Below are positions 1 to 64,000 of a stretch of DNA of 64,000 nt, piece after piece (positions within the stretch are counted from its first letter, which is position 1; every line of letters begins with the position of its first letter). Location: NCBI GenBank assembly GCA_016283745.1, contig JAEENM010000147.1, positions 23,079 to 87,078 of the forward strand. The letters are read 5' to 3'. Position numbers and translations under genes: made by a program. This DNA comes from Bacteroidales bacterium. GTDB taxonomy: Bacteria > Bacteroidota > Bacteroidia > Bacteroidales > P3. A model generated the notes under the pieces. It was not told the origin of the DNA, searched no databases, and saw nothing but the letters and a program-made list of their open reading frames with translations.

Positions 1-786
1 TTGGGCTTGGCCGTAGTTGTAGCCGAAATCCTCCCACCTAACGTTGCCGCCTCCCACGTCGCGGGCGTATTTGTAAATCTCGGCCAAGCGGTTGTACTCG
101 AAAGGATTGTTGGCGAGGTTTTGGCACAGCTCTTCAAAAGAGAGGTCGTGAATCTGCCCCACACAGGAGCAGTCCCACCCGCGGAAGTCGCGCATATTGG
201 CATCGATAAAGAAATTGTTGGGTTGCACGTAGTCCGTCCAGCAGTCCATACGGTCGTTGCGCCAGCCGTAGCTCTTGCGGTGTACGATAAGGCTGCCTAT
301 GAGGTATTCCTCCAAAGAGCGGGCGTTGATGGCATTCATGCGGTTCATCTGCCAGTTGTACTGCAGCACGGTACTCATCGTCTCGGCCTGCTGTTGCTCA
401 TCCCGGTCGCGGGCTATGCAGGTGGGTTCGGTGGCCTGTTGGCGGTACACGCCTATCACGTTGCGCACAAGTCGGCGTATGAGGTTGGTTTTCAGCGGCA
501 CGTTGCCCTGTTTTTTAATGTATTCCTCCTCGGTCATACGCTGCCCGTCCACACACACTATGTCGCTCCACTGGTCGCCGTAGGTGTAGCGTTTGTTGCG
601 TTCCCTGTCTTGGCGGTAGCGGTACATGGCCATATAGTGCTGTTGCGCTTCGAGGAGTATCTGCTGTCCTCTTGCGCGGTCGTTGCTGTTGACGGCACGG
701 CTCCGCACGAGGCTGTCGGGACTTTCGCGCCCGTCCTCCGGCCGTACGGTCACGTTGCTCAATCTATGCAATACTAATACATCCAT
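1..786 (-). CDS. Phage portal protein-like, N-terminal 262 aa (gene continues beyond window start)
   Basis: Not in the ORF track. My own translation of the minus strand from ATG at 786 gives MDVLVLHRLSNVTVRPEDG...YRYRQDRERNKRYTYGDQWSD...NWQMNRMNAINARSLEEY..., with no stop down to position 1. The R-x-x-K-x-x-Y-x-G-DQW-D pattern resembles the N-terminus of P22-type portals (P22 gp1: AKNDLFFSRVSQWDD). The plus-strand ORF 1..777 is its V/A/H-rich shadow. Confidence 0.5.
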   Translation of the reverse strand, partial: MDVLVLHRLSNVTVRPEDGRESPDSLVRSRAVNSNDRARGQQILLEAQQHYMAMYRYRQDRERNKRYTYGDQWSDIVCVDGQRMTEEEYIKKQGNVPLKTNLIRRLVRNVIGVYRQQATEPTCIARDRDEQQQAETMSTVLQYNWQMNRMNAINARSLEEYLIGSLIVHRKSYGWRNDRMDCWTDYVQPNNFFIDANMRDFRGWDCSCVGQIHDLSFEELCQNLANNPFEYNRLAEIYKYARDVGGGNVRWEDFGYNYGQAQ

Positions 787-809
787 TGTCTGTGTCGTTT
801 ATAGGGTTG

Positions 810-817
810 CAAAGATA
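810..817 (-). promoter_or_regulatory. Bacteroidota-type -7 promoter box TATCTTTG upstream of the portal-like gene
   Basis: Plus strand caaagata is TATCTTTG on the minus strand and matches TAnnTTTG. It lies 24 nt upstream of the ATG at 786, in the 68-nt gap after the giant ORF stop. Confidence 0.5.
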
Positions 818-854
818 CGCCCTCGCAACCCTTTTGTGTGCTTAACTTGCGAAA

Positions 855-3800
855 TTAGTTGCTTTGGTAATTGAGAATTGAGTTTACGTCCTCGCCTTTC
901 TCGTATCTGTGAATTGCATCAATCAACTCGCGCAGATATTCGTAGTATTCATTTTCGCTCGCTTTGTATATTTCCGCATCTTCGGCTTCTTTCATAGCCT
1001 TGTAAGCTCCGTCGATGTCTTTCTTGTATTCGTCGAAAATGAGGTAGCGGCCATACTCTTTGGAGTTTTCGAGGTAGTCCAGCTTCTCGGCATATTTCAG
1101 CACACCCTCGTTCGCTGCGTTCTCATATTTCTTTAGCAGACGTTTTGTTTCCTCGTATTCTGCTTTGAGGTTGAAGAACTCGTTTTGCAGTTTGCGGTTT
1201 GCCGTGCGTTCGTCGCCGGACTTGACAAGGCGGTTGGCCATTATCATATTTTTCCATTCAAATTCTCTGTCGCCAAAAGCGGTTTCAGCCATCTTTACAA
1301 GTTGGTTAGGTACTTTGAAATAACCACCCAAATATCCGTTAAGGACGTATTCCACTTTTGAGGGGTTGATGTCGATAGCACCTTTCTTGAAATCGTCGCC
1401 GCCCGTAAGTTCGTTGAGCCAACGGCTTGCACCCACGATATTCTTGTCGGCGCTCTTGTAGGCTTTTGTAAATTCGGGGTCGTTCTGGTTGTAGGGTGTA
1501 TCTTTGTAGATTGGCAGACCTACCCAGCTTTTGTTGCTCGAAGCCTCGACAATAGGTTTCACCTGACTTGGTATAAAGGCGTGCCATCCTCCGCCACCTT
1601 CCATAAAGTCGAGGGGCAGGATTTGGCTTCCTTGGCTTATAATCTGTCTTGCCGTTTCGCCTTTGCTGTAATGTTCCTCGCCCGTGATAACACCCGTGGC
1701 AAGTTCGCCCATGCCGTAAATGGCTCTAAACTCTATCGGCAACGGTATTGTTATCCATTGGTCGCCTGCACCAATACAGATGTTGCTTCGGCGCACATAT
1801 TCGGGCAGGTTGTAGTAGGCGTTTTTATCGTCGTCATCGTCATCATCACCGCCCCACAGTGCTTTTGCAATCAGAGGTATTACAGCACCCAACGTAAACA
1901 TTGCAGCTGCACCGGCCGTAAACTTTGCAGGGTGCCGTTTGGCGGCGCGTCCGAAGTTTGTCATACCTTGCAAACCTGCATTCCAGAATACATACAGCAA
2001 TCGGCCTGCACCGCTCAGATACGAGCCAAGTTTGCCCGCTTTTGTCTGTCCTGTGGCTCCGACCATCTTGTCGCCACTGCCTTTTTTGTTGAAATTCACA
2101 CTCACCTCTTTTGCGTCGTAAATGCTTCGTTCCAAACTGCGTCCCATCTCCATTGATGTGATGAAAGCGGCAAATCTCGCACAGTTCTCCACGCTCTCGT
2201 TCAGCAAGTCGAGCTGTTTGCCCAAAGCAGACCATACCTGCCGTGTGGTGCTACCCTGACGTTTCAGCTCACGGGCTATCTCGCGTTTATGTGCCTCGAT
2301 GTCCCTGATGTTGGTATAGCCTGTTTCGCCACCGTTCAACATAAATTGTTTGAACATGTATTCTATTGGCTTGCTGTCGTCCAAAGTGCCTTTGTTCCAT
2401 TTACCGAACAACCAGCGCATGGTGGCAGGGTTGAACTTGCCGAAATTTTTGTGGAAATTCAGCGCATAGTTGCCGCCCTCTTTAACCCACGTCATGCAGT
2501 TGGAGTAAAGCATATCACGGAAGAAGTTGGAGACAACGAAGTTCGGGTCTCTCGTTGTGTAGAAAGCACTCAGCTGGTGATTGACAAACTGCGCCGTTTT
2601 CATTGCACCGCCGATAAAACCGCCCGTCTTAACATCGGGGTTTGTAAGTCCGTTCAACGCCTGCGCCGCCCTCGGGTTGCCGTTTATGGTAAGAACAAAC
2701 GTCTCGCCGTTACGTTTCACCAGCACTTGGTGTTCGTTGCGGTTTTCGGGCAACACCCGGTAGGGGAAATTCTTTGCGTCCATGCCGCTCTTGTATTCCT
2801 TGGGGTGTTGCTCTGCAAGTTGTTGCATCTTTGTTTCAAATTCTTCAACCTTGCGTTCCACCTCTACAGGTGTATCATCGGCCTCGATGTCGGGGAACAC
2901 CGGCACCCAGTCGCCCGTTGCGGCGTCTTTGTGCAACCACAATTTGCTGACACTTACAAGGTCGCTCGGGTGATTTTCAACGAAATTCAAAAACAGCTTT
3001 TTCATCTCGTTGCGGTTGGCCTGCTGTATGGCCTTGTCCGCCATCAGTGCGATGGTGGCTATCGGGTCGTCGGCTTTGCTTGTACGCCCCTCTGCGTGTT
3101 TTATCGGACTGCCGAATGGTCCCTTACGGCTTGTAAGATAGCCGTAAACCTCGTCGCTTGTGGTTTCGTCGAAACCCTGCAACGGTATGTAGTAGTCGAA
3201 TTGGTCGCGTATCTGCTCGTAGCTCTCCTTGCTCAACAGACCGCTGCGGTAAATCTTGGCCAGCGTTACGCCCGTGGCTCGTTTGGTGGCCTCCCACAAA
3301 AGGGTTACGTCGTGCGTTGCCTCGTATTCGTCAACCATCATCTGCGCCATCGCTTCGGCTGTGCGCACGTCAGACTCGCCCGTCAATGCGGTGAGACCTG
3401 CATAGTCTCTGTCGCGGAAATCGTCTATCGTCTTGTTGGTGGCCGGGTATTCCTTTTGATATTCGGCAAAGTCGCGTTCGGCAAACTTTTGGTTGCGTTC
3501 CAACCCGTGTTTCGCCATCATATAGTCGGTAAGTTCCTGCCGTGCGGCCTTGTTACTGCCCGCTATAAGATGTATCGCCTCTAACAGCGGTTTCATATAA
3601 TGTATGAAATAATAATGCTGTTCGGCTGCGTTGGTACTCGACATGCGGTTTTCGGCAAGATAGGCGTTTTCGTTGCCTGCCACTTCCTCAATTCTGAAAT
3701 CCTTGCCTGCGCCGAGTATGGCCTGCATTGCTTTACGCAGTCCCAGCATGCTGTCCTGCATTGCCTCTTGGAACTGATAACCGCCCGTTGCAACCATACG

Positions 3801-6800
3801 CTCGTATTCGTCCCGTGCAATGGCTCTGTCGCGGTCGGTGAAATTGTCACCGTCGTCCTCATCGCGGAAATAAACCTCGCTGTCCTGCTCGTTGCTTTTT
3901 TGCACGGGGTAGGGCTTGGGGGTGCGGCGTTCGTATTCTGCCACATCTTCCGACACTTTGTCGGCGTCTATCGGCTGACCGTCGCTTACAGCGACACGAT
4001 GTCCGGCATTGAAGAGTTTATGCAGGTATCCGTCCAAATCCCTTTCGGGAAAACTAACCACGTACACACCGCCCTTTTCTTTAGTTTTTCTCAAAACGAT
4101 TCCCAGCAGTTTGGCAACTCTTTCTGCGTCCTCGCCATACATGCTGTAAAAACCTTTGCCGTCGGACAGCATCACCAAATCGTTGGGGTATCGCTCTTTG
4201 AGCTTTCGCCATGTTTGGTTTTCGGGAGTGCGCTTGCGTGTCTCCTCTTTCTCCATCTCCTTGCGCAGACGTGCGGCTTCCTCGTTGTTCAGCCCCATAT
4301 CCTCGATAATCTCCTCTTTCTCCTCGGCTTCGGATTTCTCCCACCAGCCACGACGTTCCTCTGCAGGTTGCTCAAAGTCGCCGACTTTCAGTTCCTCTTG
4401 CATAACAACATCTTCGGCTGTGCGCACAAAGTCGCGGAAACGTCCGGGGTATTTCAGTCTTTGGTAGCTGCTCCACAACACATAACGCAGTTCGTTCTCA
4501 CCGATAGAGCCGTAAAACCATCTCTTGATTTTAAGGCCTATCTTGCTCATCATCTCCCAAAACAGGTCTTTGATTTTCTGCCACGACCAAAATTGTTCTG
4601 GAAGTTCATCGGAGTTTCCGCCCAATGTGTCGTATCTCAAATCGCTTTCCATGCCCTCGGCCATTGTGGCAAGGTATTCCTCGGTGGCACGGCGGAAATC
4701 GTAGTTGTATTTGTCGCGGGCAAGTTTGGTTATCGCACGGCGTATCTCAGGCTCGCTGTGATCGTACACGTTGTCGAGGAAATCGTCGAAATGCTTGCCG
4801 AACATCTTACGCAGTCCGTAGTGTCCTGCTCCCTCGTGAAGTATGGTTCTGAGAACATCGCCACGGCTGTGGTGGTTGTCGAGGATAACGACGATTTTGT
4901 TTGTCTTGGGGTCGTACCAGCCTCTTTTTTTGCGGCGTTTTTCCCGTTCTTGTTCGGTAAGCCCTTGTACCTCGTCGATAGTTTCTACCACCTGCACATC
5001 GTCGGTGAGATTGAGTTTCGCCACTGCGTCGGCTATGAATTTGCGTGTGTAACGTCTGGAGCGTTCTATGAAAGCATCGTGTTGTTTCTTGGTGTAGCCG
5101 AAACGCCGTGCGGATGCAAGGCTCTCCTCGTAGGTGCTTAACCAAGGGTCGGGGGGTGTTGTGTCCTCGTCGCGGTAAACAGGGGTGTCGGTTTCTTCCT
5201 CGCTCGCTTCTTCCGCCTCGGTAACTTCTGTAGCAGCGTCCACTTCAGCGTCCACTTCGGCATATTTCTGTTCTTTTTCCGCCATCTCCTTTTTCATCAA
5301 CTCGGAATATTCATCAAATCTCCTATGGGCGGTTTCCAACTCTTTTGTAAACTCAAACGGTTTGCCCTCACGCGCTTTTACCTGCTTTAACGATTCTTGT
5401 GTTTTGGCAATAGACTGTTTTAGCTTTTCAACACGTTCTGCAAATTCTTTGCCACTTACAACATTTTCGAGAATATCCTCCAATCCCACACGGAGCAACG
5501 ACTGTTTAACCGGCGTGTCCTCCATGCCGAGTTCCTCGCAGTCGTATGTCATTTTACGACGTATGGCATTGAACAAATTGCCTTGTTCCGATGCGGTTTC
5601 GTAACTTAATTTTGTGTTGAAAGTAAAATTAAACCCTCCAACATTGATTTTTATAGTAAGTTTCTTTTCTGATGTTCCATAAGGATTTTCACGTATGGAG
5701 TTCTCCGCTTCTTTGACTTTCTTGTTAAACTCTTTGATAAAGTCGGCCAACGCCTCAATGTTGGGATATGTTTTTCCGTCAATAACAATTGCCGGGGATT
5801 GTCCTTTGTGTTGTTCTTTTGATTGTTCTACTTTTTGGCTTGCCTCCTCGGCTTGTTTCAGTCGTCTGTCGTAATTTCGTAACGTGCTTTCAAGCCTCGG
5901 TATTTCATTATGGCAATAAGTTTGGTCGGCTTCCCATTGTTTTTTCTTGTTTTCGTATTTCCGAACATCTTTTTCTGCTTGGTTTTTCAACATCGCATAC
6001 TCCGAACCTGACAATTGAGCCACAGTATCGCCGAAAACATCTTCCTCTTCTTCAATGGCGCGGTTTTCCATGCTGTTTTCAAGCATTTGTTTGCCATTCA
6101 TAATACTATCGGCTATCGCTCCTTTTGTTTTTAGTCGCTGATAAGCTGTTACATCAAGGCTATCCTCAACACCAAAACGGAGCACACGCACGGGTATTCC
6201 CATTTCTTTGTGTAAATTTCCCTGCCTCAAAATTCGGCCATTACGTTGTGTGTAGTCCATTGGACGGTTAGGCGCATCAAGATGTATGAGTGTGTGCAAA
6301 CGTTCCTGTATATTCACGCCAGTACCGAGTGTAAAGGTGCTACCCATTATAACACGCACCTCGCCGCGGTTTACCCTGTCAAATATATCAAGTTTTTTGT
6401 TGACACTCATTCCGCTTTTCATTACAACAATCTGCTCAGCAGGAATACCAGCCTCAATCAGTTTTTGTCGTATGTCCTCATAAAGATTGAAGCCGCTTCG
6501 CTTGTTTTGGTAATTGTCGGCAAATATCGCCACCGTGCCGTTATACGACTTGGTTTGTTCTAAACTATCCAATGTTTGGCGGACTGCCTCGTTGGTCTTG
6601 CTTTGAGGCTCGTCTATTGCATCGGAAACAACGAGGCGAGCATCAACAGCAGCAGCCTTGGCAATGCCGTACATTGTTAATGGGATATGGCGGTTTTTCT
6701 TTTTCTCTTTACCTGTCATATTGTCGAAGCGGTCAAGTTCTGCTTTCACATATTTCATTACCGCACGTAATGATTTTGTCTGTGGCAAATAAATATCCTT

Positions 6801-9800
6801 GGCCTTTCCTCCCTCCATTTCAGGTATCTTGTCGTTAACGCCACCAGCTTCTTTCGTAAGCACAGTATCGGCGACTCCCGACCATATACGCACAAGCTCA
6901 GGCAAATTCACATAACCAGCAAAACGGTTGTTTTCTTTAAACTTTCCACTGGTTGTAAACTCCAACATCTGTGTTAAGTTTCCGAAGTTGCGCACAAAGT
7001 CGTCGAAATAGTAAATGCCATAGTCTTTCATTGTATCCGCTGGCATAAGATAGCGCATGAAAGTCCATATTTCGGCCGCTGTGTTGCTAATAGGCGTGCC
7101 TGTGGCAAATACCACATTGCGACCGTTGTTTTTCTCCAACACAGCCTGTGTTTTCAAATACACGCCTTGCGCTTTTTTGCTATACGACGGGTCAATACCT
7201 TTAACGCCACGTTGCATTGCTGTTGCAAATCCAAGGTGTTTGTATTCGTGCGCCTCGTCAACCAATAATGCATCTATACCCATATCGTCAAAGTTCTCAA
7301 CATTGTCTGTCATTCTGTCGAGCATTTCGAAGGCTTTGACTTCTGCATTTTGACGAATAATAGCGTCTTTTTTCTCGTCGCGCTCTTTTTTCTTTTTACT
7401 CGTCGCGGCGGTTAATTCGGTCAGCTCTGCTTGTAAATCGTTTATTTCCCTCTCTGCTTGTTTTACAATCCAGCTGCTTCCGTCAATATCTTCGTCTTGG
7501 AGCAATTCAAGGGCTTTTTCTTTTTCCTCTATTTTGTCCGCCACAAATGCCATTTGCCGCTCCTCGCTGTCGGGTATTCTCTCAAATACCGACTGAGGTA
7601 CAACAATCATATCCCAGTCGTTGTATTTGATTTTTGCATAGAAATTTTTACGGCCTTCTTCATCGTGTTCTTTGTCGTCAATTGTAAGCACTTTTGCATT
7701 GGGGTACAATTTTTTTGCACTTTCAACAAATTGTCCTACTGTTGAGTTCTGAACAACAATCATTGGTTTGCGAGCAGTGCCGAGACGACGCATCTCCATA
7801 GCCGCTGTTATAAGTGTATAGGTTTTGCCTGTTCCCACTTCGTGTGCGAGCAAAAGGGGCTGTGTAGTAGCTCGAACAGCGGCCTTTCCTTGGTGCGGAC
7901 GTAATGAGAATGGCTTATTATCCACAATTGTAGCAGCACCTCCGAAATGTTTGGGAACATATTCCTCGGGAATGCTTTTAGGAACAAAGTTGTTAAACTT
8001 TTCGTTGTATATCTGCTCTATTTGTTCACTAAATGCTGGCTCACTTAACATTTTCGCCTTCGCCCAATCCTTAAAGTCTTGGCGAATTTCATCAACTTTG
8101 TTTGCGCATGCACTTGTGGCATCGGAGTCGGTTATTGTTTCACGCTTGCCATCCCATGTTTTTCGCGTTTCACTCACTGTGATTGCGCGGTTGGTCATTG
8201 CAGCTTCGATAAGTTCCGTGCCTAAGATTGTTTTGTTCAGCTTTTCGCTCACCACTCCCATCGCACGATTCTTTTCCTCGTTTCTCCAATGTGGCTTTCT
8301 CATAAACCAAGTGCCATCCACATTGACACATTTTACATCAATATCAGTGCGTTCTTTAATGTATTCTTCGTAAAGTTCGGGGGTAATCCATGACGAACCA
8401 ATGCTAAAATCAATCAAATGTGCCGGTATGTTCATCGGAATCACATTTTCCAATGCTTTTATATTGGCACTATATTTACCCTCTTGCCCCTCTACGCCAT
8501 TAGCTTCATTGGCTTGTTGTAGTTTTTCGCGCACATTTCCGCTTAAATACTCATAACTCACCTCCATCTGCGTTGTAGCAGGGTTTTCAAAACCAAGTCC
8601 GCTGTTTATGATTTCCTCCCGCACCTCTTTTTCGGATATTGGCTTACCTGTGCTTTGTGTTATTTTTTCAGCAATCCATGGCAAGTCAATACGTCCGTGC
8701 ATATAAATGCTTGCCGTTATGCCATCTTTGACGTTGGTCGGCGACGGCGTTTTTTCTTTTTCAACTACTCTTTTGCTAAATATATCGGTTTTTCCGTATT
8801 CAGCTATCCGCTCGCCCGTTTTAACATCGATACGTTCGTTGTATTTTTCAAGTGCCAAAATATTAGCGAAATCCACATCATTTTTCAAAAATGGAATAGC
8901 CATGTTTTTGTGCAGGCGACCATACACATTTACAAAATTGTCGTAAGCGTTGTTTAGTTCATCGAGTAGGGGTTTCAGCCCGTCGTTTTCTTCGTGTGTT
9001 GTCTGATATTCCAACACTGCCGAAAGAGCATCTTTTATTTTTTTGTATGAATTAAAACATTCTTCCTTTGTATGACCTTTGACTTTGTTTTTGTTCAGAT
9101 TTAACGGCACTGCCTGCCCGTATCGAGCAACACACAACTGTCCGTTACTAACAACCATGCTGCCCTCTTTGACATCATCGCCGAGACTTTCATAAACTTT
9201 GTTGTTATTGGCCTCAATGCTGACAGGAGCGGCAGCTTCGTCGTCAAATCCTTGTAAACTTTGCACAAACGATTGCAGACGTTCGTTTTGATTAACGCCT
9301 CTTTTGGGGTACAAGCCCTTGCTCGTCGGCCTGTAATTGTCGCCACGTTCAAAACCAAACGCCATTTCGCCACCCATCATTTCGGGGTGTTGCACAAAAT
9401 ACTTGTTGTAATCCATTGATAGATTTTTAACAACGCGTATCTCTTGGCCTTTCACTTTCTTTGTTTCGCCCGTATCGTATTCTGCGACTCGTTCGCCGGT
9501 TATCGGGAGTACGTCGATGGCGTGTGCCGACTTTTTGCCGTTCACACGTTTACGTATCACGATAATATCGCTCGTTGCCGCTGTACCGCCAAACGTCTCG
9601 TTGTTGAGGCGGAAAGCTCCGACAACATCGGCGTTGCCCTCGCTTACAAGCCAGTCGCGCAATTTTTGGGAATTGTCCAATGTTCCGCTCGAAGTGATGA
9701 AAATTCCAATACCGCCATCCCGCAGTTTGCGCACATTTTTCGCAATACAGAAATCGTGTATGTCGTGGAATTTTTTGCTCAAATCCTTGTCGCCCGTCGT

Positions 9801-12800
9801 GTCGTTCACGCGCAACCCTGTAACAAAAGGAACATTTGTTATGCACAAATCCACACTACCGTTTTTCACTTGGGTTGCCTCAAATCCCTGCACCTCAACC
9901 TTTGCATCAGGGTATAATAAGGAAAGGATGTTGCCAGTGGTTTGGTCAATTTCAACGGCATGGATGTTGCTTCTTTCGCTCATATCCTGCGGCATAAGCC
10001 CGATGATATTGCCTATTCCGGCACTGCCCTCCAACACATTTCCGCCTCTAAATCCAAGCGCGCGGGCAATATCCCAAAGTGTGTCAATGATATGTGCAGG
10101 GGTGAAAAAAGCACTGTTGCGGCTCATATTGGCCTGTTCGTAGCCTTCATCTCCTAATAAGTCGCGCAGTCGTCCGGCGGTGGTTTTCACACCGTCTATT
10201 TCGGTTAGGTTGCTAAAGGCTTTTCCAAGTCCGCCCCAACCGCTGTATTTACGCAACACAGACATCTGTTCGGGAGTGGCTTTTTGGCCGCTCTCGACAA
10301 GTTGCTGCATTAGTTCAATAGCCTTGATATTAGCCTCTATACGGGCATCAACACCCTTGGGGGCGTAGTCCGTGCCACGCTCCGCATGGTTGTTGTTGAG
10401 GTTGCGTTTGGACTGCTCCGACTCTATGCGTTGCTCGCCCGCAGGTAGTTTAGATACTCCCACGCCTCCGACTCCGTCATTACCAGAATCGTACTTATCA
10501 CGTCCACCCACTCCTCGTCCGTCAGGTCGCTCAGTTTCATTCCCTGTGCTTCCTCCCATCGGTTCATTCTGCTGAGGTTGGTATCCTCCTCGCCCGGTTT
10601 CGCTGGTGCCAGTTTGTACGTTAGTGTTCTCATCGTTTTTGGTTTTTATTTGACTTCCACCAAACAAATCGAGTTGGTTTCCGTTTTGCAAAGATACGGA
10701 TTTTTTTTCGTTTTCTTTGCGGTTTTCGTTTCTTTTTTTCTTAATTTTTTCGGTGGCTTGCTCTGCCTCTTTCTCAACCTCCTGCTCGCGCACTATTGTG
10801 GCGGCTGTTTTTACAAGGTCTTTCGCTCCCTCTTTGTCGAAATTCTCCACATCAAAGGCGCTTACCTCGTCGTAGGGGGTTAGCTCCTTTGCATAACTTT
10901 CCATTTCGGGCAAATCACGAGCACCGTTGTAAAACGATTTAAGGTATGGGCGTACTGCGTCGCCTAACGCCTCTATCATTTTCTTGGCGAAGTCGGCGAA
11001 TTTTCTTGCACCGTGTTTTATTACAAGGTAGCTCATTTCCACACCTGCAGAGAACGCTTCGGGGTCAAACCCCATATTCAGCTGTCCGCCCAGTTTCTTA
11101 CGCAGCATTTCTTTCAGCTCGTCGAAACGTGCCTTGTCCTCATCGTCCACCCAGCTGCTGCCTTTCGGCTGTTCTTCGGTCTGCTCTTGTTTGGGCTGTT
11201 CCAGCTCGGTGGACTGCTCTTTGGTTTCGGGGGACTGACTTTGCTCGGCCTCGTTATTGGTCTCTTTGATGTCCTGCAACGAAAGCGGCTGCTCGTCCGC
11301 CACCTTTTCCTTGTCGTTAAGTGCTTCGGCGAGTTGTTTTGCACTTTCCTCGTCGCGCATCATAAAACCGCCACGGTCTCTGTCGTACCAGCCACGGTTT
11401 TGTTTGGCAATCTCCTTGCCTGCCGCGAGTTCGCCCTTTGTAAGTTCACGGCCAAAGGTTACAAGGTGCATATCCAGCACTTTGTTGCGCTTGGTGGTGT
11501 ATTGTGCAGGGGTGATGGTGTAGTTTTTTTGTTCTGATTCTGTGTTATTTGCAATATTTTTTTGGTCAGTTTCAGAATTTTTCGTATCTTTGCCGGAGAA
11601 ATCCCCGACAGACGGATATTGAGAGGAATTAGGCCTCTCCAGAAGTGCCGCTTGTTGGGGATTGATGTTTTCACTTCTGTATATTTCCTCTTCAAAACCA
11701 GTTATTCCACCGTCTTTTCCGAACACAGTCGAAATTGAGTTAATTTCAAGGACGGGTTTGTTTTTGCCCTGATTAACTTTTTTAACATCTACGCCGACAA
11801 CTACAAATCCTTTTCCTTTTGGAATGATTGTGTATAATCGATAGCCTTTTAGGTTTTGATGGTTTTTGTCATCAAAGTATTTAGTTATCGCAAAGGGTTT
11901 TGTAATTGCGTCTTGTAATTGTTCCCACTCCGATTCTGATAGTTCGTGTTCTGCATCTTTTCCGAAATGGCGAGAAATAGTGCCGTATGAAACCGTGAAT
12001 TTTTCCCCACTCACACCGAGTTCTTTCATAAACTCTGGTGTCTGTGCTACATCAAAGAAAGAACGTTGGTATATTCTACTTGCAAACGTCTTCCCCTTTT
12101 CAGCCAATGTTTTTATGACATCGGTTAGGCTTGGTTTGCTTTTTGCCGTACTCTCCCCGCCCTCGGTGAGTTCGATGGGTTGGGGTGCTGACGATTCCGT
12201 CCGCATATCGGAACGCAATCCAGTTCTGATATACTCTTGGTCTTTATCATCATCCACGTATCTGTCTTGATAAAGATGAGTGATGTAACGGTTGGCAAGC
12301 ATTATAGGGTCGTTGCCCTCGTAGTCGTCAATTTCTTCCGAATATGTGTCATCAGTATCTAACCCCTCCGACACGTATTGTTTCAAATCATCGACAGCCT
12401 TTTGGATGGCCTCTTTGTCATTGTTGGCATAACCGTCTGCCAACGCTTGGCGCAAAGACCTAAAGCGTTCTAACTCCACTTTAGGTTTCAAAAATGCACC
12501 TTCTCCCTCTATTTCTTCGTCGGCCTGCTGAACTTGCGTACCATGTATTTCTTCAACAGTTCCGTCTGGCTCTGTTCCTCGTCCTGCTGGTTCAGCTCCT
12601 GCATCGCTCCCATCAGCAACGCCATCTTCCTGTACGCCCGTTTCTCCTTCTCGTTCTTGTAGGGCATTTCGTTTGCGTTGCTCGTCGGCTGCGTCGAGGG
12701 CTGACTGTTGTTCTTGTTTTGTTCCATAATTTAATATTTCTTCTACTTCTTTGTAAATCTCTTCTTTCGTCTTAATAACGCCGGAAAACATATCATATTG

Positions 12801-15800
12801 TCCTGCCGCGCTATTTTCTGCTTTTTGGTTGTATAGGCTCAGCGCTTTTTTCAACGCGCTCACCTTGTCATCGTTCAGGCGGTCGCCTAACGACAATATT
12901 ATAATGTTGGTGTAGTCCGCCACCGTGTCGCCGGTGTCGAATGGGAAAAGATTTTGCTGACGTGCGAAACCGTTCACTTTCTCGCCAGCCTTTATCCCGC
13001 TCTTGCGGGCTTGGTATGTAAGGTTGATGGCCTCGGCCAGCTCGTTTTCCAACGAATAGTCCTCGCCCAGATGTATGTTGTTGCTTATCTCGGTGAGTGC
13101 CGTTATCACCCTTTCGCGCATCGAGGGGAAAGCTGCAAGTTGTCGTATTGCGTCGGGGTTGCTCTCAAAGGCTTTACCGATGAGCATATTCTCCAATATC
13201 TCGCGGCCTCTTGCGCTTATCTTGTCGCCGTCCATCATCTCGGCAAGCTGCATATCGTTGATAACTCCTGCTCCATGCAACTCGGCCAACGCCTGCGGTG
13301 CGGCTTTGGGGTCGTTGTAGAAATCGCCAATGGTGTCGAAACGGTTTATGGTGTTTATGATACGGCCGAAAGTGGCATCATCCACGGTCTTTCCAAGTTT
13401 CACGGCCTGCTCCGTCCTGCTTTGGCTTTTCTTCTCCTCTGCGTTGAATTTGGCAAAGGTGTCGGTGGTGTAGGGCAGGTTCTCGTCGGCCACAAACACC
13501 ACTCGCGGATGTTGCATTGCCGACACCTGCTCGGCGGTGAAACCGAACTGCTGAGGATATTTTTTCAGATGCTCGATATAGGCTCCGTCGGTGTTCTGCT
13601 GTGCGGCAAGCTCGCCCGCCATTGTGCGGCCGTTACCGCTCAACACCACCCCGTCGTTGCTTACCACGGGAACGTCTTTCAACGCCCTGCTGTCGTAGTT
13701 GTCGGCCATCTGTCGGGTGATGCGTTGCGCCTGCTTGTCGCGCTCGTAGTCGCGGTCGTTCACCGTCTGGCCGTTCTCATCGACAGGAAATCCCTCGTAA
13801 CGAGCAAACTCGTTGTTTGGATCGTGGCTCGGTGTTGCCGCTCCGCTTTCGACAAGCACATAATGGCCTTTAATCGTCTCACCGTTGGCAAGTGCTATCT
13901 CATTTTCAAAACCGTCCACTTTCTCGGCGCTCTCCCATTTCTCACGAATGGCGGGATGTGCCGCGTTTGCTCCCCGTTGTGCCTGCTCCTGACGTTTGGC
14001 CAGTTCCTCGGCCTGCCGTTGTCTCTCCCTCTCCTCCGACGCTTCGATGGCGGCTTTCTCTTTTTCCTGCTGTTCTTTTAGTGCGGCGTTGCGCACCTTG
14101 TCGTGCTGTGCCTTTATCTCGTCCCACAGCTGCTTGTCGGCAAGGGCGGCATCGTAGTCGGCTTTTGCCTTGTCGAGTTTTGCCAAAGCGTTTTCCTCTT
14201 TGCCGTAGGGTGCGTTGTCGTAGTCGGCTTGTGCTTTGTCGAGTTTGGTCTTTGCTGCTGCAAGGGTCTTGGCTCTGTCCTGCACGGTGGCGGCTATCTT
14301 GCCCGTGGGGTTGGCACTGTTCGCTGTTATATCGTTGTAAATCTGCTGTGCTTGGGTGAGCGGCTCGGTGCTTCCCTCTGCTACGGGTGTTGTCTCGGTT
14401 TCCGCCACAGGCTCCGTCTCGGTGGGGGTTGTAGGCTCAACGGGTGTTTCGGGTGTCTGCACATCCTCAATACCTCGCATTGCCTTTACCTGCTCCCACA
14501 TGTCTTTGTTGCGCTGTGCGGCTTGCAGGTCTTGTTCCCACTTGGCGTGTTGTGCCTTGTAGTTGTCTATGTCAGTGCCAATCTGTGGTTCTCCGCTCTG
14601 TGCTGTGGCAAGCGCTTTTTCGGCCTCGTCGAGTTTGTTCTGCACGAATTTGTCGGCTTCCTGCTCGTTAAGTCCTGCTTGGTTGTAAACATAGTCGTAG
14701 GTCTGCTCTGTCGTGGCCTGTTCGTAGGCTGGTATCTGCTTGCCTTTTACCTCACGCATAGGCATTGTAAGGCTCGTTTGTGGCTCGGTTGGAGTGATAG
14801 GTGCTTCGCTCTCCGTTTCGGCCTCTACGGGTGTCTGCGGCGTCTCTGCTGGAGTTTCAGCGGTCGGCTCGGCGGCGGTATCTTCCAGCGGTGCTACGTA
14901 GTAGGACTCTATTGCGTTGTTCAGCTCGCTGACATACTTATGCACCACATCGTCACTGTCGGTTATCAGCTCCACGATGTTGCCGTTTTCATCGGGGGTG
15001 AACTGGCCGTTTTTGTACCGCACCCTGCGCAAAACCACAGCATGGCGCAGTTCTCCGTCCTCGTTGAAAGTTACCTCCATGCCGTTGGTGTAGTCGTCCG
15101 GAACACCCTCGACATAGCCTTGCGGCACGGTGTTTGTCTGCGGTGTTTCTTCCGTTGTCTGCTGTTCGGTTTCCTCGCTTCCGGGTGTCTGCTCCTCTGT
15201 GGTTTCGGTCTGTTGTTCCTCCGACACGGCTTGTGGCTCTGCGGTTTTGCTCTCCTCAACCCTCGCAACGTTGGGGTGTCGCTGGTAGTAGCTCTCTATT
15301 GCCGTAGCATCTGCCACGGCCTGCAAGTCGGAGCGTTGCATCACCTCCTGCTGTGGGTTGCCGTTCTCGTCGATGCCCCCTATGGTTATCTCCTCGCCGT
15401 CCTCGCTAATGGCAAGCACTTTGCCCATTATGCCGCTGGAAAGGGGGATTTCATCGCCTATATTGACGCTTATTTTGCCTTGTGCTTTGTCGATAGCCTG
15501 CTGTACGAAACTGTCCCGTGCATTTTGTATCTGCGCATCCACATCGTCGGCCGACATCACGCTGACAAATCCTCTTATCTCGCCCGAAGATATGGCTTTC
15601 TTTTCGCCGGTGTTCGGGTCGTAGATAGTAACCATCTGGTCGCTGTTCTCGGTATCAACGTCCTTTCCACCCTGCAACATCGTAACATTGCCGTCGATAA
15701 GATAAACGGTTTTGTCCTTGTTGGGGTCGTCCTCGTCTATGATGTTCACCTCTTTAACCATCTGGTCGGCTCGGTGTTGTGTCTTTGCCATCTCCCTGCG

Positions 15801-18194
15801 CATCTGTGTCGCCACAAGGTCGGCTTGGTCTTCGATGGACTGTTGCACACCGTCCCACGCCGCTTTGCGTTCCTCGGCGCTACGGTTGCCCAGTGCTTCG
15901 TCGTTCATCTCCAATGCTATGTCGTGTGCTGTCTGCTCGTCGGAATTATAGCCACGCTCATAAGAGTTTTCTATTTTAATTTTTTGTTCGCTAATTTCTC
16001 CCTTGCGAGCCTTATCAGCTTCAACAATGCCTTTATATTTGTATGTTGCTTTATAGTAATCAAGTATAGCCCGCTTTTGTTCTTTGCTAATATCATGATT
16101 TGCCATCAGTTCGGCTATTCTTGTAGGCACATCCCTATAGTTACCAAAGGCTATTGTGTTACGTATTTCTCCCCACGCATTTTGATTTCCGTTGAAAGCG
16201 GATAATCCTGCCTCGTCAGCATTAACCATTGCGTTTTTAGCTTGATGCTTTGGTGTTCTATAATTAGCCGTTTTGGCAACCGAAAACGCTCCGCCCATCA
16301 CAGCTACGGAGCGCAATGTTTCCAGCATGTTTTCCGTGTTGAAAACGCCCGTCTCGGGGTCGGTGTCTAATGTTTGGTCGCCAACCATTATTGCATTCTC
16401 TACCCCTCCAACTAACTCTTCGGCAAATTCTTCAATAGTTCCATTCCAATTGGTGTTTTTCTCAAAATCTTTTACCACATTAGCCCACTTGGAAGAAGAA
16501 ATATTGTCTATTAAGCCATACACTTTGTCCAATCTCAGATGTTGGCCGAACTTCGACATAGCCCCCTTTTCCAACAACGTTCCACCTGCCTTTAATAATG
16601 GACTAAAATATGCTCCAAACAATTCTGAATCGTTTTGGCTGAAAACATCACCGAACGATTTTAGAAACGCTGTTGTAGGTTTTTCTTTTTCTGTTCTTCC
16701 AGAATATACAAAATTTCCCTCACTGTCTCTGTTTATGTTCATCTGCCCAGCCGTTCGTGAGGCCGTCCCTGCCGCAACTCGCGAAAAACTCGTTGTGGTT
16801 GTTAATATGCCCGCGCCACCCGCATCGGCCAAAACTCTGCCGCCAAATCTCATTGCATTGCCTAACACCGCCTCTTTCCCAAAATGCTTCAACGCTTGTT
16901 TGCTAAATCGCTTTAGTGCGTATCTTGTCAACATACTCTGTGCGCTTCTTCCTAACTTTGAAGCGGGGTTTATAAAAAACTCTAACATAAAAGGAATAGC
17001 ATCTGCCGTGACCTCACCAGCCTTAAACCACCCATTTGCCCCCGAATCAAAATACATCTGGGTAGCCATTTCTATTGCTTTGGCATCAAGCAACATTTTT
17101 TCCTCTTTAGTCAATTCTTCACCTGCGTCTGCCTTATTCAATGTAGCCATCAATTCAGTCGCGTCAATACCCTCCATCATTCCAAAGTCCCATGTTCTCG
17201 GGTCTCCCAACTTATCTAAACCACGTATAAACTTCGCAGCTCCCAAATCATGAACTCCGCCTTTGGTGTTCATTTCTCGCCACATTCTATCAGCATTTGC
17301 TAAAGCATTGTTAGCGGCATTGAGTTGTTTCCATCTTGAATCACCCAGTCTGCCATTTACCGTAATGCTGTTAAATGTGTGGACTAACGGACCGCCACCC
17401 ATTGGACGGTCGCCCCAATTACTACTGATTGCCTCGTTGTCTAATTGGGTTCCTCTCGCGTTTAATTCTTTTCTTACATCATCACGCAAATTGTGCAATT
17501 GGTCTATCAACTGCTTTTCTTTTCTGTTTTCCGTCTCCTCTTTAACAGCCTGCTGAAAGTTTTTTGTCAGTTCGGGCAGGTTTTCCTCGCCGTACATCTC
17601 CACAGCCTTTTGTTTGAGCTGGTTTGCCAATTCCTCGCCCTGCTTTATCGGGTCGCTGGTCGTTGCCTTGGCTGTGTTGTAGGCCTCTTGTATGGCAGCT
17701 TGCACAGGGTCGGTCGGGGTTGTGGGGGTAGTTTTCTTCTGTACGGGTTTCATCCCTCCGCCTTGCACGTAGTCTTTGGCAATCTGCTGTATCATCTCCT
17801 TGGGGTCGGTGGTGCCGAACTGCTGTTGCGCCATCTGACGCAGCTTGTTCTCGTCCCGTGTGCCGAACTTCTTTTCGGCAAGGTCTAACAGCCCTTCCTT
17901 GCTCTGCTGCTCCACCGTCATTCTGGGCTTCGGCTGTGCCGTGGGTTGTGTCGTGGCTGTGGTCTGCTTTGCTGTCGGCTGTGGGGTAGGGGCGTTTAGT
18001 TTGTCCCCGATGATGTCGGACGTAAATTGTTCAAACGCCGGAAGGTCGTAGTTGTCCTCTATTAAGTTGTCGTACAGTTCACGACGCAAGTTATCATCTG
18101 CCATGTCGGATGTGAACTTGTCGTATGCCGGTAAGTCGTAGTTATCTTTTAAAAGGTTGTTATACAACTCTTTGCGTTTGCGTTCGTCTGTCAT
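855..18194 (-). CDS. Giant polyvalent protein (5,779 aa) with a DarB-like N6A-methyltransferase + SF2 helicase core and multiple accessory modules
   Basis: Single uninterrupted ORF in the track. Recognisable motifs are listed as sub-features. All long plus-strand ORFs across it are low-complexity antisense shadows. It starts with a tandem ~30-aa repeat (LYNNLLKDNYDLPAYDKFTSD / LYDNLIEDNYDLPAFEQFTSD). Confidence 0.9.
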   Translation of the reverse strand: MTDERKRKELYNNLLKDNYDLPAYDKFTSDMADDNLRRELYDNLIEDNYDLPAFEQFTSDIIGDKLNAPTPQPTAKQTTATTQPTAQPKPRMTVEQQSKEGLLDLAEKKFGTRDENKLRQMAQQQFGTTDPKEMIQQIAKDYVQGGGMKPVQKKTTPTTPTDPVQAAIQEAYNTAKATTSDPIKQGEELANQLKQKAVEMYGEENLPELTKNFQQAVKEETENRKEKQLIDQLHNLRDDVRKELNARGTQLDNEAISSNWGDRPMGGGPLVHTFNSITVNGRLGDSRWKQLNAANNALANADRMWREMNTKGGVHDLGAAKFIRGLDKLGDPRTWDFGMMEGIDATELMATLNKADAGEELTKEEKMLLDAKAIEMATQMYFDSGANGWFKAGEVTADAIPFMLEFFINPASKLGRSAQSMLTRYALKRFSKQALKHFGKEAVLGNAMRFGGRVLADAGGAGILTTTTSFSRVAAGTASRTAGQMNINRDSEGNFVYSGRTEKEKPTTAFLKSFGDVFSQNDSELFGAYFSPLLKAGGTLLEKGAMSKFGQHLRLDKVYGLIDNISSSKWANVVKDFEKNTNWNGTIEEFAEELVGGVENAIMVGDQTLDTDPETGVFNTENMLETLRSVAVMGGAFSVAKTANYRTPKHQAKNAMVNADEAGLSAFNGNQNAWGEIRNTIAFGNYRDVPTRIAELMANHDISKEQKRAILDYYKATYKYKGIVEADKARKGEISEQKIKIENSYERGYNSDEQTAHDIALEMNDEALGNRSAEERKAAWDGVQQSIEDQADLVATQMRREMAKTQHRADQMVKEVNIIDEDDPNKDKTVYLIDGNVTMLQGGKDVDTENSDQMVTIYDPNTGEKKAISSGEIRGFVSVMSADDVDAQIQNARDSFVQQAIDKAQGKISVNIGDEIPLSSGIMGKVLAISEDGEEITIGGIDENGNPQQEVMQRSDLQAVADATAIESYYQRHPNVARVEESKTAEPQAVSEEQQTETTEEQTPGSEETEQQTTEETPQTNTVPQGYVEGVPDDYTNGMEVTFNEDGELRHAVVLRRVRYKNGQFTPDENGNIVELITDSDDVVHKYVSELNNAIESYYVAPLEDTAAEPTAETPAETPQTPVEAETESEAPITPTEPQTSLTMPMREVKGKQIPAYEQATTEQTYDYVYNQAGLNEQEADKFVQNKLDEAEKALATAQSGEPQIGTDIDNYKAQHAKWEQDLQAAQRNKDMWEQVKAMRGIEDVQTPETPVEPTTPTETEPVAETETTPVAEGSTEPLTQAQQIYNDITANSANPTGKIAATVQDRAKTLAAAKTKLDKAQADYDNAPYGKEENALAKLDKAKADYDAALADKQLWDEIKAQHDKVRNAALKEQQEKEKAAIEASEERERQRQAEELAKRQEQAQRGANAAHPAIREKWESAEKVDGFENEIALANGETIKGHYVLVESGAATPSHDPNNEFARYEGFPVDENGQTVNDRDYERDKQAQRITRQMADNYDSRALKDVPVVSNDGVVLSGNGRTMAGELAAQQNTDGAYIEHLKKYPQQFGFTAEQVSAMQHPRVVFVADENLPYTTDTFAKFNAEEKKSQSRTEQAVKLGKTVDDATFGRIINTINRFDTIGDFYNDPKAAPQALAELHGAGVINDMQLAEMMDGDKISARGREILENMLIGKAFESNPDAIRQLAAFPSMRERVITALTEISNNIHLGEDYSLENELAEAINLTYQARKSGIKAGEKVNGFARQQNLFPFDTGDTVADYTNIIILSLGDRLNDDKVSALKKALSLYNQKAENSAAGQYDMFSGVIKTKEEIYKEVEEILNYGTKQEQQSALDAADEQRKRNALQEREGETGVQEDGVADGSDAGAEPAGRGTEPDGTVEEIHGTQVQQADEEIEGEGAFLKPKVELERFRSLRQALADGYANNDKEAIQKAVDDLKQYVSEGLDTDDTYSEEIDDYEGNDPIMLANRYITHLYQDRYVDDDKDQEYIRTGLRSDMRTESSAPQPIELTEGGESTAKSKPSLTDVIKTLAEKGKTFASRIYQRSFFDVAQTPEFMKELGVSGEKFTVSYGTISRHFGKDAEHELSESEWEQLQDAITKPFAITKYFDDKNHQNLKGYRLYTIIPKGKGFVVVGVDVKKVNQGKNKPVLEINSISTVFGKDGGITGFEEEIYRSENINPQQAALLERPNSSQYPSVGDFSGKDTKNSETDQKNIANNTESEQKNYTITPAQYTTKRNKVLDMHLVTFGRELTKGELAAGKEIAKQNRGWYDRDRGGFMMRDEESAKQLAEALNDKEKVADEQPLSLQDIKETNNEAEQSQSPETKEQSTELEQPKQEQTEEQPKGSSWVDDEDKARFDELKEMLRKKLGGQLNMGFDPEAFSAGVEMSYLVIKHGARKFADFAKKMIEALGDAVRPYLKSFYNGARDLPEMESYAKELTPYDEVSAFDVENFDKEGAKDLVKTAATIVREQEVEKEAEQATEKIKKKRNENRKENEKKSVSLQNGNQLDLFGGSQIKTKNDENTNVQTGTSETGRGGYQPQQNEPMGGSTGNETERPDGRGVGGRDKYDSGNDGVGGVGVSKLPAGEQRIESEQSKRNLNNNHAERGTDYAPKGVDARIEANIKAIELMQQLVESGQKATPEQMSVLRKYSGWGGLGKAFSNLTEIDGVKTTAGRLRDLLGDEGYEQANMSRNSAFFTPAHIIDTLWDIARALGFRGGNVLEGSAGIGNIIGLMPQDMSERSNIHAVEIDQTTGNILSLLYPDAKVEVQGFEATQVKNGSVDLCITNVPFVTGLRVNDTTGDKDLSKKFHDIHDFCIAKNVRKLRDGGIGIFITSSGTLDNSQKLRDWLVSEGNADVVGAFRLNNETFGGTAATSDIIVIRKRVNGKKSAHAIDVLPITGERVAEYDTGETKKVKGQEIRVVKNLSMDYNKYFVQHPEMMGGEMAFGFERGDNYRPTSKGLYPKRGVNQNERLQSFVQSLQGFDDEAAAPVSIEANNNKVYESLGDDVKEGSMVVSNGQLCVARYGQAVPLNLNKNKVKGHTKEECFNSYKKIKDALSAVLEYQTTHEENDGLKPLLDELNNAYDNFVNVYGRLHKNMAIPFLKNDVDFANILALEKYNERIDVKTGERIAEYGKTDIFSKRVVEKEKTPSPTNVKDGITASIYMHGRIDLPWIAEKITQSTGKPISEKEVREEIINSGLGFENPATTQMEVSYEYLSGNVREKLQQANEANGVEGQEGKYSANIKALENVIPMNIPAHLIDFSIGSSWITPELYEEYIKERTDIDVKCVNVDGTWFMRKPHWRNEEKNRAMGVVSEKLNKTILGTELIEAAMTNRAITVSETRKTWDGKRETITDSDATSACANKVDEIRQDFKDWAKAKMLSEPAFSEQIEQIYNEKFNNFVPKSIPEEYVPKHFGGAATIVDNKPFSLRPHQGKAAVRATTQPLLLAHEVGTGKTYTLITAAMEMRRLGTARKPMIVVQNSTVGQFVESAKKLYPNAKVLTIDDKEHDEEGRKNFYAKIKYNDWDMIVVPQSVFERIPDSEERQMAFVADKIEEKEKALELLQDEDIDGSSWIVKQAEREINDLQAELTELTAATSKKKKERDEKKDAIIRQNAEVKAFEMLDRMTDNVENFDDMGIDALLVDEAHEYKHLGFATAMQRGVKGIDPSYSKKAQGVYLKTQAVLEKNNGRNVVFATGTPISNTAAEIWTFMRYLMPADTMKDYGIYYFDDFVRNFGNLTQMLEFTTSGKFKENNRFAGYVNLPELVRIWSGVADTVLTKEAGGVNDKIPEMEGGKAKDIYLPQTKSLRAVMKYVKAELDRFDNMTGKEKKKNRHIPLTMYGIAKAAAVDARLVVSDAIDEPQSKTNEAVRQTLDSLEQTKSYNGTVAIFADNYQNKRSGFNLYEDIRQKLIEAGIPAEQIVVMKSGMSVNKKLDIFDRVNRGEVRVIMGSTFTLGTGVNIQERLHTLIHLDAPNRPMDYTQRNGRILRQGNLHKEMGIPVRVLRFGVEDSLDVTAYQRLKTKGAIADSIMNGKQMLENSMENRAIEEEEDVFGDTVAQLSGSEYAMLKNQAEKDVRKYENKKKQWEADQTYCHNEIPRLESTLRNYDRRLKQAEEASQKVEQSKEQHKGQSPAIVIDGKTYPNIEALADFIKEFNKKVKEAENSIRENPYGTSEKKLTIKINVGGFNFTFNTKLSYETASEQGNLFNAIRRKMTYDCEELGMEDTPVKQSLLRVGLEDILENVVSGKEFAERVEKLKQSIAKTQESLKQVKAREGKPFEFTKELETAHRRFDEYSELMKKEMAEKEQKYAEVDAEVDAATEVTEAEEASEEETDTPVYRDEDTTPPDPWLSTYEESLASARRFGYTKKQHDAFIERSRRYTRKFIADAVAKLNLTDDVQVVETIDEVQGLTEQEREKRRKKRGWYDPKTNKIVVILDNHHSRGDVLRTILHEGAGHYGLRKMFGKHFDDFLDNVYDHSEPEIRRAITKLARDKYNYDFRRATEEYLATMAEGMESDLRYDTLGGNSDELPEQFWSWQKIKDLFWEMMSKIGLKIKRWFYGSIGENELRYVLWSSYQRLKYPGRFRDFVRTAEDVVMQEELKVGDFEQPAEERRGWWEKSEAEEKEEIIEDMGLNNEEAARLRKEMEKEETRKRTPENQTWRKLKERYPNDLVMLSDGKGFYSMYGEDAERVAKLLGIVLRKTKEKGGVYVVSFPERDLDGYLHKLFNAGHRVAVSDGQPIDADKVSEDVAEYERRTPKPYPVQKSNEQDSEVYFRDEDDGDNFTDRDRAIARDEYERMVATGGYQFQEAMQDSMLGLRKAMQAILGAGKDFRIEEVAGNENAYLAENRMSSTNAAEQHYYFIHYMKPLLEAIHLIAGSNKAARQELTDYMMAKHGLERNQKFAERDFAEYQKEYPATNKTIDDFRDRDYAGLTALTGESDVRTAEAMAQMMVDEYEATHDVTLLWEATKRATGVTLAKIYRSGLLSKESYEQIRDQFDYYIPLQGFDETTSDEVYGYLTSRKGPFGSPIKHAEGRTSKADDPIATIALMADKAIQQANRNEMKKLFLNFVENHPSDLVSVSKLWLHKDAATGDWVPVFPDIEADDTPVEVERKVEEFETKMQQLAEQHPKEYKSGMDAKNFPYRVLPENRNEHQVLVKRNGETFVLTINGNPRAAQALNGLTNPDVKTGGFIGGAMKTAQFVNHQLSAFYTTRDPNFVVSNFFRDMLYSNCMTWVKEGGNYALNFHKNFGKFNPATMRWLFGKWNKGTLDDSKPIEYMFKQFMLNGGETGYTNIRDIEAHKREIARELKRQGSTTRQVWSALGKQLDLLNESVENCARFAAFITSMEMGRSLERSIYDAKEVSVNFNKKGSGDKMVGATGQTKAGKLGSYLSGAGRLLYVFWNAGLQGMTNFGRAAKRHPAKFTAGAAAMFTLGAVIPLIAKALWGGDDDDDDDKNAYYNLPEYVRRSNICIGAGDQWITIPLPIEFRAIYGMGELATGVITGEEHYSKGETARQIISQGSQILPLDFMEGGGGWHAFIPSQVKPIVEASSNKSWVGLPIYKDTPYNQNDPEFTKAYKSADKNIVGASRWLNELTGGDDFKKGAIDINPSKVEYVLNGYLGGYFKVPNQLVKMAETAFGDREFEWKNMIMANRLVKSGDERTANRKLQNEFFNLKAEYEETKRLLKKYENAANEGVLKYAEKLDYLENSKEYGRYLIFDEYKKDIDGAYKAMKEAEDAEIYKASENEYYEYLRELIDAIHRYEKGEDVNSILNYQSN
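1827..1913 (-). other. Hydrophobic (TM-like) helix followed by a poly-Asp tract in the C-terminal region of the giant ORF
   Basis: AAAMFTLGAVIPLIAKALWGG-DDDDDDD-KNAYYNLPEY. The D7 tract is encoded at 1827-1847. Confidence 0.6.
3960..4230 (-). other. MutS domain-I-like module inside the giant ORF
   Basis: WRKLKERYPNDLVMLSDGKGFYSMYGEDAERVAKLLGIVL...FPERDLDGYLHKLFNAGHRVAVSD aligns by eye with the E. coli MutS N-terminus ([39 protein letters not shown]...[23 protein letters not shown]). Confidence 0.55.
4821..4838 (-). other. HExxxH segment (TILHEGAGHYGL), a possible metallopeptidase-like module inside the giant ORF
   Basis: HEGAGH read directly from the translation. Spacing is H-E-x-x-x-H, not the canonical HExxH, so the catalytic assignment is uncertain. 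Confidence 0.3.
6234..7835 (-). other. SF2 (SNF2/DEAH-type) helicase core inside the giant ORF
   Basis: Motif I AHEVGTGKTYT (GTGKT = 7821-7835), motif II LLVDEAHEYK (DEAH = 7248-7259), motif III ATGTPISNT, motif V/VI GSTFTLGTGVN ... QRNGRILRQGN (6234-6248). Confidence 0.9.
9825..10034 (-). other. N6-adenine DNA methyltransferase catalytic core inside the giant ORF
   Basis: Motif I NVLEGSAGIGNIIG (about 10008-10034) and motif IV DLCITNVPF (NVPF = 9825-9836). Preceded by YSGWGGLGKAF and FFTPAHI, typical of large plasmid/phage methylase-helicase proteins. Confidence 0.85.
11700..12080 (-). other. Possible MuF_C / PBECR-like (barnase-EndoU-RelE-like) module inside the giant ORF
   Basis: ELGVSGEKFTVSYGTISRHFGKDAEHELSESEWEQLQDAITKPFAITKY...GFVVVGVDV...LEINSISTVFGK. 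The layout (H-x-x-K..H, W..L...I..P, then a beta-rich tail ending T-x-F-x-K) recalls the C-terminal modules of MuF-type polyvalent proteins. Weak call, from memory only. Confidence 0.3.
13600..13900 (-). other. ParB/sulfiredoxin-fold-like domain inside the giant ORF (approximate bounds)
   Basis: Translation reads ...GHYVLVESGAATPSHDPNN...VPVVSNDGVVLSGNGRTMAGELAA. The h-h-S-G-N-G-R-T segment resembles the ParB-fold GxxR box. Assigned by eye only. Confidence 0.4.
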
Positions 18195-18204
18195 CTTTAT
18201 GTTA

Positions 18205-19254
18205 TTATTTGAATGAATAACCTATTTTCTTTGTAGCGGGTTGTTGTGTGTATGCCTGCTTCCCCGTGCCCTTGCCGTTTCCGCTGGCGTTGCTTCCGCT
18301 TGGCGTCTTGGTGGTTGTGGTTACCTTTTTTCTACCTCTTGCGTCGGTTTCCTCTTTGACAGTAGTGTAACCATCCTCTTTATTTTTGTAATACTCCGCC
18401 TGTGCGCTGTTTTTATCTGCGGCCGCATTTTGATTGCCTATATATGCCATCGCCTTCGCGTGGTTGTCATCAAACCCCATTGCGAGGTACTTCCCTCTCG
18501 TTACCTCATTTTCGTATTGCTGATGATACTTTGCGGCTAATTCGTAATTCTTTTGCTCTGCCGCCTCTCTCGCCCTTGCAAGTGCCTCGTTTGCTTTAAT
18601 TCGGCTGTCCCGTAATGCGTTGTCGTTCTCGGCTTTTTGCAGTGCCTTTTGCTCGTTGAGGGCGATGGACTGCTCTTTGTATTCTTGGCTGGCGAGTGCA
18701 TTTTTGCGGTTAAGCACCTTGTCGTAATAGTTCATCAGCAGGGCGCGGTCTTTGTCGTGGGCGGCTTTCAGTTTCTCGGCACGTTCACGGCTCTTGTCGC
18801 TCAAAGTGTATTTCGGTGCTGTGTAGGGTACATAATGGTTTGCCGTGTCGATGTCGTTCATCACACGGGCGAAATCTGTAATACCGTCTAACGTGGCTTG
18901 TAAGGCCTGCAGTCGTTCCTCTTTCCTGCGTTTGCCTTTCTGCTGGTCGAGTTCGGCCTGAATGTCGGCAAGTACCTTGTCGTACCCTGCCGCCTGTTTG
19001 GCGTATTTGTCGCTTATCTCCTGCCGACGTTTGAGGTAGGTGTCGGTGGTGGTAGGTGTAGGTGTTACAACGGTGTTTTTTTTGGTGTCGGTGGTGCCGT
19101 CGGTGTCGTTGGTATTTTCGTTGTTGCTCTCGTCCTCAATAGGAGTAAGTTCACTTACATAGTGGCTGCCGGGTGTACCGTTTTGTGGTACAGTCTGCTG
19201 GTTTTTCTTTTCTTCTTCGTCGTAGTATGACGAATTTTTGTTTGTTCCGGGCAT
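18205..19254 (-). CDS. Hypothetical phage protein, T/N-rich N-terminus and long K/E/A/Q-rich coiled-coil-like body (349 aa)
   Basis: Track ORF, 10 nt upstream of the giant ORF start and co-oriented. No catalytic motif recognised. Confidence 0.7.
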   Translation of the reverse strand: MPGTNKNSSYYDEEEKKNQQTVPQNGTPGSHYVSELTPIEDESNNENTNDTDGTTDTKKNTVVTPTPTTTDTYLKRRQEISDKYAKQAAGYDKVLADIQAELDQQKGKRRKEERLQALQATLDGITDFARVMNDIDTANHYVPYTAPKYTLSDKSRERAEKLKAAHDKDRALLMNYYDKVLNRKNALASQEYKEQSIALNEQKALQKAENDNALRDSRIKANEALARAREAAEQKNYELAAKYHQQYENEVTRGKYLAMGFDDNHAKAMAYIGNQNAAADKNSAQAEYYKNKEDGYTTVKEETDARGRKKVTTTTKTPSGSNASGNGKGTGKQAYTQQPATKKIGYSFK

Positions 19255-19273
19255 AAATACTCCTTTCTATTGA

Positions 19274-19999
19274 CTAACTTATAAACCTTTTGTCAAACTG
19301 CTCGTTCTCTTTTTCAATCTCCGACAATGATTTTTCTTTTTCTCCGTCGCTTCCGCTGTTGTCGTTATCATCAAAGGCTTTGGCGATGCTGTTCACGTCG
19401 ATACCGCTCATCGCATTACCGGCACTCTGCAGGTTGCCCGCTCTGCCCATCTCTATGTTGCTCATAGTGTCGAGCTGTCCCAATTTGCCCGTCAAATACT
19501 TGTCTTGGATTGCGTCCTTGCGCTTGGCTCCGGCGGCGGCTATGTTGCTCACGATGTCGGCGTAAGTCTTGTTGTTGCGTTCTTTCTCGGCGGCCACACT
19601 CTCCTCCGTTCCGCCCATCACAGCCTGTCGGCCTTGTGCCGCCTTGTTGCGCTGCTTCATCATCTCAGCGGCGTATGTCAGTGCCGCCTGTGCGTCGGCT
19701 CGCTGTGTGGCATCCTCGTTGTAATTACGGTCGTACCAGTTCTGCAACTCGCGCTCCTTCTGATGCTGATATTGCATAGCCTTGTCGCCTGCCTTGCGTG
19801 CCTTTGCGTTGCTGTAGGCTTTCGTTCCTATGCTTGCGGCTGCGCTGATAAGGGCGGCGATAACCGCGGCTGGAATAGTCATCGTGTCCGCACCCTGCAC
19901 AACTTCATACGTCCACCACGAGGGGCTGAAAACGTTTAACGTGACACCTGCCACAAGTAGAATAGTGGCTATAATACTGAATTTTTGCTGTGATTTCAT
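19274..19999 (-). CDS. Hypothetical phage membrane protein (241 aa, two N-terminal hydrophobic helices, A/Q/K-rich body)
   Basis: Track ORF. IIATILLVAGVTLNVF and IPAAVIAALISAAASIG are hydrophobic segments. First gene of the minus-strand block that leads to the giant ORF and the portal. Confidence 0.7.
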   Translation of the reverse strand: MKSQQKFSIIATILLVAGVTLNVFSPSWWTYEVVQGADTMTIPAAVIAALISAAASIGTKAYSNAKARKAGDKAMQYQHQKERELQNWYDRNYNEDATQRADAQAALTYAAEMMKQRNKAAQGRQAVMGGTEESVAAEKERNNKTYADIVSNIAAAGAKRKDAIQDKYLTGKLGQLDTMSNIEMGRAGNLQSAGNAMSGIDVNSIAKAFDDNDNSGSDGEKEKSLSEIEKENEQFDKRFIS

Positions 20000-20095
20000 T
20001 TCGTTTTTTGTTTAAATTTCGCAACTTATAATCGGTTTGCAAAAATATACAACTAATTTTGCACCGTTAATTTATCTTGCGAAATAATAATAATA
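20000..20095. promoter_or_regulatory. Divergent promoter region (two back-to-back TAnnTTTG boxes)
   Basis: Minus-strand TATTTTTG (plus caaaaata, 20040-20047) faces the 241-aa gene. Plus-strand TAATTTTG (20054-20061) lies 35 nt before the ATG at 20096. Confidence 0.45.
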
Positions 20096-20491
20096 ATGGC
20101 TAAAAAAGGACGTAAACCGAACGATGGACGTGGCAAAACGGGTGGCCGACAAAAAGGCACTCCCAACAAAGACCATCCGTTGAAAACTATACTGCGCCAA
20201 CACTCACAAAACTACTTCGATGTGTGTATTAGAGCCGAAGATGCCGAAGGGAAAAAAGATGAATGGAAAGCCGAACACGCTGGTTGTGTGTTCTCGCAAT
20301 TCGAGCTGGATTTAATGGATATGAAGCCCTCTGACCGCTCAAAGGCGGAGTTGGAGTTACTTACCTATCACACACCGAAAATGTCCGCTATCTCGGCTGA
20401 TATGGCCGTTAAGGATGCCAATTCTACATTTACCAATCGTCTTACTCGTCTTGCGAGCGGAGAGGATGTCTCTGCCCCGGATGAGGAATAA
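20096..20491 (+). CDS. Hypothetical phage protein with a strongly basic N-terminus (131 aa)
   Basis: Track ORF, MAKKGRKPNDGRGKTGGRQKGTPNK.... A small-terminase-like or DNA-binding role is possible but unsupported. Confidence 0.6.
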   Translation: MAKKGRKPNDGRGKTGGRQKGTPNKDHPLKTILRQHSQNYFDVCIRAEDAEGKKDEWKAEHAGCVFSQFELDLMDMKPSDRSKAELELLTYHTPKMSAISADMAVKDANSTFTNRLTRLASGEDVSAPDEE

Positions 20492-20527
20492 GGCAATTTC
20501 TATCTATTCTATTTTTAGAAATTCATT

Positions 20528-20815
20528 ATGACTATATTCGCAACGATATATAACCGCACTTGTGATGCTGTTTGTTTGTTGCTACCCTTGCCGGATGATT
20601 GGATGAAAAGCAAGTGCTACGAGGCTTCGCTGGCAAAGACACTGTTGGTGCATTTGCTGACGTTACAAGGCTTTTCTCGGCGGATGATAGAGTATTATAC
20701 CACTTTGAGTAAAAGCAGCGTCAAACAGTACGCAAACGGCTATGCGGAGAGGATAAAAACGGACAGGACGTTGCGGATATTGGAGTATGAGGCGAGGAAA
20801 GAGCTGGGGCTATAA
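20528..20815 (+). CDS. Hypothetical protein, possible HTH (95 aa)
   Basis: Track ORF. The GFSRRMIEYYTTLSKSSVKQYANG segment looks like a helix-turn-helix. Confidence 0.5.
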   Translation: MTIFATIYNRTCDAVCLLLPLPDDWMKSKCYEASLAKTLLVHLLTLQGFSRRMIEYYTTLSKSSVKQYANGYAERIKTDRTLRILEYEARKELGL

Positions 20816-20821
20816 TACAAA

Positions 20822-21031
20822 TTAACCCTCGTCTGTGATTTGGTAGGGTTTCGGCTGTGGCTGATGTAGTTCTTCGGTCTCGATGTCCACCGCTACCTTG
20901 TCGCCGACGAGCTTTATAAATTCCTCGTTGGCTGTAAGTGTGTCGATTGCCTCTTTGCGAGTTTCGGCGAGGACACAGGCTTGTATCTCATTGCCGTCGG
21001 AGAGTTGGAGGGTGATTAGAAAGGGTTTCAA
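20822..21031 (-). CDS. Hypothetical protein (69 aa)
   Basis: Track ORF downstream of and co-oriented with the XRE regulator. Confidence 0.5.
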   Translation of the reverse strand: MKPFLITLQLSDGNEIQACVLAETRKEAIDTLTANEEFIKLVGDKVAVDIETEELHQPQPKPYQITDEG

Positions 21032-21115
21032 TTTGTTATTATATATATAGTATAATCGGTTACTATTTTATTTTAACCGCTCACGGGGCGGAGACAAAGG
21101 AAATTAAGCTATAGT

Positions 21116-21421
21116 TTAATCGGGTTTCTTTTCGTCGCCCACGGCTTTAATATATAGTTCTATTTTTCCGCCGCAATGAGGGCAACGGGCAAATGGGGTG
21201 TGCAGCACTTCCGGCTGTTCGCTTTCGTCACGCAGTAGTTCGTACAACGACACGCCAAGTCCGTTGGCTATTTTGTCGATAGTCTTTATTGCCGGGTTGC
21301 TGTCGGGACGTAAGGACACGTTAAGCGCAACTTCGCTGATGTCGATTTTCTTTGCAAGTTCTTTTTGTGTAATTCCTTGTAACTTGCACAATGCTTTTAC
21401 TTTAGCTCTTAAATCTACCAT
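21116..21421 (-). CDS. XRE/Cro-CI family HTH regulator with a C-terminal CPHCGG zinc-ribbon-like tail (101 aa)
   Basis: LCKLQGITQKELAKKIDISEVALNVSL...IDKIANGLGVSLYELL is a classic XRE HTH. The C-terminus reads FARCPHCGGKIELY. Confidence 0.85.
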   Translation of the reverse strand: MVDLRAKVKALCKLQGITQKELAKKIDISEVALNVSLRPDSNPAIKTIDKIANGLGVSLYELLRDESEQPEVLHTPFARCPHCGGKIELYIKAVGDEKKPD

Positions 21422-21695
21422 AATCTACTTTAATTTTGTTTTGCAAAGATACAACTTTTATTGTAATTTTGCAAATTTTCTTTGCAAAAACCTTTAATTT
21501 TATACTTTTATTGCAATTTTCTAATGTTAAATTACAAATAATCGTAATTTATAACACTCTTATTTTGTTTTACTTATAATTTTATAATGTTAAACTTTAA
21601 TTTTAAACGAAATATTATTTTGTCGGATTAAAAATAAATCGTAATTTTGCAGTGTTGAATTAAAACAGAGTTTAATTTTTAAAAAAATAATAGAT
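21422..21695. promoter_or_regulatory. 274-bp AT-rich divergent control region with three pairs of direct repeats and TAnnTTTG boxes
   Basis: Minus-strand box TATCTTTG (plus ttgcaaagatac, about 21442-21453) lies just upstream of the XRE ATG. Plus-strand boxes TAATTTTG occur at about 21463 and about 21641. Repeats: ACTTTTATTG(T/C)AATTTT x2, TAATGTTAAA x2, AATCGTAATTT x2. Confidence 0.55.
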
Positions 21696-21923
21696 ATGAC
21701 ACACGAAGAATTGAAAAACAAAACTTGGGTACGCAGAGCCAGCGGCTACAACTGCTACTATGTAGAAATGATGTATCAAGGTCAGATTTGGTCTTGCAAG
21801 TCGAACAACTCCCTCGCTTGGGACTGCTTGGAGGAGAAAGGGTATTACACCCCGAAGCAGGCTTTGATGGCTTTTCGAGACGAGTGTATGCAGAAAAATC
21901 ATATAGGTAAATACGAATATTGA
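21696..21923 (+). CDS. Hypothetical small phage protein (75 aa)
   Basis: Track ORF, first of six co-oriented, closely spaced small genes. The overlapping minus ORF 21672..22118 looks like a shadow. Confidence 0.6.
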   Translation: MTHEELKNKTWVRRASGYNCYYVEMMYQGQIWSCKSNNSLAWDCLEEKGYYTPKQALMAFRDECMQKNHIGKYEY

Positions 21924-21953
21924 ATAATAACCCCCCAAAAAAACATTAAGACA

Positions 21954-22238
21954 ATGGCACAATACACTAAAGAAGTAGAATTTGAGTTTGGCGGTTTCCG
22001 CTTCACTCCCAAAGGACAATTCAAAGATTACGGCATTAAAGAGAACAAAGACGAGTTTAAGAATATCGCAACTCGCCTCGACTACTCGCACGTCATAACA
22101 CCGGCCAACTACGAACACAGCGAATTTTACAAGGCCGCTGGCAATATCTCAGATGATTTATTTGTGGCCTCGGATGGTCGCCTTTATTGCCCGACTGACA
22201 AAAATTTAGTTTGCTTCAGACAAGATTATAAACAATAA
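21954..22238 (+). CDS. Hypothetical small phage protein (94 aa)
   Basis: Track ORF in the plus-strand accessory block. Confidence 0.6.
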   Translation: MAQYTKEVEFEFGGFRFTPKGQFKDYGIKENKDEFKNIATRLDYSHVITPANYEHSEFYKAAGNISDDLFVASDGRLYCPTDKNLVCFRQDYKQ

Positions 22239-22272
22239 AAATAATAGTAACAATATAAAAAACATTAAGACA

Positions 22273-22614
22273 ATGAAACGTATAGTAATTATCGGAGCCA
22301 TGATTGCGGCGATGTTCGCAACGGCTCAAGCACAGGACACAAAAAAAACTTTCACCGTTGAGGGCAACACCTACCACGCTGTGAAGGCACAACGCAACAC
22401 CGGCAGGCAGGACACCACCGTTACGGCCTACACCTACGAGGTGAAAGGCACGGAGTACCCCATCGTGCTGTCGAAAAACGGCAGTGCATTTGTAGGCCGC
22501 ACAAGCAAAAAGACGGGCAAATACTACCGACAGTACTTGGGCGAGGAGATTAGCCGCGACATCTGCAACAAGATGGGCAGAGAATACAAGGGTAAATCAA
22601 AATCAACTAAATAA
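22273..22614 (+). CDS. Secreted small protein (113 aa, signal peptide)
   Basis: MKRIVIIGAMIAAMFATAQAQD is a typical Sec signal. Confidence 0.65.
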   Translation: MKRIVIIGAMIAAMFATAQAQDTKKTFTVEGNTYHAVKAQRNTGRQDTTVTAYTYEVKGTEYPIVLSKNGSAFVGRTSKKTGKYYRQYLGEEISRDICNKMGREYKGKSKSTK

Positions 22615-22628
22615 AGGAGGGCAGGACG

Positions 22629-22868
22629 ATGAGACAGAACCACGTTTTAAAACTGAAAGCACAATATCCCGAACATTTGTTTTTGCTCCAGCTTGGCGAC
22701 AGATATTTCGCCAAAGGCGAGGACGCTGTAAAGGTGGAGCAGGCCGCAGGTGATAGGAAACTCGGCTATTACAAGCAGTCGGTTTATTTCGCCCAGTACG
22801 CACTCCGGGACATTGTGGAAAGACTTGTCCGCAAGGGTAACAAAGTAGCAATAGTAACACCATTATAA
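22629..22868 (+). CDS. Stand-alone MutS domain-I-like protein (79 aa)
   Basis: VLKLKAQYPEHLFLLQLGDRYFAKGEDAVKV...YALRDIVERLVRKGNKVAIVTP aligns by eye with the MutS N-terminus ([31 protein letters not shown]...[17 protein letters not shown]). Confidence 0.65.
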   Translation: MRQNHVLKLKAQYPEHLFLLQLGDRYFAKGEDAVKVEQAAGDRKLGYYKQSVYFAQYALRDIVERLVRKGNKVAIVTPL

Positions 22869-22881
22869 AATAGATATAGTT

Positions 22882-23130
22882 ATGACAAAACAAGAATTTG
22901 AAAAAATGTCGGCAATGGCCGTAACCGAGAAAGAATTTGAGTGGATAAACGACATGTTTTTCCTCACCGACAACACCGTAGGCGAAGAAGATTTTTGCCA
23001 GCAGTTCGCCCGCCTCAATCTGATTAACTTCGTCCGCGCGACGATACAATCCTTCGAGAGCTCGTTGCATTACGAGAAAGAGGTGGAACACCTGAACGCA
23101 AAACTGCGCATGATTAAAGCAATGTTCTGA
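22882..23130 (+). CDS. Hypothetical small phage protein (82 aa)
   Basis: Track ORF in the plus-strand accessory block. Confidence 0.55.
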   Translation: MTKQEFEKMSAMAVTEKEFEWINDMFFLTDNTVGEEDFCQQFARLNLINFVRATIQSFESSLHYEKEVEHLNAKLRMIKAMF

Positions 23131-23178
23131 ACGAAACGGGCGGGGGTAGCTCCCCGCCTCTTTAAACACGTCTGAAAA

Positions 23179-23406
23179 ATGAATAAGTATCGTTATCAAG
23201 TTTACAACTACGACAAGCCCGCCGTGTGGTACACCGTTGATTGCAAGGTGGTGGGACAGACGGACAAGTCGTACAAGATAAAGCTCCTTGCACACGGAGT
23301 AAGAGGCCGCAAGTTCGGCGATGAGATATGGGTGCAGAAGAAATTCGTGAGCGTACCCGACATCCCTCCCCGGGTGGACTGCTCGGGTGCTTGGTGGCAC
23401 GACTGA
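23179..23406 (+). CDS. Hypothetical small phage protein (75 aa)
   Basis: Track ORF, last gene of the block, followed by a hairpin terminator. Confidence 0.55.
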   Translation: MNKYRYQVYNYDKPAVWYTVDCKVVGQTDKSYKIKLLAHGVRGRKFGDEIWVQKKFVSVPDIPPRVDCSGAWWHD

Positions 23407-23412
23407 ACGACA

Positions 23413-23439
23413 AGGCGGTTTTACGACCGCCTTTTTTTA
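23413..23439 (+). terminator. Rho-independent terminator of the plus-strand accessory block
   Basis: 7-bp stem AGGCGGT / ACCGCCT, loop TTTACG, then a T-run. Confidence 0.7.
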
Positions 23440-23440
23440 T

Positions 23441-23474
23441 GCAAAAAAGCCGAACGTTCCACTACGTCCGGCTT
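23441..23474 (-). terminator. Rho-independent terminator of the minus-strand 946-aa gene
   Basis: Minus strand reads AAGCCGGACG-TAGTGGAA-CGTTCGGCTT followed by TTTTGC. Convergent with the previous terminator. Confidence 0.6.
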
Positions 23475-23518
23475 AATAATAACATTAAAAACACTAAAAT
23501 TATGGAAGAAAAAAATTG

Positions 23519-26356
23519 CTATCTCAGCTTGTCGGTGTGCCTTGCCTTTGCCTCTATGCTCGCCCCGTGCAGCGAATGCTCCGCCGTGAGGTTGGTGATG
23601 GCGGCGATGCGGAAATACTTGTAGCCCGTGCCGTGGATGTGCCGCAGGAAGTTGTCGGTGCTGGAGCCTACAAGGTGCCAGTTGATGAGGTCGCGGGAGC
23701 CGTACAGCACCGTGGCCACCTCGCCACGGGCGAAGAAACCTCGCTGAATGAGGGTCTTAATCTCTTTCAGCGTGTCGGACGCGCCGAGCTTTATCGGACG
23801 TGTTACCATTAGGCCGGTCTTGGGCGCGGTGTTTTCGACACCATTAAACGACACGACTGCCAGAGTGTTTGATTTGTCGTTTGGCATCGACACCGCCAAA
23901 GTGTCGGGATATGTTGTAACCGAGTATTGAAAATAACTCTGAATCGTACCCCATTTTTTCGATTTCATCGAATACAAATAACTGTAGGGAAATATAACAC
24001 CATTCTTGTCAGTACTAAATATCAAGATATGTTTGTGTCTATAGTTGTACAGCATTTTGCTTCTTGTTACAAAATCGGGAAATGGTACCATGTTTACAAA
24101 ATTAGTCGCTCCACTGCCGCTATGTTGTAACATATCGCAAATCACATCGAATTTTGGATAGTTGGATGCCAAAAACGCCTTATCTGTGTTGATTGTGTCG
24201 GTTATACTTTGTGTGCTGCTGCCCGACAAAAGCATTATACCGTTGGCTGTGCCGAATAATACAGCTTGGTCTATTGGTAAAACACAATCGGGATTTACAA
24301 GTATATCGCGCGAAACAGGATGACACGACGAATATGTGCCTGTTGATGAAACCGCCAGTGCCCAAACACCATCGGTGCTGAAAACATACAATGGAAATTG
24401 TCCGAATTGTCCCTGCGACAACGCCGTGGTTGCGGAGCATACACTCATAATTGACCCCACACCAACGGTTGTAATACCTAAAACGGGAAAATACATTGGA
24501 TTTTCAACCTCGGACACATATATTTTATTTGTCCGTTTATAACTCTTGTCAGTGCTTGCTGCCGGTTCCTCGCTTATTGTAATACATGTCTGTTCGGCGA
24601 AGTTGCTAAAATAATATGCACCGTTGAGAAGGCCGTGAGGTTTGAGCGGCAATTCCACTTTCACAATATCATTGCCATTTGTGCCGACAAACTCGGCTTT
24701 ATATGCGTCTTTGTCGGGATAATAGAAAAATGGAATCTTGCACCCTGTGCCAGTCCATGTGTCCATGCCCATGACGCTTTTTTGCTCCTCGACAATGATA
24801 GTGCCTTTGTCTTTCTTTACATAAACAAATATTTTGTCCGCTACAAATGCGGATGTTGTATCGTCTTGAAAAACATAGTCAGGCGTTCCTTGTGTGGTTT
24901 CGGATGTTTCAAAAACTTTGTCCAACTGGCTTGCGCCATAATAACCATCCATTAGCTGTGAACTAATATTGTATAGATGCATGCGACTATTATATACGTG
25001 TCCGCCTTTGGCAGCAATGGTATTGTGGCTGTCGTAGTCATCTGGCAAGGTTGTCCTTGTTGTCAAAGAACTTAAAATACCTTTTTCTATCTCTATTTTT
25101 TTGAAAGATTGCTGTTGAGTTGGTACATATTCCGCGAGTTCTTCGAGTGTAAAACTTTTTACCAAATAGAAAGGTGGTATATCCTCTATATCTTTTGTAA
25201 AGTCGCGAGGGGGAAGCTCTACTATGTTGTTTGGTAAATTGTAGCCTGTTTTAGTTTTATACGTTACCAAAGTGTCACGCATACCGTAGCCAGTTAGCAA
25301 ATCATACAAGCCGGGGCGGAGTTGATAATTACCCGCAACATTCAACTGCGAATATAAACCTTTTGATTGCAGATTTTGGCGCGTTATATATCGCTCTATC
25401 GTGCCACTTTGGTTGTAGGTGTACATAGGGGATGTGACAAAGATGTCAACAGAATATATTATTTCTTTGTATGAGAGCAAATTTACAGGAAGCTCCGCTT
25501 TCATCCATATATCTCCAACAATTAAATAAATATAATCCCTTTCGGAACATATGCCGTAGTCAAAGCCTGTGTTTGCGTTTGCTGAACGACTATTTAGACT
25601 GTTAAAGACAAGTGGGTTCATGCCAGTCGCGGGCAACATCAGTACTGGTGCGCTATGGGCGACATAAGAGCCATCAAATAGTCGAAAAGCATATCGCAGA
25701 AAGAAAGGTTGATAAAATCTGCTTTCATTAACTGCTTTTTTTACGACAAAATCATTTACTGCTCCCATCAACTTGTCTGTAAATGATTTTCTCATCGAGG
25801 AATCGTCCAAAAAATCGTTGGAATCTATTATTGTTGGAGAGGTTGAGCCGAAACCATTTATTGGGGTTGTCCATGAAAGATTTATACCTTCGCTTGTATT
25901 TTCAACATCGCACCTTAAACCAAATGTGAGTTTTATATCAGGCCAACCCTGCGGTATGGCTTTGTAGTTGCTCTGGTCACCGTCCCATAATAAGTAAATG
26001 GTATATCCAGTGTATAAGCAAACCAACATATTGCCGAAAGGTATTATGTCGGTCAAGTTCTCGCTTGTAAGGTTGCTTATTGTTTGGCTTACTGTAAGGT
26101 CTGCTTCGTCAAGAAAAGAAACAATTTTTGAAGCATTGTTATCGTTGGCTAAAATATAGTGTGTAAAGTTGGCTGTTTTGTGGATACATAATAGGCGTTC
26201 AGTCTTGCCGATTCTAAATATTTCTTTCGGCTCTGGTATAGGCTTCAACGCCCCGTCCTCGTGGATGAGGTTGAGGCTCACCTCCAAATCGCCGTCGGGT
26301 GCGCTGTAGTCGTCGGGGATGGCTGTCTGCCCGTTGTATTTAACTTCCTGTACCAT
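23519..26356 (-). CDS. Large hypothetical phage protein (946 aa from the MVQEVKYNGQ start), beta-rich, no catalytic motif seen
   Basis: The track ORF extends to 26743, but that extension overlaps the VRR-NUC gene in another frame and is P/R/A-rich junk. The ATG at 26356 is preceded by a TATCTTTG box. Confidence 0.75.
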   Translation of the reverse strand: MVQEVKYNGQTAIPDDYSAPDGDLEVSLNLIHEDGALKPIPEPKEIFRIGKTERLLCIHKTANFTHYILANDNNASKIVSFLDEADLTVSQTISNLTSENLTDIIPFGNMLVCLYTGYTIYLLWDGDQSNYKAIPQGWPDIKLTFGLRCDVENTSEGINLSWTTPINGFGSTSPTIIDSNDFLDDSSMRKSFTDKLMGAVNDFVVKKAVNESRFYQPFFLRYAFRLFDGSYVAHSAPVLMLPATGMNPLVFNSLNSRSANANTGFDYGICSERDYIYLIVGDIWMKAELPVNLLSYKEIIYSVDIFVTSPMYTYNQSGTIERYITRQNLQSKGLYSQLNVAGNYQLRPGLYDLLTGYGMRDTLVTYKTKTGYNLPNNIVELPPRDFTKDIEDIPPFYLVKSFTLEELAEYVPTQQQSFKKIEIEKGILSSLTTRTTLPDDYDSHNTIAAKGGHVYNSRMHLYNISSQLMDGYYGASQLDKVFETSETTQGTPDYVFQDDTTSAFVADKIFVYVKKDKGTIIVEEQKSVMGMDTWTGTGCKIPFFYYPDKDAYKAEFVGTNGNDIVKVELPLKPHGLLNGAYYFSNFAEQTCITISEEPAASTDKSYKRTNKIYVSEVENPMYFPVLGITTVGVGSIMSVCSATTALSQGQFGQFPLYVFSTDGVWALAVSSTGTYSSCHPVSRDILVNPDCVLPIDQAVLFGTANGIMLLSGSSTQSITDTINTDKAFLASNYPKFDVICDMLQHSGSGATNFVNMVPFPDFVTRSKMLYNYRHKHILIFSTDKNGVIFPYSYLYSMKSKKWGTIQSYFQYSVTTYPDTLAVSMPNDKSNTLAVVSFNGVENTAPKTGLMVTRPIKLGASDTLKEIKTLIQRGFFARGEVATVLYGSRDLINWHLVGSSTDNFLRHIHGTGYKYFRIAAITNLTAEHSLHGASIEAKARHTDKLR

Positions 26357-26376
26357 GCTGTGCGGTTTTAGACGTG

Positions 26377-26384
26377 CAAAGATA
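26377..26384 (-). promoter_or_regulatory. -7 promoter box TATCTTTG upstream of the 946-aa gene
   Basis: Plus strand caaagata, 21 nt upstream of the ATG at 26356. Same octamer and nearly the same spacing as the box before the portal-like gene. Confidence 0.5.
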
Positions 26385-26436
26385 CGCAACAAAAACCACA
26401 GTACATTGTTATGTTGCGAAAAGAAACGACAGCTTT

Positions 26437-26784
26437 TCATTGTAGATAGTTTTCGATTTCGGTCTTGAACTGGATAAAGTCCCGGACAACCACGTACTTG
26501 TTGGGTGCCTGTTCGGTGGCTTGTTGCCATTGCTTTTGGCTGTCGCTCTGCCGTCCTTTGTCCGTTTTCATCTCTATGCACAGGCAGCCGTAGCCGTGGC
26601 GCGGGAGCAGCAGGAGCAGGTCGGCCACTCCCGCCAGCATACCCTCGGCTTTCAATATCCTGCCTTGCGTGGCACTTGTACGCACTCCGTTTGGCACCGC
26701 TATTAGCAGCTGGGCGTGTTGTGGGTACTGGTAGCGAAACCACCGGACGCAGGCTTGTTGCAGGTGGCTTTCTTCGTGTCTCAT
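26437..26784 (-). CDS. VRR-NUC domain nuclease (115 aa)
   Basis: LIAVPNG...AEGMLAGVADLLLLLP...CLCIEMKTDKGRQSDSQKQW follows the PD-(D/E)xK pattern of VRR-NUC proteins. ATGA overlap with the upstream gene. Confidence 0.8.
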   Translation of the reverse strand: MRHEESHLQQACVRWFRYQYPQHAQLLIAVPNGVRTSATQGRILKAEGMLAGVADLLLLLPRHGYGCLCIEMKTDKGRQSDSQKQWQQATEQAPNKYVVVRDFIQFKTEIENYLQ

Positions 26785-27212
26785 TTTTTTTCTCCTTTTA
26801 TCTCTAACCAGCTAATAGGTATTGTAGCTATTAACCGATTACACCCATTTGTTATCATTCTGCTTTCTTGTGCTTCTTCAGGGGTGTCATAAACCACTTC
26901 ATCTATTATTCTTCTTTCGCCTGCACGGAATATTACATTTATCCAACCTGAACACTTGACTTGTTGGAGGTACAAGTCATAAACATCGTGTTTGTTTTTG
27001 CCCTCGGCGGTAAACCTTTCAACGATGTCTATGTTTTTGCTGTGTATCACTCCAACAATAGGGTCGCAGCCCCGCAGGTCATACTCCAATATCTTTACAG
27101 GCGCACCTTCCTTTGTTACTACTTCGGCGCCGGCCTTTGCTGCCTCTATATCGAAAGGCATTAGTCCAACAATTTCCTGTTTCATTTCTTTGAAAAATAG
27201 TTTTTTAGTCAT
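26781..27212 (-). CDS. Hypothetical phage protein (143 aa)
   Basis: Track ORF, co-oriented and tightly packed. Confidence 0.65.
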   Translation of the reverse strand: MTKKLFFKEMKQEIVGLMPFDIEAAKAGAEVVTKEGAPVKILEYDLRGCDPIVGVIHSKNIDIVERFTAEGKNKHDVYDLYLQQVKCSGWINVIFRAGERRIIDEVVYDTPEEAQESRMITNGCNRLIATIPISWLEIKGEKK

Positions 27213-27247
27213 TGATTTGCGTTTGGATGGTCTAATATTCGAGGTTT

Positions 27248-27808
27248 TTAGTTGTTATCGCTCTTTGGTCTTATCGTTGTCGGGCGACCTCGGTAGTTGT
27301 AGATTTTCTTCTCGAAGCCCTCACGTCGCAACAGGCTCGTGAGTATCGCCATATCGCCCTTTGCGGTGTTCTCGAACGCCACGGGAGCCACCACGGGATA
27401 AACTTTTTTCCCGTTCCAATAAAGCAACCCCCACTTGTCGGGTAATTCTTCTTTGGTGATAACGCCTTCGGGACACAGATACCATCTATATTTTCCTGCC
27501 TGCATACCCATTTCGGCACTCTCGTCGCCCCTGCACCACTTTCTCTTGTCGGCGAGGAAGTCGGCGTGGGAGGTCTTCACCTCAATCACGACGCTGTCGC
27601 CGAAACTCCCCAACCCCCATACGTCGGTCTGCTCGCTTTCCCACGTGCATAACTCCACGGCTACGTAGTCGCATTTTATACACCTCCCGCAAGCCTCCGT
27701 CCTATAACAAGGCTTTTCAGGGCATTTGTTGAAGTCGTGCTTCCGGCGGTGAAGCCATTTCGCCCCCTCACAACAAAGGGTGTAGTGTAATGAATTTGTC
27801 TTACTCAT
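27248..27808 (-). CDS. MmcB-like PD-(D/E)xK nuclease family protein (186 aa)
   Basis: YVAVELCTW...DVWGLGSFGDSVVIEVKTSHADFLADKRK shows the D...E-x-K core with a trailing S-x-x-DF, as in MmcB-like proteins. Cys-rich N-terminus. Confidence 0.6.
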   Translation of the reverse strand: MSKTNSLHYTLCCEGAKWLHRRKHDFNKCPEKPCYRTEACGRCIKCDYVAVELCTWESEQTDVWGLGSFGDSVVIEVKTSHADFLADKRKWCRGDESAEMGMQAGKYRWYLCPEGVITKEELPDKWGLLYWNGKKVYPVVAPVAFENTAKGDMAILTSLLRREGFEKKIYNYRGRPTTIRPKSDNN

Positions 27809-27993
27809 CTCTTATCTCCGTAAGTGTGTACTGTTATTATCTCCGTTGTGGTTTTCACCAACTCCACCCGAAAGGGGCGTGTGAGCTGCGGTTTCATTTT
27901 CTCCACGTCTGCCGTGAGGTCGGCGGTCTTGGCGAGTTCGTTCTGCGCTACAAGTGTGTCGCCGACGTAGTATTTTGCTATAATTTGTGTCAT
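27805..27993 (-). CDS. Hypothetical small protein (62 aa)
   Basis: Track ORF, overlaps its neighbours by 4 nt. Confidence 0.5.
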   Translation of the reverse strand: MTQIIAKYYVGDTLVAQNELAKTADLTADVEKMKPQLTRPFRVELVKTTTEIITVHTYGDKR

Positions 27994-27994
27994 A

Positions 27995-28924
27995 TCATCC
28001 TAATTTATGGTTATAATCTTTAAAATCTGGGCATTTGGCAAAGATAATGCGGTTGTTGCACCACCTCGCAAGGTGTCTGTATTGCTTTGCGCAGTGCTTC
28101 TTGTCGTATATCATCACATAAGCCCAATAGCCCATATCTCGCAAGGTATAGATACGCTCCAAGTCCTGCTCAAAGGTTGTGTCGTAGTTCACAAGTGTAT
28201 ATACTATTGCGATGTGTGTATGGGGTTTTTTGCGTGCAAAGGTGGCGTAGATCTGCAATCCCTGCAATACTTTGTCCTTGTCGGGGTATCTGTCCCATGC
28301 GAAGTGTATCTCCTTTATTTTGATTTCTCCCAATAGTCGAGCTGTGTCGGGTGTCATCAGTCGGGCGTCCAGTCCTTGGTTGAAGTCCACGTTTGCCTTG
28401 CTCTCTATCAGTTGTAGCAGTAAGTCCTCACGCTCGTTGCAGGCGAGGATGTTTGGGTCGTTGAGTACAATGTTGCGTTGTCCATTCCAGAACTCTCTCA
28501 GTTCGGCAACTTTGACGCTTTTTTTGCCCTCTTTTTTCCCGACAATGCAGAAGTCGCACCCTCTCGGACAGCCACGTGTAAGAAAGCCGTAGGCGGTGTT
28601 CTTAATGTCGTATAGCGTATAGTCGGGCATTATATGTTCGATGTAGTCGGGCAAAGGCTTGTCATCGTGTTGTCGGTAGGTATCACCACCTGCTCCGTGC
28701 AATGCGTAGCCCGTGCCACCTTTCACCACCTCGTCGGCGTTTACGTAATATTGATAGTCGGGCGTGAAGTCAAACACCTTGCTCATATAGACCCTGTCGT
28801 ATTGCCCACCGAAAACGCTGTACCATTCCACATTGTCGCCCTGCGTCTTGTGGTAGGCACTCAACTTCATCAGTGCGAGGTTGGGGTAGTTGTGTCCATC
28901 AACGTCTATCAGTCCGATTTTCAT
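27995..28924 (-). CDS. Phage radical SAM protein (309 aa)
   Basis: CxxxCxxC cluster motif in GFLTRGCPRGCDFCIV. The N-terminal MKIGLIDVDGHNYPNLALMKLSAYHK resembles the B12-binding-like lead-in of class B-like radical SAM enzymes. Confidence 0.8.
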   Translation of the reverse strand: MKIGLIDVDGHNYPNLALMKLSAYHKTQGDNVEWYSVFGGQYDRVYMSKVFDFTPDYQYYVNADEVVKGGTGYALHGAGGDTYRQHDDKPLPDYIEHIMPDYTLYDIKNTAYGFLTRGCPRGCDFCIVGKKEGKKSVKVAELREFWNGQRNIVLNDPNILACNEREDLLLQLIESKANVDFNQGLDARLMTPDTARLLGEIKIKEIHFAWDRYPDKDKVLQGLQIYATFARKKPHTHIAIVYTLVNYDTTFEQDLERIYTLRDMGYWAYVMIYDKKHCAKQYRHLARWCNNRIIFAKCPDFKDYNHKLG

Positions 28925-28936
28925 ATCAAAATAGTT

Positions 28937-29470
28937 TTAGTTGTTTTCTTTTATAAACAAAATCCAATGCGTTTTGTTTAGTTTGCCGACACGATGGCCA
29001 AGGATGGGCTTCTGGTCGGTAAGTGCAAGTATCTTGCTGACGGGTATGTCGGTTTCGTTCCACTTGAAAATAAGGAAGCCGCCATCTTTAAGAACTCTGA
29101 AACATTCAGCAAAACCGAGACGTAGCGTCTCTTGCCAGTCGGTTTGTCCCCAAGCACCATATTTGATGTGTTGCCATCCTGTTGGTTTTGCCTTTGGATT
29201 TAAACTTTCATAGATGTCAGCGAACTTACTTCTGCCAACATTGCGCAATAGATGCGGTGGGTCAAATATGACAAGCGAGAATGAACCATCAGCGAATTGC
29301 ATCGAGCGAAAATCACCGACAACATCTGGCTTAATCTCAAACTTTCGGCCGTCGCATAGTGTTGTCTCCACCTCCCGTATATCTTGAAATAATATACGGG
29401 GGTCATTTTTGTCGAAGTAGAACATCTTGCCGCCGCAGCAGGCATCCAATATCGTTTTATTTTTATCCAT
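28937..29470 (-). CDS. SAM-dependent methyltransferase, probably DNA N6-adenine or N4-cytosine (177 aa)
   Basis: Motif I-like ILDACCGGKMF and motif IV-like LVIFDPPHL. Confidence 0.7.
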   Translation of the reverse strand: MDKNKTILDACCGGKMFYFDKNDPRILFQDIREVETTLCDGRKFEIKPDVVGDFRSMQFADGSFSLVIFDPPHLLRNVGRSKFADIYESLNPKAKPTGWQHIKYGAWGQTDWQETLRLGFAECFRVLKDGGFLIFKWNETDIPVSKILALTDQKPILGHRVGKLNKTHWILFIKENN

Positions 29471-29478
29471 TTAAATAA

Positions 29479-29589
29479 TCAGTGTTTCTTGTTGAGTTCG
29501 CTATAATATTTGTAAATCATTATTCCGGTAAAAGCACCCGTGATTTCACAAGCGATTGCGAATAGAAATCCTAAAATAATATCACTCAT
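29479..29589 (-). CDS. Possible 36-aa hydrophobic peptide
   Basis: My own translation: MSDIILGFLFAIACEITGAFTGIMIYKYYSELNKKH. It fills the only gap here and its ATG overlaps the upstream stop. Below the track size cutoff. Confidence 0.3.
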   Translation of the reverse strand: MSDIILGFLFAIACEITGAFTGIMIYKYYSELNKKH

Positions 29590-29986
29590 TTTTTCCGTTT
29601 TTTAATTCTTTTATTTGAATTAGTGGACCACCCTCTTTGCAGGTGAGCGTTTCACTGCGATACACGTTCCAGTCGTTGTCTTTCTGCTGACAAGCAAAGA
29701 AGTGTAAAATCTCTCTGTAAATCGGGTAGGTCTGTGCGATGAATTGTCTTTGCCATTTGTTAGGGCAATTTCCGCCACTCCAACCATAAGCAGCGTTCCA
29801 AGGCAGTTCGGGAGTTACAAGCGGTTTGACCTCTTGCAGTTTCTCATAAACCTCTTTGTAGTTGTCGAGGCGTGATGTGATATTGTGCATATCGACCTGT
29901 CCGCTCATAAATCTGTGGCAGTCCTCTACGCACTCTGCAATAAGTCGCAATTGTTGTTCGGTTAGTGTTACTTGGTATTTTTTCAT
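29582..29986 (-). CDS. Hypothetical phage protein (134 aa)
   Basis: Track ORF, tight packing. Confidence 0.6.
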   Translation of the reverse strand: MKKYQVTLTEQQLRLIAECVEDCHRFMSGQVDMHNITSRLDNYKEVYEKLQEVKPLVTPELPWNAAYGWSGGNCPNKWQRQFIAQTYPIYREILHFFACQQKDNDWNVYRSETLTCKEGGPLIQIKELKNGKNE

Positions 29987-30507
29987 TTTTCACCTCCCTC
30001 CATTGCTTTTTTGAAATCATATACAAGTTCGTCTTTGTCCACCCTGCATCGCTCCCAATCATACCAGTCCAAGTAATCGTTGGCGTTATCTTTCAACCAC
30101 TCGCACGCCTTCTCAATCAGTGCTTGCTTTTCGGCTTTAAATTGCTCGTCTTTCCACTCTGCCATTTGTCTAACATCCGCAATTAAAAAAGATAGACTGC
30201 AAGATTGACAAAGTTTATTGCAACACGGATTTCCTTTGCCGCATATTTCCTTTGCTTTTTCTTCGTTACTTTTAGTGTAGTCGGTAGGTTTTCCCTCGTA
30301 TAACTCACCATTTTCGCAAGCGACACACCCTTTGTCGTTGGTGCAAGTGTCGCAGTTGTCACTTTGCTCGTCGAGGGTGGCGATGAAGTGTTGCAATTCA
30401 TTAAGTAAAAATTGTTTACACTCGTTATAACTCGCAGTTAAAAATGGTTCATTTTTCCGTCTTTCAATCTCGGCTTTAATTGCCTCTAATTTTTGTGTGT
30501 CAGTCAC
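29983..30507 (-). CDS. Hypothetical Cys-rich phage protein (174 aa)
   Basis: Track ORF with a central CDTCTNDKGCVACENG...CGKGNPCCNKLCQSC cluster. Confidence 0.6.
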   Translation of the reverse strand: MTDTQKLEAIKAEIERRKNEPFLTASYNECKQFLLNELQHFIATLDEQSDNCDTCTNDKGCVACENGELYEGKPTDYTKSNEEKAKEICGKGNPCCNKLCQSCSLSFLIADVRQMAEWKDEQFKAEKQALIEKACEWLKDNANDYLDWYDWERCRVDKDELVYDFKKAMEGGEK

Positions 30508-30546
30508 AATTATTCCTCCTTTTGGTTAGTTTCCTTTAATTTGTTA

Positions 30547-31308
30547 TTACTCTGTTACTTCGACAAATTCACCGTCTTTCACGGTGTACCAAGTGTCGGC
30601 CTTGATAACCTTGCCATCGACAATGGCGGATTTCCATTCCTTAATGTTGTAATCATTGTCATTTTCTATCGCACAAACTAATAAGCTACCCAAACCGCCT
30701 TTGACTTTAACACCGTTGCCACGGGCAACTGCTACGCCATTTTCTCCAACAGCGGATTGTCCACGGCTAACTACTGACGAACTATTACCGCCCGATACTG
30801 ACGAACAATAACCGCCCGATACTGACGAATATTCACCGCCCGATACTGACGAATATTCACCGCCCGATACTGACGAACTATTACCGCCCGATACTGACGA
30901 ACTATCACCGCCCGATACTGACGAATATTCACCGCCCGATACTGACGAACTATTACCGCCCTCTTTTTTTTCTTTGCAATGTTTTTTCACCCACTCGATA
31001 TGGGCTTTGACAATACCGGGGATGCCGATTTCAGCACCCACAGTCAATTGTGAACAGCATATTTTGTCGCCATCGCTTTTTATTTCCCCGTCTGCCTCCA
31101 CCTCGCAATATCTCGATGGCTTGCCGTCTGTTGCAGGGTGATAATAGGAGAACACCGAAAGAGGCGATTGGCCTTCCGCTATTGCGTGGAAGCCGTTTTC
31201 GCACAATTCGATGTTTTCGTCTGTTGTGTAGGTCTCACCGACCTTGTACTGGAACCCACGACATTGCAGGTTGCCGTCAAATCCTTTATATGTCTTTATT
31301 TTGCTCAT
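30547..31308 (-). CDS. Repeat protein: conserved N-domain (YKGF...CRGFQY...CENGFHA) plus eight GGxxSSVS octapeptide repeats (253 aa)
   Basis: Track ORF with the repeat array GGNSSSVSGGEYSSVSGGDSSSVSGG.... Confidence 0.7.
   Translation of the reverse strand: MSKIKTYKGFDGNLQCRGFQYKVGETYTTDENIELCENGFHAIAEGQSPLSVFSYYHPATDGKPSRYCEVEADGEIKSDGDKICCSQLTVGAEIGIPGIVKAHIEWVKKHCKEKKEGGNSSSVSGGEYSSVSGGDSSSVSGGNSSSVSGGEYSSVSGGEYSSVSGGYCSSVSGGNSSSVVSRGQSAVGENGVAVARGNGVKVKGGLGSLLVCAIENDNDYNIKEWKSAIVDGKVIKADTWYTVKDGEFVEVTE
30772..30961. repeat. 24-bp tandem repeat, about 7.9 copies (TACTGACGAAnnAnnACCGCCCGA), in frame within the 253-aa gene
   Basis: Counted directly. Units start at 30772, 30796, 30820, 30844, 30868, 30892, 30916 and 30940. 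Confidence 0.9.
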
Positions 31309-31321
31309 TTTATTTATTATT

Positions 31322-31555
31322 TTATTTATCCGTACTTCTTTCTATTTCCCTTTCGGGCAGATAAAACCTGCCCGACTTGTATAAAGTCCACGTGGCTTTA
31401 TTTAGGTCGCCGCAAATCTCCACGGCTTGTGCAACAACCTCGTCCAAGTTGTCCGCAGTAAAGTTATAGAGCCTTCCCTTTGCCGTCCAGACTGCAAGGC
31501 GATAAGTGCAGGCGAAAAACGCCTTGATTTTGTCCTTGATTTGCTTTGTAATCAT
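31322..31555 (-). CDS. Hypothetical small protein (77 aa)
   Basis: Track ORF. Confidence 0.55.
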   Translation of the reverse strand: MITKQIKDKIKAFFACTYRLAVWTAKGRLYNFTADNLDEVVAQAVEICGDLNKATWTLYKSGRFYLPEREIERSTDK

Positions 31556-31559
31556 AGTT

Positions 31560-33278
31560 TTATTTATTATTTATATTTATTGCTTCTGCTAACGCCTCGC
31601 ATAATGCTATGCTCATATTAACTTCCACGGCGTTGCCGATGAACTTCTTTTGGTCGGCCTGACTGCCTTTGAGGATGTAATTGTCAGGGAAGCCCATTAT
31701 CCTTTTCAACTCCTGAATATTGAGCATCCGCATCTTAATGTCAATGATTCCGTATGCGGCCATGAATTCCTTAATCTTGACCGTCATAGGGCTGTCAGTC
31801 TCGTAAACCTCAATCCCCAAGCCACCCTCGGCGGTAATCAGGTAGGGCGGCATCTTATCCATGCGGGCAATCAGGGTGAATGCAGGTTTGTCCACGCTGC
31901 CGCCAGCCGACTGAAATTGCGGGTTCATCAGGTAATGCCACTTGTGGTTTGCCGTCACCGTGGGCGATGGTTTATCAAGCGAGCTGCCAATATTGTTGAA
32001 GTTGGTACTCATCAACCATTGAGGGGAAACAAGAATGTGTTTCGGGTTTGTGGTCACAGCTCCAGCGGGCGCATCCACCGACATAGGCGTGCCATTCCCG
32101 TACTGCATATCGAGGAATTGTGGGGTTATCATGGCAAAGCGGTCTTTGGTCGGAATGGTCGGGCACGGGTCATCGACTGAATGCTGGTTGCCGTTCCCGT
32201 AATACGAATCAATGAACTTGGCCGACACCAAGGCGTGATGGTCGATGGTGGTCAGGGTTCCCGCTGGTTTGTCAATCGAAATGTTCTTTCCGGCTGGAGC
32301 GCCGCCAAACTGCTTTGATAAGTACTGCACCTTAACCAAGCCGAGGCGGTTCTGCACGGCCACGGTGGGGCAGGGTTCATCAATCGAAGAGGCGTTGTGG
32401 TGGCCGTCCTTATTCACCGAGTTGTATTTCAAAATCCATGCGTCATATTGCTGTTTGCCACCTGCAACGAACTTCACCAACCCCGCGAAAATCCTCTCCA
32501 AGGTCTTTTCACAAAGGGGCTTTTCTCTGACGAAAATACTCACGCCTTCGTCCTGCAAGTCCAGCACCTCGCGCACGGGTTTCCATTTCTTGTATAATTG
32601 GAAAAGGCCACCGTCATTATTCCCGTTTTTCGAATAGGTCTGCATGGGGAAGGCAATGGGTAGCCCATCCTTGGCAAACTGACCGAAAAACCGCTTACGG
32701 CTCGTATATGCCCCGAAATCGGCGGCATTCAGGAGCCTGAAATCGTAGTGGTAGCCACGACTGATGACCTCGTTGCACCATTTCACGTAGCAACGGCCTT
32801 TGTCCTTACTTACGGGGTGGCCGTTTTCGTCAAGGTCGCCCCAGCTCATAAATTCCTCCACATTCTCAATCTGAATGTAAGAGGGCTTGATTGCATCTAT
32901 GTACCTGAATAGATGCTCCGCGAGGGTGCGGCTGTCACCGTCACGGGGTTGGCCTCCCTTGGCCTTTGAAAAGTTGGTACACTCCAAACTCGCCCACAGC
33001 ACGACCAAAGCGTCAGGGTACTTTTTGCGGCACCCGTCAAGATGGCTGATTAGCGGGTCGAGGTTCAGCGTCCTGATGTCCTCGGTGAAGTGCATCGTTT
33101 CAGGGTGGTTGGCGGCGTGGCTCGCTATGGCGTTGGGGTCGTGGTTCACACAGGCAATTACCTTTGCACACTTCTTGCCGTGGAGCCTTGCGCGTTCAAC
33201 CCCTGTGGTTGTTCCTCCGGCACCACAGAATAGGTCGATATATAACAGTTCCTTGATTTTATTCATCGGTTTATTCAT
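31560..33278 (-). CDS. DNA cytosine-5 methyltransferase with an expanded, six-module target-recognition region (572 aa)
   Basis: Motif I DLFCGAGG, motif IV WASLECTNFSKAKGG (catalytic Cys), motif VI IQIENVEEF, motif VIII SRKRFFGQF, motif IX RMLNIQELKRIMGFPDNY, motif X GNAVEV. Six S-[IVL]-D-x-P-x-x-T modules lie between motifs VIII and IX. Confidence 0.9.
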   Translation of the reverse strand: MNKPMNKIKELLYIDLFCGAGGTTTGVERARLHGKKCAKVIACVNHDPNAIASHAANHPETMHFTEDIRTLNLDPLISHLDGCRKKYPDALVVLWASLECTNFSKAKGGQPRDGDSRTLAEHLFRYIDAIKPSYIQIENVEEFMSWGDLDENGHPVSKDKGRCYVKWCNEVISRGYHYDFRLLNAADFGAYTSRKRFFGQFAKDGLPIAFPMQTYSKNGNNDGGLFQLYKKWKPVREVLDLQDEGVSIFVREKPLCEKTLERIFAGLVKFVAGGKQQYDAWILKYNSVNKDGHHNASSIDEPCPTVAVQNRLGLVKVQYLSKQFGGAPAGKNISIDKPAGTLTTIDHHALVSAKFIDSYYGNGNQHSVDDPCPTIPTKDRFAMITPQFLDMQYGNGTPMSVDAPAGAVTTNPKHILVSPQWLMSTNFNNIGSSLDKPSPTVTANHKWHYLMNPQFQSAGGSVDKPAFTLIARMDKMPPYLITAEGGLGIEVYETDSPMTVKIKEFMAAYGIIDIKMRMLNIQELKRIMGFPDNYILKGSQADQKKFIGNAVEVNMSIALCEALAEAININNK

Positions 33279-33281
33279 AGT

Positions 33282-33923
33282 TCATTTTGTTTCGGTATTT
33301 GGGTTAGTTATTTGTAAATAAATCTTTTCAATCTCGGTGCGTTCGGTTTCCGGTTTAGCCAAAATCTCGGCCAGCATCTCGTCCTTTTTTGCCTGCACTT
33401 TGTTTTTCGGCTGTTCCGGTTTTTCATACACGGGAAAGGTGTAGTGCTTTTGCTGAACGCCGTACTGCTGTTTGTCGCGCAGGACGTTTTGCTCGTAGGC
33501 GGTGTTTTGCAGTTCGTCGGCGTACTCGTCTATCCAGCGCAGCACCTTGGCGGCGGTCAGTTTTTCGTACAGTTCGCCGTATTTGCCCGTCATGGCGTTG
33601 CGACTTATTACGGCGATGTCGGCGAAGGTGAGCATACAGCCGTATTTGGCTTCGATTTCGTCCACGATTAGCTCTATCTCGCCCTCCGTCAGCTTCTCCT
33701 TGCATTTTATGTCGGCATCGAGTTTCAGCAGCGCAAGGCGTATAAATCCGTTGTAGCGTTTAGCGTCGGCGCGTTTCATGGCGTTGAGGCAAGGGCGTTC
33801 TTCCATCGGCAGTGCCAGCACGTCCTTTATGGTGCGGACAGGCGCGGAGAACTCGAAAGGGTTACTCTTGCATAGAATCGACAATGCGTTGCATGTAGTC
33901 TGTTTTGTCGGTAGTGTTTCCAT
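33282..33923 (-). CDS. Hypothetical phage protein (213 aa as tracked; start uncertain, overlaps the upstream gene end by 62 nt)
   Basis: Track ORF. Sits where a replication accessory gene would be, but no motif was recognised. Confidence 0.55.
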   Translation of the reverse strand: METLPTKQTTCNALSILCKSNPFEFSAPVRTIKDVLALPMEERPCLNAMKRADAKRYNGFIRLALLKLDADIKCKEKLTEGEIELIVDEIEAKYGCMLTFADIAVISRNAMTGKYGELYEKLTAAKVLRWIDEYADELQNTAYEQNVLRDKQQYGVQQKHYTFPVYEKPEQPKNKVQAKKDEMLAEILAKPETERTEIEKIYLQITNPNTETK

Positions 33924-34803
33924 TGTTTTTTTTGTTGATTATCCGTATGTAGAGTTGATTAAATTCCTTGTTGAGCAAGTGCAGGCCCCATTTGTTTTTA
34001 AGAAAATCGTCGGCGGCGTTGTACATGGCATCGAGCAGTCGTTCCGTGAAAGCGCGAAAATTACCGGGGGTGGGAGTGATATTGTTCTGCGGCTCTCGCA
34101 TTTTCGCCAAAATAAAATCCCTCACAGCCATGCTGTCCTCGGTTTGCGTGGCCCACTGTGGCATATATTCCGTTCCCATTTTTTTAAAAAAATTTTCTTT
34201 GAAAGTCTCTAAGAGAATAACCCTTAGATTTTCTTTTGAATTTTCGTTTTCTTTTTCAGGGGCGGCGGCTTCCTCGTGCGTGCGCGCACGCGTTATATTG
34301 TTCCCGTTGTTATTATTGTTTATATTGTTATTATTGTTATAATTGTTGTTATGTTTGTTATCCGTTTGTTGCTCGTTTGTTATTTGTTTGTTATCCGTTT
34401 GTTGCTCGTTTGTTATTTGTTTGTTATCCGTTTGTTGTTCGTTTGTTATTTGTTTGTTACCCGTTTGTTGCTCGTTGTCTTTTTTGTCTTGATAAAAAGC
34501 GTAGTTACAAATAGTTATATGTGTATTTTGGTTTGTTGTTTTTATGTTAATTTCGCCAGTCTCTTGGAGTTTGGCAAGCGATGTGCGTACCTGTTGGAGT
34601 GAGAGTTTGGTTTGTTGTTTGATATTTGCAAGGGTGGTTATGAAGCTGCCGCGCTCGATAACTTTGCCCTGCCATTTCCTATCTTCGTGGTTGGCCATGA
34701 GCAGGCAATAAATAAACAAGCGAAATGTGTTCTGGTCGCTCCACCATTCCCAGTTAAGAATACTGCGGTGCAGGCAAATCCATCCTTTGTTGTTGCTTTC
34801 CAT
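33862..34803 (-). CDS. Replication initiator, lambda-O/DnaD-like N-terminal winged-helix domain, N/Q/T-rich repeat linker (313 aa from MESNNKGW)
   Basis: WICLHRSILNWEWWSDQNTFRLFIYCLLMANHED...RGSFITTLANIKQQTKLSLQQVRTSLAKLQETGEI is the typical phage replication-protein N-domain. The start at 34803 abuts the upstream stop (34805). Confidence 0.7.
   Translation of the reverse strand: MESNNKGWICLHRSILNWEWWSDQNTFRLFIYCLLMANHEDRKWQGKVIERGSFITTLANIKQQTKLSLQQVRTSLAKLQETGEINIKTTNQNTHITICNYAFYQDKKDNEQQTGNKQITNEQQTDNKQITNEQQTDNKQITNEQQTDNKHNNNYNNNNNINNNNNGNNITRARTHEEAAAPEKENENSKENLRVILLETFKENFFKKMGTEYMPQWATQTEDSMAVRDFILAKMREPQNNITPTPGNFRAFTERLLDAMYNAADDFLKNKWGLHLLNKEFNQLYIRIINKKNNGNTTDKTDYMQRIVDSMQE
34353..34477. 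repeat. Iteron-like array: 3.8 copies of a 33-bp unit, each built from three 11-bp GTTTGTTnnnn sub-repeats. Candidate phage origin.
   Basis: Units at 34353-34385, 34386-34418, 34419-34451 and 34452-34477, counted directly. Flanked at 34290-34350 by an AT-rich ATTGTT-rich stretch. Lies inside the initiator gene linker (NEQQTDNKQIT repeats). Confidence 0.75.
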
Positions 34804-34804
34804 A

Positions 34805-35014
34805 TTATTTTCTTCTAAAAGTTGAGCATTCACGTTCTTTGTCGGCAAATTGTTTCACGGGGCTGTCGGGGTGCTGTCCCTGACTGCATACGCCCAAAAA
34901 ATAAACACCCGTGGCGATGTTTTGGTTTATACCCTCGGTGTCGCGGTGGAAGTACCGGCAGTCGGCACAGCGCACTTTTGGCTGTTGTTGTGGCTTGGCT
35001 TGTTTTGCTTTCAT
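34805..35014 (-). CDS. Small Cys-containing protein (69 aa), possible zinc-binding
   Basis: Track ORF, VRCADCRYFH...GVCSQGQH...ERECSTF. Confidence 0.55.
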   Translation of the reverse strand: MKAKQAKPQQQPKVRCADCRYFHRDTEGINQNIATGVYFLGVCSQGQHPDSPVKQFADKERECSTFRRK

Positions 35015-35178
35015 TGGTCGAATAGTTTTAGTTGGTTGGGATCGTCGGCCACTGGTGCGTCCTCGGTCTTGGAGAGGTTGTAGAAGTTGCGCAGGTGCGC
35101 CAACGCCCAGCCCATTTCTTTGAGTGCAAGACGCATTTCCTCCGCCTGTGCAGGTGTAAGTTCCACTTTCTCGTTCAT
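35011..35178 (-). CDS. Possible small protein (55 aa)
   Basis: My own translation: MNEKVELTPAQAEEMRLALKEMGWALAHLRNFYNLSKTEDAPVADDPNQLKLFDQ. ATGA overlaps at both ends. Below the track cutoff. Confidence 0.45.
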   Translation of the reverse strand: MNEKVELTPAQAEEMRLALKEMGWALAHLRNFYNLSKTEDAPVADDPNQLKLFDQ

Positions 35179-35597
35179 TGCCTTGCCCTCCAGTCTTTGT
35201 CGGGGTCGGGAATATCTATACCAAGGTACTCGTCGGCGTAGGCCCTAAGCATCTCGCAATACTCACTAAATTCGAGCGTTGTCATTGCGGCTGTGCTTTC
35301 GCCTATTTCCACCACCTCGCCGGTGTGTTTGTTTATGCACTGGCGTTTTGCGAAAAGTTCCTTGAAGAAATCATGCACCTCGTCGGTGGTTACGAACTCC
35401 CAGCCCTCGTTCTGCAAGCCTTGCAGCAGCAGGGGGTATATGCAGCCCCACAGCCATGCGTTCTGGTCGAGTGTGCGGCCGTCGCGCACCTTATGAACCT
35501 CTATGCGGTAGGTGCCGTCAGGGGCGTTGTCGAAAAAGCCTTGCAGGGCTTCGAGGCTGTAACTGCCCTTTTCCTTCGTTATTATTGTGGTATTCAT
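35175..35597 (-). CDS. ninB: NinB/Orf-family recombination mediator (140 aa)
   Basis: RTLDQNAWLWGCIYPL and GESTAAMTTLEFSEYCEMLRAYADEYLGI align by eye with lambda NinB (RSLDQNRKLWACLGDV and GQSTSRMRVGEFAELLELIQAFGTERGV). Confidence 0.75.
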   Translation of the reverse strand: MNTTIITKEKGSYSLEALQGFFDNAPDGTYRIEVHKVRDGRTLDQNAWLWGCIYPLLLQGLQNEGWEFVTTDEVHDFFKELFAKRQCINKHTGEVVEIGESTAAMTTLEFSEYCEMLRAYADEYLGIDIPDPDKDWRARQ

Positions 35598-35641
35598 ATT
35601 GTTTTATTTCGTGTAATGAGTTTCTTAATCGTTTTTATTCG

Positions 35642-35722
35642 GCGAGAGGGGCGGATTCGAACCGCCTAACGGGGGTTTATCGACCTTTTTTGCGCATATC
35701 CCTTTTCGCGCCTATCCTCTCG
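35642..35722 (-). ncRNA. tRNA-like element 1 (acceptor/T-arm minihelix + D-arm-like hairpin, no foldable anticodon arm)
   Basis: Minus strand: CGAGAGG-ATAG-GCGC(GAAAAGGGATAT)GCGC-A-24 nt-GGCGG-TTCGAAT-CCGCC-CCTCTCG-C. 7-bp acceptor pairing and a canonical T-loop, no CCA. Confidence 0.4.
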
Positions 35723-35815
35723 CGCCGCTTCGTGCTTATTAGCCTTGGTCGGCTATGGTACACCAGATTTTATCCTTTTCCAGTCGGATTGTAGTTTGGT
35801 TTGGCGAGCCTCCTG

Positions 35816-35950
35816 TCGCAGGGGGGAGAGTTGAACTCCCTAATGGCCAAATTTTCGGAATGCTCCACCGTGTCCTAAGCTTTTTAATTCCTTAACGGTG
35901 TGGATGAACTATCTTCTTGCGGCCTATCCGATTAACCGCCTATCCCTGCG
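35816..35950 (-). ncRNA. tRNA-like element 2 (same layout as element 1 with a long hairpin in place of the anticodon arm)
   Basis: Minus strand: CGCAGGG-ATAG-GCGG(TTAATCGGATAGG)CCGC-A-...TCCACACCGT..ACGGTGGA...-GGGAG-TTCAACT-CTCCC-CCCTGCG-A. T-arm at 35824-35840, acceptor strands at 35817-35823 and 35944-35950. Confidence 0.4.
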
Positions 35951-36084
35951 ATATGGGGTGCGGGTAAAGTGTCGCAATATTTGAAAAACGATATGTAGAA
36001 AAAAAGTGGATAAAACCCGCACCCAGCTACTGAATGGAAGAACTCAACCCTTTGCATCCGTGGGGTTTGACACGGGGTCTTGTC

Positions 36085-37059
36085 TTATTTCAAAAGAAAC
36101 GTCCTGCTACCTGCCGAAACCTTGCTGCAATTGGCATATATTTCGGGATATTCGGCTTTCAGTTTTTTGCTGTCCACGCTGGTACGTCCGGCTGTGGTCT
36201 TGAAGGTGGCAAGCACTTTGCCGTCCGGGGACACCATCGCTTCTTCGTCGGTAAACTGGCTTTTGATTTTGTCCGAAAGTTGTTCGATTTCTTCTTCCAG
36301 CTCTTTTTTGGTCTGCTTGATTTCCTTGAGCTGTTCCAAGTCCTTAATAGTTTCCGCATTGGCAGTGATAGTCTTGCCTTGTATGCTGTTGGGGTAGAGA
36401 GCCACAACGTCGGAGGCGTTCACCGGAGCGGGATTGTTGCCGTCCAATATGCAGTTCTGCCAAAACTCGCGGCACACCTCGACGGCTGCGTTAAAGATTT
36501 CTTCGTTAAATTCAAACCTGCGGTAGCCGAAGCCGTCGGCGGACGTTAGCACGTCCCAAGCGATGTAACCCTCTTTGAAACCGCTAATTCCTAATTGCAC
36601 CTGCAACTGGAAAATCCACGACACGGGCAGGTCCTCGGGGTCTATGGGGCGGCGTGTGGTCTTGCATTCGAGAATACCCTTGTTGGCCTCGGCGTTCTTG
36701 CCGTGCTTCATGCCGTTTTCATCAATCCAATAAGTGCGGTCGGGCGAAGCATGCATAAATGGAATATCCTCGCGGCGCAGCAGGTATTCGGCACTGCTGG
36801 ACTTTATTATCTGTTTGCCGGTCTGCCATGCAAAGAGGTCGGCAACACCCTGCTCATACGCATGGCCGCGCATCATAGCCAAACTTTGGCTGAAATCAAA
36901 CTCGCCGTTTCTCTCTGCTCTAATACGTTGTGCCAGTTCATAGGGAGTTGTAAAGTGGTTTTCGCCTATCAGAATACCCACGGCACTTGCGCCTATGGAG
37001 TTTGCGCGTTCCTTGCGCCACTCCTCGTTGGTTTTGAAGGTGAGTTTTACGGTTTTCAT
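36085..37059 (-). CDS. YqaJ-type viral recombinase exonuclease (324 aa)
   Basis: SIGASAVGILIG...TPYEL, RGHAYEQ, ASPDRT, GILECKTT and FQLQVQL are the YqaJ/lambda-Exo-like PD-(D/E)xK signatures. Confidence 0.85.
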   Translation of the reverse strand: MKTVKLTFKTNEEWRKERANSIGASAVGILIGENHFTTPYELAQRIRAERNGEFDFSQSLAMMRGHAYEQGVADLFAWQTGKQIIKSSSAEYLLRREDIPFMHASPDRTYWIDENGMKHGKNAEANKGILECKTTRRPIDPEDLPVSWIFQLQVQLGISGFKEGYIAWDVLTSADGFGYRRFEFNEEIFNAAVEVCREFWQNCILDGNNPAPVNASDVVALYPNSIQGKTITANAETIKDLEQLKEIKQTKKELEEEIEQLSDKIKSQFTDEEAMVSPDGKVLATFKTTAGRTSVDSKKLKAEYPEIYANCSKVSAGSRTFLLK

Positions 37060-38042
37060 TGTTCACCTCCTTCTTCTTCGTTCACTTCCACATTGTTCAT
37101 CATTTCGTCAAGCTGTTCGTCGCTCATCTTGGAAATGTCTATCTGCTGGGGTTGTTCCGTTTGCTGTGGTTGTTCGTGTTCCACGGGGTTGGTCTGCTGT
37201 ACCTCGGGGGCTTGTTCCTGCACCATGCCTTTGCGTTTGTTAAGGATAGCCTTTGCGCGTTCGGCGGCGGTGGTGGGCTGTGCCTCGGGCTTTTCGGTCT
37301 TAACCACCTGCGGAAACTCGTCCTGCACGTTGATAGCACCGTCTTTGAGGGCATTGCCTATACCCACAAGGCTGACAAGCATGTCCGATGTGATTTCGCC
37401 CACATTGCTAATCTTCATTTTTTCGCAAATCATTTCGGCTGTTACACCGTATTTGGCGAAAGCCTTTACCACTTTCTGCACACGGTCGCGCAGGTCGTTC
37501 TTGGCGGCGCCCTTCACATATTCCTTGCACATTTCGACGAGCTTGTTGATGTATGCTTTCGGCACGACGTTGTATATGGCGTTGCGACGTGCCACCGACG
37601 AGGCGGCGTTGATAGTCATTACCTGCATGTCGGGCGAATAAGTCTTGCCGTATTTGGTTACTATGCTACGCACCTGCTGCTGGCAGCTGGCCACGTTGCT
37701 TTCGAGGTCGTGGGCCACTGCCTCTACTGTTACCATACGTCCGTCGTTAGCCACAACACGGGTTGCGAAACGCAGGTTGCCCCAACAGGTGGCGGCTATC
37801 TCCGCAAGGCGTATGCTCGGCCCCTCAATTATTGTGCCTTGGCGTTCGAGGTGGTAGAAGCAATCGGCGGCTGTTTCTTCGTCCATAAGGGCAAGGACTT
37901 TCATGTTTTCAAGACTTTGTTTTACGTTGCGCGGAAACTTGTGCGCTGTGGCAATTTGCTGGTCTATTTCGGCGGCTGTTACCGCTTGCAGGCTCTCGGC
38001 ACTGCTAATAATTGAAATTTGGTTGGTGTTTTGTTCTTCCAT
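37056..38042 (-). CDS. Single-strand annealing protein (RecT/Red-beta-type) (328 aa)
   Basis: Immediately upstream of and overlapping the YqaJ exonuclease gene. Core region EGPSIRLAEIAATCWGNLRFATRVV...VTVEAVAHDLESN. Family assigned by position and eye only. Confidence 0.65.
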   Translation of the reverse strand: MEEQNTNQISIISSAESLQAVTAAEIDQQIATAHKFPRNVKQSLENMKVLALMDEETAADCFYHLERQGTIIEGPSIRLAEIAATCWGNLRFATRVVANDGRMVTVEAVAHDLESNVASCQQQVRSIVTKYGKTYSPDMQVMTINAASSVARRNAIYNVVPKAYINKLVEMCKEYVKGAAKNDLRDRVQKVVKAFAKYGVTAEMICEKMKISNVGEITSDMLVSLVGIGNALKDGAINVQDEFPQVVKTEKPEAQPTTAAERAKAILNKRKGMVQEQAPEVQQTNPVEHEQPQQTEQPQQIDISKMSDEQLDEMMNNVEVNEEEGGEQ

Positions 38043-38062
38043 TTTTTTGTTGTTTAAAAGGG

Positions 38063-38215
38063 TTATTGTTCTGTTACTACATCTTCCAACAGTATGTTGA
38101 TACCGTTTTCTTTGAGGTGGTTTACCAGACCGCTGACGGTCTCGAAACTCTGTTTTTCTCCGGTGGCTTGCACCAGTACGGCTGTGCCGTTTTTCTTAAA
38201 AATTACTTTTGCCAT
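38063..38215 (-). CDS. Possible small protein (50 aa)
   Basis: My own translation: MAKVIFKKNGTAVLVQATGEKQSFETVSGLVNHLKENGINILLEDVVTEQ. Fills the gap between neighbours. Below the track cutoff. Confidence 0.4.
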   Translation of the reverse strand: MAKVIFKKNGTAVLVQATGEKQSFETVSGLVNHLKENGINILLEDVVTEQ

Positions 38216-38264
38216 AGTCTTAATGTTTTATTGATTGTTAACTCCATGATTTGTGTTGTGTTTT

Positions 38265-38924
38265 TTATGAGATTTGTTTTTTTAATTCTTTGATTGTGTC
38301 GGCTCCGTAGCTGGTCTCTGTTAATGCGACGAATTCGGCAATTGTGAAGCTGTCATTTTCAATGTCGATGTTGTGTTGCTGCACGAATTGGTCGCGTCCG
38401 AAGCGGCAGCTGCCTGTGAGGATGCCGTGCCATTGATACAAGTCTTTGGCTGGTATTTTCTCACCTTGTTTGAATTTTTTGAGAAATTCTGCGATACGCT
38501 CTGCCGTGGGCTTACTTTCGAAGGCCTTGGCCATTGCATCCTGCATCGCTTCGTGTGCGGTCTCGCCGTGGGCAAAAAAACCATCGAATTTGGCGACATA
38601 GCACGGTACCAAGATGCTGTTATCTTTGATGGTGGAGGCTTTTGCGATGTTGCCCTTGATGGCGTGTATCACCGTGGGGGTGTCATCAATTTCCCACACC
38701 TTTTCTCCGTTGATTTCTTTTATGCCGTCACCGTAACCGGAACCGTAACCGGAACCGTCACCGTAACCGTAACCGGAACCGTAACCGGAACCGTCACCGT
38801 AACCGGAACCGGAACCGTCACCGGAACCGTCACCGGAACCGGAACCGGAACCGGAACCGTAACCGTCACCGTCACCGTCACCGTTGCTCAGCCACTTTTC
38901 GATTTCTATCTCTATCGTGTCCAT
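38265..38924 (-). CDS. Phage protein with an N-terminal G-[DSY] low-complexity array and a conserved C-domain (219 aa)
   Basis: Track ORF, NGDGDGDGYGSGSGSGSGDGSGDGSGSGYGDGSGYGSGYGYGDGSGYGSGYGDG followed by IKEINGEKVWEIDDTPTVIHAIKGNIAKA...CYVAKFDGFFAHGET. Confidence 0.7.
   Translation of the reverse strand: MDTIEIEIEKWLSNGDGDGDGYGSGSGSGSGDGSGDGSGSGYGDGSGYGSGYGYGDGSGYGSGYGDGIKEINGEKVWEIDDTPTVIHAIKGNIAKASTIKDNSILVPCYVAKFDGFFAHGETAHEAMQDAMAKAFESKPTAERIAEFLKKFKQGEKIPAKDLYQWHGILTGSCRFGRDQFVQQHNIDIENDSFTIAEFVALTETSYGADTIKELKKQIS
38724..38884. repeat. Hexanucleotide-phased repeat (ACCG[GT][AT]A-type, about 27 units) encoding the G-D/S/Y array
   Basis: Read directly: gccgtcaccgtaaccggaaccgtaaccggaaccgtcacc.... 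Confidence 0.85.
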
Positions 38925-39211
38925 GTCGGCTGGCTGTTTAAGTTCTCGATGGCTTTTACTGTGAGTGGCATAATCTGGCAGACATCTGTAAGTATAAGGC
39001 TGTCAATCGTGCGGCTGATTTTGTCGCCTGTCACCCCGTGGTCTGCAATGTCTGCGAGGCAGTTGGCTCCCGTCCAATGCCAGATGTTTCGGGCGTTGGC
39101 GAGTTTCACCTCACTGCCCTCTTTTCCTTCTAATGTGCCAAAATAGACACCGGCGGCGTAGCTTCTCACTATCACCATTTTTCCTTTTAATTCTTCTGTT
39201 AATTTATCCAT
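38912..39211 (-). CDS. Hypothetical phage protein (99 aa)
   Basis: Track ORF. Confidence 0.6.
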   Translation of the reverse strand: MDKLTEELKGKMVIVRSYAAGVYFGTLEGKEGSEVKLANARNIWHWTGANCLADIADHGVTGDKISRTIDSLILTDVCQIMPLTVKAIENLNSQPTWTR

Positions 39212-39247
39212 TGTTTTTTTGTTTGTTGGTTTTTATTAAATGTATTT

Positions 39248-39502
39248 CTATTGCAGTAGTGATTTGCGTACAAAGAGCAACTGTCCCTGCTTGTTGTCGC
39301 CTTTTTTGATATGCGGGTAGCGGTCGGCAACCTTCCGCATACGGTCAGCGGATATGCCGAGTATCTTGGCCGCCTCTGCCGTGGTTACCATTTCGGGGAG
39401 CTGCTGTTGTTCCGAAAACTCTTTCATGTCTCTGCGAAGCAGTATGTGCAGTTTATGCACAATTTCGTCCACTTGTCTTTGGGGTAGTGTTATTTCCATC
39501 AT
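39248..39502 (-). CDS. Excisionase/MerR-type HTH DNA-binding protein (84 aa)
   Basis: MVTTAEAAKILGISADRMRKVADRYPHIKKG matches the excisionase-family HTH pattern. Confidence 0.65.
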   Translation of the reverse strand: MMEITLPQRQVDEIVHKLHILLRRDMKEFSEQQQLPEMVTTAEAAKILGISADRMRKVADRYPHIKKGDNKQGQLLFVRKSLLQ

Positions 39503-39690
39503 TCGGCGTTTTCGGAGGTTACTTCTGCCGATTTGGCAGACTGGTATATTTTTTGAACCGTAGGGTAGGACAGCGAAAACTTTTCCACTGCCTTCCAGTA
39601 GGCGTTAGTCAGTCCCAGTTTTTGACGTTGCTTATCAATATAGGCAACCATTTTTTTGTCTCTGGCTTGACGCCATTTTGTATTTTCCAT
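39499..39690 (-). CDS. Cro-like small HTH protein, first gene of the early leftward operon (63 aa)
   Basis: Track ORF. FSLSYPTVQKIYQS is HTH-like. Divergent from the CI-like repressor. Confidence 0.5.
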   Translation of the reverse strand: MENTKWRQARDKKMVAYIDKQRQKLGLTNAYWKAVEKFSLSYPTVQKIYQSAKSAEVTSENAE

Positions 39691-39821
39691 TTTTTTTAAT
39701 ATATTTGTTGTTGGTTTTGCAATTAATTTCTTTGCAAAGTTAGATAAAAATATCTAAACCACCAAATAAATTTTGATATTTTTATCAAAATAATTTGCAA
39801 AACGTTGTTAGTTAAATATTT
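39691..39821. promoter_or_regulatory. Immunity switch region with two palindromic operator candidates
   Basis: TAGATAAAAATATCTA (39741-39756) and TTGATATTTTTATCAA (39773-39788). The inner 12-mers GATAAAAATATC and GATATTTTTATC are exact reverse complements. Minus-strand -7 box TAACTTTG (plus caaagtta, about 39735-39742). Confidence 0.6.
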
Positions 39822-40265
39822 ATGAATAAAAAAAATATTGGTATAAATAGCAAATCAGGGGGTGAAAATGACGAAATTAGTATAAGAATTAGTCAAATTC
39901 GCCAATATTTTTGCGAAAATATAAATCGTTTATTTTCGACAAAAACGGGTATTGATGAAGCCACAAGTGCAAAAATTTGCAGCGGAACTCGTGGAGTAGG
40001 TGCTAATATTTTAGAAAAAATTGTCAAAGCCTTTCCAAGTGTTGATGCCCGGTGGCTGATTACCGGCGAGGGTGAAATGTTGTATCAAACGACAAACCAA
40101 GTAAAAGATACTGCTATTGTTGATTATCTTGACAAAAAATTGCAGGAAAAAACAGAGGAGTGTGTACGTCTGAAATTGGAACTTGAAGCGATAAAAGAAT
40201 ATGCGGCCAAATATGCCGAAAAAGGGGAGGCGTATTCTGGTACTACTACCCTTATGGAAAAATAA
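39822..40265 (+). CDS. Phage CI-type repressor (147 aa)
   Basis: KIVKAFPSVDARWLITGEGEM is the signature of the phage CI-repressor HTH family. C-terminal coiled-coil-like tail. Confidence 0.75.
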   Translation: MNKKNIGINSKSGGENDEISIRISQIRQYFCENINRLFSTKTGIDEATSAKICSGTRGVGANILEKIVKAFPSVDARWLITGEGEMLYQTTNQVKDTAIVDYLDKKLQEKTEECVRLKLELEAIKEYAAKYAEKGEAYSGTTTLMEK

Positions 40266-40282
40266 ATATATTGTTGTGAAAA

Positions 40283-40789
40283 ATGGAGACAATTAAATAT
40301 TTTCTATTTATATTAGGAGTTTGTTTAATAATTTGGCTAATCCCAAACTTACTCAACAACAAGGTTGGCGATGATGAAATTTGGTGGGAATTTCATGAAC
40401 TTTCAGACGGTTCAGAGATAAGAATAATACACTCACCGAAATGTGATGCTAAAAAGCCCTTTATAGCGTGGAATGTGCAATGCGATATTCTTGATTATGA
40501 AAAACTAAAATATGATGTATATGATTTTTGCATACTCGAAGAAGACGCTGATATGCTTAATGCTATCAGTTATAGAAACATCAAATATGTAATGGAAAGA
40601 CAATGGATTTTTGCGGAAGATGAAACTGATTACGAGTTATGCAAACTACACGAAAAAATGTGGGACACGACTTTTAGGAAATACGAGGTGTCTTTTTCGC
40701 TGAAAGAAGGTGGACTTGTACCACAAGATGATAATGGAATAATTATCTGTGGATATGATTATGATAAACGTATAGGTAAAAACAACTAA
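40283..40789 (+). CDS. AT-rich membrane-anchored hypothetical protein downstream of the repressor (168 aa)
   Basis: Track ORF, N-terminal TM helix YFLFILGVCLIIWLIPNLL. Confidence 0.6.
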   Translation: METIKYFLFILGVCLIIWLIPNLLNNKVGDDEIWWEFHELSDGSEIRIIHSPKCDAKKPFIAWNVQCDILDYEKLKYDVYDFCILEEDADMLNAISYRNIKYVMERQWIFAEDETDYELCKLHEKMWDTTFRKYEVSFSLKEGGLVPQDDNGIIICGYDYDKRIGKNN

Positions 40790-40793
40790 CAAT

Positions 40794-41042
40794 ATGAAAA
40801 AAGCAATCTTTTTAATCACGTGTTTGTTGTTGGGGCAGGCGTTCGTGGCCCAGCCTGCGGGAACAACGTCAAACGATGAAACGCAGGTGTATATATGCAC
40901 CGGCCCCAGTTCAAAGAGATACCACCGCACAAGCACCTGCAAGGGCCTTGTAAAATGCAGCAAGGAAGAGAAAAAAGTCACCAAGTCCTACGCCGAAAGC
41001 AAAGGCAAGACACCCTGCAAGATGTGTTATAAGCGAAAATAA
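40794..41042 (+). CDS. Small secreted Cys-containing protein (82 aa)
   Basis: Signal peptide MKKAIFLITCLLLGQAFVAQ, then C..RYH....C.GL..C ... C..C. Confidence 0.6.
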   Translation: MKKAIFLITCLLLGQAFVAQPAGTTSNDETQVYICTGPSSKRYHRTSTCKGLVKCSKEEKKVTKSYAESKGKTPCKMCYKRK

Positions 41043-41085
41043 ATTTACGAAAACGAAAATATATTTATGAAGGGGTTTTATTCGG

Positions 41086-41247
41086 TTATTTAGGGCAAGG
41101 TATGAATTTGGCATTTATGTTGTGCAGTTCAAAAAAGTCCTGCGGCTGTCCGTCGTATTCAGACCATTGTTTCTCAAACTCTTCGGGTGTCATCCCCGTG
41201 GCCTTTAATTCATTTACATCTATTAAAACAACTCCTTTTGGTTTCAT
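41086..41247 (-). CDS. Possible small protein (53 aa)
   Basis: My own translation: MKPKGVVLIDVNELKATGMTPEEFEKQWSEYDGQPQDFFELHNINAKFIPCPK. Below the track cutoff. Confidence 0.3.
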   Translation of the reverse strand: MKPKGVVLIDVNELKATGMTPEEFEKQWSEYDGQPQDFFELHNINAKFIPCPK

Positions 41248-41311
41248 AACAGATTATTTTAGAACTGCAAAAGTATAAATAAATTTTCAATTATGCAAAT
41301 ATATTTACGAT

Positions 41312-41638
41312 ATGAGTACAATTAAGGATAGAATAATGCAGGTGGTGTTGTACCACAACAAGCCAGTGGAGCGCACTTTCAAGGAGCTTGGCGTTACGTC
41401 GGCCAACTTCCGCGGCCGTGCAAAGACAACGCCCGTGAACTCGGATGTTATTGCCAACCTCTACGCCATGTTCCCGGACATAAACCTCGAATGGCTTTTC
41501 ACCGGCGAGGGACAGATGCTGAAAACCGACACGGAACAGAACACCCTGCTCCTCGACCGCTACACCGAACTTGTGCGCGAGAACGAGCGTCTGCGTATGC
41601 AGTTAAGTAATACCAATGTAATACCAAACGGCCAATAA
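41312..41638 (+). CDS. Second phage CI-type repressor-like HTH protein (108 aa)
   Basis: LYAMFPDINLEWLFTGEGQM carries the same family signature as 39822..40265. Confidence 0.7.
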   Translation: MSTIKDRIMQVVLYHNKPVERTFKELGVTSANFRGRAKTTPVNSDVIANLYAMFPDINLEWLFTGEGQMLKTDTEQNTLLLDRYTELVRENERLRMQLSNTNVIPNGQ

Positions 41639-41714
41639 CAAAGTGCAAAATGTTGAGACACAACCGTATAAATAGCGTTCAATATCCCTCTCTTTCCGCC
41701 AATCATTAAGGCAG

Positions 41715-41748
41715 TCCGGTTTTCAAAACGAAAATCGGATTTTTTTTA
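41715..41748 (+). terminator. Rho-independent terminator
   Basis: TCCGGTTTTC-AAAAC-GAAAATCGGA followed by T8. Confidence 0.7.
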
Positions 41749-41926
41749 CGCATAACTATCTGGCATTCAAATATATTGTAAGTATTTTTTCAAAAATATT
41801 TGTTTTTTTTTAAATAATTTCCTAACTTTGCAGTGTGTTTTGTGGAAGGCGAGTGCTGTTTTTTGTTCGACCTTTCCACGGCACAAGGTAGAAATAGCAA
41901 ACATCTGATTTAAAAACTTTTGGCTT

Positions 41927-42553
41927 GTGAAAAAAACAATTATCCTTTTCTTTGCATTGGCAATGGGTTTGCAGTTTGCGGCCGCACAAACAACGTTCAA
42001 CATCACTTGGAGAGTTTCACCAAATAGATGTGGTCGTATCACAGATATGAGTGATTATGCCGATGTTACGGGGCTAACAGTGTCGAAACCACAAGGCTCA
42101 ACATCGACATTTGCTATTGAAGAACTTGGAATGAATGGAATTTATCAACTAACCGTGGATGGAGTTGATGTTGATTTTTATAATGATACGAATTTTGCAA
42201 TCGCCCAAGGTTACTACACGTATACTGTTGCCAATCTCCAACATGACGTTGTTTGCGTTGCGCATTTCTGGCCTGGAGAACCGCCAGACGAGGCTGTTAA
42301 CGATGTTAGCGCGTCTAAAATAACCATTTACCCCAACCCCGCAGCCTCTTTCGCCACCCTCACTATAGAAGGTGCCAACGGCGAAGTGGATTACTCCCTT
42401 ATCGACCTCAGCGGTCGCATTATACGTCACAAGACTGTCAACGCCGAATCCGCCGAGCGCATCGACCTCCACGGCCTTGCCAGCGGCACATATTTCGTAC
42501 GCGTGACCAACGAAAATTTCTCGAAAGTGGAGAAACTGGTAATTAGTAGTTAG
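41927..42553 (+). CDS. Secreted protein with a T9SS (Por) C-terminal sorting domain (208 aa)
   Basis: Signal peptide MKKTIILFFALAMGLQFAAAQ. C-terminus ITIYPNPAASFATLTIEG...IDLSGRII...LASGTYFVRVTNENFSKVEKLVI is a typical T9SS CTD. Confidence 0.8.
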   Translation: MKKTIILFFALAMGLQFAAAQTTFNITWRVSPNRCGRITDMSDYADVTGLTVSKPQGSTSTFAIEELGMNGIYQLTVDGVDVDFYNDTNFAIAQGYYTYTVANLQHDVVCVAHFWPGEPPDEAVNDVSASKITIYPNPAASFATLTIEGANGEVDYSLIDLSGRIIRHKTVNAESAERIDLHGLASGTYFVRVTNENFSKVEKLVISS

Positions 42554-42575
42554 TAATTAGTAATTGATAATTAGT
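42541..42575 (+). repeat. Heptamer-phased tract (AATTAGT-type x5) spanning the stop of the T9SS-CTD gene
   Basis: aattagt|agttagt|aattagt|aattgat|aattagt, counted directly. Encodes the ...VISS* end of the gene. Confidence 0.8.
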
Positions 42576-42576
42576 T

Positions 42577-42606
42577 GCGGCTGATAATCAATAGATTATC
42601 AGCCGC
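42577..42606 (+). terminator. 12-bp perfect hairpin after the T9SS-CTD gene (no clear T-run)
   Basis: GCGGCTGATAAT-CAATAG-ATTATCAGCCGC. Confidence 0.45.
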
Positions 42607-42619
42607 AAACTTTTAATTA

Positions 42620-42647
42620 TATACTATAAACTGTAAACTATAAACTA
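42620..42647 (+). repeat. Heptamer-phased tract (TAAACTR x4)
   Basis: tatacta|taaactg|taaacta|taaacta. Confidence 0.75.
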
Positions 42648-42820
42648 ATTTTCAGTGGCTTTTTTCTGATTTGTTGAAAACTTGGTGAGGTTAACAATAT
42701 ATTTTTCAAAAAAAAACTGTATTTTTGCAAAATACCTATTTGTGTAAAAATGTAATGCAGATAGAAAAATAGTTAGTAGAGTAGATTGTTACAATGTTGA
42801 TATAAAGATAATTAGCGCAC

Positions 42821-45385
42821 ATGGCTAAAAAGACCAAAATATCCCTTTCGCGCCTTGAGTCGTTTCTCAAGGCACAATGCGACCGTCTGCGTACCAGCAT
42901 GGATGCGGCGGAATACAAGAACTATATCATTGCGTTGCTTTTCCTGAAACGAATCAACGACCAGTTTGAAATTGACCGTATTGCGTTGAAAGATGAGCTG
43001 AAAAAGCAATATCCCAATGCCGCTGAAGCCGACATCGAAGCGGAATTGGACATTCCCGAAAAATATATCTGCTACGTGCCCGACAAGGCACGTTGGAAGT
43101 TCGTGCTCAACCTTGTGGATGACGAAGGTGAAAACATAAGTTACGCCGATGCCATTACCACGGCATTGGCCGAGGTGGAGAAATCCAACTCGGCACTGCT
43201 GTCGGGTGTGCTGAGCAAGACCAAGTTTAACGAACTGAACACCAAAGGTGAGCGTGTGCTGGACGAGGAGACGCTCAGCGCTTTGCTCAAGGATTTCAAC
43301 GACTTCCCGAAACTGCAGGACGAGAATTTTGAATTTCCCGACCTGCTTGGCGCGGCATACGAGTATCTGATAAAGTTCTTTGCTGAAAGCGCAGGTAAAA
43401 AGGCTGGCGAGTTCTATACGCCGTCCGAAGTAGTCTATCTGATGGGGCAGATTTTGCAACCAAAGGAGACCGACGAGATTTGTGACCCTACCGTGGGCTC
43501 GGGTGGTTTGCTGATTACGATGCATAACTACGTGGAAAACCGCTACGGAAGCGCCGAACGGCTTACCTTGCACGGACAGGAGAAGTTCGACAGTCCTTAT
43601 CAGATGTGCAAGATGAATATGATTTTCCACAATATACGTAATGCGCGCATCGAACAGGGTGACACGTTGCTGAATCCGAAACTGGTGACGGGCGGCACGC
43701 TCAACCAATACGACATTGTGGTGGCCAATCCGCCATTCTCGCAGAACTACACCACCGCCAATATGCAGTTCAAGGAGCGTTTCCAAAACTGGATGAGCAA
43801 GAAGAAACAAGCCGACTTTATGTTTGTGCAGCACATGATTTCTGTGCTGAAAAACAACGGTCGTATGGCTGTGGTGATGCCGCACGGCGTGCTTTTCCGT
43901 GGCGGCGAGGAGCAGAAAATGCGCCAACGCCTGATTACGGGCAGCGAAGGCCACCCATCTTGCATACTGGAATGTGTCATTGGGCTACCGCAAGGGCTGT
44001 TCTACGGAACGGGCATCCCGGCTTCGCTGCTGATTATCAACAAGGCAGGAGCCGCCGACCGACAAGGCGTCTTCTTCATCAATGCCGACCGAGAGTATAA
44101 GGAAGGCAAGAACCAGAACTCGCTGCGTCCCGAGGACATTGAGAAAATCAGCTACGTCTATCACAACAAGATTGAGATTGAAGGTTATAGCCGTATGGTG
44201 AGCCGCGAGATGCTGGAAGCCGAAGACTACAACTGCAATATCCGCCGCTATGTGGACAATTCGGAGCCGCCCACGCCGCAGGACGTAAAGGCGCACCTGC
44301 AAGGCGGAATTCCCGAAGCGGAAATATTGGCACTGAAAACAGAATTCGACTGCTATAAGGGTTTGCAGAACAAACTATTTACTGCGGCAACCGATGGTTA
44401 CGCCCATTTTGCGGATGCTGTAATGGAGAAAGCCGACATAAAAACCATTATCAGCGAAAGCAAAGGCAAACAGCAGGTTGCCGACGACTACCGCAAGGCG
44501 ATAGAAACCTTCTGGAAAGCCTCGGATGCCGATTTGAACAACCTGCACGGCGGCAGTCTGTTCGATTTCAACAAGAACCTCACCGACAGCTTTGTGTCGG
44601 CGTTGTCGAAATTGAAGGTCTTGGACCAGTATCAGGTGCGCGGCTCGTTCGCCCATTTCTCGGATATGCTGAAAAGCGACTTCCGCAGCGTGCAGTCGAG
44701 CGGATGGACGGCGGAGCTGATTCCCGATGATGAGCTCATTGCCAACGAGTTCCCCGAAGTTTTGGCCGACCTGAAACGGCTCGAAAACCGCCGCGACGAA
44801 CTCGATGCCAAGTTTGCCGAGATTGCCGAAATAGACCCTGAAGAGTGGGACGCTGAGCAATATGAAGTGATGCCCAAAAGTGTGATTTCGGACATTAAAG
44901 CAGAAATCAAAGAGTTGAAAGCCCAGAAACGAGAGTTGGCCAAACAGCAGAAAGCTTTGGAGAAACGTCGCAAGGCAGGTGCGGATGTGGCTAAAGAAAT
45001 GGCACAATGCACTGCCGACATTGCCGGACTCGACAGCCAGATTGCCGAAAAGGAAAACGGCATCGCCCACCATGTGGAACTCGAAAACGAGCTGAAGGAG
45101 AGCCGCCGACAGATACGCGAGATAGAGCGTAGCAAAGAGGCACTGGCCGACAAAGCCCGCGAGCAGATTTCGGACGACGATGCCCGCCGACTGATTACGC
45201 AGCGCTGGCTCGCCACCCTGCACGACAACATTGCCGTCTATCTCGAAGCTCACGCCCGACACTTGCAGCAAAACGTTGAACTGCTTCACGATAAGTATTC
45301 CGTGACGCTACGGAATCTGATTGAGGAGCGTGACGAGGCTACGAAAGAGTTAGACGGGTATTTGAAAGAATTGGGGTATATTTAA
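42821..45385 (+). CDS. hsdM: Type I R-M methyltransferase subunit HsdM with a long C-terminal coiled-coil extension (854 aa)
   Basis: Motif I ICDPTVGSGGLL, motif IV IVVANPPFSQNY, N-terminal HsdM-N-type helix bundle. The last ~350 aa are K/E/A/L-rich. Confidence 0.92.
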   Translation: MAKKTKISLSRLESFLKAQCDRLRTSMDAAEYKNYIIALLFLKRINDQFEIDRIALKDELKKQYPNAAEADIEAELDIPEKYICYVPDKARWKFVLNLVDDEGENISYADAITTALAEVEKSNSALLSGVLSKTKFNELNTKGERVLDEETLSALLKDFNDFPKLQDENFEFPDLLGAAYEYLIKFFAESAGKKAGEFYTPSEVVYLMGQILQPKETDEICDPTVGSGGLLITMHNYVENRYGSAERLTLHGQEKFDSPYQMCKMNMIFHNIRNARIEQGDTLLNPKLVTGGTLNQYDIVVANPPFSQNYTTANMQFKERFQNWMSKKKQADFMFVQHMISVLKNNGRMAVVMPHGVLFRGGEEQKMRQRLITGSEGHPSCILECVIGLPQGLFYGTGIPASLLIINKAGAADRQGVFFINADREYKEGKNQNSLRPEDIEKISYVYHNKIEIEGYSRMVSREMLEAEDYNCNIRRYVDNSEPPTPQDVKAHLQGGIPEAEILALKTEFDCYKGLQNKLFTAATDGYAHFADAVMEKADIKTIISESKGKQQVADDYRKAIETFWKASDADLNNLHGGSLFDFNKNLTDSFVSALSKLKVLDQYQVRGSFAHFSDMLKSDFRSVQSSGWTAELIPDDELIANEFPEVLADLKRLENRRDELDAKFAEIAEIDPEEWDAEQYEVMPKSVISDIKAEIKELKAQKRELAKQQKALEKRRKAGADVAKEMAQCTADIAGLDSQIAEKENGIAHHVELENELKESRRQIREIERSKEALADKAREQISDDDARRLITQRWLATLHDNIAVYLEAHARHLQQNVELLHDKYSVTLRNLIEERDEATKELDGYLKELGYI

Positions 45386-45400
45386 TGGACAATTGCAGTT

Positions 45401-46486
45401 ATGGATATAAACTATAAAAATTGGATAACAAGCATTGCCGCCAGATTCAAACAAGCGCAGATTAAGGCTGCTACGCAGGTGAATGCCGAAATGCTTCGGT
45501 TTTATTGGGAACTGGGGAAGGATGTTCTGCAGCTGTCGGAGACTTCGGCCTATGGTGACAAGGTTTTGCAGAAAATCAGCAAGGATTTGCAGTCTGAACT
45601 GCCAGATGTAAAATCTTTTTCACCGACCAATCTGCTCTATATGAAGAATTTTTATGCTCTTTATTATCAATACATTACAAACGCTCCACAACTTGTGGAG
45701 CAATCAGAAAACGAGTCGGCGCAAATCACTCCACAAGTTGTGGAGCAATCTCAAAAAATACAACTTGAAAAATTATTCAGAATACCGTGGGGACATCAAC
45801 GATATATAATCGACAAGTGCAAAGGTAACCCACGGAAAGCGATTTTCTATGCAAGCAAGACATTGGAAAACAACTGGTCGAGAGCTGTTTTGCTCAATTT
45901 TATGGATACCGACTTGTTTGAACGGCAAGGGAGGGCTATATCGAACTTTAAGAATCAGTTGCCCGCGCCTGACAGCGACTTGGCTCAAGAGATAACCAAA
46001 GACCCGTATAATTTTGATTTTCTTACCATACACGAGCGTTACAACGAAAAAGAACTAAAGGACGCGCTTATGGACAACATCACAAAATTTCTGCTCGAAC
46101 TGGGCAACGGCTTTGCCTTTGTGGGGCGTGAAGTGCGGATTATGGTCGGCAACAAGGAGAAGTTTATTGATATGCTCTTTTATAACATCAAGCTGCATTG
46201 CTATGTGGTGCTCGAAGTTAAGGTGACACCGTTTGAATCGGAGTATGCGGGACAGCTCGGCACCTATGTGGTGGCGGTGAATCATCAGCTCAAAGGCGAA
46301 AAAGATGCCGCCACCATTGGCATTTTGGTGTGCAAAGGCTTGGACAAGGTTGAAGCACAATATGCGTTGGAGTCGTCGAGCCAGCCCATAGGCATATCCG
46401 GCTATACGCTGTCGAAACTCATCCCCGAAAAATTCAAATCTTCGCTGCCAAGTATTGAGGAAATCGAAGATTCAATAAACAATTGA
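45401..46486 (+). CDS. YhcG/DUF1016-family PD-(D/E)xK nuclease-like protein (361 aa)
   Basis: N-terminal WELGKDV...YGDKVLQKISKDL and C-terminal FIDMLFYNIKLHCYVVLEVKVTPF...GQLGTYV are characteristic of DUF1016. Nested between hsdM and hsdS. Confidence 0.75.
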   Translation: MDINYKNWITSIAARFKQAQIKAATQVNAEMLRFYWELGKDVLQLSETSAYGDKVLQKISKDLQSELPDVKSFSPTNLLYMKNFYALYYQYITNAPQLVEQSENESAQITPQVVEQSQKIQLEKLFRIPWGHQRYIIDKCKGNPRKAIFYASKTLENNWSRAVLLNFMDTDLFERQGRAISNFKNQLPAPDSDLAQEITKDPYNFDFLTIHERYNEKELKDALMDNITKFLLELGNGFAFVGREVRIMVGNKEKFIDMLFYNIKLHCYVVLEVKVTPFESEYAGQLGTYVVAVNHQLKGEKDAATIGILVCKGLDKVEAQYALESSSQPIGISGYTLSKLIPEKFKSSLPSIEEIEDSINN

Positions 46487-46488
46487 CA

Positions 46489-47742
46489 ATGATGACCGAG
46501 CAAGAACATAATAATGTACAATGGAAGAAGGTTCGTTTTGGCGAGTTCTTTGATATGCTGCCGACAAACACATTGTCAAGGGATAAATTAAACAACCAAC
46601 AAGGTGAATATCAGAATGTTCATTACGGCGATGTTTTGATAAAGTACCCATTTTGTCTTGACTGTAACAACGCTGAAATCCCTTACATAAACGACGGTGT
46701 TAAGTTTAATATGGCAGAAGTTCGTGATGGTGATGTGATTTTTGCTGATACGGCGGAAGATGATACTGTTGGAAAGTGTGTTGAAGTGTTGAATGTAGGT
46801 GACAGAAAAATTGTCTCAGGTTTACACACATATTTTTGCAGACCAAGACATAAAATGGCATTGGGTTATTTGGGCTATTATTTGAATAGCAATCATTTCC
46901 ACAACCAATTGTTGCCTTATATAGCAGGTTCCAAGGTTTCGTCTGTAAACAGGACTTCCATTGCTCGCACTTTTATTTCCTATCCCGCCGACCTTTCCGC
47001 CCAGCGCCGCATAGCCGCCATACTCACTTCTGCCGACAAGGTGATAGCCGCCACGCAGAAAACCATAGCCAAATACAAGCAGATGAAGCAGGGAATGATG
47101 GAAGACCTTTTCAATGAACAATGTATAATGAACAATGTACAATGGAAGAAGGTGAGGTTGGGGGAATACATTGAATTGCAAGGAGGTTTTGCGTTTCAAA
47201 GTCGTGATTTTTCAGATTCAGGAGTTCCTTTAATACGAATAGGGGATATAACACCTAACGGACTAAATATTAGTAATTCTGCAAAACTGCCAATTGATTA
47301 TTTGACTGAATATGAAAATTTTGTATTGAATATTAATGATACTGTTATTGCAATGTCAGGCGCAACGACGGGAAAATGCACATTAGTTACTCAAAAAGAC
47401 ATACCTGCATTATTAAATCAACGGGTTGGACGGTTTAGGATTAAAAACAACAGTATTGATAAATTGTTCTTATACTATATTGTAAGTAATAACGTGTATC
47501 AGCAGAAATTACTATTAGATGCCGTTGGTGGAGCACAACCTAATGTAAGTCCAAAACAAATAGAATCGGTGTTTTGCAATGTTCCAATTCTATCGGACGG
47601 AAGACCAAATCTTACCGAGCAGCGCCGCATCGCCGCCATACTTTCGGACATAGATGCAAAAATAGCGGCGGAGGAAAAGGTGCTGGAGAAATATGAGAAG
47701 GCGAAGAAGGGGTTGATGGAGAGATTGTTGAACGAGAAATGA
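46489..47742 (+). CDS. hsdS: Type I R-M specificity subunit HsdS (two TRDs)
   Basis: Duplicated NNVQWKKVR(F/L)GE TRD starts and duplicated conserved helices (A/E)QRRIAAIL...KY(K/E)..K.G(M/L)ME.L(F/L). The ATG at 46489 is preferred over the TTG at 46483. Confidence 0.9.
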   Translation: MMTEQEHNNVQWKKVRFGEFFDMLPTNTLSRDKLNNQQGEYQNVHYGDVLIKYPFCLDCNNAEIPYINDGVKFNMAEVRDGDVIFADTAEDDTVGKCVEVLNVGDRKIVSGLHTYFCRPRHKMALGYLGYYLNSNHFHNQLLPYIAGSKVSSVNRTSIARTFISYPADLSAQRRIAAILTSADKVIAATQKTIAKYKQMKQGMMEDLFNEQCIMNNVQWKKVRLGEYIELQGGFAFQSRDFSDSGVPLIRIGDITPNGLNISNSAKLPIDYLTEYENFVLNINDTVIAMSGATTGKCTLVTQKDIPALLNQRVGRFRIKNNSIDKLFLYYIVSNNVYQQKLLLDAVGGAQPNVSPKQIESVFCNVPILSDGRPNLTEQRRIAAILSDIDAKIAAEEKVLEKYEKAKKGLMERLLNEK

Positions 47743-47776
47743 TAATTTATAATAAAACATAAAATAATTATTATAT

Positions 47777-50719
47777 ATGAATAAGAAGAAATTAGAAACG
47801 ACAGAGAGCAAAAGAATAGATAAGATAGAGGGCTTAACTATAGACAAATTAAATAAAACAATAGTTCAGCTTTTAAAGATTACAAATTTTGAAAATATAG
47901 TTGAGAACGAAAACTATATTATAGCAACAGAGAAATCATATTTTTCGGAAATAAAGCACGTGTTTGTTATTCCAACAATAAGGATGAGTGGGAGTATTGA
48001 TATCGATAGTGTAGTAAAATTAATTGAATCCATTCAGTCAAATGAATTGGCAAATGTCGTAACATTAGTATCGCAATTCCACATATCAAAGGGCTTTCGT
48101 GCGGCTTTTGAAGCGAAGTTGAACAATATTAAGTTTGATTATCTTGATAGAGATGTTTTGATTCAATATATCAATAAATATAATGATTCTTTTTGGAGAC
48201 ATGAAGATGTAGAGTTGCTTTCTTACGAAAAGTACTTCAAGGAACAATTAAATAACGAAAATCAACTTAAAAAGCTTCATCTGTCCAATGATAAATATCA
48301 AAAAATAATCAACTTATATATACAACCGACACTCTCAACAAATGAAGAAGAAGCCAAGACGCACACATACCATAGAAAAAGAGTTGATGTCGAAGGCGTG
48401 TTGAATGAGCCATCGTGCGTATTTCTAAGTGGAATTTCTGGCTCAGGGAAAACAACATTGTTAAAGAGGATTGGAGTAAAACTATTAGAGAATAATGATA
48501 CTAAAGACGGTAAGTTGAATCTACCCATCTTTATCACATCTTCTGATTTACTAGAACACAATCGTAATATCAATGATGTAATTCTGTCAAAAACAAAAAA
48601 CCATCTCCCCTATGATAAATTGCATGAATTATCAGATAAATACGATGTTAGTGTTCTTGTTGACAGTATAGACGAGTTTGAAGAAAAAGACAGAATGGAA
48701 ATATTGCGCGTTCTATTAAACAACTATACTAATAAAGGTATGAAGTTTTACATCGGTTCTCGTGGGACATCTATTGAAGATGAAAGATTACCAATAAAAG
48801 GGAAAATTAGAGAATATTACATCAATAGCTTCAATCAAGAACAGATTAAAAGATATGTGCAAGCACTTTTGCCTAATGAAGATAAGGCCAACTCGTTAAT
48901 GGATTCTTTACGAGAAAATAAAATTCTTGAGAAATTGCCAATTACACCTTTGACGCTTTCTCTCATAACTATTATATACGATGAGCAAGATTATGAAATC
49001 CCTGCAACTGTTACTGATATATACAAACAATTTAACAATATTATAAACGGTAGGAATATTGTTTCAACAAAATTTGAATTTGTTGATATTAGTTTTAGGG
49101 AAAGGGTTTTGTCAATCTACGGGTTATATCTTCTTGAACAACCAAATCATGAGCCCATGAAACGAAAAGAGTTTGTCTCGTTTTACAAAGAGTTCTTCAA
49201 AGGAAAATCTTTAACATTCGAATACGAACAAATTGACGATGTGTTGGAGTATATCCTTAATAACACTGGAATACTATACCTTAAAGAGGATAATACTGTG
49301 CGTTTTGCTCATGATTCATATATGGAGTTCTATGCAGCAGTTGAAATTTTTAATTATCATAGAGAGAAAGAAGATGATATTGTTTCAAACTTCTTTGATT
49401 TAATGTGGCAGAATGTTGCCATATTCTATGGTGGAATGACAAAAGATATGTGCCTTTTTGCAGAGAAGATAAACAATAAATTAAAAAGTGCCGCTAAATT
49501 TATTGAATACATATCTGGCATACAAGGTGCGGGTTATTTATTACAAGCACTTTATATGACTGACAATGAAAAAAGAAAGGATGTTATTCTAACTGCTCTT
49601 GATTTGGTTTTGGAAACAAATGAGTTTTTTAAAAAAATGACCACAATCAATGAGACAATGTTCCAAAACTACAGATTACCAATTGTCCAACTGCTAAATT
49701 TTCTCCATTTCTACGAGATGTTTAATTCATTAACTCTACGAGAACCGTTGACAATGACTTTTGAGCAATTGCGAACAGAATACGAATTTATGTTGGAGGA
49801 TAAAAACAGTATTGACACAACCAAGCTTCCTGCTTTAGGATATAAACTTATAGAATTAGCATTTACTTTGGATTCCAAGCGATTAAATGATCAAAGAGCT
49901 TTAAATTATGTTGTTGAACAAAATGAGTTAATGCGAGATAGTAATCTATATTCATTGATGAATCTATGCCTAGATTTTTTAAATAAAACAAATTATAAAG
50001 AATTAAGGCAAAGTGTATCAAAGAGTGCTTCAAAAATACAACCTCTACTCAATGTGCTTTCCGATGATCCTACCGGAAAAATACGTTTCTCTCCAATGGA
50101 TAGTGTTCATCCGAATCGTAAAGTAAAATTATTTGTTGAAGGGAAATCAGATGCCATAATACTCGAACATGCTTATATGACTCTTACAGGAGGGCAATCC
50201 CCATATTGGAACATAGCTATGGCTACAAGTAACGGAGAAACCGGTTCGTCTATAGAGGTTACTAAAGCCATTGAAACAGCTCTAAATTATAAAAACGAGT
50301 ATGATTTCATTATTGGCTTATTCGATCATGATGCTGCTGGTTTGAAAGAGTTCTGTAGATTAAACAGTGATTCTTATGAACAGATAGAAAAACGGTGTAT
50401 AAAACGAAGAAAAAATAGTAATATATTTGTAATGTGTCTGCCGATTCCAGCAGAAATGATTCAATATGAGCAAGAAAGACAGGAGTTCAATTTCTTTGAA
50501 ATAGAGCATTACTTTGGGCATGATTATCTGAAACGAAACAATATGATAAAAGAGAAACAAACTTTAGATAATGTATATGAAATTAAAGATAAAAATAAAA
50601 TACCATTTGCATATGATATTTGCAAGGAGGTGACCCCAGAAATATTTAAATTTTTTGTGGATTTATTTAAAAAAATAGATGAAATAACAGGAAGACAGAT
50701 TGATTATTTGATTAATTAA
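47777..50719 (+). CDS. STAND/NACHT NTPase with a C-terminal TOPRIM-like domain and an N-terminal Mrr-like region (980 aa)
   Basis: Walker A FLSGISGSGKTTLLKRIG, Walker B VSVLVDSIDEFEE, NACHT-type LPITPLTLSLI and FAHDSYMEFYAA. C-terminal KLFVEGKSDAIILEHAY + GLFDHDAAG gives the TOPRIM Glu and DxD motifs. Visibly AT-rich compared with the hsd genes. Confidence 0.8.
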   Translation: MNKKKLETTESKRIDKIEGLTIDKLNKTIVQLLKITNFENIVENENYIIATEKSYFSEIKHVFVIPTIRMSGSIDIDSVVKLIESIQSNELANVVTLVSQFHISKGFRAAFEAKLNNIKFDYLDRDVLIQYINKYNDSFWRHEDVELLSYEKYFKEQLNNENQLKKLHLSNDKYQKIINLYIQPTLSTNEEEAKTHTYHRKRVDVEGVLNEPSCVFLSGISGSGKTTLLKRIGVKLLENNDTKDGKLNLPIFITSSDLLEHNRNINDVILSKTKNHLPYDKLHELSDKYDVSVLVDSIDEFEEKDRMEILRVLLNNYTNKGMKFYIGSRGTSIEDERLPIKGKIREYYINSFNQEQIKRYVQALLPNEDKANSLMDSLRENKILEKLPITPLTLSLITIIYDEQDYEIPATVTDIYKQFNNIINGRNIVSTKFEFVDISFRERVLSIYGLYLLEQPNHEPMKRKEFVSFYKEFFKGKSLTFEYEQIDDVLEYILNNTGILYLKEDNTVRFAHDSYMEFYAAVEIFNYHREKEDDIVSNFFDLMWQNVAIFYGGMTKDMCLFAEKINNKLKSAAKFIEYISGIQGAGYLLQALYMTDNEKRKDVILTALDLVLETNEFFKKMTTINETMFQNYRLPIVQLLNFLHFYEMFNSLTLREPLTMTFEQLRTEYEFMLEDKNSIDTTKLPALGYKLIELAFTLDSKRLNDQRALNYVVEQNELMRDSNLYSLMNLCLDFLNKTNYKELRQSVSKSASKIQPLLNVLSDDPTGKIRFSPMDSVHPNRKVKLFVEGKSDAIILEHAYMTLTGGQSPYWNIAMATSNGETGSSIEVTKAIETALNYKNEYDFIIGLFDHDAAGLKEFCRLNSDSYEQIEKRCIKRRKNSNIFVMCLPIPAEMIQYEQERQEFNFFEIEHYFGHDYLKRNNMIKEKQTLDNVYEIKDKNKIPFAYDICKEVTPEIFKFFVDLFKKIDEITGRQIDYLIN

Positions 50720-50734
50720 TAAATAGTATCTTAG

Positions 50735-50881
50735 CACAAACAACCCGCCAAGAAATTAATTGTAAATTGTTCATTGTAAATTGTTAATTGATTATGAGTG
50801 AATATACCAACGTTGAGCATCCTTTTCTCGAAAAGCTGCGCGAGATAGGCTGGCAAGTGATAGACAAAGGCAGCGGCGGCG
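50735..50881 (+). repeat. Copy A of the hsdR upstream region + first 29 codons
   Basis: Manual alignment to 52805-52944. From the ATG, 4 mismatches over 87 nt. The upstream part differs by about one heptamer indel plus a few substitutions. Confidence 0.9.
50756..50790 (+). repeat. Heptamer-phased tract (TWMATTG x5) immediately upstream of the hsdR-remnant ATG
   Basis: ttaattg|taaattg|ttcattg|taaattg|ttaattg. Confidence 0.8.
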
Positions 50882-50892
50882 GATATTTTTGA
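50794..50892 (+). pseudogene. Truncated hsdR 5' remnant (MSEYTNVEHPFLEKLREIGWQVIDKGSGGGYF*)
   Basis: Identical over the first 15 aa and near-identical afterwards to the true HsdR N-terminus at 52858. Diverges after GSGG and stops. Confidence 0.85.
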
Positions 50893-50975
50893 AACATTCA
50901 GTTGCAAGTTCTTCTGAAAAATCGTATTTTTGCATAATCGTAAAATAGAATTGAAATAAATAAAATATATTGATA

Positions 50976-52262
50976 ATGAGCAGAATAAAGGTTAGGAACT
51001 TCGGGCCCATCCGCGAAGGGTTCATCGATAACGACGGATGGTTAGACATTGGAAAAGTCACCGTTTTCATCGGAGACCAAGCCTCCGGCAAAAGCACCGT
51101 GGAGAAATTGGTTTCGTTGTTCACATGGATAGAAAAAAGTATAGTTCGTAATTTGATTTCACCGGATCAATTAAATGTCGATATTTTTAAGAATTTATGT
51201 GCTCAGCAGGATATTATCGAATATTTTGCCAAAAACACATTTTTGTCCTTTAAGGGAGAGGCATACGACTTTGAATACGATGAGGTAAAAAAATCTTTTA
51301 AATCTAGAATCAACAATACGGGATACAAGAGCTATGTTTTGCCCAAAATTCAATATGTATCAGCGGCAAGGAATCTGCTTACAATTTTGTATAACATTTC
51401 ATTACAGAATATTGTTGACAAAAATGGCAATGTTATAGATTTGTCTTCAAATATCCCGTTTATGGTCAGGGTTTTGAATATTGAATACTTGAAAGCGTTG
51501 GAAGAATATGCGAAAAATGGATTTGCTTTGCCAATAAACGACACAAGTGTGTACTATCAGAATCATAACACATATATTATGGCAAAAGGCAATCGGGTAT
51601 CAATGGCAGCGGCTTCAAGTGGCATACAGTCTATAACGCCATTGCTGCTTGTCAGTCATTCTTTGTCGAATGAAGTAAGGAGAGACATATATGAGAAAGT
51701 ACAAACGATAGATAATAATCTTAAAAACAGAATAGAGGCTGATTTTGCAAAAGAAAAATCGAGTTTGTACGATAAATTCAAACAGATTAGTTCTTTTGGA
51801 AGGGGAATTTTGACAGACAAAGAAGACGAAAAATTGTTGGATACGAAATTGAAAAAATACATTCCTTCATCTTTTATCAACATTGTTGAAGAACCAGAGC
51901 AGAACTTGTTTCCCAACTCTCAGCAAAAGGTAATAAATAGATTATTGGAGTACAACAATGCCGTAAAAGAAAATAAACTTATACTTTCCACTCATTCGCC
52001 CTATACTTTGACGGCACTTAACAATTCTATTTTAGCAGAAGAAGTGTTTGAAAAAACAGGAAAGTCAATTGATGCTTACAGCCCGGAAAAGATGGTCTCT
52101 TTTGCTGATGTTGCCGCCTACCAATTAGAGGATGGCAAAATAATCAGCATAAAAGATGAAGAAACCAGACTGATAAATGCAGATGCCATTGATGGTTGCT
52201 CTGCAAAAATAAATTCCGATTTTGATGACTTGTTAGATTTGTTGCCCGAAAACGATGAATAG
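50976..52262 (+). CDS. ABC/SMC-type (AAA_15/21-like) ATPase, candidate defence ATPase (428 aa from ATG)
   Basis: IKVRNFGPI lead-in, Walker A FIGDQASGKST, signature-like AASSGIQS, Walker B FINIVEEPEQNLFP, H-loop LILSTHSP. AT-rich. Confidence 0.8.
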   Translation: MSRIKVRNFGPIREGFIDNDGWLDIGKVTVFIGDQASGKSTVEKLVSLFTWIEKSIVRNLISPDQLNVDIFKNLCAQQDIIEYFAKNTFLSFKGEAYDFEYDEVKKSFKSRINNTGYKSYVLPKIQYVSAARNLLTILYNISLQNIVDKNGNVIDLSSNIPFMVRVLNIEYLKALEEYAKNGFALPINDTSVYYQNHNTYIMAKGNRVSMAAASSGIQSITPLLLVSHSLSNEVRRDIYEKVQTIDNNLKNRIEADFAKEKSSLYDKFKQISSFGRGILTDKEDEKLLDTKLKKYIPSSFINIVEEPEQNLFPNSQQKVINRLLEYNNAVKENKLILSTHSPYTLTALNNSILAEEVFEKTGKSIDAYSPEKMVSFADVAAYQLEDGKIISIKDEETRLINADAIDGCSAKINSDFDDLLDLLPENDE

Positions 52263-52264
52263 CG

Positions 52265-52732
52265 ATGAATGTTCAAAATAATGGTATAAAAATCACGGCT
52301 CCCTCATTTTCAACCGACGTTGAACTAAGCAATGACAAACGCCAGTCTTTTGTGTTGAAAGGCGAGCATAAACGGAAATGGACAGCGGAAAATCCAAATA
52401 AACATATTGGGGTTTGTTTGAAAATAGATGATGCATTGATAGCAACAGAGCAGCAGAATAAGTGCGACCGCGGGCTTTTGTTGGATGATAATCGTTTGTA
52501 TTTGGTCGAACTCAAGGGCGATGATTATAAAACCGCAGTAATCCAACTGATTGAAACAAAGAAATACTTTTTGTCCAATTATTCAGATTATGATTTGGCC
52601 TTTCATGCAAGAATTGTAGGAAGGTCTTTCCCGAAAGCGACAACAGAACTTCAAAAGGCTAAGAAAGATTTAAAGAAGAACTTTGGCAATAATTTTGCAC
52701 TATTTGAGAATAAAAGATCAGAGAAAATATGA
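52265..52732 (+). CDS. Small PD-(D/E)xK-like protein partnered with the ATPase (155 aa)
   Basis: KCDRGLLLDDNRLYLVELKGDDYKTAVIQL gives a D...E-x-K arrangement. The start is 3 nt after the ATPase stop. Confidence 0.6.
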   Translation: MNVQNNGIKITAPSFSTDVELSNDKRQSFVLKGEHKRKWTAENPNKHIGVCLKIDDALIATEQQNKCDRGLLLDDNRLYLVELKGDDYKTAVIQLIETKKYFLSNYSDYDLAFHARIVGRSFPKATTELQKAKKDLKKNFGNNFALFENKRSEKI

Positions 52733-52769
52733 GTGAATACGCGAACGTTTAGCATCCTATTTTTTTCTC
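52729..52769 (+). repeat. Copy C: degenerate ~40-bp remnant of the hsdR 5' end
   Basis: atgagtgaatacgcgaacgtttagcatcctattttttt versus atgagtgaatatacaaatgttgagcatccttttctc. Contains an in-frame TAG. Its ATG overlaps the TGA of the 155-aa gene. Confidence 0.7.
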
Positions 52770-52804
52770 AAATTCTTAATTCCATCGAAAGAGTTTGTTT
52801 TTTA

Positions 52805-52944
52805 CACAAACAACCCGACAAGCAAAATAATTGTTAATTGTAAATTGTTAATTGATTATGAGTGAATATACAAATGTTGAGCATCCTTTTCTCGAAAAGC
52901 TGTGCGAGATAGGTTGGCAAGTGATAGACAAAGGCAGCGGCGGC
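52805..52944 (+). repeat. Copy B: authentic hsdR upstream region + 5' end
   Basis: See copy A. Confidence 0.9.
52827..52854 (+). repeat. Heptamer-phased tract (WTAATTG x4) immediately upstream of the hsdR ATG
   Basis: ataattg|ttaattg|taaattg|ttaattg. Confidence 0.8.
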
Positions 52945-55900
52945 ATTCCGCAAGACCCCGCCGAGAGTATGCGCACGTCGTTCAGCGAAGTGGTGCTCAA
53001 AGATGAGTTCTTCAAGAAGTTGGGCGAACTCAACCCGTGGATAACCGCGGAGCAAAAGGAATACTGCTACCGCAAAATCACCGACATTGACAAGCCGCTA
53101 ACCGATGCCAACCGCGAGATTCACAATATGCTGCTCGAAGGCATCCACCTGCGCACCAAAAACGAACAGACGGGCGAGGAAAACCCAACAGCCAAAGTCA
53201 TCAACTTCGACAGATACGAGAAAAACTCTTTCATTGCCATCAACCAGTTCCGTGTAGATACCAACAACACCAAACCCTTCATCATCCCCGACATTGTCTG
53301 CTTTGTCAACGGTCTGCCGCTAGTGGTGATTGAGTGCAAAGACGAGAATGTCTCGGAGCCGATGAGCGAAGCCTTCGACCAGATAAAACGCTACGCCAAC
53401 CAGCGTGTCATCGACGACCCTTTTGCCGACGGCATATCGGAGGGCTGCGAGCGGCTGTTCCATACCAACCTGTTCAGCGTCATCACCCGTGGCGTTGAGG
53501 CGCGATGCGGCACCATCTCGGCCGATTTCGATTTTTATCTCAATTGGAAAGACATATTTCCCGAAGAGTACGCCGAAGGCACCAACATCAACCCCGCCGA
53601 ACGACAGGAAATCCTTATCAAAGGAATGTTCAACCACGAGATTCTGATTGACATCTACCGCAACTTCACGCTCTATATGCAGAAAGGCGACAACACGGTG
53701 AAAATCATCTGCCGCTATCAGCAATATCGCGCCGTGGGCAAAATGATTCGCCGCTTACAGAGCGGCACCGACTGGCGTAGCCGAAGCGGCGTCATCTGGC
53801 ACACGCAGGGCAGCGGCAAGTCGCTCACAATGGTGTTTCTGGTCAAGAAGATGCGCCGCATTGCTGACCTTCGCGACTACCGCATACTGATGGTGGTTGA
53901 CCGCCACGACTTGGAAGACCAGTTGGCCGAAACCGCCGAATACACAGGCGAACTGCGCCACGACCCGACGACCAAGAAGGTTCAGAACATTGTGGAGAAC
54001 CGTCAGGCGCTGGTGAAACTCGAAGGCGACACCGCCGACCTTAACTTGGTGATGATTCACAAGTTCGGCGAAAACAAGGAGTACTCGCTCGAATCGCTGA
54101 TAAATGCAGGCATTGTGCCGCAATACGAGTCGTTCCCCGTCATCAACGAGAGCCCGAAGATTCTGGTGCTGATAGACGAGGCGCACCGCAGCCAGGGCGG
54201 CGAGATGGGCGACAACCTGTTCCAGGCTTTCCCCAATGCGGCACGCATCGGTTTCACTGGCACACCGCTCATTACGCCGCGCCATAAGGCAACCACCTGC
54301 GAGCGTTTCGGTCAGCAGGCGGGAGTTTTCATCGATACATACAAGATGAACGATTCGGTGCGCGACAACGCCACCGTTGATATAAAATACATCGGTCGCA
54401 AAAGCGACGACAGCATACCGTTCAAAGACGAGTTCGATGCTGAATTTGAACGCACATTCGCCAACCGCTCGCAAGAGGAGCGAATTGAGATTCAGAAACG
54501 TTACGGCACAATGATTGCCTACCTTGAAAGTGCCGACCGAGTGATGAAAAACGCCCGCGATATGCTTGCGCATTACGTTTCGGAAATCCTTCCAAACGGA
54601 TTCAAAGCGCAGGTTGTGGCATCGTCAATTATGGCGGCAGTGCGTTACAAAATCGCTCTCGAAAAGTTGATTCCTGAATTTATTGCGGCAGAAGAACAAA
54701 AGTCGGACGACGAGCGCGACAATGTGATGTTGCAACGCCTGCGCATGTTGAAGGTTCGGGCTGTGGTGTCGAGTGCGGGCAACAACGAGGCCGCAATTAT
54801 TCGCACTGCCCGAATAGAAGCCGACACCGACGATGCCATCACCAACTTCAAAAAGGATTTCGATGCAGAGAATCCGCTTTCGGGCATTGGCATCCTTTGT
54901 GTCTGCGACCGCCTTCTGACGGGTTTCGATGCGCCAGTTGAGCAGGTGATGTATCTCGACAAAAACCTGTCGGAGCACAACCTGATGCAGGCCATCACCC
55001 GTGTGAACCGCACCAAGAAGAACAAAAAGCACGGCATTGTGGTCGATTACTTCGGCGTCACCAAAAACCTGCACAAGGCTCTGGGCATCTACAATGCCGA
55101 CGATGAGAAAGCGGCAAAAGAGGATTTGGCAGAGTTCGAAACCTATTTTTCCGCCATCGAAAAAGAGATCCCCGAGTTGGAGATGCGTTACAACAAAATT
55201 GTTCAGCGATTCGAGAACGAGGGCATTGCCGACATCAACGATTTTCTTGAGCAACGCACAAGCAGGGAGCGCGAAAAGGAACTTTGTGAAAAGATTGTGG
55301 AAGTGGCCGAAAGCATCAAATTCCGTTCGGAGTTGGATGCCTTGTTCCGCCTGTTCTTCGACATCTTCGACCTGCTTTTCAACGAGCCTGAAACACGCAG
55401 CCGCTATTATGTCCCCGCCAAACGAATGGCCTACATTGTGGCACTCATACGTTGGCACTATAAAGATGAGACGCTCGATTTGAAATGGGCGAGCGAGAAA
55501 GTGCGCCGCCTGCTCGACAAATACCTGAAATCAGATGGTGTTCGCGAGACAGTTCCCGAAGTGGATATCTTGTCGGATGATTTCCCAAAGATTGTTAGCA
55601 ATATGTACGGCAATCCGCAGACTGTGGCTTCGGCTATGGAGCACCAAATCCGCGACCGTATCATTATCAAATTGGGTGAAGGACGGAACACCGCACTTTA
55701 TCAGAAGTTCAAAGACCGAATGGAAAACATTCTCACCACATACGCTGGCAACTGGTCGGAGATGATAAGCGAATTGGAGCGTCTGCGTCAGGAATTGGCA
55801 AATCCGAAACCCGCTGTGGTGTCGGAGGAAAAAGAGCCCTTCTACGACAAACTCTGCCAATGCGCAGGCGTGGATTTTGAGGATCGCCACGACAATATCA

Positions 55901-56118
55901 TCGCTGTCACTGATCAGGTGATGACGCTGATATATGCTGCTATGTCCATTCCGAACATCTGGACAAAACCAACCAACGTGAACGATTTGCGAGGAAAGAT
56001 TGGCACAACATTGCGATTCTCGGGCATTCAGCAACTGAAAGAGAACAGCGAATCCATTGTTACAGAATTGATTAAGTTGGCAAAAAGTAATGAGAGCGTT
56101 TTGAGGCAATTCGTATGA
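52858..56118 (+). CDS. hsdR: Type I R-M restriction/helicase subunit HsdR (1086 aa from ATG)
   Basis: N-terminal nuclease region IPDIVCFVNGLPLVVIECKD (PD..E-x-K), helicase motif I WHTQGSGKSLTM, motif II LVLIDEAHRSQ, motif III GFTGTP, motif VI QAITRVNR. Confidence 0.95.
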   Translation: MSEYTNVEHPFLEKLCEIGWQVIDKGSGGIPQDPAESMRTSFSEVVLKDEFFKKLGELNPWITAEQKEYCYRKITDIDKPLTDANREIHNMLLEGIHLRTKNEQTGEENPTAKVINFDRYEKNSFIAINQFRVDTNNTKPFIIPDIVCFVNGLPLVVIECKDENVSEPMSEAFDQIKRYANQRVIDDPFADGISEGCERLFHTNLFSVITRGVEARCGTISADFDFYLNWKDIFPEEYAEGTNINPAERQEILIKGMFNHEILIDIYRNFTLYMQKGDNTVKIICRYQQYRAVGKMIRRLQSGTDWRSRSGVIWHTQGSGKSLTMVFLVKKMRRIADLRDYRILMVVDRHDLEDQLAETAEYTGELRHDPTTKKVQNIVENRQALVKLEGDTADLNLVMIHKFGENKEYSLESLINAGIVPQYESFPVINESPKILVLIDEAHRSQGGEMGDNLFQAFPNAARIGFTGTPLITPRHKATTCERFGQQAGVFIDTYKMNDSVRDNATVDIKYIGRKSDDSIPFKDEFDAEFERTFANRSQEERIEIQKRYGTMIAYLESADRVMKNARDMLAHYVSEILPNGFKAQVVASSIMAAVRYKIALEKLIPEFIAAEEQKSDDERDNVMLQRLRMLKVRAVVSSAGNNEAAIIRTARIEADTDDAITNFKKDFDAENPLSGIGILCVCDRLLTGFDAPVEQVMYLDKNLSEHNLMQAITRVNRTKKNKKHGIVVDYFGVTKNLHKALGIYNADDEKAAKEDLAEFETYFSAIEKEIPELEMRYNKIVQRFENEGIADINDFLEQRTSREREKELCEKIVEVAESIKFRSELDALFRLFFDIFDLLFNEPETRSRYYVPAKRMAYIVALIRWHYKDETLDLKWASEKVRRLLDKYLKSDGVRETVPEVDILSDDFPKIVSNMYGNPQTVASAMEHQIRDRIIIKLGEGRNTALYQKFKDRMENILTTYAGNWSEMISELERLRQELANPKPAVVSEEKEPFYDKLCQCAGVDFEDRHDNIIAVTDQVMTLIYAAMSIPNIWTKPTNVNDLRGKIGTTLRFSGIQQLKENSESIVTELIKLAKSNESVLRQFV

Positions 56119-56801
56119 AAATAGGCGATTTGGAAATAGAAATAAAACGCTCAAAGCGGCGAAAAACCATCACCGTTAATATCGAACGTGACGGCAGCGT
56201 GAACGCCGTAGCTCCTTTCGATTGCGACGATGAGACCATCCGCAAAGAGCTTGAGGCAAGGGAGTATCTGATTTGCAAGCATGTGGCTAACAGAATAGCT
56301 GTGAACAAGGCGTATGTAAACCGCACTTTTGTCAACGGTCAGGCTTTCCTTTTTATGGGAGAATCATACAATTTGCATATTTCCGAAACGGCTAGGAAAT
56401 CTCTGGAAATTGTTGACGACAAATTTGTTTTAAGTGAGAAGTGTTTGCCTAAGGCCAAAGAAACCTTCATCAATTTTTACAAAAAACAGGGATTACCTTA
56501 TTTACGAGAGCGGGTTGCCTATTTTTCCAAATTGGTAGGTCGCGAACCCGTTTCCATCCGAATTATAGAATTAGGCTCGCATTGGGCCTCCTGTACCCCT
56601 CGACAAACTATTAATTTCCATTGGAAGTGTATCATGGCCAAGCCGATGATTATCGATTATCTGATAGTTCACGAACTGACGCACCTCAAATATCCCCAGC
56701 ATACCCGACAGTTTTGGGATGCGGTTTTTTCGGTGATGCCTAATTATAAAGAGTGCGAGGATTGGCTGCACAATTATGGAGTGACGCTGGAGCTTATTTG
56801 A
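56115..56801 (+). CDS. YgjP/DUF45-type zinc metallopeptidase (228 aa)
   Basis: HELTHLKYPQHTRQFW (HExxH) near the C-terminus. 4-nt overlap with hsdR. This family commonly follows hsdR. Confidence 0.8.
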   Translation: MKIGDLEIEIKRSKRRKTITVNIERDGSVNAVAPFDCDDETIRKELEAREYLICKHVANRIAVNKAYVNRTFVNGQAFLFMGESYNLHISETARKSLEIVDDKFVLSEKCLPKAKETFINFYKKQGLPYLRERVAYFSKLVGREPVSIRIIELGSHWASCTPRQTINFHWKCIMAKPMIIDYLIVHELTHLKYPQHTRQFWDAVFSVMPNYKECEDWLHNYGVTLELI

Positions 56802-56829
56802 TTCTGTGCTTGCCAACGCATTCCGAGCC

Positions 56830-56871
56830 AATTTTCAACTATCAACTTTCAATTTTCAACTTTAAATTTTG
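56830..56871 (-). repeat. Heptamer-phased tract x6 spanning the stop of the esterase gene
   Basis: Plus strand: aattttc|aactatc|aactttc|aattttc|aacttta|aattttg. Minus strand: GAAAATT/GAAAGTT/GATAGTT words. Encodes ...KVEN*. Confidence 0.8.
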
Positions 56872-57718
56872 TAACCAGCATTTTAATAAAGTCCTCGCGC
56901 CATTTGGCACGGTCGTGGCCGCCGTTGAAGGTCCATTCGGTGACTTCGCCGCCGCTACGACGCAGGAAATCGATAAGATTGGCGAAATAAATCATCATGT
57001 CGCCTTCCTCCTCCTTGCTGCCACGGTCGATGTAGTAGTGTGTGGGCATGGCAAGGGGCTTGTAGTCCCACAGCTGGCTGTAAACGGGCGAGAAACACCA
57101 GTATTCGGCAAAGAGGTTTGGCATGCGGAAACTCAGCGTAAGACCGAAATCCGCGCTGTTGGAAGTGCCGTAGTAGATGCGTCCCTCGCGCGTGTTGGCC
57201 ACGGAGTAGTTGTTTTCGATGTAGGGGATGAACTCCTGCACGAAATAGTTGAGGTGGTCGTTGTAAATCTGCGTCAGCTGGGGGTCCTGACCGGCGATGG
57301 CCTCCACATATTCGGCGTTGCGGTACGCCATGCGGAACCCGGGTATGGGGTTCTTGTTCTCGTACGAAACGGCCACCACCACAGGCTCTATCTCGCCGCT
57401 GCCAATCAGCGAGTCGAGCAGCTCTTTGTACCTGCCCGACTGTATCACAAGTCCGTCCTCGCCGTAGATGACGGGATAAGTCTTTGACTTGCTGTAGTTT
57501 GCAGGGAGATACACCGCTATGGTGCGGTTTTGTTTCATGCTGTTGCTATAAAACTGTGTCTCAATGTATTGCGATTCGGTGGCAACCGCTTCGGTCTCCG
57601 TCTCATCGGCAGTGGCGAGGGTGTCGCCTTCGGTCTCGGCGGTGGCGCTTTTGTTGCCACAGCCAAGGAATAGCACTACGGCGGGCAGTATTGCCGCAAA
57701 CAATGTCTTTTTCATCAT
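56849..57718 (-). CDS. Putative esterase (alpha/beta hydrolase, esterase-D/IroE-like) lipoprotein (289 aa)
   Basis: Lipoprotein signal LFLGCGNKS. YLPANYSKSKTYPVIY...DG and the C-terminal FNGGHDRAKW resemble putative-esterase family proteins. Confidence 0.6.
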   Translation of the reverse strand: MMKKTLFAAILPAVVLFLGCGNKSATAETEGDTLATADETETEAVATESQYIETQFYSNSMKQNRTIAVYLPANYSKSKTYPVIYGEDGLVIQSGRYKELLDSLIGSGEIEPVVVAVSYENKNPIPGFRMAYRNAEYVEAIAGQDPQLTQIYNDHLNYFVQEFIPYIENNYSVANTREGRIYYGTSNSADFGLTLSFRMPNLFAEYWCFSPVYSQLWDYKPLAMPTHYYIDRGSKEEEGDMMIYFANLIDFLRRSGGEVTEWTFNGGHDRAKWREDFIKMLVTKFKVEN

Positions 57719-57843
57719 ATTTTGGTGTTTTTAATAATCTGCAATTATAACAATCAAAAATATCAATATTTTGATTTTCAACATCGAAAGACACGAAAAG
57801 AACAAAAACTATCGTTTTTTTTAGTGTTTTTAGATGTTCCCTT

Positions 57844-58395
57844 CTATTTGTTTATGTTAATCAATTCGGAGTCGATTATCTGCACCAGCATTGCGAACTC
57901 CTCGGGGTCGTAAAGACGTGTCAAAAAGATGATTTTGCCGTTGGGTGCGATAAGTATGTTGCGCGTCACTCCAGCGTTTTTCTCGGTGTAGAGGGCAAAT
58001 ATGTCGCCGCTTTCGTCGAGGGCGAGGGGGTAGGTTACTTTGGTGTCGTTGATAAATTTCTTTATCTTCTTGGCGTCCTCTTTGAGGTCGATGCCCACCA
58101 GCACGAAGTTGGTGTCGGTTTTGTGGCGTTGCCATATCTCGCTTTCGATGTGCGGCATCTCCTTGCGACACACGGGACACCAGCTGGCGGTGAACTGCAG
58201 CATCACCAGCTTGCCGCGCAACGAGCTGAGCCGTGCCTTGGTGCCGTCGAGGTAGGTGATGGTGAAATCGGGAGCCTCGTCGCCAATGGCCACAGCGTAG
58301 CCGCGTGTCTCGGCGTTCTCCGACGACTTCTCGTCCTGCGCCCACGCAAACCCCGTCGCAATTGTCAAGAGTGTGATAATCAGAAATTTTTTCAT
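57844..58395 (-). CDS. TlpA-like thioredoxin-fold thiol:disulfide oxidoreductase (183 aa)
   Basis: Signal peptide, then GKLVMLQFTASWCPVCRKEMP (CxxC). Confidence 0.85.
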   Translation of the reverse strand: MKKFLIITLLTIATGFAWAQDEKSSENAETRGYAVAIGDEAPDFTITYLDGTKARLSSLRGKLVMLQFTASWCPVCRKEMPHIESEIWQRHKTDTNFVLVGIDLKEDAKKIKKFINDTKVTYPLALDESGDIFALYTEKNAGVTRNILIAPNGKIIFLTRLYDPEEFAMLVQIIDSELININK

Positions 58396-58418
58396 GCTTT
58401 TAGTGAACTGTGATTTGT

Positions 58419-58526
58419 TTCGCCTTCGGCGAAGTTAGTTTCTGTATATCTTTTTTTTTGTTTCTCCTGTTCGCCTTCGGCTCACGAAATCTTTCAATCT
58501 TGTAAATCACTTTCGCCTTCGGCGAA
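58419..58526. repeat. Three copies of a hairpin-forming 15-mer TTCGCCTTCGGCGAA (two perfect, one degenerate)
   Basis: 58419-58433 and 58512-58526 are perfect. 58470-58481 is degenerate. A further GC hairpin AGCCGCTTGCGGCT lies at 58553-58566. Confidence 0.7.
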
Positions 58527-58595
58527 ATATTTTTTTAGATTTACATAATTTCAGCCGCTTGCGGCTAGGAGCATTATCTAATTCCGAAATCCGAA

Positions 58596-59750
58596 TTAAT
58601 CGAGTTGTTCAAAGTCCACGCTACGTATTTTGTTGTAGTTGCGGTAGTGCCATTTGCCTTTTACGATGGCGTCTTTCAGCAGAATGTAGCCGGGGTTGGA
58701 GCGTAGCATGGTCTCTATGGCTTTGTCGTCGGCAAGGAAATAGGAGACATCGCCCAACTTGTTGTCGTTGAGGAATTTCTCCACATCTTCGGGCAACGAG
58801 GCGGTGAGGAACACGTATTTCACGTTGTGCTGTTCGGCGATGTCCTTCACACGTTGCATGCTCTCAATGCCGTTGTCGTTTATCTCGCTGATATCGTGGC
58901 TTGTAGCGATGATAATCGGGTCGGGGGAGCCAATCATCTCCTTGGCGTAGTCCTCGCCGTCGATGCCGATCATCGAGAAGCCGGGGGCGGCAATCACCGT
59001 GGGGTCCACCACGCGGCTGTCCTTCCATTCCCATTCTTCTGCCCAAGTGCTGTCTTCCATATATTTCATCAGGTCCTCGGAGGGGAATTCTTTGATTTCG
59101 CCGGTGGTTTTGTTCTGGTAGGTTACGTAACTCATTATCTTTCCGTCGCTTTCGGGAATCATCTGGTTGCCAACTTTCCATTCGCGGAAGTCGAGCACCG
59201 GCTCGTTGTTGATGTTGTAGATGGCGAATCCCACCATCGCGGCAACGGCGAAGAGGAAAATAAGTATGTCGCGCTCGTAGGTGCGGTGTTTCTTTTTGAG
59301 GTTACGACAGAAGAAAATCACCAGCGTGGGCACCATCAGCACCACGTTTTTCCAGAACGTCTGCCAGTTGGTGAGTTTGACGAAATCGCCGAAACAGCCG
59401 CAGTCGGTAACTTTGTTGGTGATGGCGTCGATAAGTGTGGTGACGAGGAAGAAGGTCATCATCAGCAACAGCGTCCAAGCGGTGAGCTTGCGTAACGAGT
59501 TGGTTATCAGCAATACGCCGACGAGGAACTCGAGGGTTACGAGCGTTACCGAAAGGAATGTGGCAAAGGGCAGAGCCCATTCGAAAGTGAGGCTGCCGAT
59601 GCTCCAAGCGGTCATATATTCTTGTATCTTGTAGGCCGTGCCCATGGGGTCCACGCCTTTCACAAAGCTGGAAAACAGGAACACAAGTCCCACGAAAATC
59701 CTGCAGATGCAGTCGATGATGCGAAGTCTTTTTTCTCTTTCTTTTGTCAT
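58596..59750 (-). CDS. DoxX/MauE-like multi-pass membrane protein with a C-terminal soluble (thioredoxin-fold-like?) domain (384 aa)
   Basis: N-terminal half has about 5 hydrophobic helices (IFVGLVFLFSSFVKGVDPMG...). Functionally linked by position to the TlpA-like gene. Confidence 0.6.
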   Translation of the reverse strand: MTKEREKRLRIIDCICRIFVGLVFLFSSFVKGVDPMGTAYKIQEYMTAWSIGSLTFEWALPFATFLSVTLVTLEFLVGVLLITNSLRKLTAWTLLLMMTFFLVTTLIDAITNKVTDCGCFGDFVKLTNWQTFWKNVVLMVPTLVIFFCRNLKKKHRTYERDILIFLFAVAAMVGFAIYNINNEPVLDFREWKVGNQMIPESDGKIMSYVTYQNKTTGEIKEFPSEDLMKYMEDSTWAEEWEWKDSRVVDPTVIAAPGFSMIGIDGEDYAKEMIGSPDPIIIATSHDISEINDNGIESMQRVKDIAEQHNVKYVFLTASLPEDVEKFLNDNKLGDVSYFLADDKAIETMLRSNPGYILLKDAIVKGKWHYRNYNKIRSVDFEQLD

Positions 59751-59922
59751 AATTGTAATGTGTTTAATCTAATTAAACGAGCGTATGGCGTTTTTATTTT
59801 TATAAACATCTAAAAACACGAAAAATTTTTTATTCTATGGGATTTCTAATTATTTCTGTTGACCACGGATGGCACGGATTAAACAGATTGATTTTATGGG
59901 TTGTAGTGTTTTAGAATGTTTT

Positions 59923-60034
59923 AATTTTCAATTATCAACTATAAATTATCAACTATCAACTATCCTCTGACCCCTGACCCCTGACTACTGCCCCCTGACC
60001 ACTAATTTTCAACTTTCAATTCTCAATTTTCAAC
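59923..60034 (-). repeat. Composite heptamer-phased tract, 16 units in one phase with three word families, spanning the stop of the DUF3089 gene
   Basis: Plus strand: (aattttc aattatc aactata aattatc aactatc aactatc)(ctctgac ccctgac ccctgac tactgcc ccctgac)(cactaat tttcaac tttcaat tctcaat tttcaac). Encodes ...EVEN*. Confidence 0.85.
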
Positions 60035-60997
60035 TTCCGTGAAGGTTCTTGCTCTCAGTGCGATATTGCGTTGCAGCACTTGGCGGTAGAGCGAAATTTC
60101 CAGCTTGTGGTAGTTGCCGTCGCGGCCTATCAGCGGAATCATATAGTCGTCGGGGGTATAGCCATTGACAATCAGTAGTTTAGAAACGGTGTCGAGGGTT
60201 GCCGTAACGGTGTCGGGCGAGATGGGGCTGACGAGGGTGGCGGGGGTGGCGTCGGTGCACCAGTTCACTGGGTTGATGGCAATGCGGTTGCCGTCGCTGA
60301 TAAGGGGTGTGGCACAGCTGTTGTCGCGTACCGAGTTGTAGCAGATGGTCACCCCGAGGTCGTTGCTGTCGAGGGCGGGGCGGAAGTGGCTGGTGCCTGC
60401 CATGTCGCTGTCGGTAACGCGCCAGCCGAACACGTATGCCGCCACCATACGGCTGTAAACGCTGTCGGGCATCTGCTTAAGGAGGTCCACCACGGCGGCG
60501 GCTCCTTGGCTGAAGCCCATAAGTATGAACGGACGGCCGTGGTTAAGTTTTTTGAGGTAGTAGTCGAATGAACGTCGCACGTCCTCCATCGGCATTTTCA
60601 TGCGCTCGTTGGCAAGTGCCTCATCCACAAACGATTCCAGCGTGCATTGACGGTAGTAGGGCGAGAAATAGTTGAGGTCGCCGCACAGCAGATTGTCCAC
60701 GCCCGTCATCTCGCTCTGCATATAGGCCCGGATGGTGTCGTTTCGGGTGTCGGCGTAGTGACACACCTGACCGTCGGCGGTGGTGTAATCACCTGTCTCG
60801 GTGGAGATTATGTAAAAGACATCGACAGCCGCGTTGCGGTCTTGGATATACCATTGCGAGTTGTCGGCGTAGTCAGGGGCATGGGGGATGGGCTCCGATT
60901 CGGCTTGCTCCTTCTTGTTGCAGCAGGCGGTAAGAAAAAGCGTCGCCGTAAGTGTCAGAAATACAGCGTAAAAGGTGGGCATGATATGACGTTTCAT
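60023..60997 (-). CDS. DUF3089-like alpha/beta hydrolase lipoprotein (324 aa)
   Basis: Lipobox LFLTACCNKK, nucleophile elbow LMGFSQGAA. Confidence 0.65.
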   Translation of the reverse strand: MKRHIMPTFYAVFLTLTATLFLTACCNKKEQAESEPIPHAPDYADNSQWYIQDRNAAVDVFYIISTETGDYTTADGQVCHYADTRNDTIRAYMQSEMTGVDNLLCGDLNYFSPYYRQCTLESFVDEALANERMKMPMEDVRRSFDYYLKKLNHGRPFILMGFSQGAAAVVDLLKQMPDSVYSRMVAAYVFGWRVTDSDMAGTSHFRPALDSNDLGVTICYNSVRDNSCATPLISDGNRIAINPVNWCTDATPATLVSPISPDTVTATLDTVSKLLIVNGYTPDDYMIPLIGRDGNYHKLEISLYRQVLQRNIALRARTFTEVEN

Positions 60998-61001
60998 CGT
61001 A

Positions 61002-61475
61002 TTACCAGCGTTTCAGGGTTATAGTGATGTTTTCTTCTGGCTTGGTCAAAGTCAGTTGGTTTTTGTCCTCCGAGAAACTGATTTCGAAAATGTCGTCGGA
61101 AATAACGATTTTTGTTCCGTCCGAGTTCAAACTCCAATTTTTGTATGGATTAGTTCCAATTCCAACCCTGCCGCTAAATTCATTGTCGTGTTTGCGATAA
61201 CGGTTATCAAGTAAGAATTCCATCATCTCGCAGCTCTTTATATAGTTAAGTGTGGATGAATGTTTTGTGTTTACGATATTTTGGTCGGCAATCTCCCATT
61301 TGCCTAAAAGAAGTTCATTGACTTTATTAGCATCAAGCTTTTGACTGCTTTTGTTGGTGGTAACGGTTTCTTTTTTGTCGCCATCGGGGTTATTGCCATT
61401 AAAACGTTTGAAGATATAATAACCGCCTGCGGCTACCATAATGACAATCAGTGCGATAAGTGCTTTCCTGCTCAT
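61002..61475 (-). CDS. Membrane-anchored hypothetical protein (157 aa)
   Basis: N-terminal anchor ALIALIVIMVAAGGYYIF. Track ORF. Confidence 0.6.
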   Translation of the reverse strand: MSRKALIALIVIMVAAGGYYIFKRFNGNNPDGDKKETVTTNKSSQKLDANKVNELLLGKWEIADQNIVNTKHSSTLNYIKSCEMMEFLLDNRYRKHDNEFSGRVGIGTNPYKNWSLNSDGTKIVISDDIFEISFSEDKNQLTLTKPEENITITLKRW

Positions 61476-62020
61476 TTCTGCCCCTCCTCGTGCATTTGTA
61501 TCAACGAAAAGATGGAGTAGTTGAGGATGTCGTTGTAGCTGCCCTCCACGCCTTCGGAGACGAGGGTGCGGCCGTCGTTGTCCTCAATTTGTTTCAGCCG
61601 TTTCAGTTTCATCAGGATGATGTCCACCATCGAGCTTACGCGCATCGAGCGCCAGGCCTCGCCGTAGTCGTGGTTTTTGTCGAGCATCAGGTTCATTGCC
61701 CCTATGGAGTGCTTGTCGTACAGCTCCATGGCGCGTTCCAACGGCAGGTCCTGCTCGCCGTCGAGTCCCAACTCGCACTGTATCAGCGCCATCACCGAGT
61801 AGTTGACCATTGCCACGAAACACGACTCAATGTCCTCGTCGATTTTGGCCACGCCGCACATCTGCACGCTGCGTATGCGGTTGGCTTTGATAAAAATCTG
61901 GTCGGTGAGCGACGGCAACCGCAAAATACGCCACGAAGTGCCGTAGTCGCGGGTTTTCATCTCAAACATTTTGCGGCATACCGCAAGTTCTTCCTCAAAT
62001 TCTTTCTTGGTGTTCGACAT
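61472..62020 (-). CDS. DUF1599 domain protein (182 aa from MSNTKKEF)
   Basis: Two internal repeats, K.RDYGTSWR...LTDQIFIKANRIRS and KNHDYGEAWR...MVDIILMKLKRLKQ, typical of DUF1599. Confidence 0.65.
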   Translation of the reverse strand: MSNTKKEFEEELAVCRKMFEMKTRDYGTSWRILRLPSLTDQIFIKANRIRSVQMCGVAKIDEDIESCFVAMVNYSVMALIQCELGLDGEQDLPLERAMELYDKHSIGAMNLMLDKNHDYGEAWRSMRVSSMVDIILMKLKRLKQIEDNDGRTLVSEGVEGSYNDILNYSIFSLIQMHEEGQK

Positions 62021-62301
62021 TTTTTTGCGAAATATTATTTTTTTTCGTATTTTTGCAACCGATTGCAAATTGTACGCATCTTGCCCGTATCAACGGCTGC
62101 GACTGTTGTCTGGCTTGGTGCAACGATTTGTCAGTCAGCTGTATATGCTTTTGCCGTAAAGGCGATAATAAACTACAAATATACACAAAATTATCGAATA
62201 AAAAGCAGGTATATAAAAAAAGTGGGACGCAGTTTCTATAAATCAGGCACTTATTTGCCTTTGAACGAGAGACCGGCGTCCGTTTGAAAAGAAAGACAGA
62301 C

Positions 62302-63120
62302 ATGCTGCTGCGAAAAAAGATATATGATGGCGAAAAGCCGCTGGTTATGGGCATTCTGAACGTAACTCCCGACTCGTTTTACGATGGCGGACGTTACCTT
62401 TCGGACGAGGCCGTCGTTAGTCGTGCCCGCACCATCGTTGCCGAGGGTGCTGACATCATCGACATAGGAGCCGTCTCCACCCGTCCCGGTGCCGCAATGC
62501 CCGACGAGGCCGCCGAGCTGCAACGCCTGCTGCCTGTGCTCAGGCTGGTGCGCTCCGAGTTCCCCGAAACGCCCGTCTCCATCGACACTTTCCGTGCCCG
62601 CGTGGCCGAACGCTGCGTGGAGGCCGGTGCCGACATCATCAACGACATCTCCGGCGGACTCTTTGACGACGCGATGCTCTCCGCCGTGGCACATCTACAG
62701 GTGCCTTACGTGCTTATGCACAACCGCACCACCCCCGACCGTATGGCGCACGACACCCACTACGACGACGTGGTGGCCGAGGTGATACGTTTCCTCTCCG
62801 AAAAACTCGACATCCTGTATCGCCTTGGCGCAAAGGACGTTGTCATCGATCCGGGCTTCGGCTTTGCCAAGACTTTGGAGCAGAACTACGAGCTGATGCA
62901 AAACCTCGACGCCTTTGCCGTTTTCGACGAGCCTCTGCTGGTGGGAATCTCACGTAAGTCGATGATTTACAAGCTGCTCGGCAACAGCCCCGACGACGCC
63001 CTCAACGGCACCACGGCTCTCAACACCTACGCCCTTCTGCACGGCGCCAAAATACTGCGTGTGCACGACGTGAAAGAGGCCGTGCAATGTGTGAAAATAG
63101 TATCTCAACTAAAAAAATAA
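62302..63120 (+). CDS. folP: Dihydropteroate synthase
   Basis: VMGILNVTPDSFYDGG, IIDIGAVSTRPGA, VSIDT, INDISGG, DPGFGFAKT and VGISRKSMI are the canonical FolP motifs. The ATG at 62302 is preferred over the TTG at 62284. Confidence 0.93.
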   Translation: MLLRKKIYDGEKPLVMGILNVTPDSFYDGGRYLSDEAVVSRARTIVAEGADIIDIGAVSTRPGAAMPDEAAELQRLLPVLRLVRSEFPETPVSIDTFRARVAERCVEAGADIINDISGGLFDDAMLSAVAHLQVPYVLMHNRTTPDRMAHDTHYDDVVAEVIRFLSEKLDILYRLGAKDVVIDPGFGFAKTLEQNYELMQNLDAFAVFDEPLLVGISRKSMIYKLLGNSPDDALNGTTALNTYALLHGAKILRVHDVKEAVQCVKIVSQLKK

Positions 63121-63126
63121 CATCCG

Positions 63127-63927
63127 ATGCAACTGCTTTTATTGAAAGGACTTCTGAACTTCTCCATCATCGACGCAATCGACATCATACTGGTTGCACT
63201 GCTGCTCTACGGCATTTTCAAGCTGGTGAAAAACACCAACGCCATACGTATTTTCTTGGGCATTTTCGTTATCTACATCCTTTGGCAGATTGTGGAGCTG
63301 CTGCAGATGCGGCTTTTGGCCGACATTCTGGGCAAATTCATCAGCATAGGCGTGCTGGCGCTGGTGGTGGTGTTCCAGCCCGAGATACGCCGTTTCCTGT
63401 TGCTGCTCGGCAGCCGTCCGTTCAAGGATACCAGCAAGATTAACCTTTTCAAGCATTTCACCACACGCAAGAAAAACATGCAGCAGCTGGAGCCGGTGAT
63501 TCAGGCCTGCCAGCGTATGGCACAGACAAAGACCGGCGCACTTATCGTTTTCGGGCGCGGCGGCGACCTCAGCGAGATTATTGACACCGGCGAGAAAGTG
63601 AACTCCGCACTCTCGTCGGCATTGCTGGAGACCATCTTTTTCAAGAACACCCCCCTGCACGACGGCGCAGTGGTGGTGGACGGCAACAAGATAGTGGCCG
63701 CACGCTGCATACTGCCAGTGTCGTCCAATCCCGACATAAACCCCAACCTCGGACTGCGCCACCGCTCGGCACTTGGACTTACCGAACTTACCGATGCCGT
63801 GGCCATTGTGGTTTCTGAGCAGACAGGCTCAATGTCCCTTGTAGAAAGCGGCAACATACAGTACAACATTTCCACCACCGAACTGCGCGAAAATCTCGGC
63901 AAACTGCTGTCCGATTTCCAAGCGTAA
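63127..63927 (+). CDS. cdaA: Diadenylate cyclase CdaA/DacA (3 N-terminal TM helices + DAC domain)
   Basis: GALIVF, TPLHDGAVVV and GLRHRSALGLTELTDAVAIVVSEQTGSMSL are DisA_N/DAC signatures. Confidence 0.9.
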   Translation: MQLLLLKGLLNFSIIDAIDIILVALLLYGIFKLVKNTNAIRIFLGIFVIYILWQIVELLQMRLLADILGKFISIGVLALVVVFQPEIRRFLLLLGSRPFKDTSKINLFKHFTTRKKNMQQLEPVIQACQRMAQTKTGALIVFGRGGDLSEIIDTGEKVNSALSSALLETIFFKNTPLHDGAVVVDGNKIVAARCILPVSSNPDINPNLGLRHRSALGLTELTDAVAIVVSEQTGSMSLVESGNIQYNISTTELRENLGKLLSDFQA

Positions 63928-64000
63928 CACGTTACAAATCCGACACGACGGATGTTAAGCAAGTTAGTACACATAAGCGGGATTGCAAATCCCTATACTA

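Follow-up and report, generated by a model that had tools for sequence, protein, structure and literature searches.

How do defence genes come to be embedded inside other defence systems, and what leaves pieces of a neighbouring gene between them? Campylobacter rlo genes, for example, are embedded in type I restriction-modification loci. More broadly, embedded defence genes have been described in type I restriction-modification, BREX, DISARM and Hma loci, with PrrC in EcoprrI as an example, but the description explicitly leaves their origin open, mentioning a 'genomic sink' idea and using neither the word 'recombination' nor the word 'remnant' (Payne et al., bioRxiv 10.1101/2024.01.29.577857). 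The question is raised by a type I locus in the window, the 64,000-nt stretch of Bacteroidales DNA analysed here, in which the start of hsdR recurs upstream of the intact gene. The locus is ordered hsdM, DUF1016, hsdS, NACHT, copy A, PDC-M29A/B, copy C, hsdR, ygjP, with the following genes:

42821-45385, plus strand: hsdM, type I methyltransferase (Pfam N6_Mtase, 1e-97; HsdM_N)
45401-46486, plus strand: DUF1016/YhcG PD-(D/E)xK protein between hsdM and hsdS (Pfam YhcG_C, 7e-58)
46483-47742, plus strand: hsdS (Methylase_S)
47777-50719, plus strand: cassette 1, a 980-aa NACHT/STAND NTPase (Pfam NACHT, 2e-10)
50976-52262, plus strand: PDC-M29A, an ABC/AAA_15-type ATPase of 428 aa (PADLOC; Pfam AAA_15/AAA_21)
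52265-52732, plus strand: PDC-M29B, the 155-aa partner of M29A (PADLOC PDC-M29B, 6.4e-8)
52858-56118, plus strand: intact hsdR, 1086 aa (HSDR_N, SWI2_SNF2, ResIII, T1R_D3)
56115-56801, plus strand: ygjP-like metallopeptidase whose start overlaps the hsdR stop (Pfam YgjP-like, 3e-48)

The locus encodes HsdM, an HsdS with two target-recognition domains (TRDs) and an HsdR with HSDR_N and an SF2 motor (Pfam), as a type I restriction-modification system does. The DUF1016/YhcG protein corresponds to the PADLOC candidate PDC-S02 (2e-152), and the PDC-M29A model matches its protein over the full length (4.1e-86), so that adjacent A and B proteins both match the PDC-M29 models. By 'guilt by embedding', PDC-M29 is a candidate anti-phage system. 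M29B, which has no match in Pfam, NCBIfam or PDB, is a putative PD-(D/E)xK nuclease by its D...E-x-K motif, invariant in the family alignment; a single-sequence AF2 model of it (pLDDT 33) was unusable as support for a nuclease. The GC content is about 31% in the NACHT gene and about 52% in the intact hsdR. Within 8 kb of the locus the neighbours are housekeeping genes, and no recombinase domain was found there or in any gene of the array. No terminator-like sites were detected across 47600-53100 and no known RNA elements in 42.0-57.5 kb.

The best reading of copies A and C is that they are fossil hsdR 5' ends, which bound co-directional defence cassettes stacked between hsdS and hsdR. The features on which this reading turns are as follows:

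50727-50793, plus strand: -7-like box TATCTTAG (50727-50734) followed by the 5'UTR of copy A (sequence; alignment to copy B)
50759-50790, plus strand: copy A heptamer tract, (ATTGTWM)n (tract match)
50794-50880, plus strand: copy A codons, fossil hsdR codons 1-29 (alignment to copy B; tblastn with HsdR residues 1-29)
50881-50975, plus strand: linker J1, the fossil/cassette junction and cassette promoter
52729-52761, plus strand: copy C, a 33-nt hsdR 5' fossil with a premature TAG at codon 8
52762-52804, plus strand: spacer holding the degenerate remnant of a cassette-type promoter, TTCCATCGAAAGAGTTTGTTTTTTAC (about 52780-52806)
52805-52857, plus strand: 5'UTR of copy B, the authentic hsdR start, with its heptamer tract at 52830-52854 (alignment; tract match)

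Copies A (50735-50880) and B (52805-52944) form a direct repeat, aligned by blastn over 146 and 140 nt, respectively, at 91% identity, with a 6-nt indel within the heptamer tract, an ungapped core of 116 nt (96%) and an upstream block of 21 nt (90%). The first-pass annotation had reported that they share the tract, the ATG and 29 codons with four differences in 87 nt, after which copy A diverges and stops; our re-alignment agrees, with exactly four mismatches in the 87 nt from the ATG, divergence from 50881 and closure of a 32-aa ORF (MSEYTNVEHPFLEKLREIGWQVIDKGSGGGYF, then a stop) at 50794-50892. It had also placed the hsdR promoter in all three copies, which is not what the alignment gives. 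The A/B homology begins only at -59, directly 3' of the -7-like box, so the duplicated part is essentially the 5'UTR and 29 codons rather than the whole promoter, and upstream or promoter sequence is absent from copy C. Copy C does start at the stop of the 155-aa gene, its ATG (52729) overlapping the M29B TGA as ATGA, but it is 33 nt long (52729-52761) and not the roughly 40 bp first given. It is 85% identical to copy A over 52728-52761 and has four mismatches to a 33-nt profile of the hsdR starts of the family, a profile that returned no minus-strand matches and none in five shuffles of 445 kb. In L007, L012, L058 and L076, among the related loci, the M29B stop overlaps an intact hsdR ATG, and this arrangement is probably the ancestral state of copy C.

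Linker J1 contains two TAnnTTTG boxes (50884-50891 and 50925-50932), the second of which, TATTTTTG, is the predicted M29 promoter, of Bacteroidetes type and conserved upstream of all M29A-like genes. With a conserved predicted promoter of its own, the M29 cassette should have no need of a second copy of the hsdR promoter, behind which it had earlier been placed. The remnant in the spacer resembles TTCCATCGAAAAATTGTATTTTTGC, found upstream of M29A-like genes in L004, L006 and L070. A sigma-70 promoter scan was uninformative, as such scans are for Bacteroidetes. The heptamer tract is restricted to the hsd locus, where two further tracts in reverse orientation, (CAATGWA)n, lie in hsdS, at 46473-46490 and at 47112-47143, both ahead of a target-recognition domain; the 7-nt tract, flanking the hsdS TRDs and preceding hsdR, may belong to one modular-recombination design with the cassette linkers.

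The strict DNA pattern of A, B and C, which gave no matches in species-representative genomes because it was too allele-specific, was replaced by a protein-anchored search and a wobble-degenerate pattern. In this way 43 hsdR 5' fossils were found in related type I loci from Bacteroidales of the rumen and hindgut. Their lengths run from 24 to about 90 nt; every one lies in the hsdS-hsdR interval on the plus strand, and neither the minus strand nor shuffled sequence yielded any. They are present in 12 of the 15 informative species-level genomes and in 18 metagenome contigs, reach four at one locus (L017) and occur in degenerate form in L011 and L014 as well. Each fossil starts 2-40 nt past the stop of the preceding gene, or overlaps that stop, with one cargo gene before it and the promoter of the next cargo directly after. 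The Bacteroidetes -7 motif TAnnTTTG follows 22 of 36 fossils, compared with 4.9% of control windows (p about 3e-20). Truncation points vary, giving about 25 junction classes. For only 7 of 30 fossils is the hsdR of the same locus the closest match; the others are closest, up to identity, to hsdR alleles of other genomes, which suggests that most were imported together with their cassettes. Cargo in the arrays is of defence type and includes no integrase or transposase.

The second cargo slot, between hsdR and ygjP, contains no ygjP 5' fossils. In the wobble-degenerate search, contigs with multiple matches occurred only in Bacteroidales, and no self-fossils were found in 16 distant loci from Treponema, Chlorobiaceae and others (HsdR about 50% identical), so the phenomenon appears to be specific to the clade and not general to embedded cargo. 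Phage was rejected as a vehicle, the fossil pattern being absent from viral contigs. The first 90 nt of hsdR are highly conserved without being an outlier (mean pairwise identity 0.84, against 0.79 overall). The 16 distant loci, free of self-fossils, also carry cargo.

The junctions themselves are shared among loci with differing cargo upstream and downstream. J1 follows a NACHT gene in the window (copy A), an HNH_5 gene in L035, a HATPase_c gene in L033 and an AAA_13 gene in L009, and the space from the hsdS 3' end to copy A holds NACHT, HNH_5 (L035) or HATPase_c (L033). An SLFN gene can follow either J2 or J3, its alternative being a DUF1016 gene at J2 and a pair of ATPases at J3; J6 is another multi-member class with differing neighbours. 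Conserved flanks, alternative cargo per slot and freedom from mobility genes, all seen here, are the features of a cassette site exchanged by homologous recombination. Four pairs of loci (L021/L017, L051/L003, L007/window C and L014/L017) are related as empty and filled, and insertion and deletion fit them alike. Both expectations attached to the first-pass annotation were thus borne out, namely that different cargoes adjoin the same repeat junctions when related hsdS-hsdR intervals are aligned, and that relatives hold alternative or empty configurations bounded by the hsdR 5' repeat. Its core idea, cassette exchange through the hsdR 5' end, holds as well; rather than a single insertion, the process is clade-wide and builds multi-cassette arrays. 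Precise loss of the cassette by recombination between A and B is plausible but found no example: every NACHT contig with enough flank carries M29, no excised or empty NACHT-hsdR form of the window lineage was found among the long contigs, and short Logan contigs with NACHT end inside copy A.

Copy A is itself a mosaic. Its left part of about 105 nt (-59 to about +45) carries alleles specific to window copy B, and its right end and junction are common to other genomes; the flanks of window copy A are about 98% identical to those of L035, whose copy A is without the window-B alleles. This is exactly the pattern that recombination inside the hsdR 5' end would be expected to leave, and together with the breakpoints inside fossils it points to host homologous recombination after uptake or transfer of DNA. 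One linear double crossover does not account for the A/B alleles, nor does one Campbell event, so an additional gene-conversion step would be needed.

Taken as a whole, the arrays were probably built by general homologous recombination, through which stacked cassettes are gained and exchanged, anchored on promoter linkers and on the hsdR 5' end, whether authentic or fossil, with illegitimate first joins. A cassette would consist of between one and three defence genes with a promoter of their own, plus the hsdR start left downstream at the next arrival. Incoming DNA of the form promoter-cargo-hsdR would recombine homologously within hsdR on its right side, and its left side would be joined inside the first 30-90 nt or so of the resident hsdR, illegitimately on the first occasion. 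Once formed, the unit of fossil, junction and promoter could serve as a portable linker: a cassette preceded by a fossil could be inserted before any related hsdR, swapped or deleted when hsdR 5' copies recombine by the ordinary RecA-type route, the second homology arm being either the promoter linkers or the 3' end of hsdS. In the window, M29B would formerly have abutted hsdR directly, leaving relic C; the M29B/hsdR junction would have been replaced by an hsdR bearing promoter and UTR; and the block of fossil A, M29, C and hsdR would have been joined to a resident NACHT-UTR-hsdR by recombination within the start of hsdR. Several of the joins lie close together at GGCAGCGGCGG (nt 77-88), for which no cassette-side parent sequence was recovered; that some 25 independent joins all fall within the first 90 nt or so might be owed to microhomology at this GC-rich motif, to the instability of longer repeats or to conservation falling beyond nt 90. 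More tentatively, and with a chance that we put slightly below even, the process may amount to integron-like accretion without an integrase, in which the linker acts as a self-propagating portable homology arm that stacks, swaps and drops cassettes across species of the gut community.

Other origins have to be weighed against this one. The data are all short-read metagenome or MAG assemblies, in which joins at repeats common to co-resident strains could be chimeric, and the Logan contigs break within copy A. That the arrays are assembly artefacts arising at a conserved repeat is nevertheless extremely improbable, as at least four independent NCBI metagenome assemblies (GCA_016648415.1, GCA_016648615.1, GCA_016295045.1 and GCA_016295295.1) reproduce the window architecture identically, which answers the earlier concern that the duplication might not be genuine. 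The block of A, M29, C, B and hsdR is also present in ENA and Logan assemblies, the L033/L034 variant in two ENA assemblies, and the junction sequences are unique and recur in independent assemblies across studies and host species. Local tandem duplication of cargo and hsdR start, followed by divergence without exchange between genomes through the repeat, would naturally produce joins of a gene's 5' fragment to an upstream promoter, and in the window the nearest match to copy A, ranking first of 44, is indeed copy B. Yet the A junction and linker also occur in L009, L033 and L035 alongside other hsdR alleles and other preceding genes, neither L035 nor L033 has a copy A resembling its own copy B, and no array has the same cassette twice in tandem; we regard this origin as unlikely in general, while some first joins may have arisen in such a way.

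A recombinase encoded elsewhere could instead act, in integron-like fashion, on a recognition site at the start of hsdR or in the heptamer tract that insertion would duplicate, as the strictly recurrent placement and orientation, the peculiar tract restricted to the hsd locus and the confinement of every join to within about 90 nt of the ATG might suggest. With truncation points spread from 24 to about 90 nt over some 25 classes, the tract missing from many fossils, the promoter as the only motif common to cassette ends, and both the cargo and the surroundings within 8 kb free of integrases and transposases, such a site seems very unlikely. Selection of the duplicated UTR and leader as a regulatory module (a leader peptide, translational coupling or hsdR-type co-regulation), rather than persistence as a scar, would account for the UTR, tract, ATG and open 32-aa ORF retained in copy A, the absence of terminators from the array and the frequent overlap of fossil ATGs by upstream stops. 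However, the length and sequence of the fossil ORFs are not conserved, some stop early (copy C; L002), most fossils lack the UTR and the cassettes have their own promoters. We give this explanation a small chance, and it is compatible with recombination scars.

If the portable homology arm proves true, it would be a concrete mechanism that places defence genes inside other defence systems, at a time when embedding in type I restriction-modification, BREX, DISARM and Hma loci has become a route to new immune systems. The loci keep a readable record, with one fossil per accretion and junctions common to several species, and this record makes the origin of embedding testable through recA dependence, breakpoints in fossils or linkers and loss by recombination between a fossil and hsdR. 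In uncultured Bacteroidales, short 5' fragments of a downstream anchor gene could also be a cheap bioinformatic marker, pointing to the edges of cassettes and to new defence genes. The findings further suggest that a community can share a pool of immune genes without mobile-element machinery. In the literature searched, no account of hsdR 5' remnants or of linker-mediated cassette stacking was found.

Among known systems, embedded defence genes are alike in their co-oriented cargo between hsd genes, and PDC-M29 and PDC-S02 of the window belong to the catalogue of Payne et al.; here, in addition, stacked hsdR 5' fossils and shared linkers trace how embedding proceeds. Integron arrays share one-directional, promoter-proximal cassettes, a repeated separating element and shuffling between genomes. 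Unlike them, the present arrays have no adjacent intI tyrosine recombinase and no attC, their boundaries, judged by sequence, being colinear fragments of the downstream gene of variable length (24 to about 90 nt); each cassette has a promoter, and general homologous plus illegitimate recombination would do the work of the integrase. Tandem integrative islands likewise leave partial target-gene ends between inserts and restore the gene at the far end, but their repeats are of fixed length and integrase-dependent, whereas here the repeat ends vary over about 25 junction classes and no integrase is present. Homology-facilitated illegitimate recombination, a term in current use, was reportedly described in 2002 by de Vries and Wackernagel and by Prudhomme and colleagues. 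An hsdR anchor with one illegitimate join of this kind, possibly at GC-rich microhomology, would make the first fossil. Classic events of this type usually delete recipient DNA rather than duplicating the start of the anchor. Finally, the minimal mobile elements of Neisseria and the core-flanked defence hotspots of E. coli and Vibrio exchange alternative cassettes between conserved flanks by homology, without mobility genes, as appears to happen here. In the Bacteroidales loci, in contrast, the anchor is the first 90 nt or so of a gene and is duplicated at each accretion, so that cassettes stack and leave a readable fossil record in place of simple replacement.

The hsd locus of the window lies among housekeeping genes and carries two partial hsdR 5' ends, hereafter fossils (copies A and C), ahead of the intact gene, which starts in copy B:

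42821-45385, hsdM
45401-46486, DUF1016/YhcG gene (PADLOC PDC-S02)
46483-47742, hsdS
47777-50719, NACHT/STAND NTPase gene (980 aa)
50735-50880, copy A, between the NACHT gene and PDC-M29A
50976-52262, PDC-M29A, ATPase gene
52265-52732, PDC-M29B
52729-52761, copy C, between PDC-M29B and hsdR
52805-52944, copy B
52858-56118, hsdR
56115-56801, ygjP

The AT-rich cargo has 30-38% GC, compared with 50-54% in hsdM and hsdR; across 42800-56800 this contrast is sharp, the hsdS TRDs share the low range of all cargo, and the shifts coincide with gene boundaries. No terminator-like hairpins were found in 47600-53100, and no Rfam family matched in the region. PDC-M29B (155 aa) is a putative nuclease, the sole basis of the label being a D...E-x-K motif that is invariant across its family; Pfam, NCBIfam, a sequence search of the PDB and an AF2 model from the single sequence returned nothing usable for it. 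In the related locus L028 (GCA_016295295.1; 2005-4947, equivalent to window 47777-50719) the NACHT gene is annotated as two ORFs of 536 and 438 aa; given a single DNA mismatch to the window over 6.7 kb, the split looks like the result of a recent nonsense mutation in this cargo gene.

The sequence common to copies A and B comprises a 5'UTR, which includes a 7-nt periodic tract, then the ATG and 87 nt of coding sequence. They align by blastn over 146 and 140 nt at 91% identity, with a single 6-nt indel inside the tract; a repeat search gave an ungapped 116-nt core at 96% and an extra upstream block of 21 nt at 90%, and the 87 nt counted from the ATG contain 4 mismatches. Copy A diverges from B at 50881 and then completes a 32-aa ORF. 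Copy C retains 33 nt (85% identical to A), its ATG overlapping the TGA of PDC-M29B, with a premature TAG at codon 8. Within the 64-kb window, a 33-nt profile built from hsdR starts of the family matched A, B and C only, with 0 matches on any minus strand and 0 in shuffles of 445 kb. The repeated hsdR 5' ends reported in the first-pass annotation are confirmed, and the region reads as described there; its count of three promoter copies was wrong in detail, and the M29 cassette (PDC-M29A and B), which it placed behind a duplicate hsdR promoter, has its own promoter.

Copies A and C do not appear to be assembly artefacts. Four NCBI metagenome assemblies reproduce the gene order together with the 32-aa ORF, and the block of A, M29, C, B and hsdR was found again in ENA and Logan assemblies. 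Short-read Logan contigs break off within copy A, the behaviour expected of a true repeat. Because all comparators are short-read assemblies, individual joins across a common repeat could be chimeric.

The arrangement recurs widely. Among species-representative genomes, a protein-anchored search recovered 21 loci, almost all from Bacteroidales MAGs of rumen, caecum or horse gut, whose HsdR shares 78-98% identity with that of the window; a further 46 metagenome stretches came from a degenerate DNA pattern. In these loci (numbered with L), one to six cargo genes, all co-directional, occupy the hsdS-hsdR interval and are separated by short hsdR 5' fragments. The catalogue comprises 43 of these fossils, with lengths from 24 to about 90 nt; they come from 12 of the 15 informative species-level genomes (four in L017; degenerate ones also in L011 and L014) and from 18 metagenome contigs. 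They begin 2-40 nt past the stop of the upstream gene, or overlap that stop, and lie 25-110 nt from the next gene. The Bacteroidetes -7 motif TAnnTTTG occurs within 85 nt after the fossil in 22 of 36 cases, against 4.9% in control windows (p about 3e-20); one such promoter is common to all M29A-like genes and is preceded by at least eight different fossil truncations. Conservation of hsdR falls from 0.84 to 0.76 after nt 90, close to the maximum fossil length, and repeats longer than about 90 nt would be less stable. The cargo belongs to typical defence families (DUF1016/YhcG, SLFN-AlbA_2, ThsB-TIR, TIR-STAND, SEFIR, SLOG-TIR, AbiH, DUF3800, AAA_13, ABC-3C, GmrSD, MBL-fold, PDDEXK_4, HNH_5, HATPase_c), with no integrase or transposase among them. 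Sixteen distant loci from other phyla (HsdR about 50% identical) had cargo and no self-fossils; multiple pattern matches per contig were confined, among species-representative genomes, to Bacteroidales, and viral contigs had none.

About 25 junction classes, with differing truncation points, cover the 43 fossils, and in classes with several members the neighbours differ on both sides:

J1: window copy A, L035, L033, L009; upstream NACHT, HNH_5, HATPase_c and AAA_13, respectively; downstream M29 in the first three, in L009 an ATPase pair only 36% identical
J2: L002, L018, L077, L003, L066; upstream four different families; downstream DUF1016 or SLFN
J3: L010, L015, L049; upstream three different families; downstream SLFN or an ATPase pair
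J6: L008, L048, L058, L074, L084; upstream several families; downstream SLFN or an M29A-like ATPase

Since the same junctions occur with different neighbours, what is conserved is a linker comprising the 3' part of the fossil, the junction and the promoter. Starting at the A junction, identity between the window and L035 is about 98%; the window's copy A is a mosaic, and between -59 and about +45 it carries alleles (AGT, TAT, CAT, AAG) otherwise specific to the window-type copy B and absent from copy A of L035 and L033. Of 30 fossils, 7 are nearest their own hsdR, the others being nearest, up to identity, to hsdR alleles of other genomes, which suggests that some fossils were born in situ and others imported along with cassettes.

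Empty and filled states can be paired, and each difference may be an insertion or a deletion. L021 has a HARE-HTH gene, UTR and intact hsdR, where L017 has the same gene, UTR, hsdR nt 1-78, 4.8 kb with three cassettes, UTR and hsdR. Likewise, L051 (hsdS, IVP gene, UTR, hsdR) pairs with L003 (IVP, UTR, hsdR nt 1-42, SLFN cassette, hsdR), and L014 (DUF1016, UTR, hsdR) with L017 (DUF1016, an identical 70-nt UTR, hsdR nt 1-32, GmrSD cassette, hsdR). The M29B stop overlaps an intact hsdR ATG in L007, L012, L058 and L076, the ancestral state of the window's copy C. The IVP gene encodes a 119-aa "23S rRNA-intervening-sequence protein" (four-helix bundle; L051 1262-1621, L003 7744-8103) and, lying immediately between hsdS and hsdR, represents the minimal cargo state that the family shows. 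In L076 (2017-5268) the hsdR frame appears to stop early (4623) with homology running on to 5268, and this hsdR may be a pseudogene in a locus keeping its M29 cassette.

Variable truncation points, the absence of a recombinase and mosaic breakpoints argue for general recombination over a site-specific system. Incoming promoter-cargo-hsdR DNA would recombine homologously within hsdR, its other end being fused illegitimately within the 5' end of the resident hsdR; homology-facilitated illegitimate joining and local duplication are both candidates for making this first boundary, and several joins cluster at GC-rich GGCAGCGGCGG (hsdR nt 77-88). A fossil-preceded cassette would then share homology at both ends with any related X-hsdR locus, and could be stacked without losing X, swapped or lost. 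In the window, copy C would record a former M29B-hsdR overlap, the 43-nt spacer past it holding a degenerate cassette-type promoter (TTCCATCGAAAGAGTTTGTTTTTTAC) and then the hsdR UTR, and copy A would record recombination of the M29 block with a resident NACHT-UTR-hsdR. Beside the observed anatomy, recurrence, common junctions, empty/filled pairs and mosaicism, we infer RecA dependence, the illegitimate origin of the first joins, the DNA entry route and cassette loss. The central proposal of the first-pass annotation, that the hsdR 5' end served as homology anchor and left direct repeats, holds, and the same repeats do enclose alternative cargo; excision of the window cassette is still a prediction, no excised form having been seen among related assemblies.

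Other features of the locus also vary. The 7-nt periodic tract is restricted to the hsd locus (9 matches against 0.08 expected; window 46473-46490, 47112-47143 as a minus-sense match, 50759-50790 and 52830-52854; L003 13250-13281; L007 3711-3735). It stands as (ATTGTWM)n upstream of hsdR and of some fossils or cassettes, and in reverse form, (CAATGWA)n, at the hsdS start, centre (coding, "NEQCIMNNVQ") and end and after hsdR. It varies from 3 to 6 units among close relatives, contains the DUF1016/SLFN cargo switch of J2, and is a candidate translation leader, slippage-prone element or recombination microhomology. TRD1 of hsdS is 97% identical between the window (46552-47166) and L051 (1-615), TRD2 is unrelated, and homology returns in the 3' conserved region (47616-47756; L051 1035-1176), a TRD2 swap with its left edge at the central tract or conserved region. 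The hsdR-ygjP junction is a second cargo slot, unoccupied in the window, whose two genes have a 4-nt overlap; other loci carry inserts of 0.4-1.3 kb there, such as an AAA_14/DUF4143 gene in L033 (L002 8039-9334; L004 and L008 13273-14568; L033 7049-8344; L003, L005, L017, L069), with the hsdR 3' end altered and, despite the inserts, no ygjP fossils. Two distinct DUF1016/YhcG paralogues, about 25% identical, occur (L002 3674-4747, L014 8897-9976, L016, L017, L018), one fixed between hsdM and hsdS (window 45401-46486), the other behaving as a mobile cassette adjoining hsdR.

The embedding of defence genes in type I loci is already known, and the paper that describes it leaves open how embedding originates and mentions neither recombination nor remnants (bioRxiv 10.1101/2024.01.29.577857); the window cargo belongs to the PADLOC "embedded" candidates. 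In the literature that we searched, neither stacked anchor-gene fossils nor linker-mediated cassette stacking is described. In its working the system resembles an integron array or a Neisseria-type minimal mobile element site. However, these loci have neither intI nor attC and are not integrons; we therefore file them under homologous-recombination-driven cassette exchange at a defence hotspot, in a new variant form.

Follow-up and report, generated by a model that had tools for sequence, protein, structure and literature searches.

A PtuA-like ATPase and a putative PD-(D/E)xK nuclease nested in a Bacteroidales type I restriction–modification locus match the candidate defence system PDC-M29

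The type I restriction–modification (RM) locus in the window (the whole 64,000-nucleotide stretch of Bacteroidales DNA that was analyzed) is interrupted by genes of other kinds. The order is hsdM, a DUF1016 gene, hsdS, a gene for a 980-aa NACHT protein, an ATPase gene, a small open reading frame (ORF), hsdR and YgjP. The upstream half of the host locus, namely hsdM, the DUF1016/YhcG gene and hsdS, occupies 42821..47742 on the + strand. The restriction subunit gene hsdR lies on the same strand at 52858..56118, directly downstream of the cassette formed by the ATPase gene and the small ORF, and its orthologues in loci L012–L019 carry HSDR_N, ResIII, SWI2_SNF2 and T1R_D3. The NACHT/STAND NTPase gene (47777..50719, + strand; Pfam NACHT E 2.4e-10; GC 0.313) is a separate embedded cassette, and a Pfam search with the C-terminal 280 aa of its product gave no match. 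The slot between hsdS and the ATPase pair is variable, with NACHT here and different cassettes in other loci.

The pair itself consists of gene A (50976..52262, + strand), encoding a 428-aa PtuA-like ATPase of the ABC/SMC-head type, and gene B (52265..52732, + strand), encoding a 155-aa stand-alone protein of PD-(D/E)xK type that is a putative nuclease effector. They correspond to the profiles PDC-M29A and PDC-M29B discussed below. The ATPase ORF was called on the + strand as 50970/50976..52262; because the homologues all start MSRIK, we take the ATG at 50976 as the start, giving 428 aa. The spacer between the two genes is 2 nt ('cg'). Their GC contents are 0.359 and 0.365, as against 0.515 for hsdM and 0.513 for hsdR. 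The preliminary description of this DNA had reported a 155-aa ORF 2 nt after the ATPase, AT-rich genes and a position inside the type I locus; both ORFs and the spacer are found as described, the composition is about 36% GC versus 51%, and the gene order places the pair between the NACHT gene and hsdR. That the pair is foreign DNA nested in the RM locus is supported.

The cassette is bracketed by copies of the 5′ region of hsdR, another early claim that held up. The downstream copy is the functional hsdR upstream region and 5′ end (52805..52944, + strand). The upstream copy is a 5′ remnant at 50735..50880 (+ strand), which duplicates the hsdR upstream region and the first ~29 hsdR codons. In a comparison that included blastn, 50765–50880 was 96% identical to 52829–52944, and 50735–50755 was 90% identical to 52805–52825. 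This remnant marks the junction of the NACHT and ATPase cassettes, and hsdR-5′ remnants are likewise found at cassette junctions in L003, L014, L017 and L019. A degenerate third copy of the hsdR start (ATATGAGTGAATA..., 85% match to the hsdR 5′ end) is present as a relic at 52728..52761 (+ strand), overlapping the small ORF at its stop codon. A weak repeat at 42045–42067 was rejected as a fourth copy because an unrelated ORF contains it and its identity is only 78% over 23 nt.

The upstream flank also contains a candidate promoter. A putative Bacteroidetes-type −7 box, GTATTTTTGCA, at 50924..50934 (+ strand) fits TAnnTTTG and starts 52 nt before the ATPase ATG. From the established Bacteroides promoter consensus, we presume that it is a promoter; sigma-70 promoter scans do not apply to Bacteroidetes. 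The TAnnTTTG-type motif occurs 17 times in the window versus 2.9 expected, and exact copies precede hsdM (42719) and the ATPase. In 10 of 11 loci, and independently of context, the block GAAAAAnnnGTATTTTTGCA is conserved ~40–50 nt ahead of the ATPase start. We infer that the pair was acquired horizontally as an operon that has a promoter of its own and is placed between hsdS and hsdR.

The ATPase has the complete layout of an ABC/SMC head. Walker A is at residues 33–41, the Q-loop is at Q126, a signature-like SSGIQS is at 214–219, the Walker B/D-loop VEEPE is at 304–308, and the H-loop is at H340; the motifs first read from this ORF as belonging to a 428-aa ABC/SMC-type ATPase (GDQASGKST, ASSGIQS, IVEEPEQNLFP and LSTHSP) are all present. 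Invariant among 39 homologues are G33, G38-K39-S40-T41, Q126, S215-G216-x-Q218-S219, E305-E306-P307-E308 and H340. Pfam returns AAA_15 (5e-13) and AAA_21 (3e-7), and NCBIfam returns only a weak MAD3 C-terminal match for the two proteins. In Foldseek searches of the PDB, the AF2 model (pLDDT 88) best matches Septu/retron PtuA, retron Eco8, GajA and the SMC head, with E values down to 2.6e-8 and a probability of 1.00 for PtuA, GajA and SMC. By motifs and ABC fold, it belongs with the ABC/SMC-head ATPases (AAA_15/AAA_21, PtuA/OLD clade).

The evolution of the ATPase is mosaic. It has a variable central insert (residues ~55–300) and a C-terminal module (~345–428, ~85 aa). The DNA of L012 and L013 is 99.9% identical from Walker B through hsdR, and yet the central ~670 nt cannot be aligned. 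Variation in the C-terminal ~85 aa goes along with that in the small protein: divergence of the small protein follows that of the ATPase C-terminus with a Spearman coefficient of 0.86, compared with 0.46 for the ATPase body, and two C-terminal variants pair with two partner subtypes in 11 of 11 cases. This co-variation suggests that the ATPase may contact the nuclease.

The small protein has a core (CDRGLLLDDNRLYLVELKGDD) containing D55, C67-D68, E82-x-K84 and Q94-xxx-T98. C67, D68, E82, K84, G85 and Q94 are invariant in 68 divergent homologues (down to 23% identity, with a mean column identity of 22%), which bears out the earlier recognition of a D...ExK site of restriction-endonuclease type. 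A profile search collected 970 clusters of such proteins, nearly all 135–200 aa long. The AF2 model (pLDDT 92.5) has a β-β-β-α-β-α core, with the predicted order of secondary structure being that of the restriction-endonuclease core, and the N-terminal 53 residues form an extra β-rich module. D68 precedes the strand 69–73, E82 and K84 are at the end of the strand 77–82, and the helix 88–105 that follows holds Q94; the conserved D...(D/E)xK is thus predicted to lie on consecutive β strands of an α/β core, as in PD-(D/E)xK proteins. The highest-probability Foldseek neighbours are the PD-(D/E)xK nucleases BstEII, Card1, Can2, Mus81 and NucS, the best in the PDB being BstEII at E 0.03, with Card1 and Can2 at a probability of 0.87 and none at E < 1e-3. 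The same search of BFVD gave only uncharacterised proteins, also with none at E < 1e-3. PDB sequence-profile searches with the small-protein alignments gave one spurious match and then none. The protein of the window itself has no Pfam match; 8 of its 68 relatives have weak HSDR_N matches (best E 2e-4), and weak NucS_C matches are also seen among them. Taken with the motif conservation, these weak fold and profile signals suggest a minimal PD-(D/E)xK nuclease.

A parallel in active-site register is the N-terminal nuclease of HsdR itself (HSDR_N; RecB-family D...ExK...QxxxY), which has the same spacing of D, 13 residues, E-x-K and Q. The small protein differs in being a stand-alone protein of 155 aa, without a helicase and with QxxxT rather than QxxxY. 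In hhalign, D68/E82/K84/Q94 fall onto D145/E159/K161/Q175 of HsdR; at E 0.016 and a probability of 2.9%, this support is too weak to establish common descent from HsdR.

Both proteins match the profiles of one PADLOC candidate system, PDC-M29. Judged by HMM E-value, without PADLOC per-model cut-offs, the ATPase matches PDC-M29A (PDLC04562) at E 2.7e-87, with residues 1–422 aligned to 1–406 of the 410 profile positions, and the small protein matches PDC-M29B (PDLC04563) at E 6.4e-8, with residues 30–141 aligned to 31–152 of 164. A second match of the small protein, to PDLC04564, has an E of 5.9e-4. PDC-M29B is also matched by 59 of the 68 divergent relatives of the small protein. As in PDC-M29, gene A adjoins gene B, comes first and shares its strand, and the context of discovery (embedding in type I RM, BREX or DISARM) is likewise the same. 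The match to B is weak, covering 112 of 155 residues, and therefore this Bacteroidales branch is at the edge of the PDC-M29B model. By these profile matches, the pair is a Bacteroidales member of PDC-M29.

PDC-M29 is listed in PADLOC-DB v2 as 'phage defence candidate', multi-gene no. 29. It is one of 145 "phage defence candidates" predicted by Payne et al. 2024 (bioRxiv 10.1101/2024.01.29.577857) from genes embedded in RM, BREX and DISARM loci, and appears there as cassette CAS_00123, FAM_00005>>FAM_02872, in Table S8. Our literature search found no experimental test of PDC-M29 and the name in no main text; a cold-seep study assayed other PDCs and not this one. The preliminary description had considered the pair unassignable to any named system, which is now superseded, and novel or poorly described. 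Poorly described remains right; novel does not, as the system is already catalogued as a purely bioinformatic candidate. Mapping to an already named system had been set beforehand as an outcome that would tell against that description, and it has come about in part. What the present analysis adds to PDC-M29 is the nuclease assignment, the mosaic structure of the ATPase and the hsdR-remnant junctions.

Several known systems share parts of this design. Septu, including the retron type I-A effectors Ec78, Ec83 and Eco7, is likewise a two-gene operon in which an ATPase (PtuA) is followed by a small nuclease (PtuB, HNH; putative here), and the ATPase fold is closest to PtuA. The PtuA structures 8eea, 8ee4, 9e90, 9kk2 and 9n6b are matched in Foldseek at E ~1e-8 to 1e-7, and a profile match to PtuA stands at 1.7e-5. 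The likeness is at the level of fold only; the PADLOC PtuA HMMs cover just residues ~296–351 (C-terminal ~55 residues; E 8e-10). In Septu, ATP inhibits the PtuB nuclease. The effector predicted here is of PD-(D/E)xK type rather than HNH, with no HNH or PtuB match to the small protein in Pfam or PADLOC; with the HNH partner absent and the PtuA match partial, membership in Septu was rejected. A retron of type I-A was also rejected, with no RT ORF in 42–57 kb and no Rfam family at gathering score in 42–57.5 kb.

HEC-02 is a functional analogue. It consists of an ABC ATPase with a NERD protein, defends against phage and needs both genes (Payne et al. 2024). Like the pair, it joins an ABC ATPase to an effector of the PD-(D/E)xK superfamily (a putative one here) and is embedded in another defence system; as a concept, this combination is already validated in that other family. 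There is no detectable sequence relationship between the two, and the putative effector of the pair is far smaller and resembles HsdR-N. Membership was rejected: no NERD match appears in Pfam, and HEC-02 is absent from the best 25 of the 45 PADLOC matches of the ATPase and from the two of the small protein. PARIS, Gabija, the OLD nucleases, PD-T4-4 and AbiL/RloAB share the same broad AAA_15/AAA_21 clade of ABC ATPases, and the ATPase has partial PADLOC HMM matches to AriA (1e-14), PD-T4-4_A (6e-15), GajA (1e-7) and AbiLi (2.6e-6). However, the effectors of the PARIS, Gabija, PD-T4-4 and AbiL/RloAB group are TOPRIM/DUF4435, UvrD helicase, DUF4276 and RloB, none of which matches the small protein. 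PARIS (AriAB) fails on the lack of an AriB DUF4435/TOPRIM match in the small protein and on an AriA match limited to 298–343. Gabija fails on a 428-aa ATPase without a fused TOPRIM and on the lack of a GajB UvrD helicase gene in the cassette, and AbiL/Rlo and PD-T4-4 fail on an absent partner domain or partial ATPase matches.

The pairing of the two genes is strict. The preliminary description had proposed a survey of gene-pair conservation, and in all 39 loci for which upstream DNA exists (27 non-redundant pairs, down to ~22% identity in the ATPase and ~25% in the small protein), the small gene directly follows the ATPase gene on one strand, either overlapping it or starting within a few nt of it. 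This is far beyond chance. The distribution of the pair is sporadic. A PHROGs search gave no significant match, tblastn against plasmids gave no match, and tblastn against phages gave one unverified 4.7-kb faecal fragment, in which the ATPase is upstream as well.

A sensor–effector defence pair, as first suggested, is still the best reading. The family assignment, the strict pairing, the ATPase and nuclease signatures, the modularity of ATPase and effector, the low GC and promoter box of the cassette, its occurrence beside other defence genes and the example of HEC-02 all favour it. We think it probable, if far from certain, that PDC-M29 is a Septu- or HEC-02-like operon in which the ATPase is a sensor controlling a nuclease effector. 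The product of gene A, a PtuA-like ABC/SMC-head ATPase, would bind ATP as a head-to-head dimer or a higher oligomer. Its variable central insert (~55–300) would be the infection sensor, and its C-terminal ~85 residues would hold the product of gene B, a minimal PD-(D/E)xK nuclease of RecB/HsdR type (D68, E82-x-K84, Q94-xxx-T98). A phage cue would alter the state of the ATPase; by pure analogy, that cue could be an anti-restriction protein, a phage structure or the depletion of nucleotides. The nuclease might then be released or activated to cut phage and/or host nucleic acid, the substrate being suggested by the same analogy, and the infection would abort.

The position of the pair in RM loci raises a different reading, in which it would be a PrrC-like back-up coupled to the type I system. 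The ATPase would monitor HsdR/HsdM, or the small protein would modulate or substitute for the HsdR nuclease; specifically, an HsdR-like nuclease would be unleashed when a phage anti-restriction protein disables the Hsd enzyme. Seven distinct type I RM loci contain the pair, which adjoins TIR/ThsB, NACHT, PDDEXK_4 and AAA_15 cassettes there and in every case is the final cassette ahead of hsdR. In L001, L003 and L017, the small ORF ends in a stop codon that overlaps the ATG of functional hsdR, and the relic at 52728–52761 has a like position here. A terminator scan found no terminator-like site between the small ORF and hsdR, and no promoter box was seen directly upstream of hsdR. The shared active-site register with HsdR points the same way, and PrrC/EcoprrI, which Payne et al. 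2024 discuss, sets a precedent. PrrC, too, is a defence gene for an ABC-type NTPase that lies inside a type I RM operon (EcoprrI hsdMSR), but NTPase and C-terminal anticodon nuclease there form a single polypeptide, which is Hsd-dependent, whereas here there are two genes, which are also found without RM genes. Type I genes are absent from other occurrences of the same pair with the same promoter block, such as those downstream of dnaK in L002 and L007–L011, those among housekeeping genes in L004/5 and those in 17 distant metagenome loci. Moreover, the RM-embedded cases all belong to one orthologous HsdR lineage (82–92% identity), and therefore a few embedding events may explain them. We regard this coupling as unlikely. 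A more elaborate form of it, which we consider quite unlikely, makes the RM locus a cassette-capture array that stacks cassettes at the hsdR 5′ end, each leaving an hsdR-5′ remnant; PDC-M29 would be the fixed terminal cassette, with its translation coupled to that of hsdR, and would serve as an HsdR-derived back-up nuclease, the swappable ATPase insert sensing phage anti-restriction factors.

Defence contexts of the pair are also found outside type I RM. In L024, it is in a type III-like RM island beside AAA_21+DUF4276, and in L010, it is upstream of genes with weak DUF4007 and BrxC/PglY-N matches and a PAPS-reductase-domain gene. In many solo loci, the pair is surrounded by housekeeping or polysaccharide genes and lacks defence neighbours, and so enrichment in defence islands is not demonstrated. 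These solo loci, the Pfam annotation of AAA_21 as 'putative AbiEii toxin' and the flanking hsdR-5′ duplications would suit a selfish addiction or toxin-like element, a DNA repair or recombination function (RecF/RecN-like ATPase with a nuclease) or a module that moves cassettes at the hsdR 5′ end. We consider such non-immune roles very unlikely. The hsdR-5′ remnants flank unrelated cassettes without the pair's genes as well (L003, L019), and their lengths vary from 19 to 116 nt; a site-specific insertion mechanism was rejected on that variation, which argues against a site-specific activity of the pair. The sporadic distribution and low GC also speak against these roles, and the swap of a sensor-like insert between near-identical loci fits an arms race better than housekeeping repair. 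Tests of comparably embedded genes confirmed a defence in 7 of 9 cases (Payne et al. 2024). We give equally little credence to the small protein being a non-catalytic DNA-binding or adaptor subunit with a nuclease-like fold, in a system that would use its ATPase to bind or occlude DNA or would recruit a nuclease (HsdR or others): the uniformly weak matches to nucleases and the extra N-terminal module would allow it, but the invariance of D68, E82, K84 and Q94 across the 68 sequences, at so low a mean column identity, fits an active site and not a decayed one.

With the system catalogued already and the design principle validated elsewhere, none of the implications that follow is a surprise to the field. 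Should PDC-M29 prove to be a defence, a further effector type, a minimal HsdR-like PD-(D/E)xK nuclease, would join those known to work with ABC-ATPase sensors (Septu, PARIS, Gabija, HEC-01 to HEC-04). If the cassette-capture reading is true, PDC-M29 would be a guard in the manner of PrrC, with a sensor that is modular and recombines. The loci also provide a natural experiment: some near-identical loci are told apart by the central ATPase insert alone, while in other loci the C-terminal adaptor and the nuclease are exchanged jointly, so that the parts for sensing and for holding the effector are directly testable by domain swaps. Finally, the repeated hsdR-5′ remnants suggest a route by which defence genes embed in the RM operons of gut and rumen Bacteroidales.

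The two-gene pair belongs to a system that is already catalogued. Against the PADLOC-DB HMMs, the ATPase matches PDC-M29A over its full length (E 2.7e-87) and the small protein matches PDC-M29B (E 6.4e-8), so the preliminary description was mistaken in holding that the pair cannot be assigned. The letters PDC abbreviate "phage defence candidate". Starting from genes found nested within BREX, DISARM and type I RM loci, Payne et al. (bioRxiv 10.1101/2024.01.29.577857) arrived by curation at 145 single- and multi-gene untested candidates, which they put into PADLOC. Table S8 of that work has the cassette CAS_00123 (FAM_00005>>FAM_02872), with the number 110 before it and the entry "Assign as candidate PDC-M29". 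A literature search found no paper in which PDC-M29 is named or tested, and it is not among the eight candidates tested in a cold-seep study. The system can thus still be called poorly described, as proposed, but not novel. The pair is a real feature, built on a design principle that is already known.

The genes of the locus are, in order and rightwards as far as hsdR, hsdM (42821–45385), a DUF1016/YhcG gene with a PD-(D/E)xK domain (45401–46486; YhcG_C E 6.8e-58), hsdS (46483–47742), a 980-aa NACHT/STAND NTPase gene (47777–50719; Pfam NACHT E 2.4e-10), the 428-aa ATPase gene (50976–52262), the 155-aa small ORF (52265–52732), hsdR (52858–56118) and YgjP (56115–56801). Two nucleotides separate the ATPase gene from the small ORF. 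With the TTG at 50970 as start codon, the ATPase would be two residues longer; the predicted start is the ATG at 50976 because the homologues all begin MSRIK there. The pair is AT-rich and inside the type I locus, as first described, at about 36% GC for each gene against 51% for hsdM and hsdR. The NACHT gene, between hsdS and the pair, has 31% GC and seems to be a defence candidate of its own, consisting of one gene. No Pfam family matches the last ~280 aa of its product (with KVKLFVEGKSDAIILEHAY), which could be a TOPRIM/DUF4435-like effector. The DUF1016/YhcG gene is a further embedded gene, in the hsdM/hsdS slot, which in other loci holds a small HTH_DeoR-like ORF. A prophage or integrated element may lie directly upstream of the RM locus: from a reading of the translations only, the ORFs there (36085–38042, leftwards; 39822–41638, rightwards) look like an exonuclease of the YqaJ type, a RecT-like protein and small repressor-like HTH proteins.

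All of the motifs originally quoted for the two proteins are present in the ORFs. In 39 ATPase homologues, the invariant residues are G33 and G38-K39-S40-T41 of Walker A, the Q-loop glutamine Q126, S215-G216-x-Q218-S219 of the signature-like motif, E305-E306-P307-E308 of the Walker B/D-loop and the H-loop H340. Pfam matches are to AAA_15 and AAA_21, and a fused TOPRIM is absent. The AF2 model (pLDDT 88) is nearest to PtuA of E. coli Septu (8eea, 8ee4, 8sux) and the type I-A retrons (Ec78, Ec83, Eco7), followed by retron Eco8, GajA and an SMC head, all with probability 1.00 and E from 2.6e-8. By sequence profile, the sole solved relatives are PtuA (1.7e-5) and an OLD nuclease (3.8e-3).

The small protein has close relatives (51% identity or more) in 54 clusters, which come from metagenomes and Bacteroidales MAGs. 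When 1.84 billion representatives were searched by profile, 970 clusters came up with E<=1e-3; of the 150 best listed, nearly all are stand-alone proteins of 135–200 aa. Among 68 divergent members, at a mean column identity of 22%, C67, D68, E82, K84, G85 and Q94 are invariant, and N43, D55, L83, A91 and T98 nearly so. The AF2 model is confident (pLDDT 92.5) and places an N-terminal beta-rich part before strand 69–73, strand 77–82, helix 88–105, strand 112–119 and helix 126–140, which is, as modeled, the order of a restriction-endonuclease core. D68 precedes the first of these strands, and E82-x-K84 ends the second. Conservation and predicted topology together leave a minimal PD-(D/E)xK active site well supported, in line with the earlier reading, and catalysis is inferred. 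Foldseek found nothing for this model with E<1e-3, and its top-probability matches (all E>=1e-3), BstEII, the Card1 and Can2 nuclease domains, Mus81 and NucS/EndoMS, are all PD-(D/E)xK nucleases. Pfam HSDR_N is matched weakly by 8 of the 68 relatives, and HSDR_N_2 and NucS_C by one each. A profile–profile comparison with an HsdR N-terminal alignment aligned only one stretch, in which D68/E82/K84/Q94 fall on HsdR D145/E159/K161/Q175, the D...ExK...QxxxY motif of its nuclease domain (E 0.016, probability only 2.9%). Descent specifically from HsdR is not established.

The pairing is strict. At every one of the 39 informative loci (a small-protein homologue with upstream DNA present; 27 non-redundant pairs), an ATPase homologue lies directly upstream on the same strand. 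These include six species-representative Bacteroidales MAG loci, contigs found via identical proteins, one fragment with an unverified phage label, and 20 distant metagenome loci with 25–32% (small protein) and 18–26% (ATPase body) identity to the window.

Two independent recombination patterns appear in the history of the ATPase. First, the last ~85 residues, after the H-loop THSPY, occur as two unrelated variants. The partner of one (LNNSILAEE...) is always 154–157 aa; that of the other (IIGYMTLAVKA...EDLCQ) is always 169–178 aa and belongs to the family only distantly (profile E ~1e-10), though it retains the N...ID...CD...ELK...QL..T signature. Variant and partner type match in 11/11 loci. 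Small-protein identity tracks that of the ATPase C-terminus (Spearman 0.86) far more closely than that of the body (0.46), over 351 comparisons of 27 pairs whose non-independence makes p-values meaningless. Second, two related loci (L012 8782–10017, L013 541–1848) are 99.9% identical in DNA from Walker B through the C-terminus, small gene and hsdR, and 88% identical over the promoter and first ~55 codons, whereas the central ~670 nt (ATPase residues ~55–300) are unalignable. This amounts to a clean, naturally occurring exchange of the presumed sensor insert. From these patterns we infer that the C-terminal module docks the nuclease, that the central insert is the diversifying part and probably senses the ligand or trigger, and that recombination is anchored in the conserved Walker A and B regions. 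The same logic was put forward for ABC-ATPase inserts by Payne et al. (10.1101/2024.01.29.577857).

We favor, with moderate confidence, a sensor–effector pair like Septu or HEC-02, and the functional guess made at the outset was reasonable. An oligomeric ABC ATPase would keep its bound nuclease, of PD-(D/E)xK type, in check until an infection signal altered the nucleotide or ligand state of the ATPase. The analogue HEC-02 of Payne et al. (10.1101/2024.01.29.577857) combines an ABC ATPase with a NERD protein, also of the PD-(D/E)xK family; its defence is experimentally validated and needs both genes. Alternatively, the pair could guard the type I enzyme around it in the manner of PrrC. The HsdR-like active site would suit this, as would the fact that the small ORF stop and the hsdR start overlap (ATATGA) in L001 (462), L003 (10465) and L017 (8751), which implies that the nuclease-like protein and HsdR are likely to be translationally coupled there. 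In the window, the two genes are ~120 nt apart, and a relic of such an overlap lies at 52728–52761. The pair occurs many times without RM, however, and a guard is unlikely. A non-immune selfish, repair or mobility module is improbable, and so is a non-catalytic small subunit.

The settings of the pair are varied. Seven distinct arrangements occur within one orthologous type I RM lineage, and in all of these the pair directly precedes hsdR as the final cassette. Between hsdS and the pair, the slot carries the NACHT gene in the window, TIR_2 and two ThsB_TIR genes in L017 (4682–6862), the same with a PDDEXK_4 protein in L019 (2320–6882), a split AAA_15 and HARE-HTH in L014 (2819–6866), and a three-gene cassette and, after it, a separate ORF of 281 aa (7673–8518) in L003 (4920–8518). 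This variety makes the slot a compact defence hotspot. Two of the L003 ORFs read as histidine-kinase-like and trypsin-like, labels from sequence reading only. In L024, a ResIII helicase lies on one side of the pair, and AAA_21+DUF4276 plus an N6_N4 methylase on the other. The AAA_21/AAA_15 ATPase and DUF4276 genes (7614–9376) are directly 3' of the distant PDC-M29-like pair, so that a single type III-like RM island contains ABC-ATPase modules of two kinds. Behind the pair in L010 come genes that weakly match DUF4007 and BrxC/PglY-N, together with an SMC-like ATPase and a PAPS-reductase-domain gene. Several pairs are solo, some 3' of dnaK and others amid cell-envelope/polysaccharide genes.

The cassette appears to be an autonomous transcription unit, since a promoter-like block, GAAAAAnnnGTATTTTTGCA, is kept ~40–50 nt upstream of the ATPase start in 10/11 loci whatever the context. 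As a putative -7 box, it agrees with TAnnTTTG, the -7 promoter consensus of Bacteroides. The box 11-mer is six-fold enriched across the window, with exact copies 5' of hsdM and of the ATPase gene. A terminator scan found none between the small ORF and hsdR.

The hsdR-5' repeats reported to bracket the pair are there, at 50735–50880 and 52805–52944. The hsdR upstream region and first ~29 codons (52829–52944) are 96% identical to 50765–50880, and 50735–50755 matches 52805–52825; the relic at 52728–52761 is a degenerate third hsdR start that overlaps the small ORF stop codon. Such remnants, 19–116 nt long with those of the window included, also lie at boundaries of stacked cassettes in L003 (7492–7559 and 8568–8625, each 3' of a different cassette), L014 (5076–5107), L017 (6885–6903) and L019 (4691–4767). 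A reverse-complement copy of the hsdS TRD-boundary sequence (encoding ..NNVQW) is also seen directly 5' of the hsdR start (~52829–52857) and in its duplicate. The match (window 47111–47143 against 50759–50791; L014 1596–1622; L019 1125–1150 and 1736–1762) shows 88–96% complementarity over 24–33 nt in three loci. This could be an inversion or recombination site, the relic of an inverted hsdS' cassette, or a chance match of AT-rich heptamer repeats. The varying remnant lengths point away from a site-specific integrase and to repeated recombination, anchored in hsdR homology, whose second junction was illegitimate. By marking the cassette boundaries in several related Bacteroidales type I RM loci, the remnants suggest that cassettes were inserted repeatedly, with the hsdR 5' end as anchor. 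The interest of the pair lies mainly in its testable modular architecture and in how the cassette became embedded.
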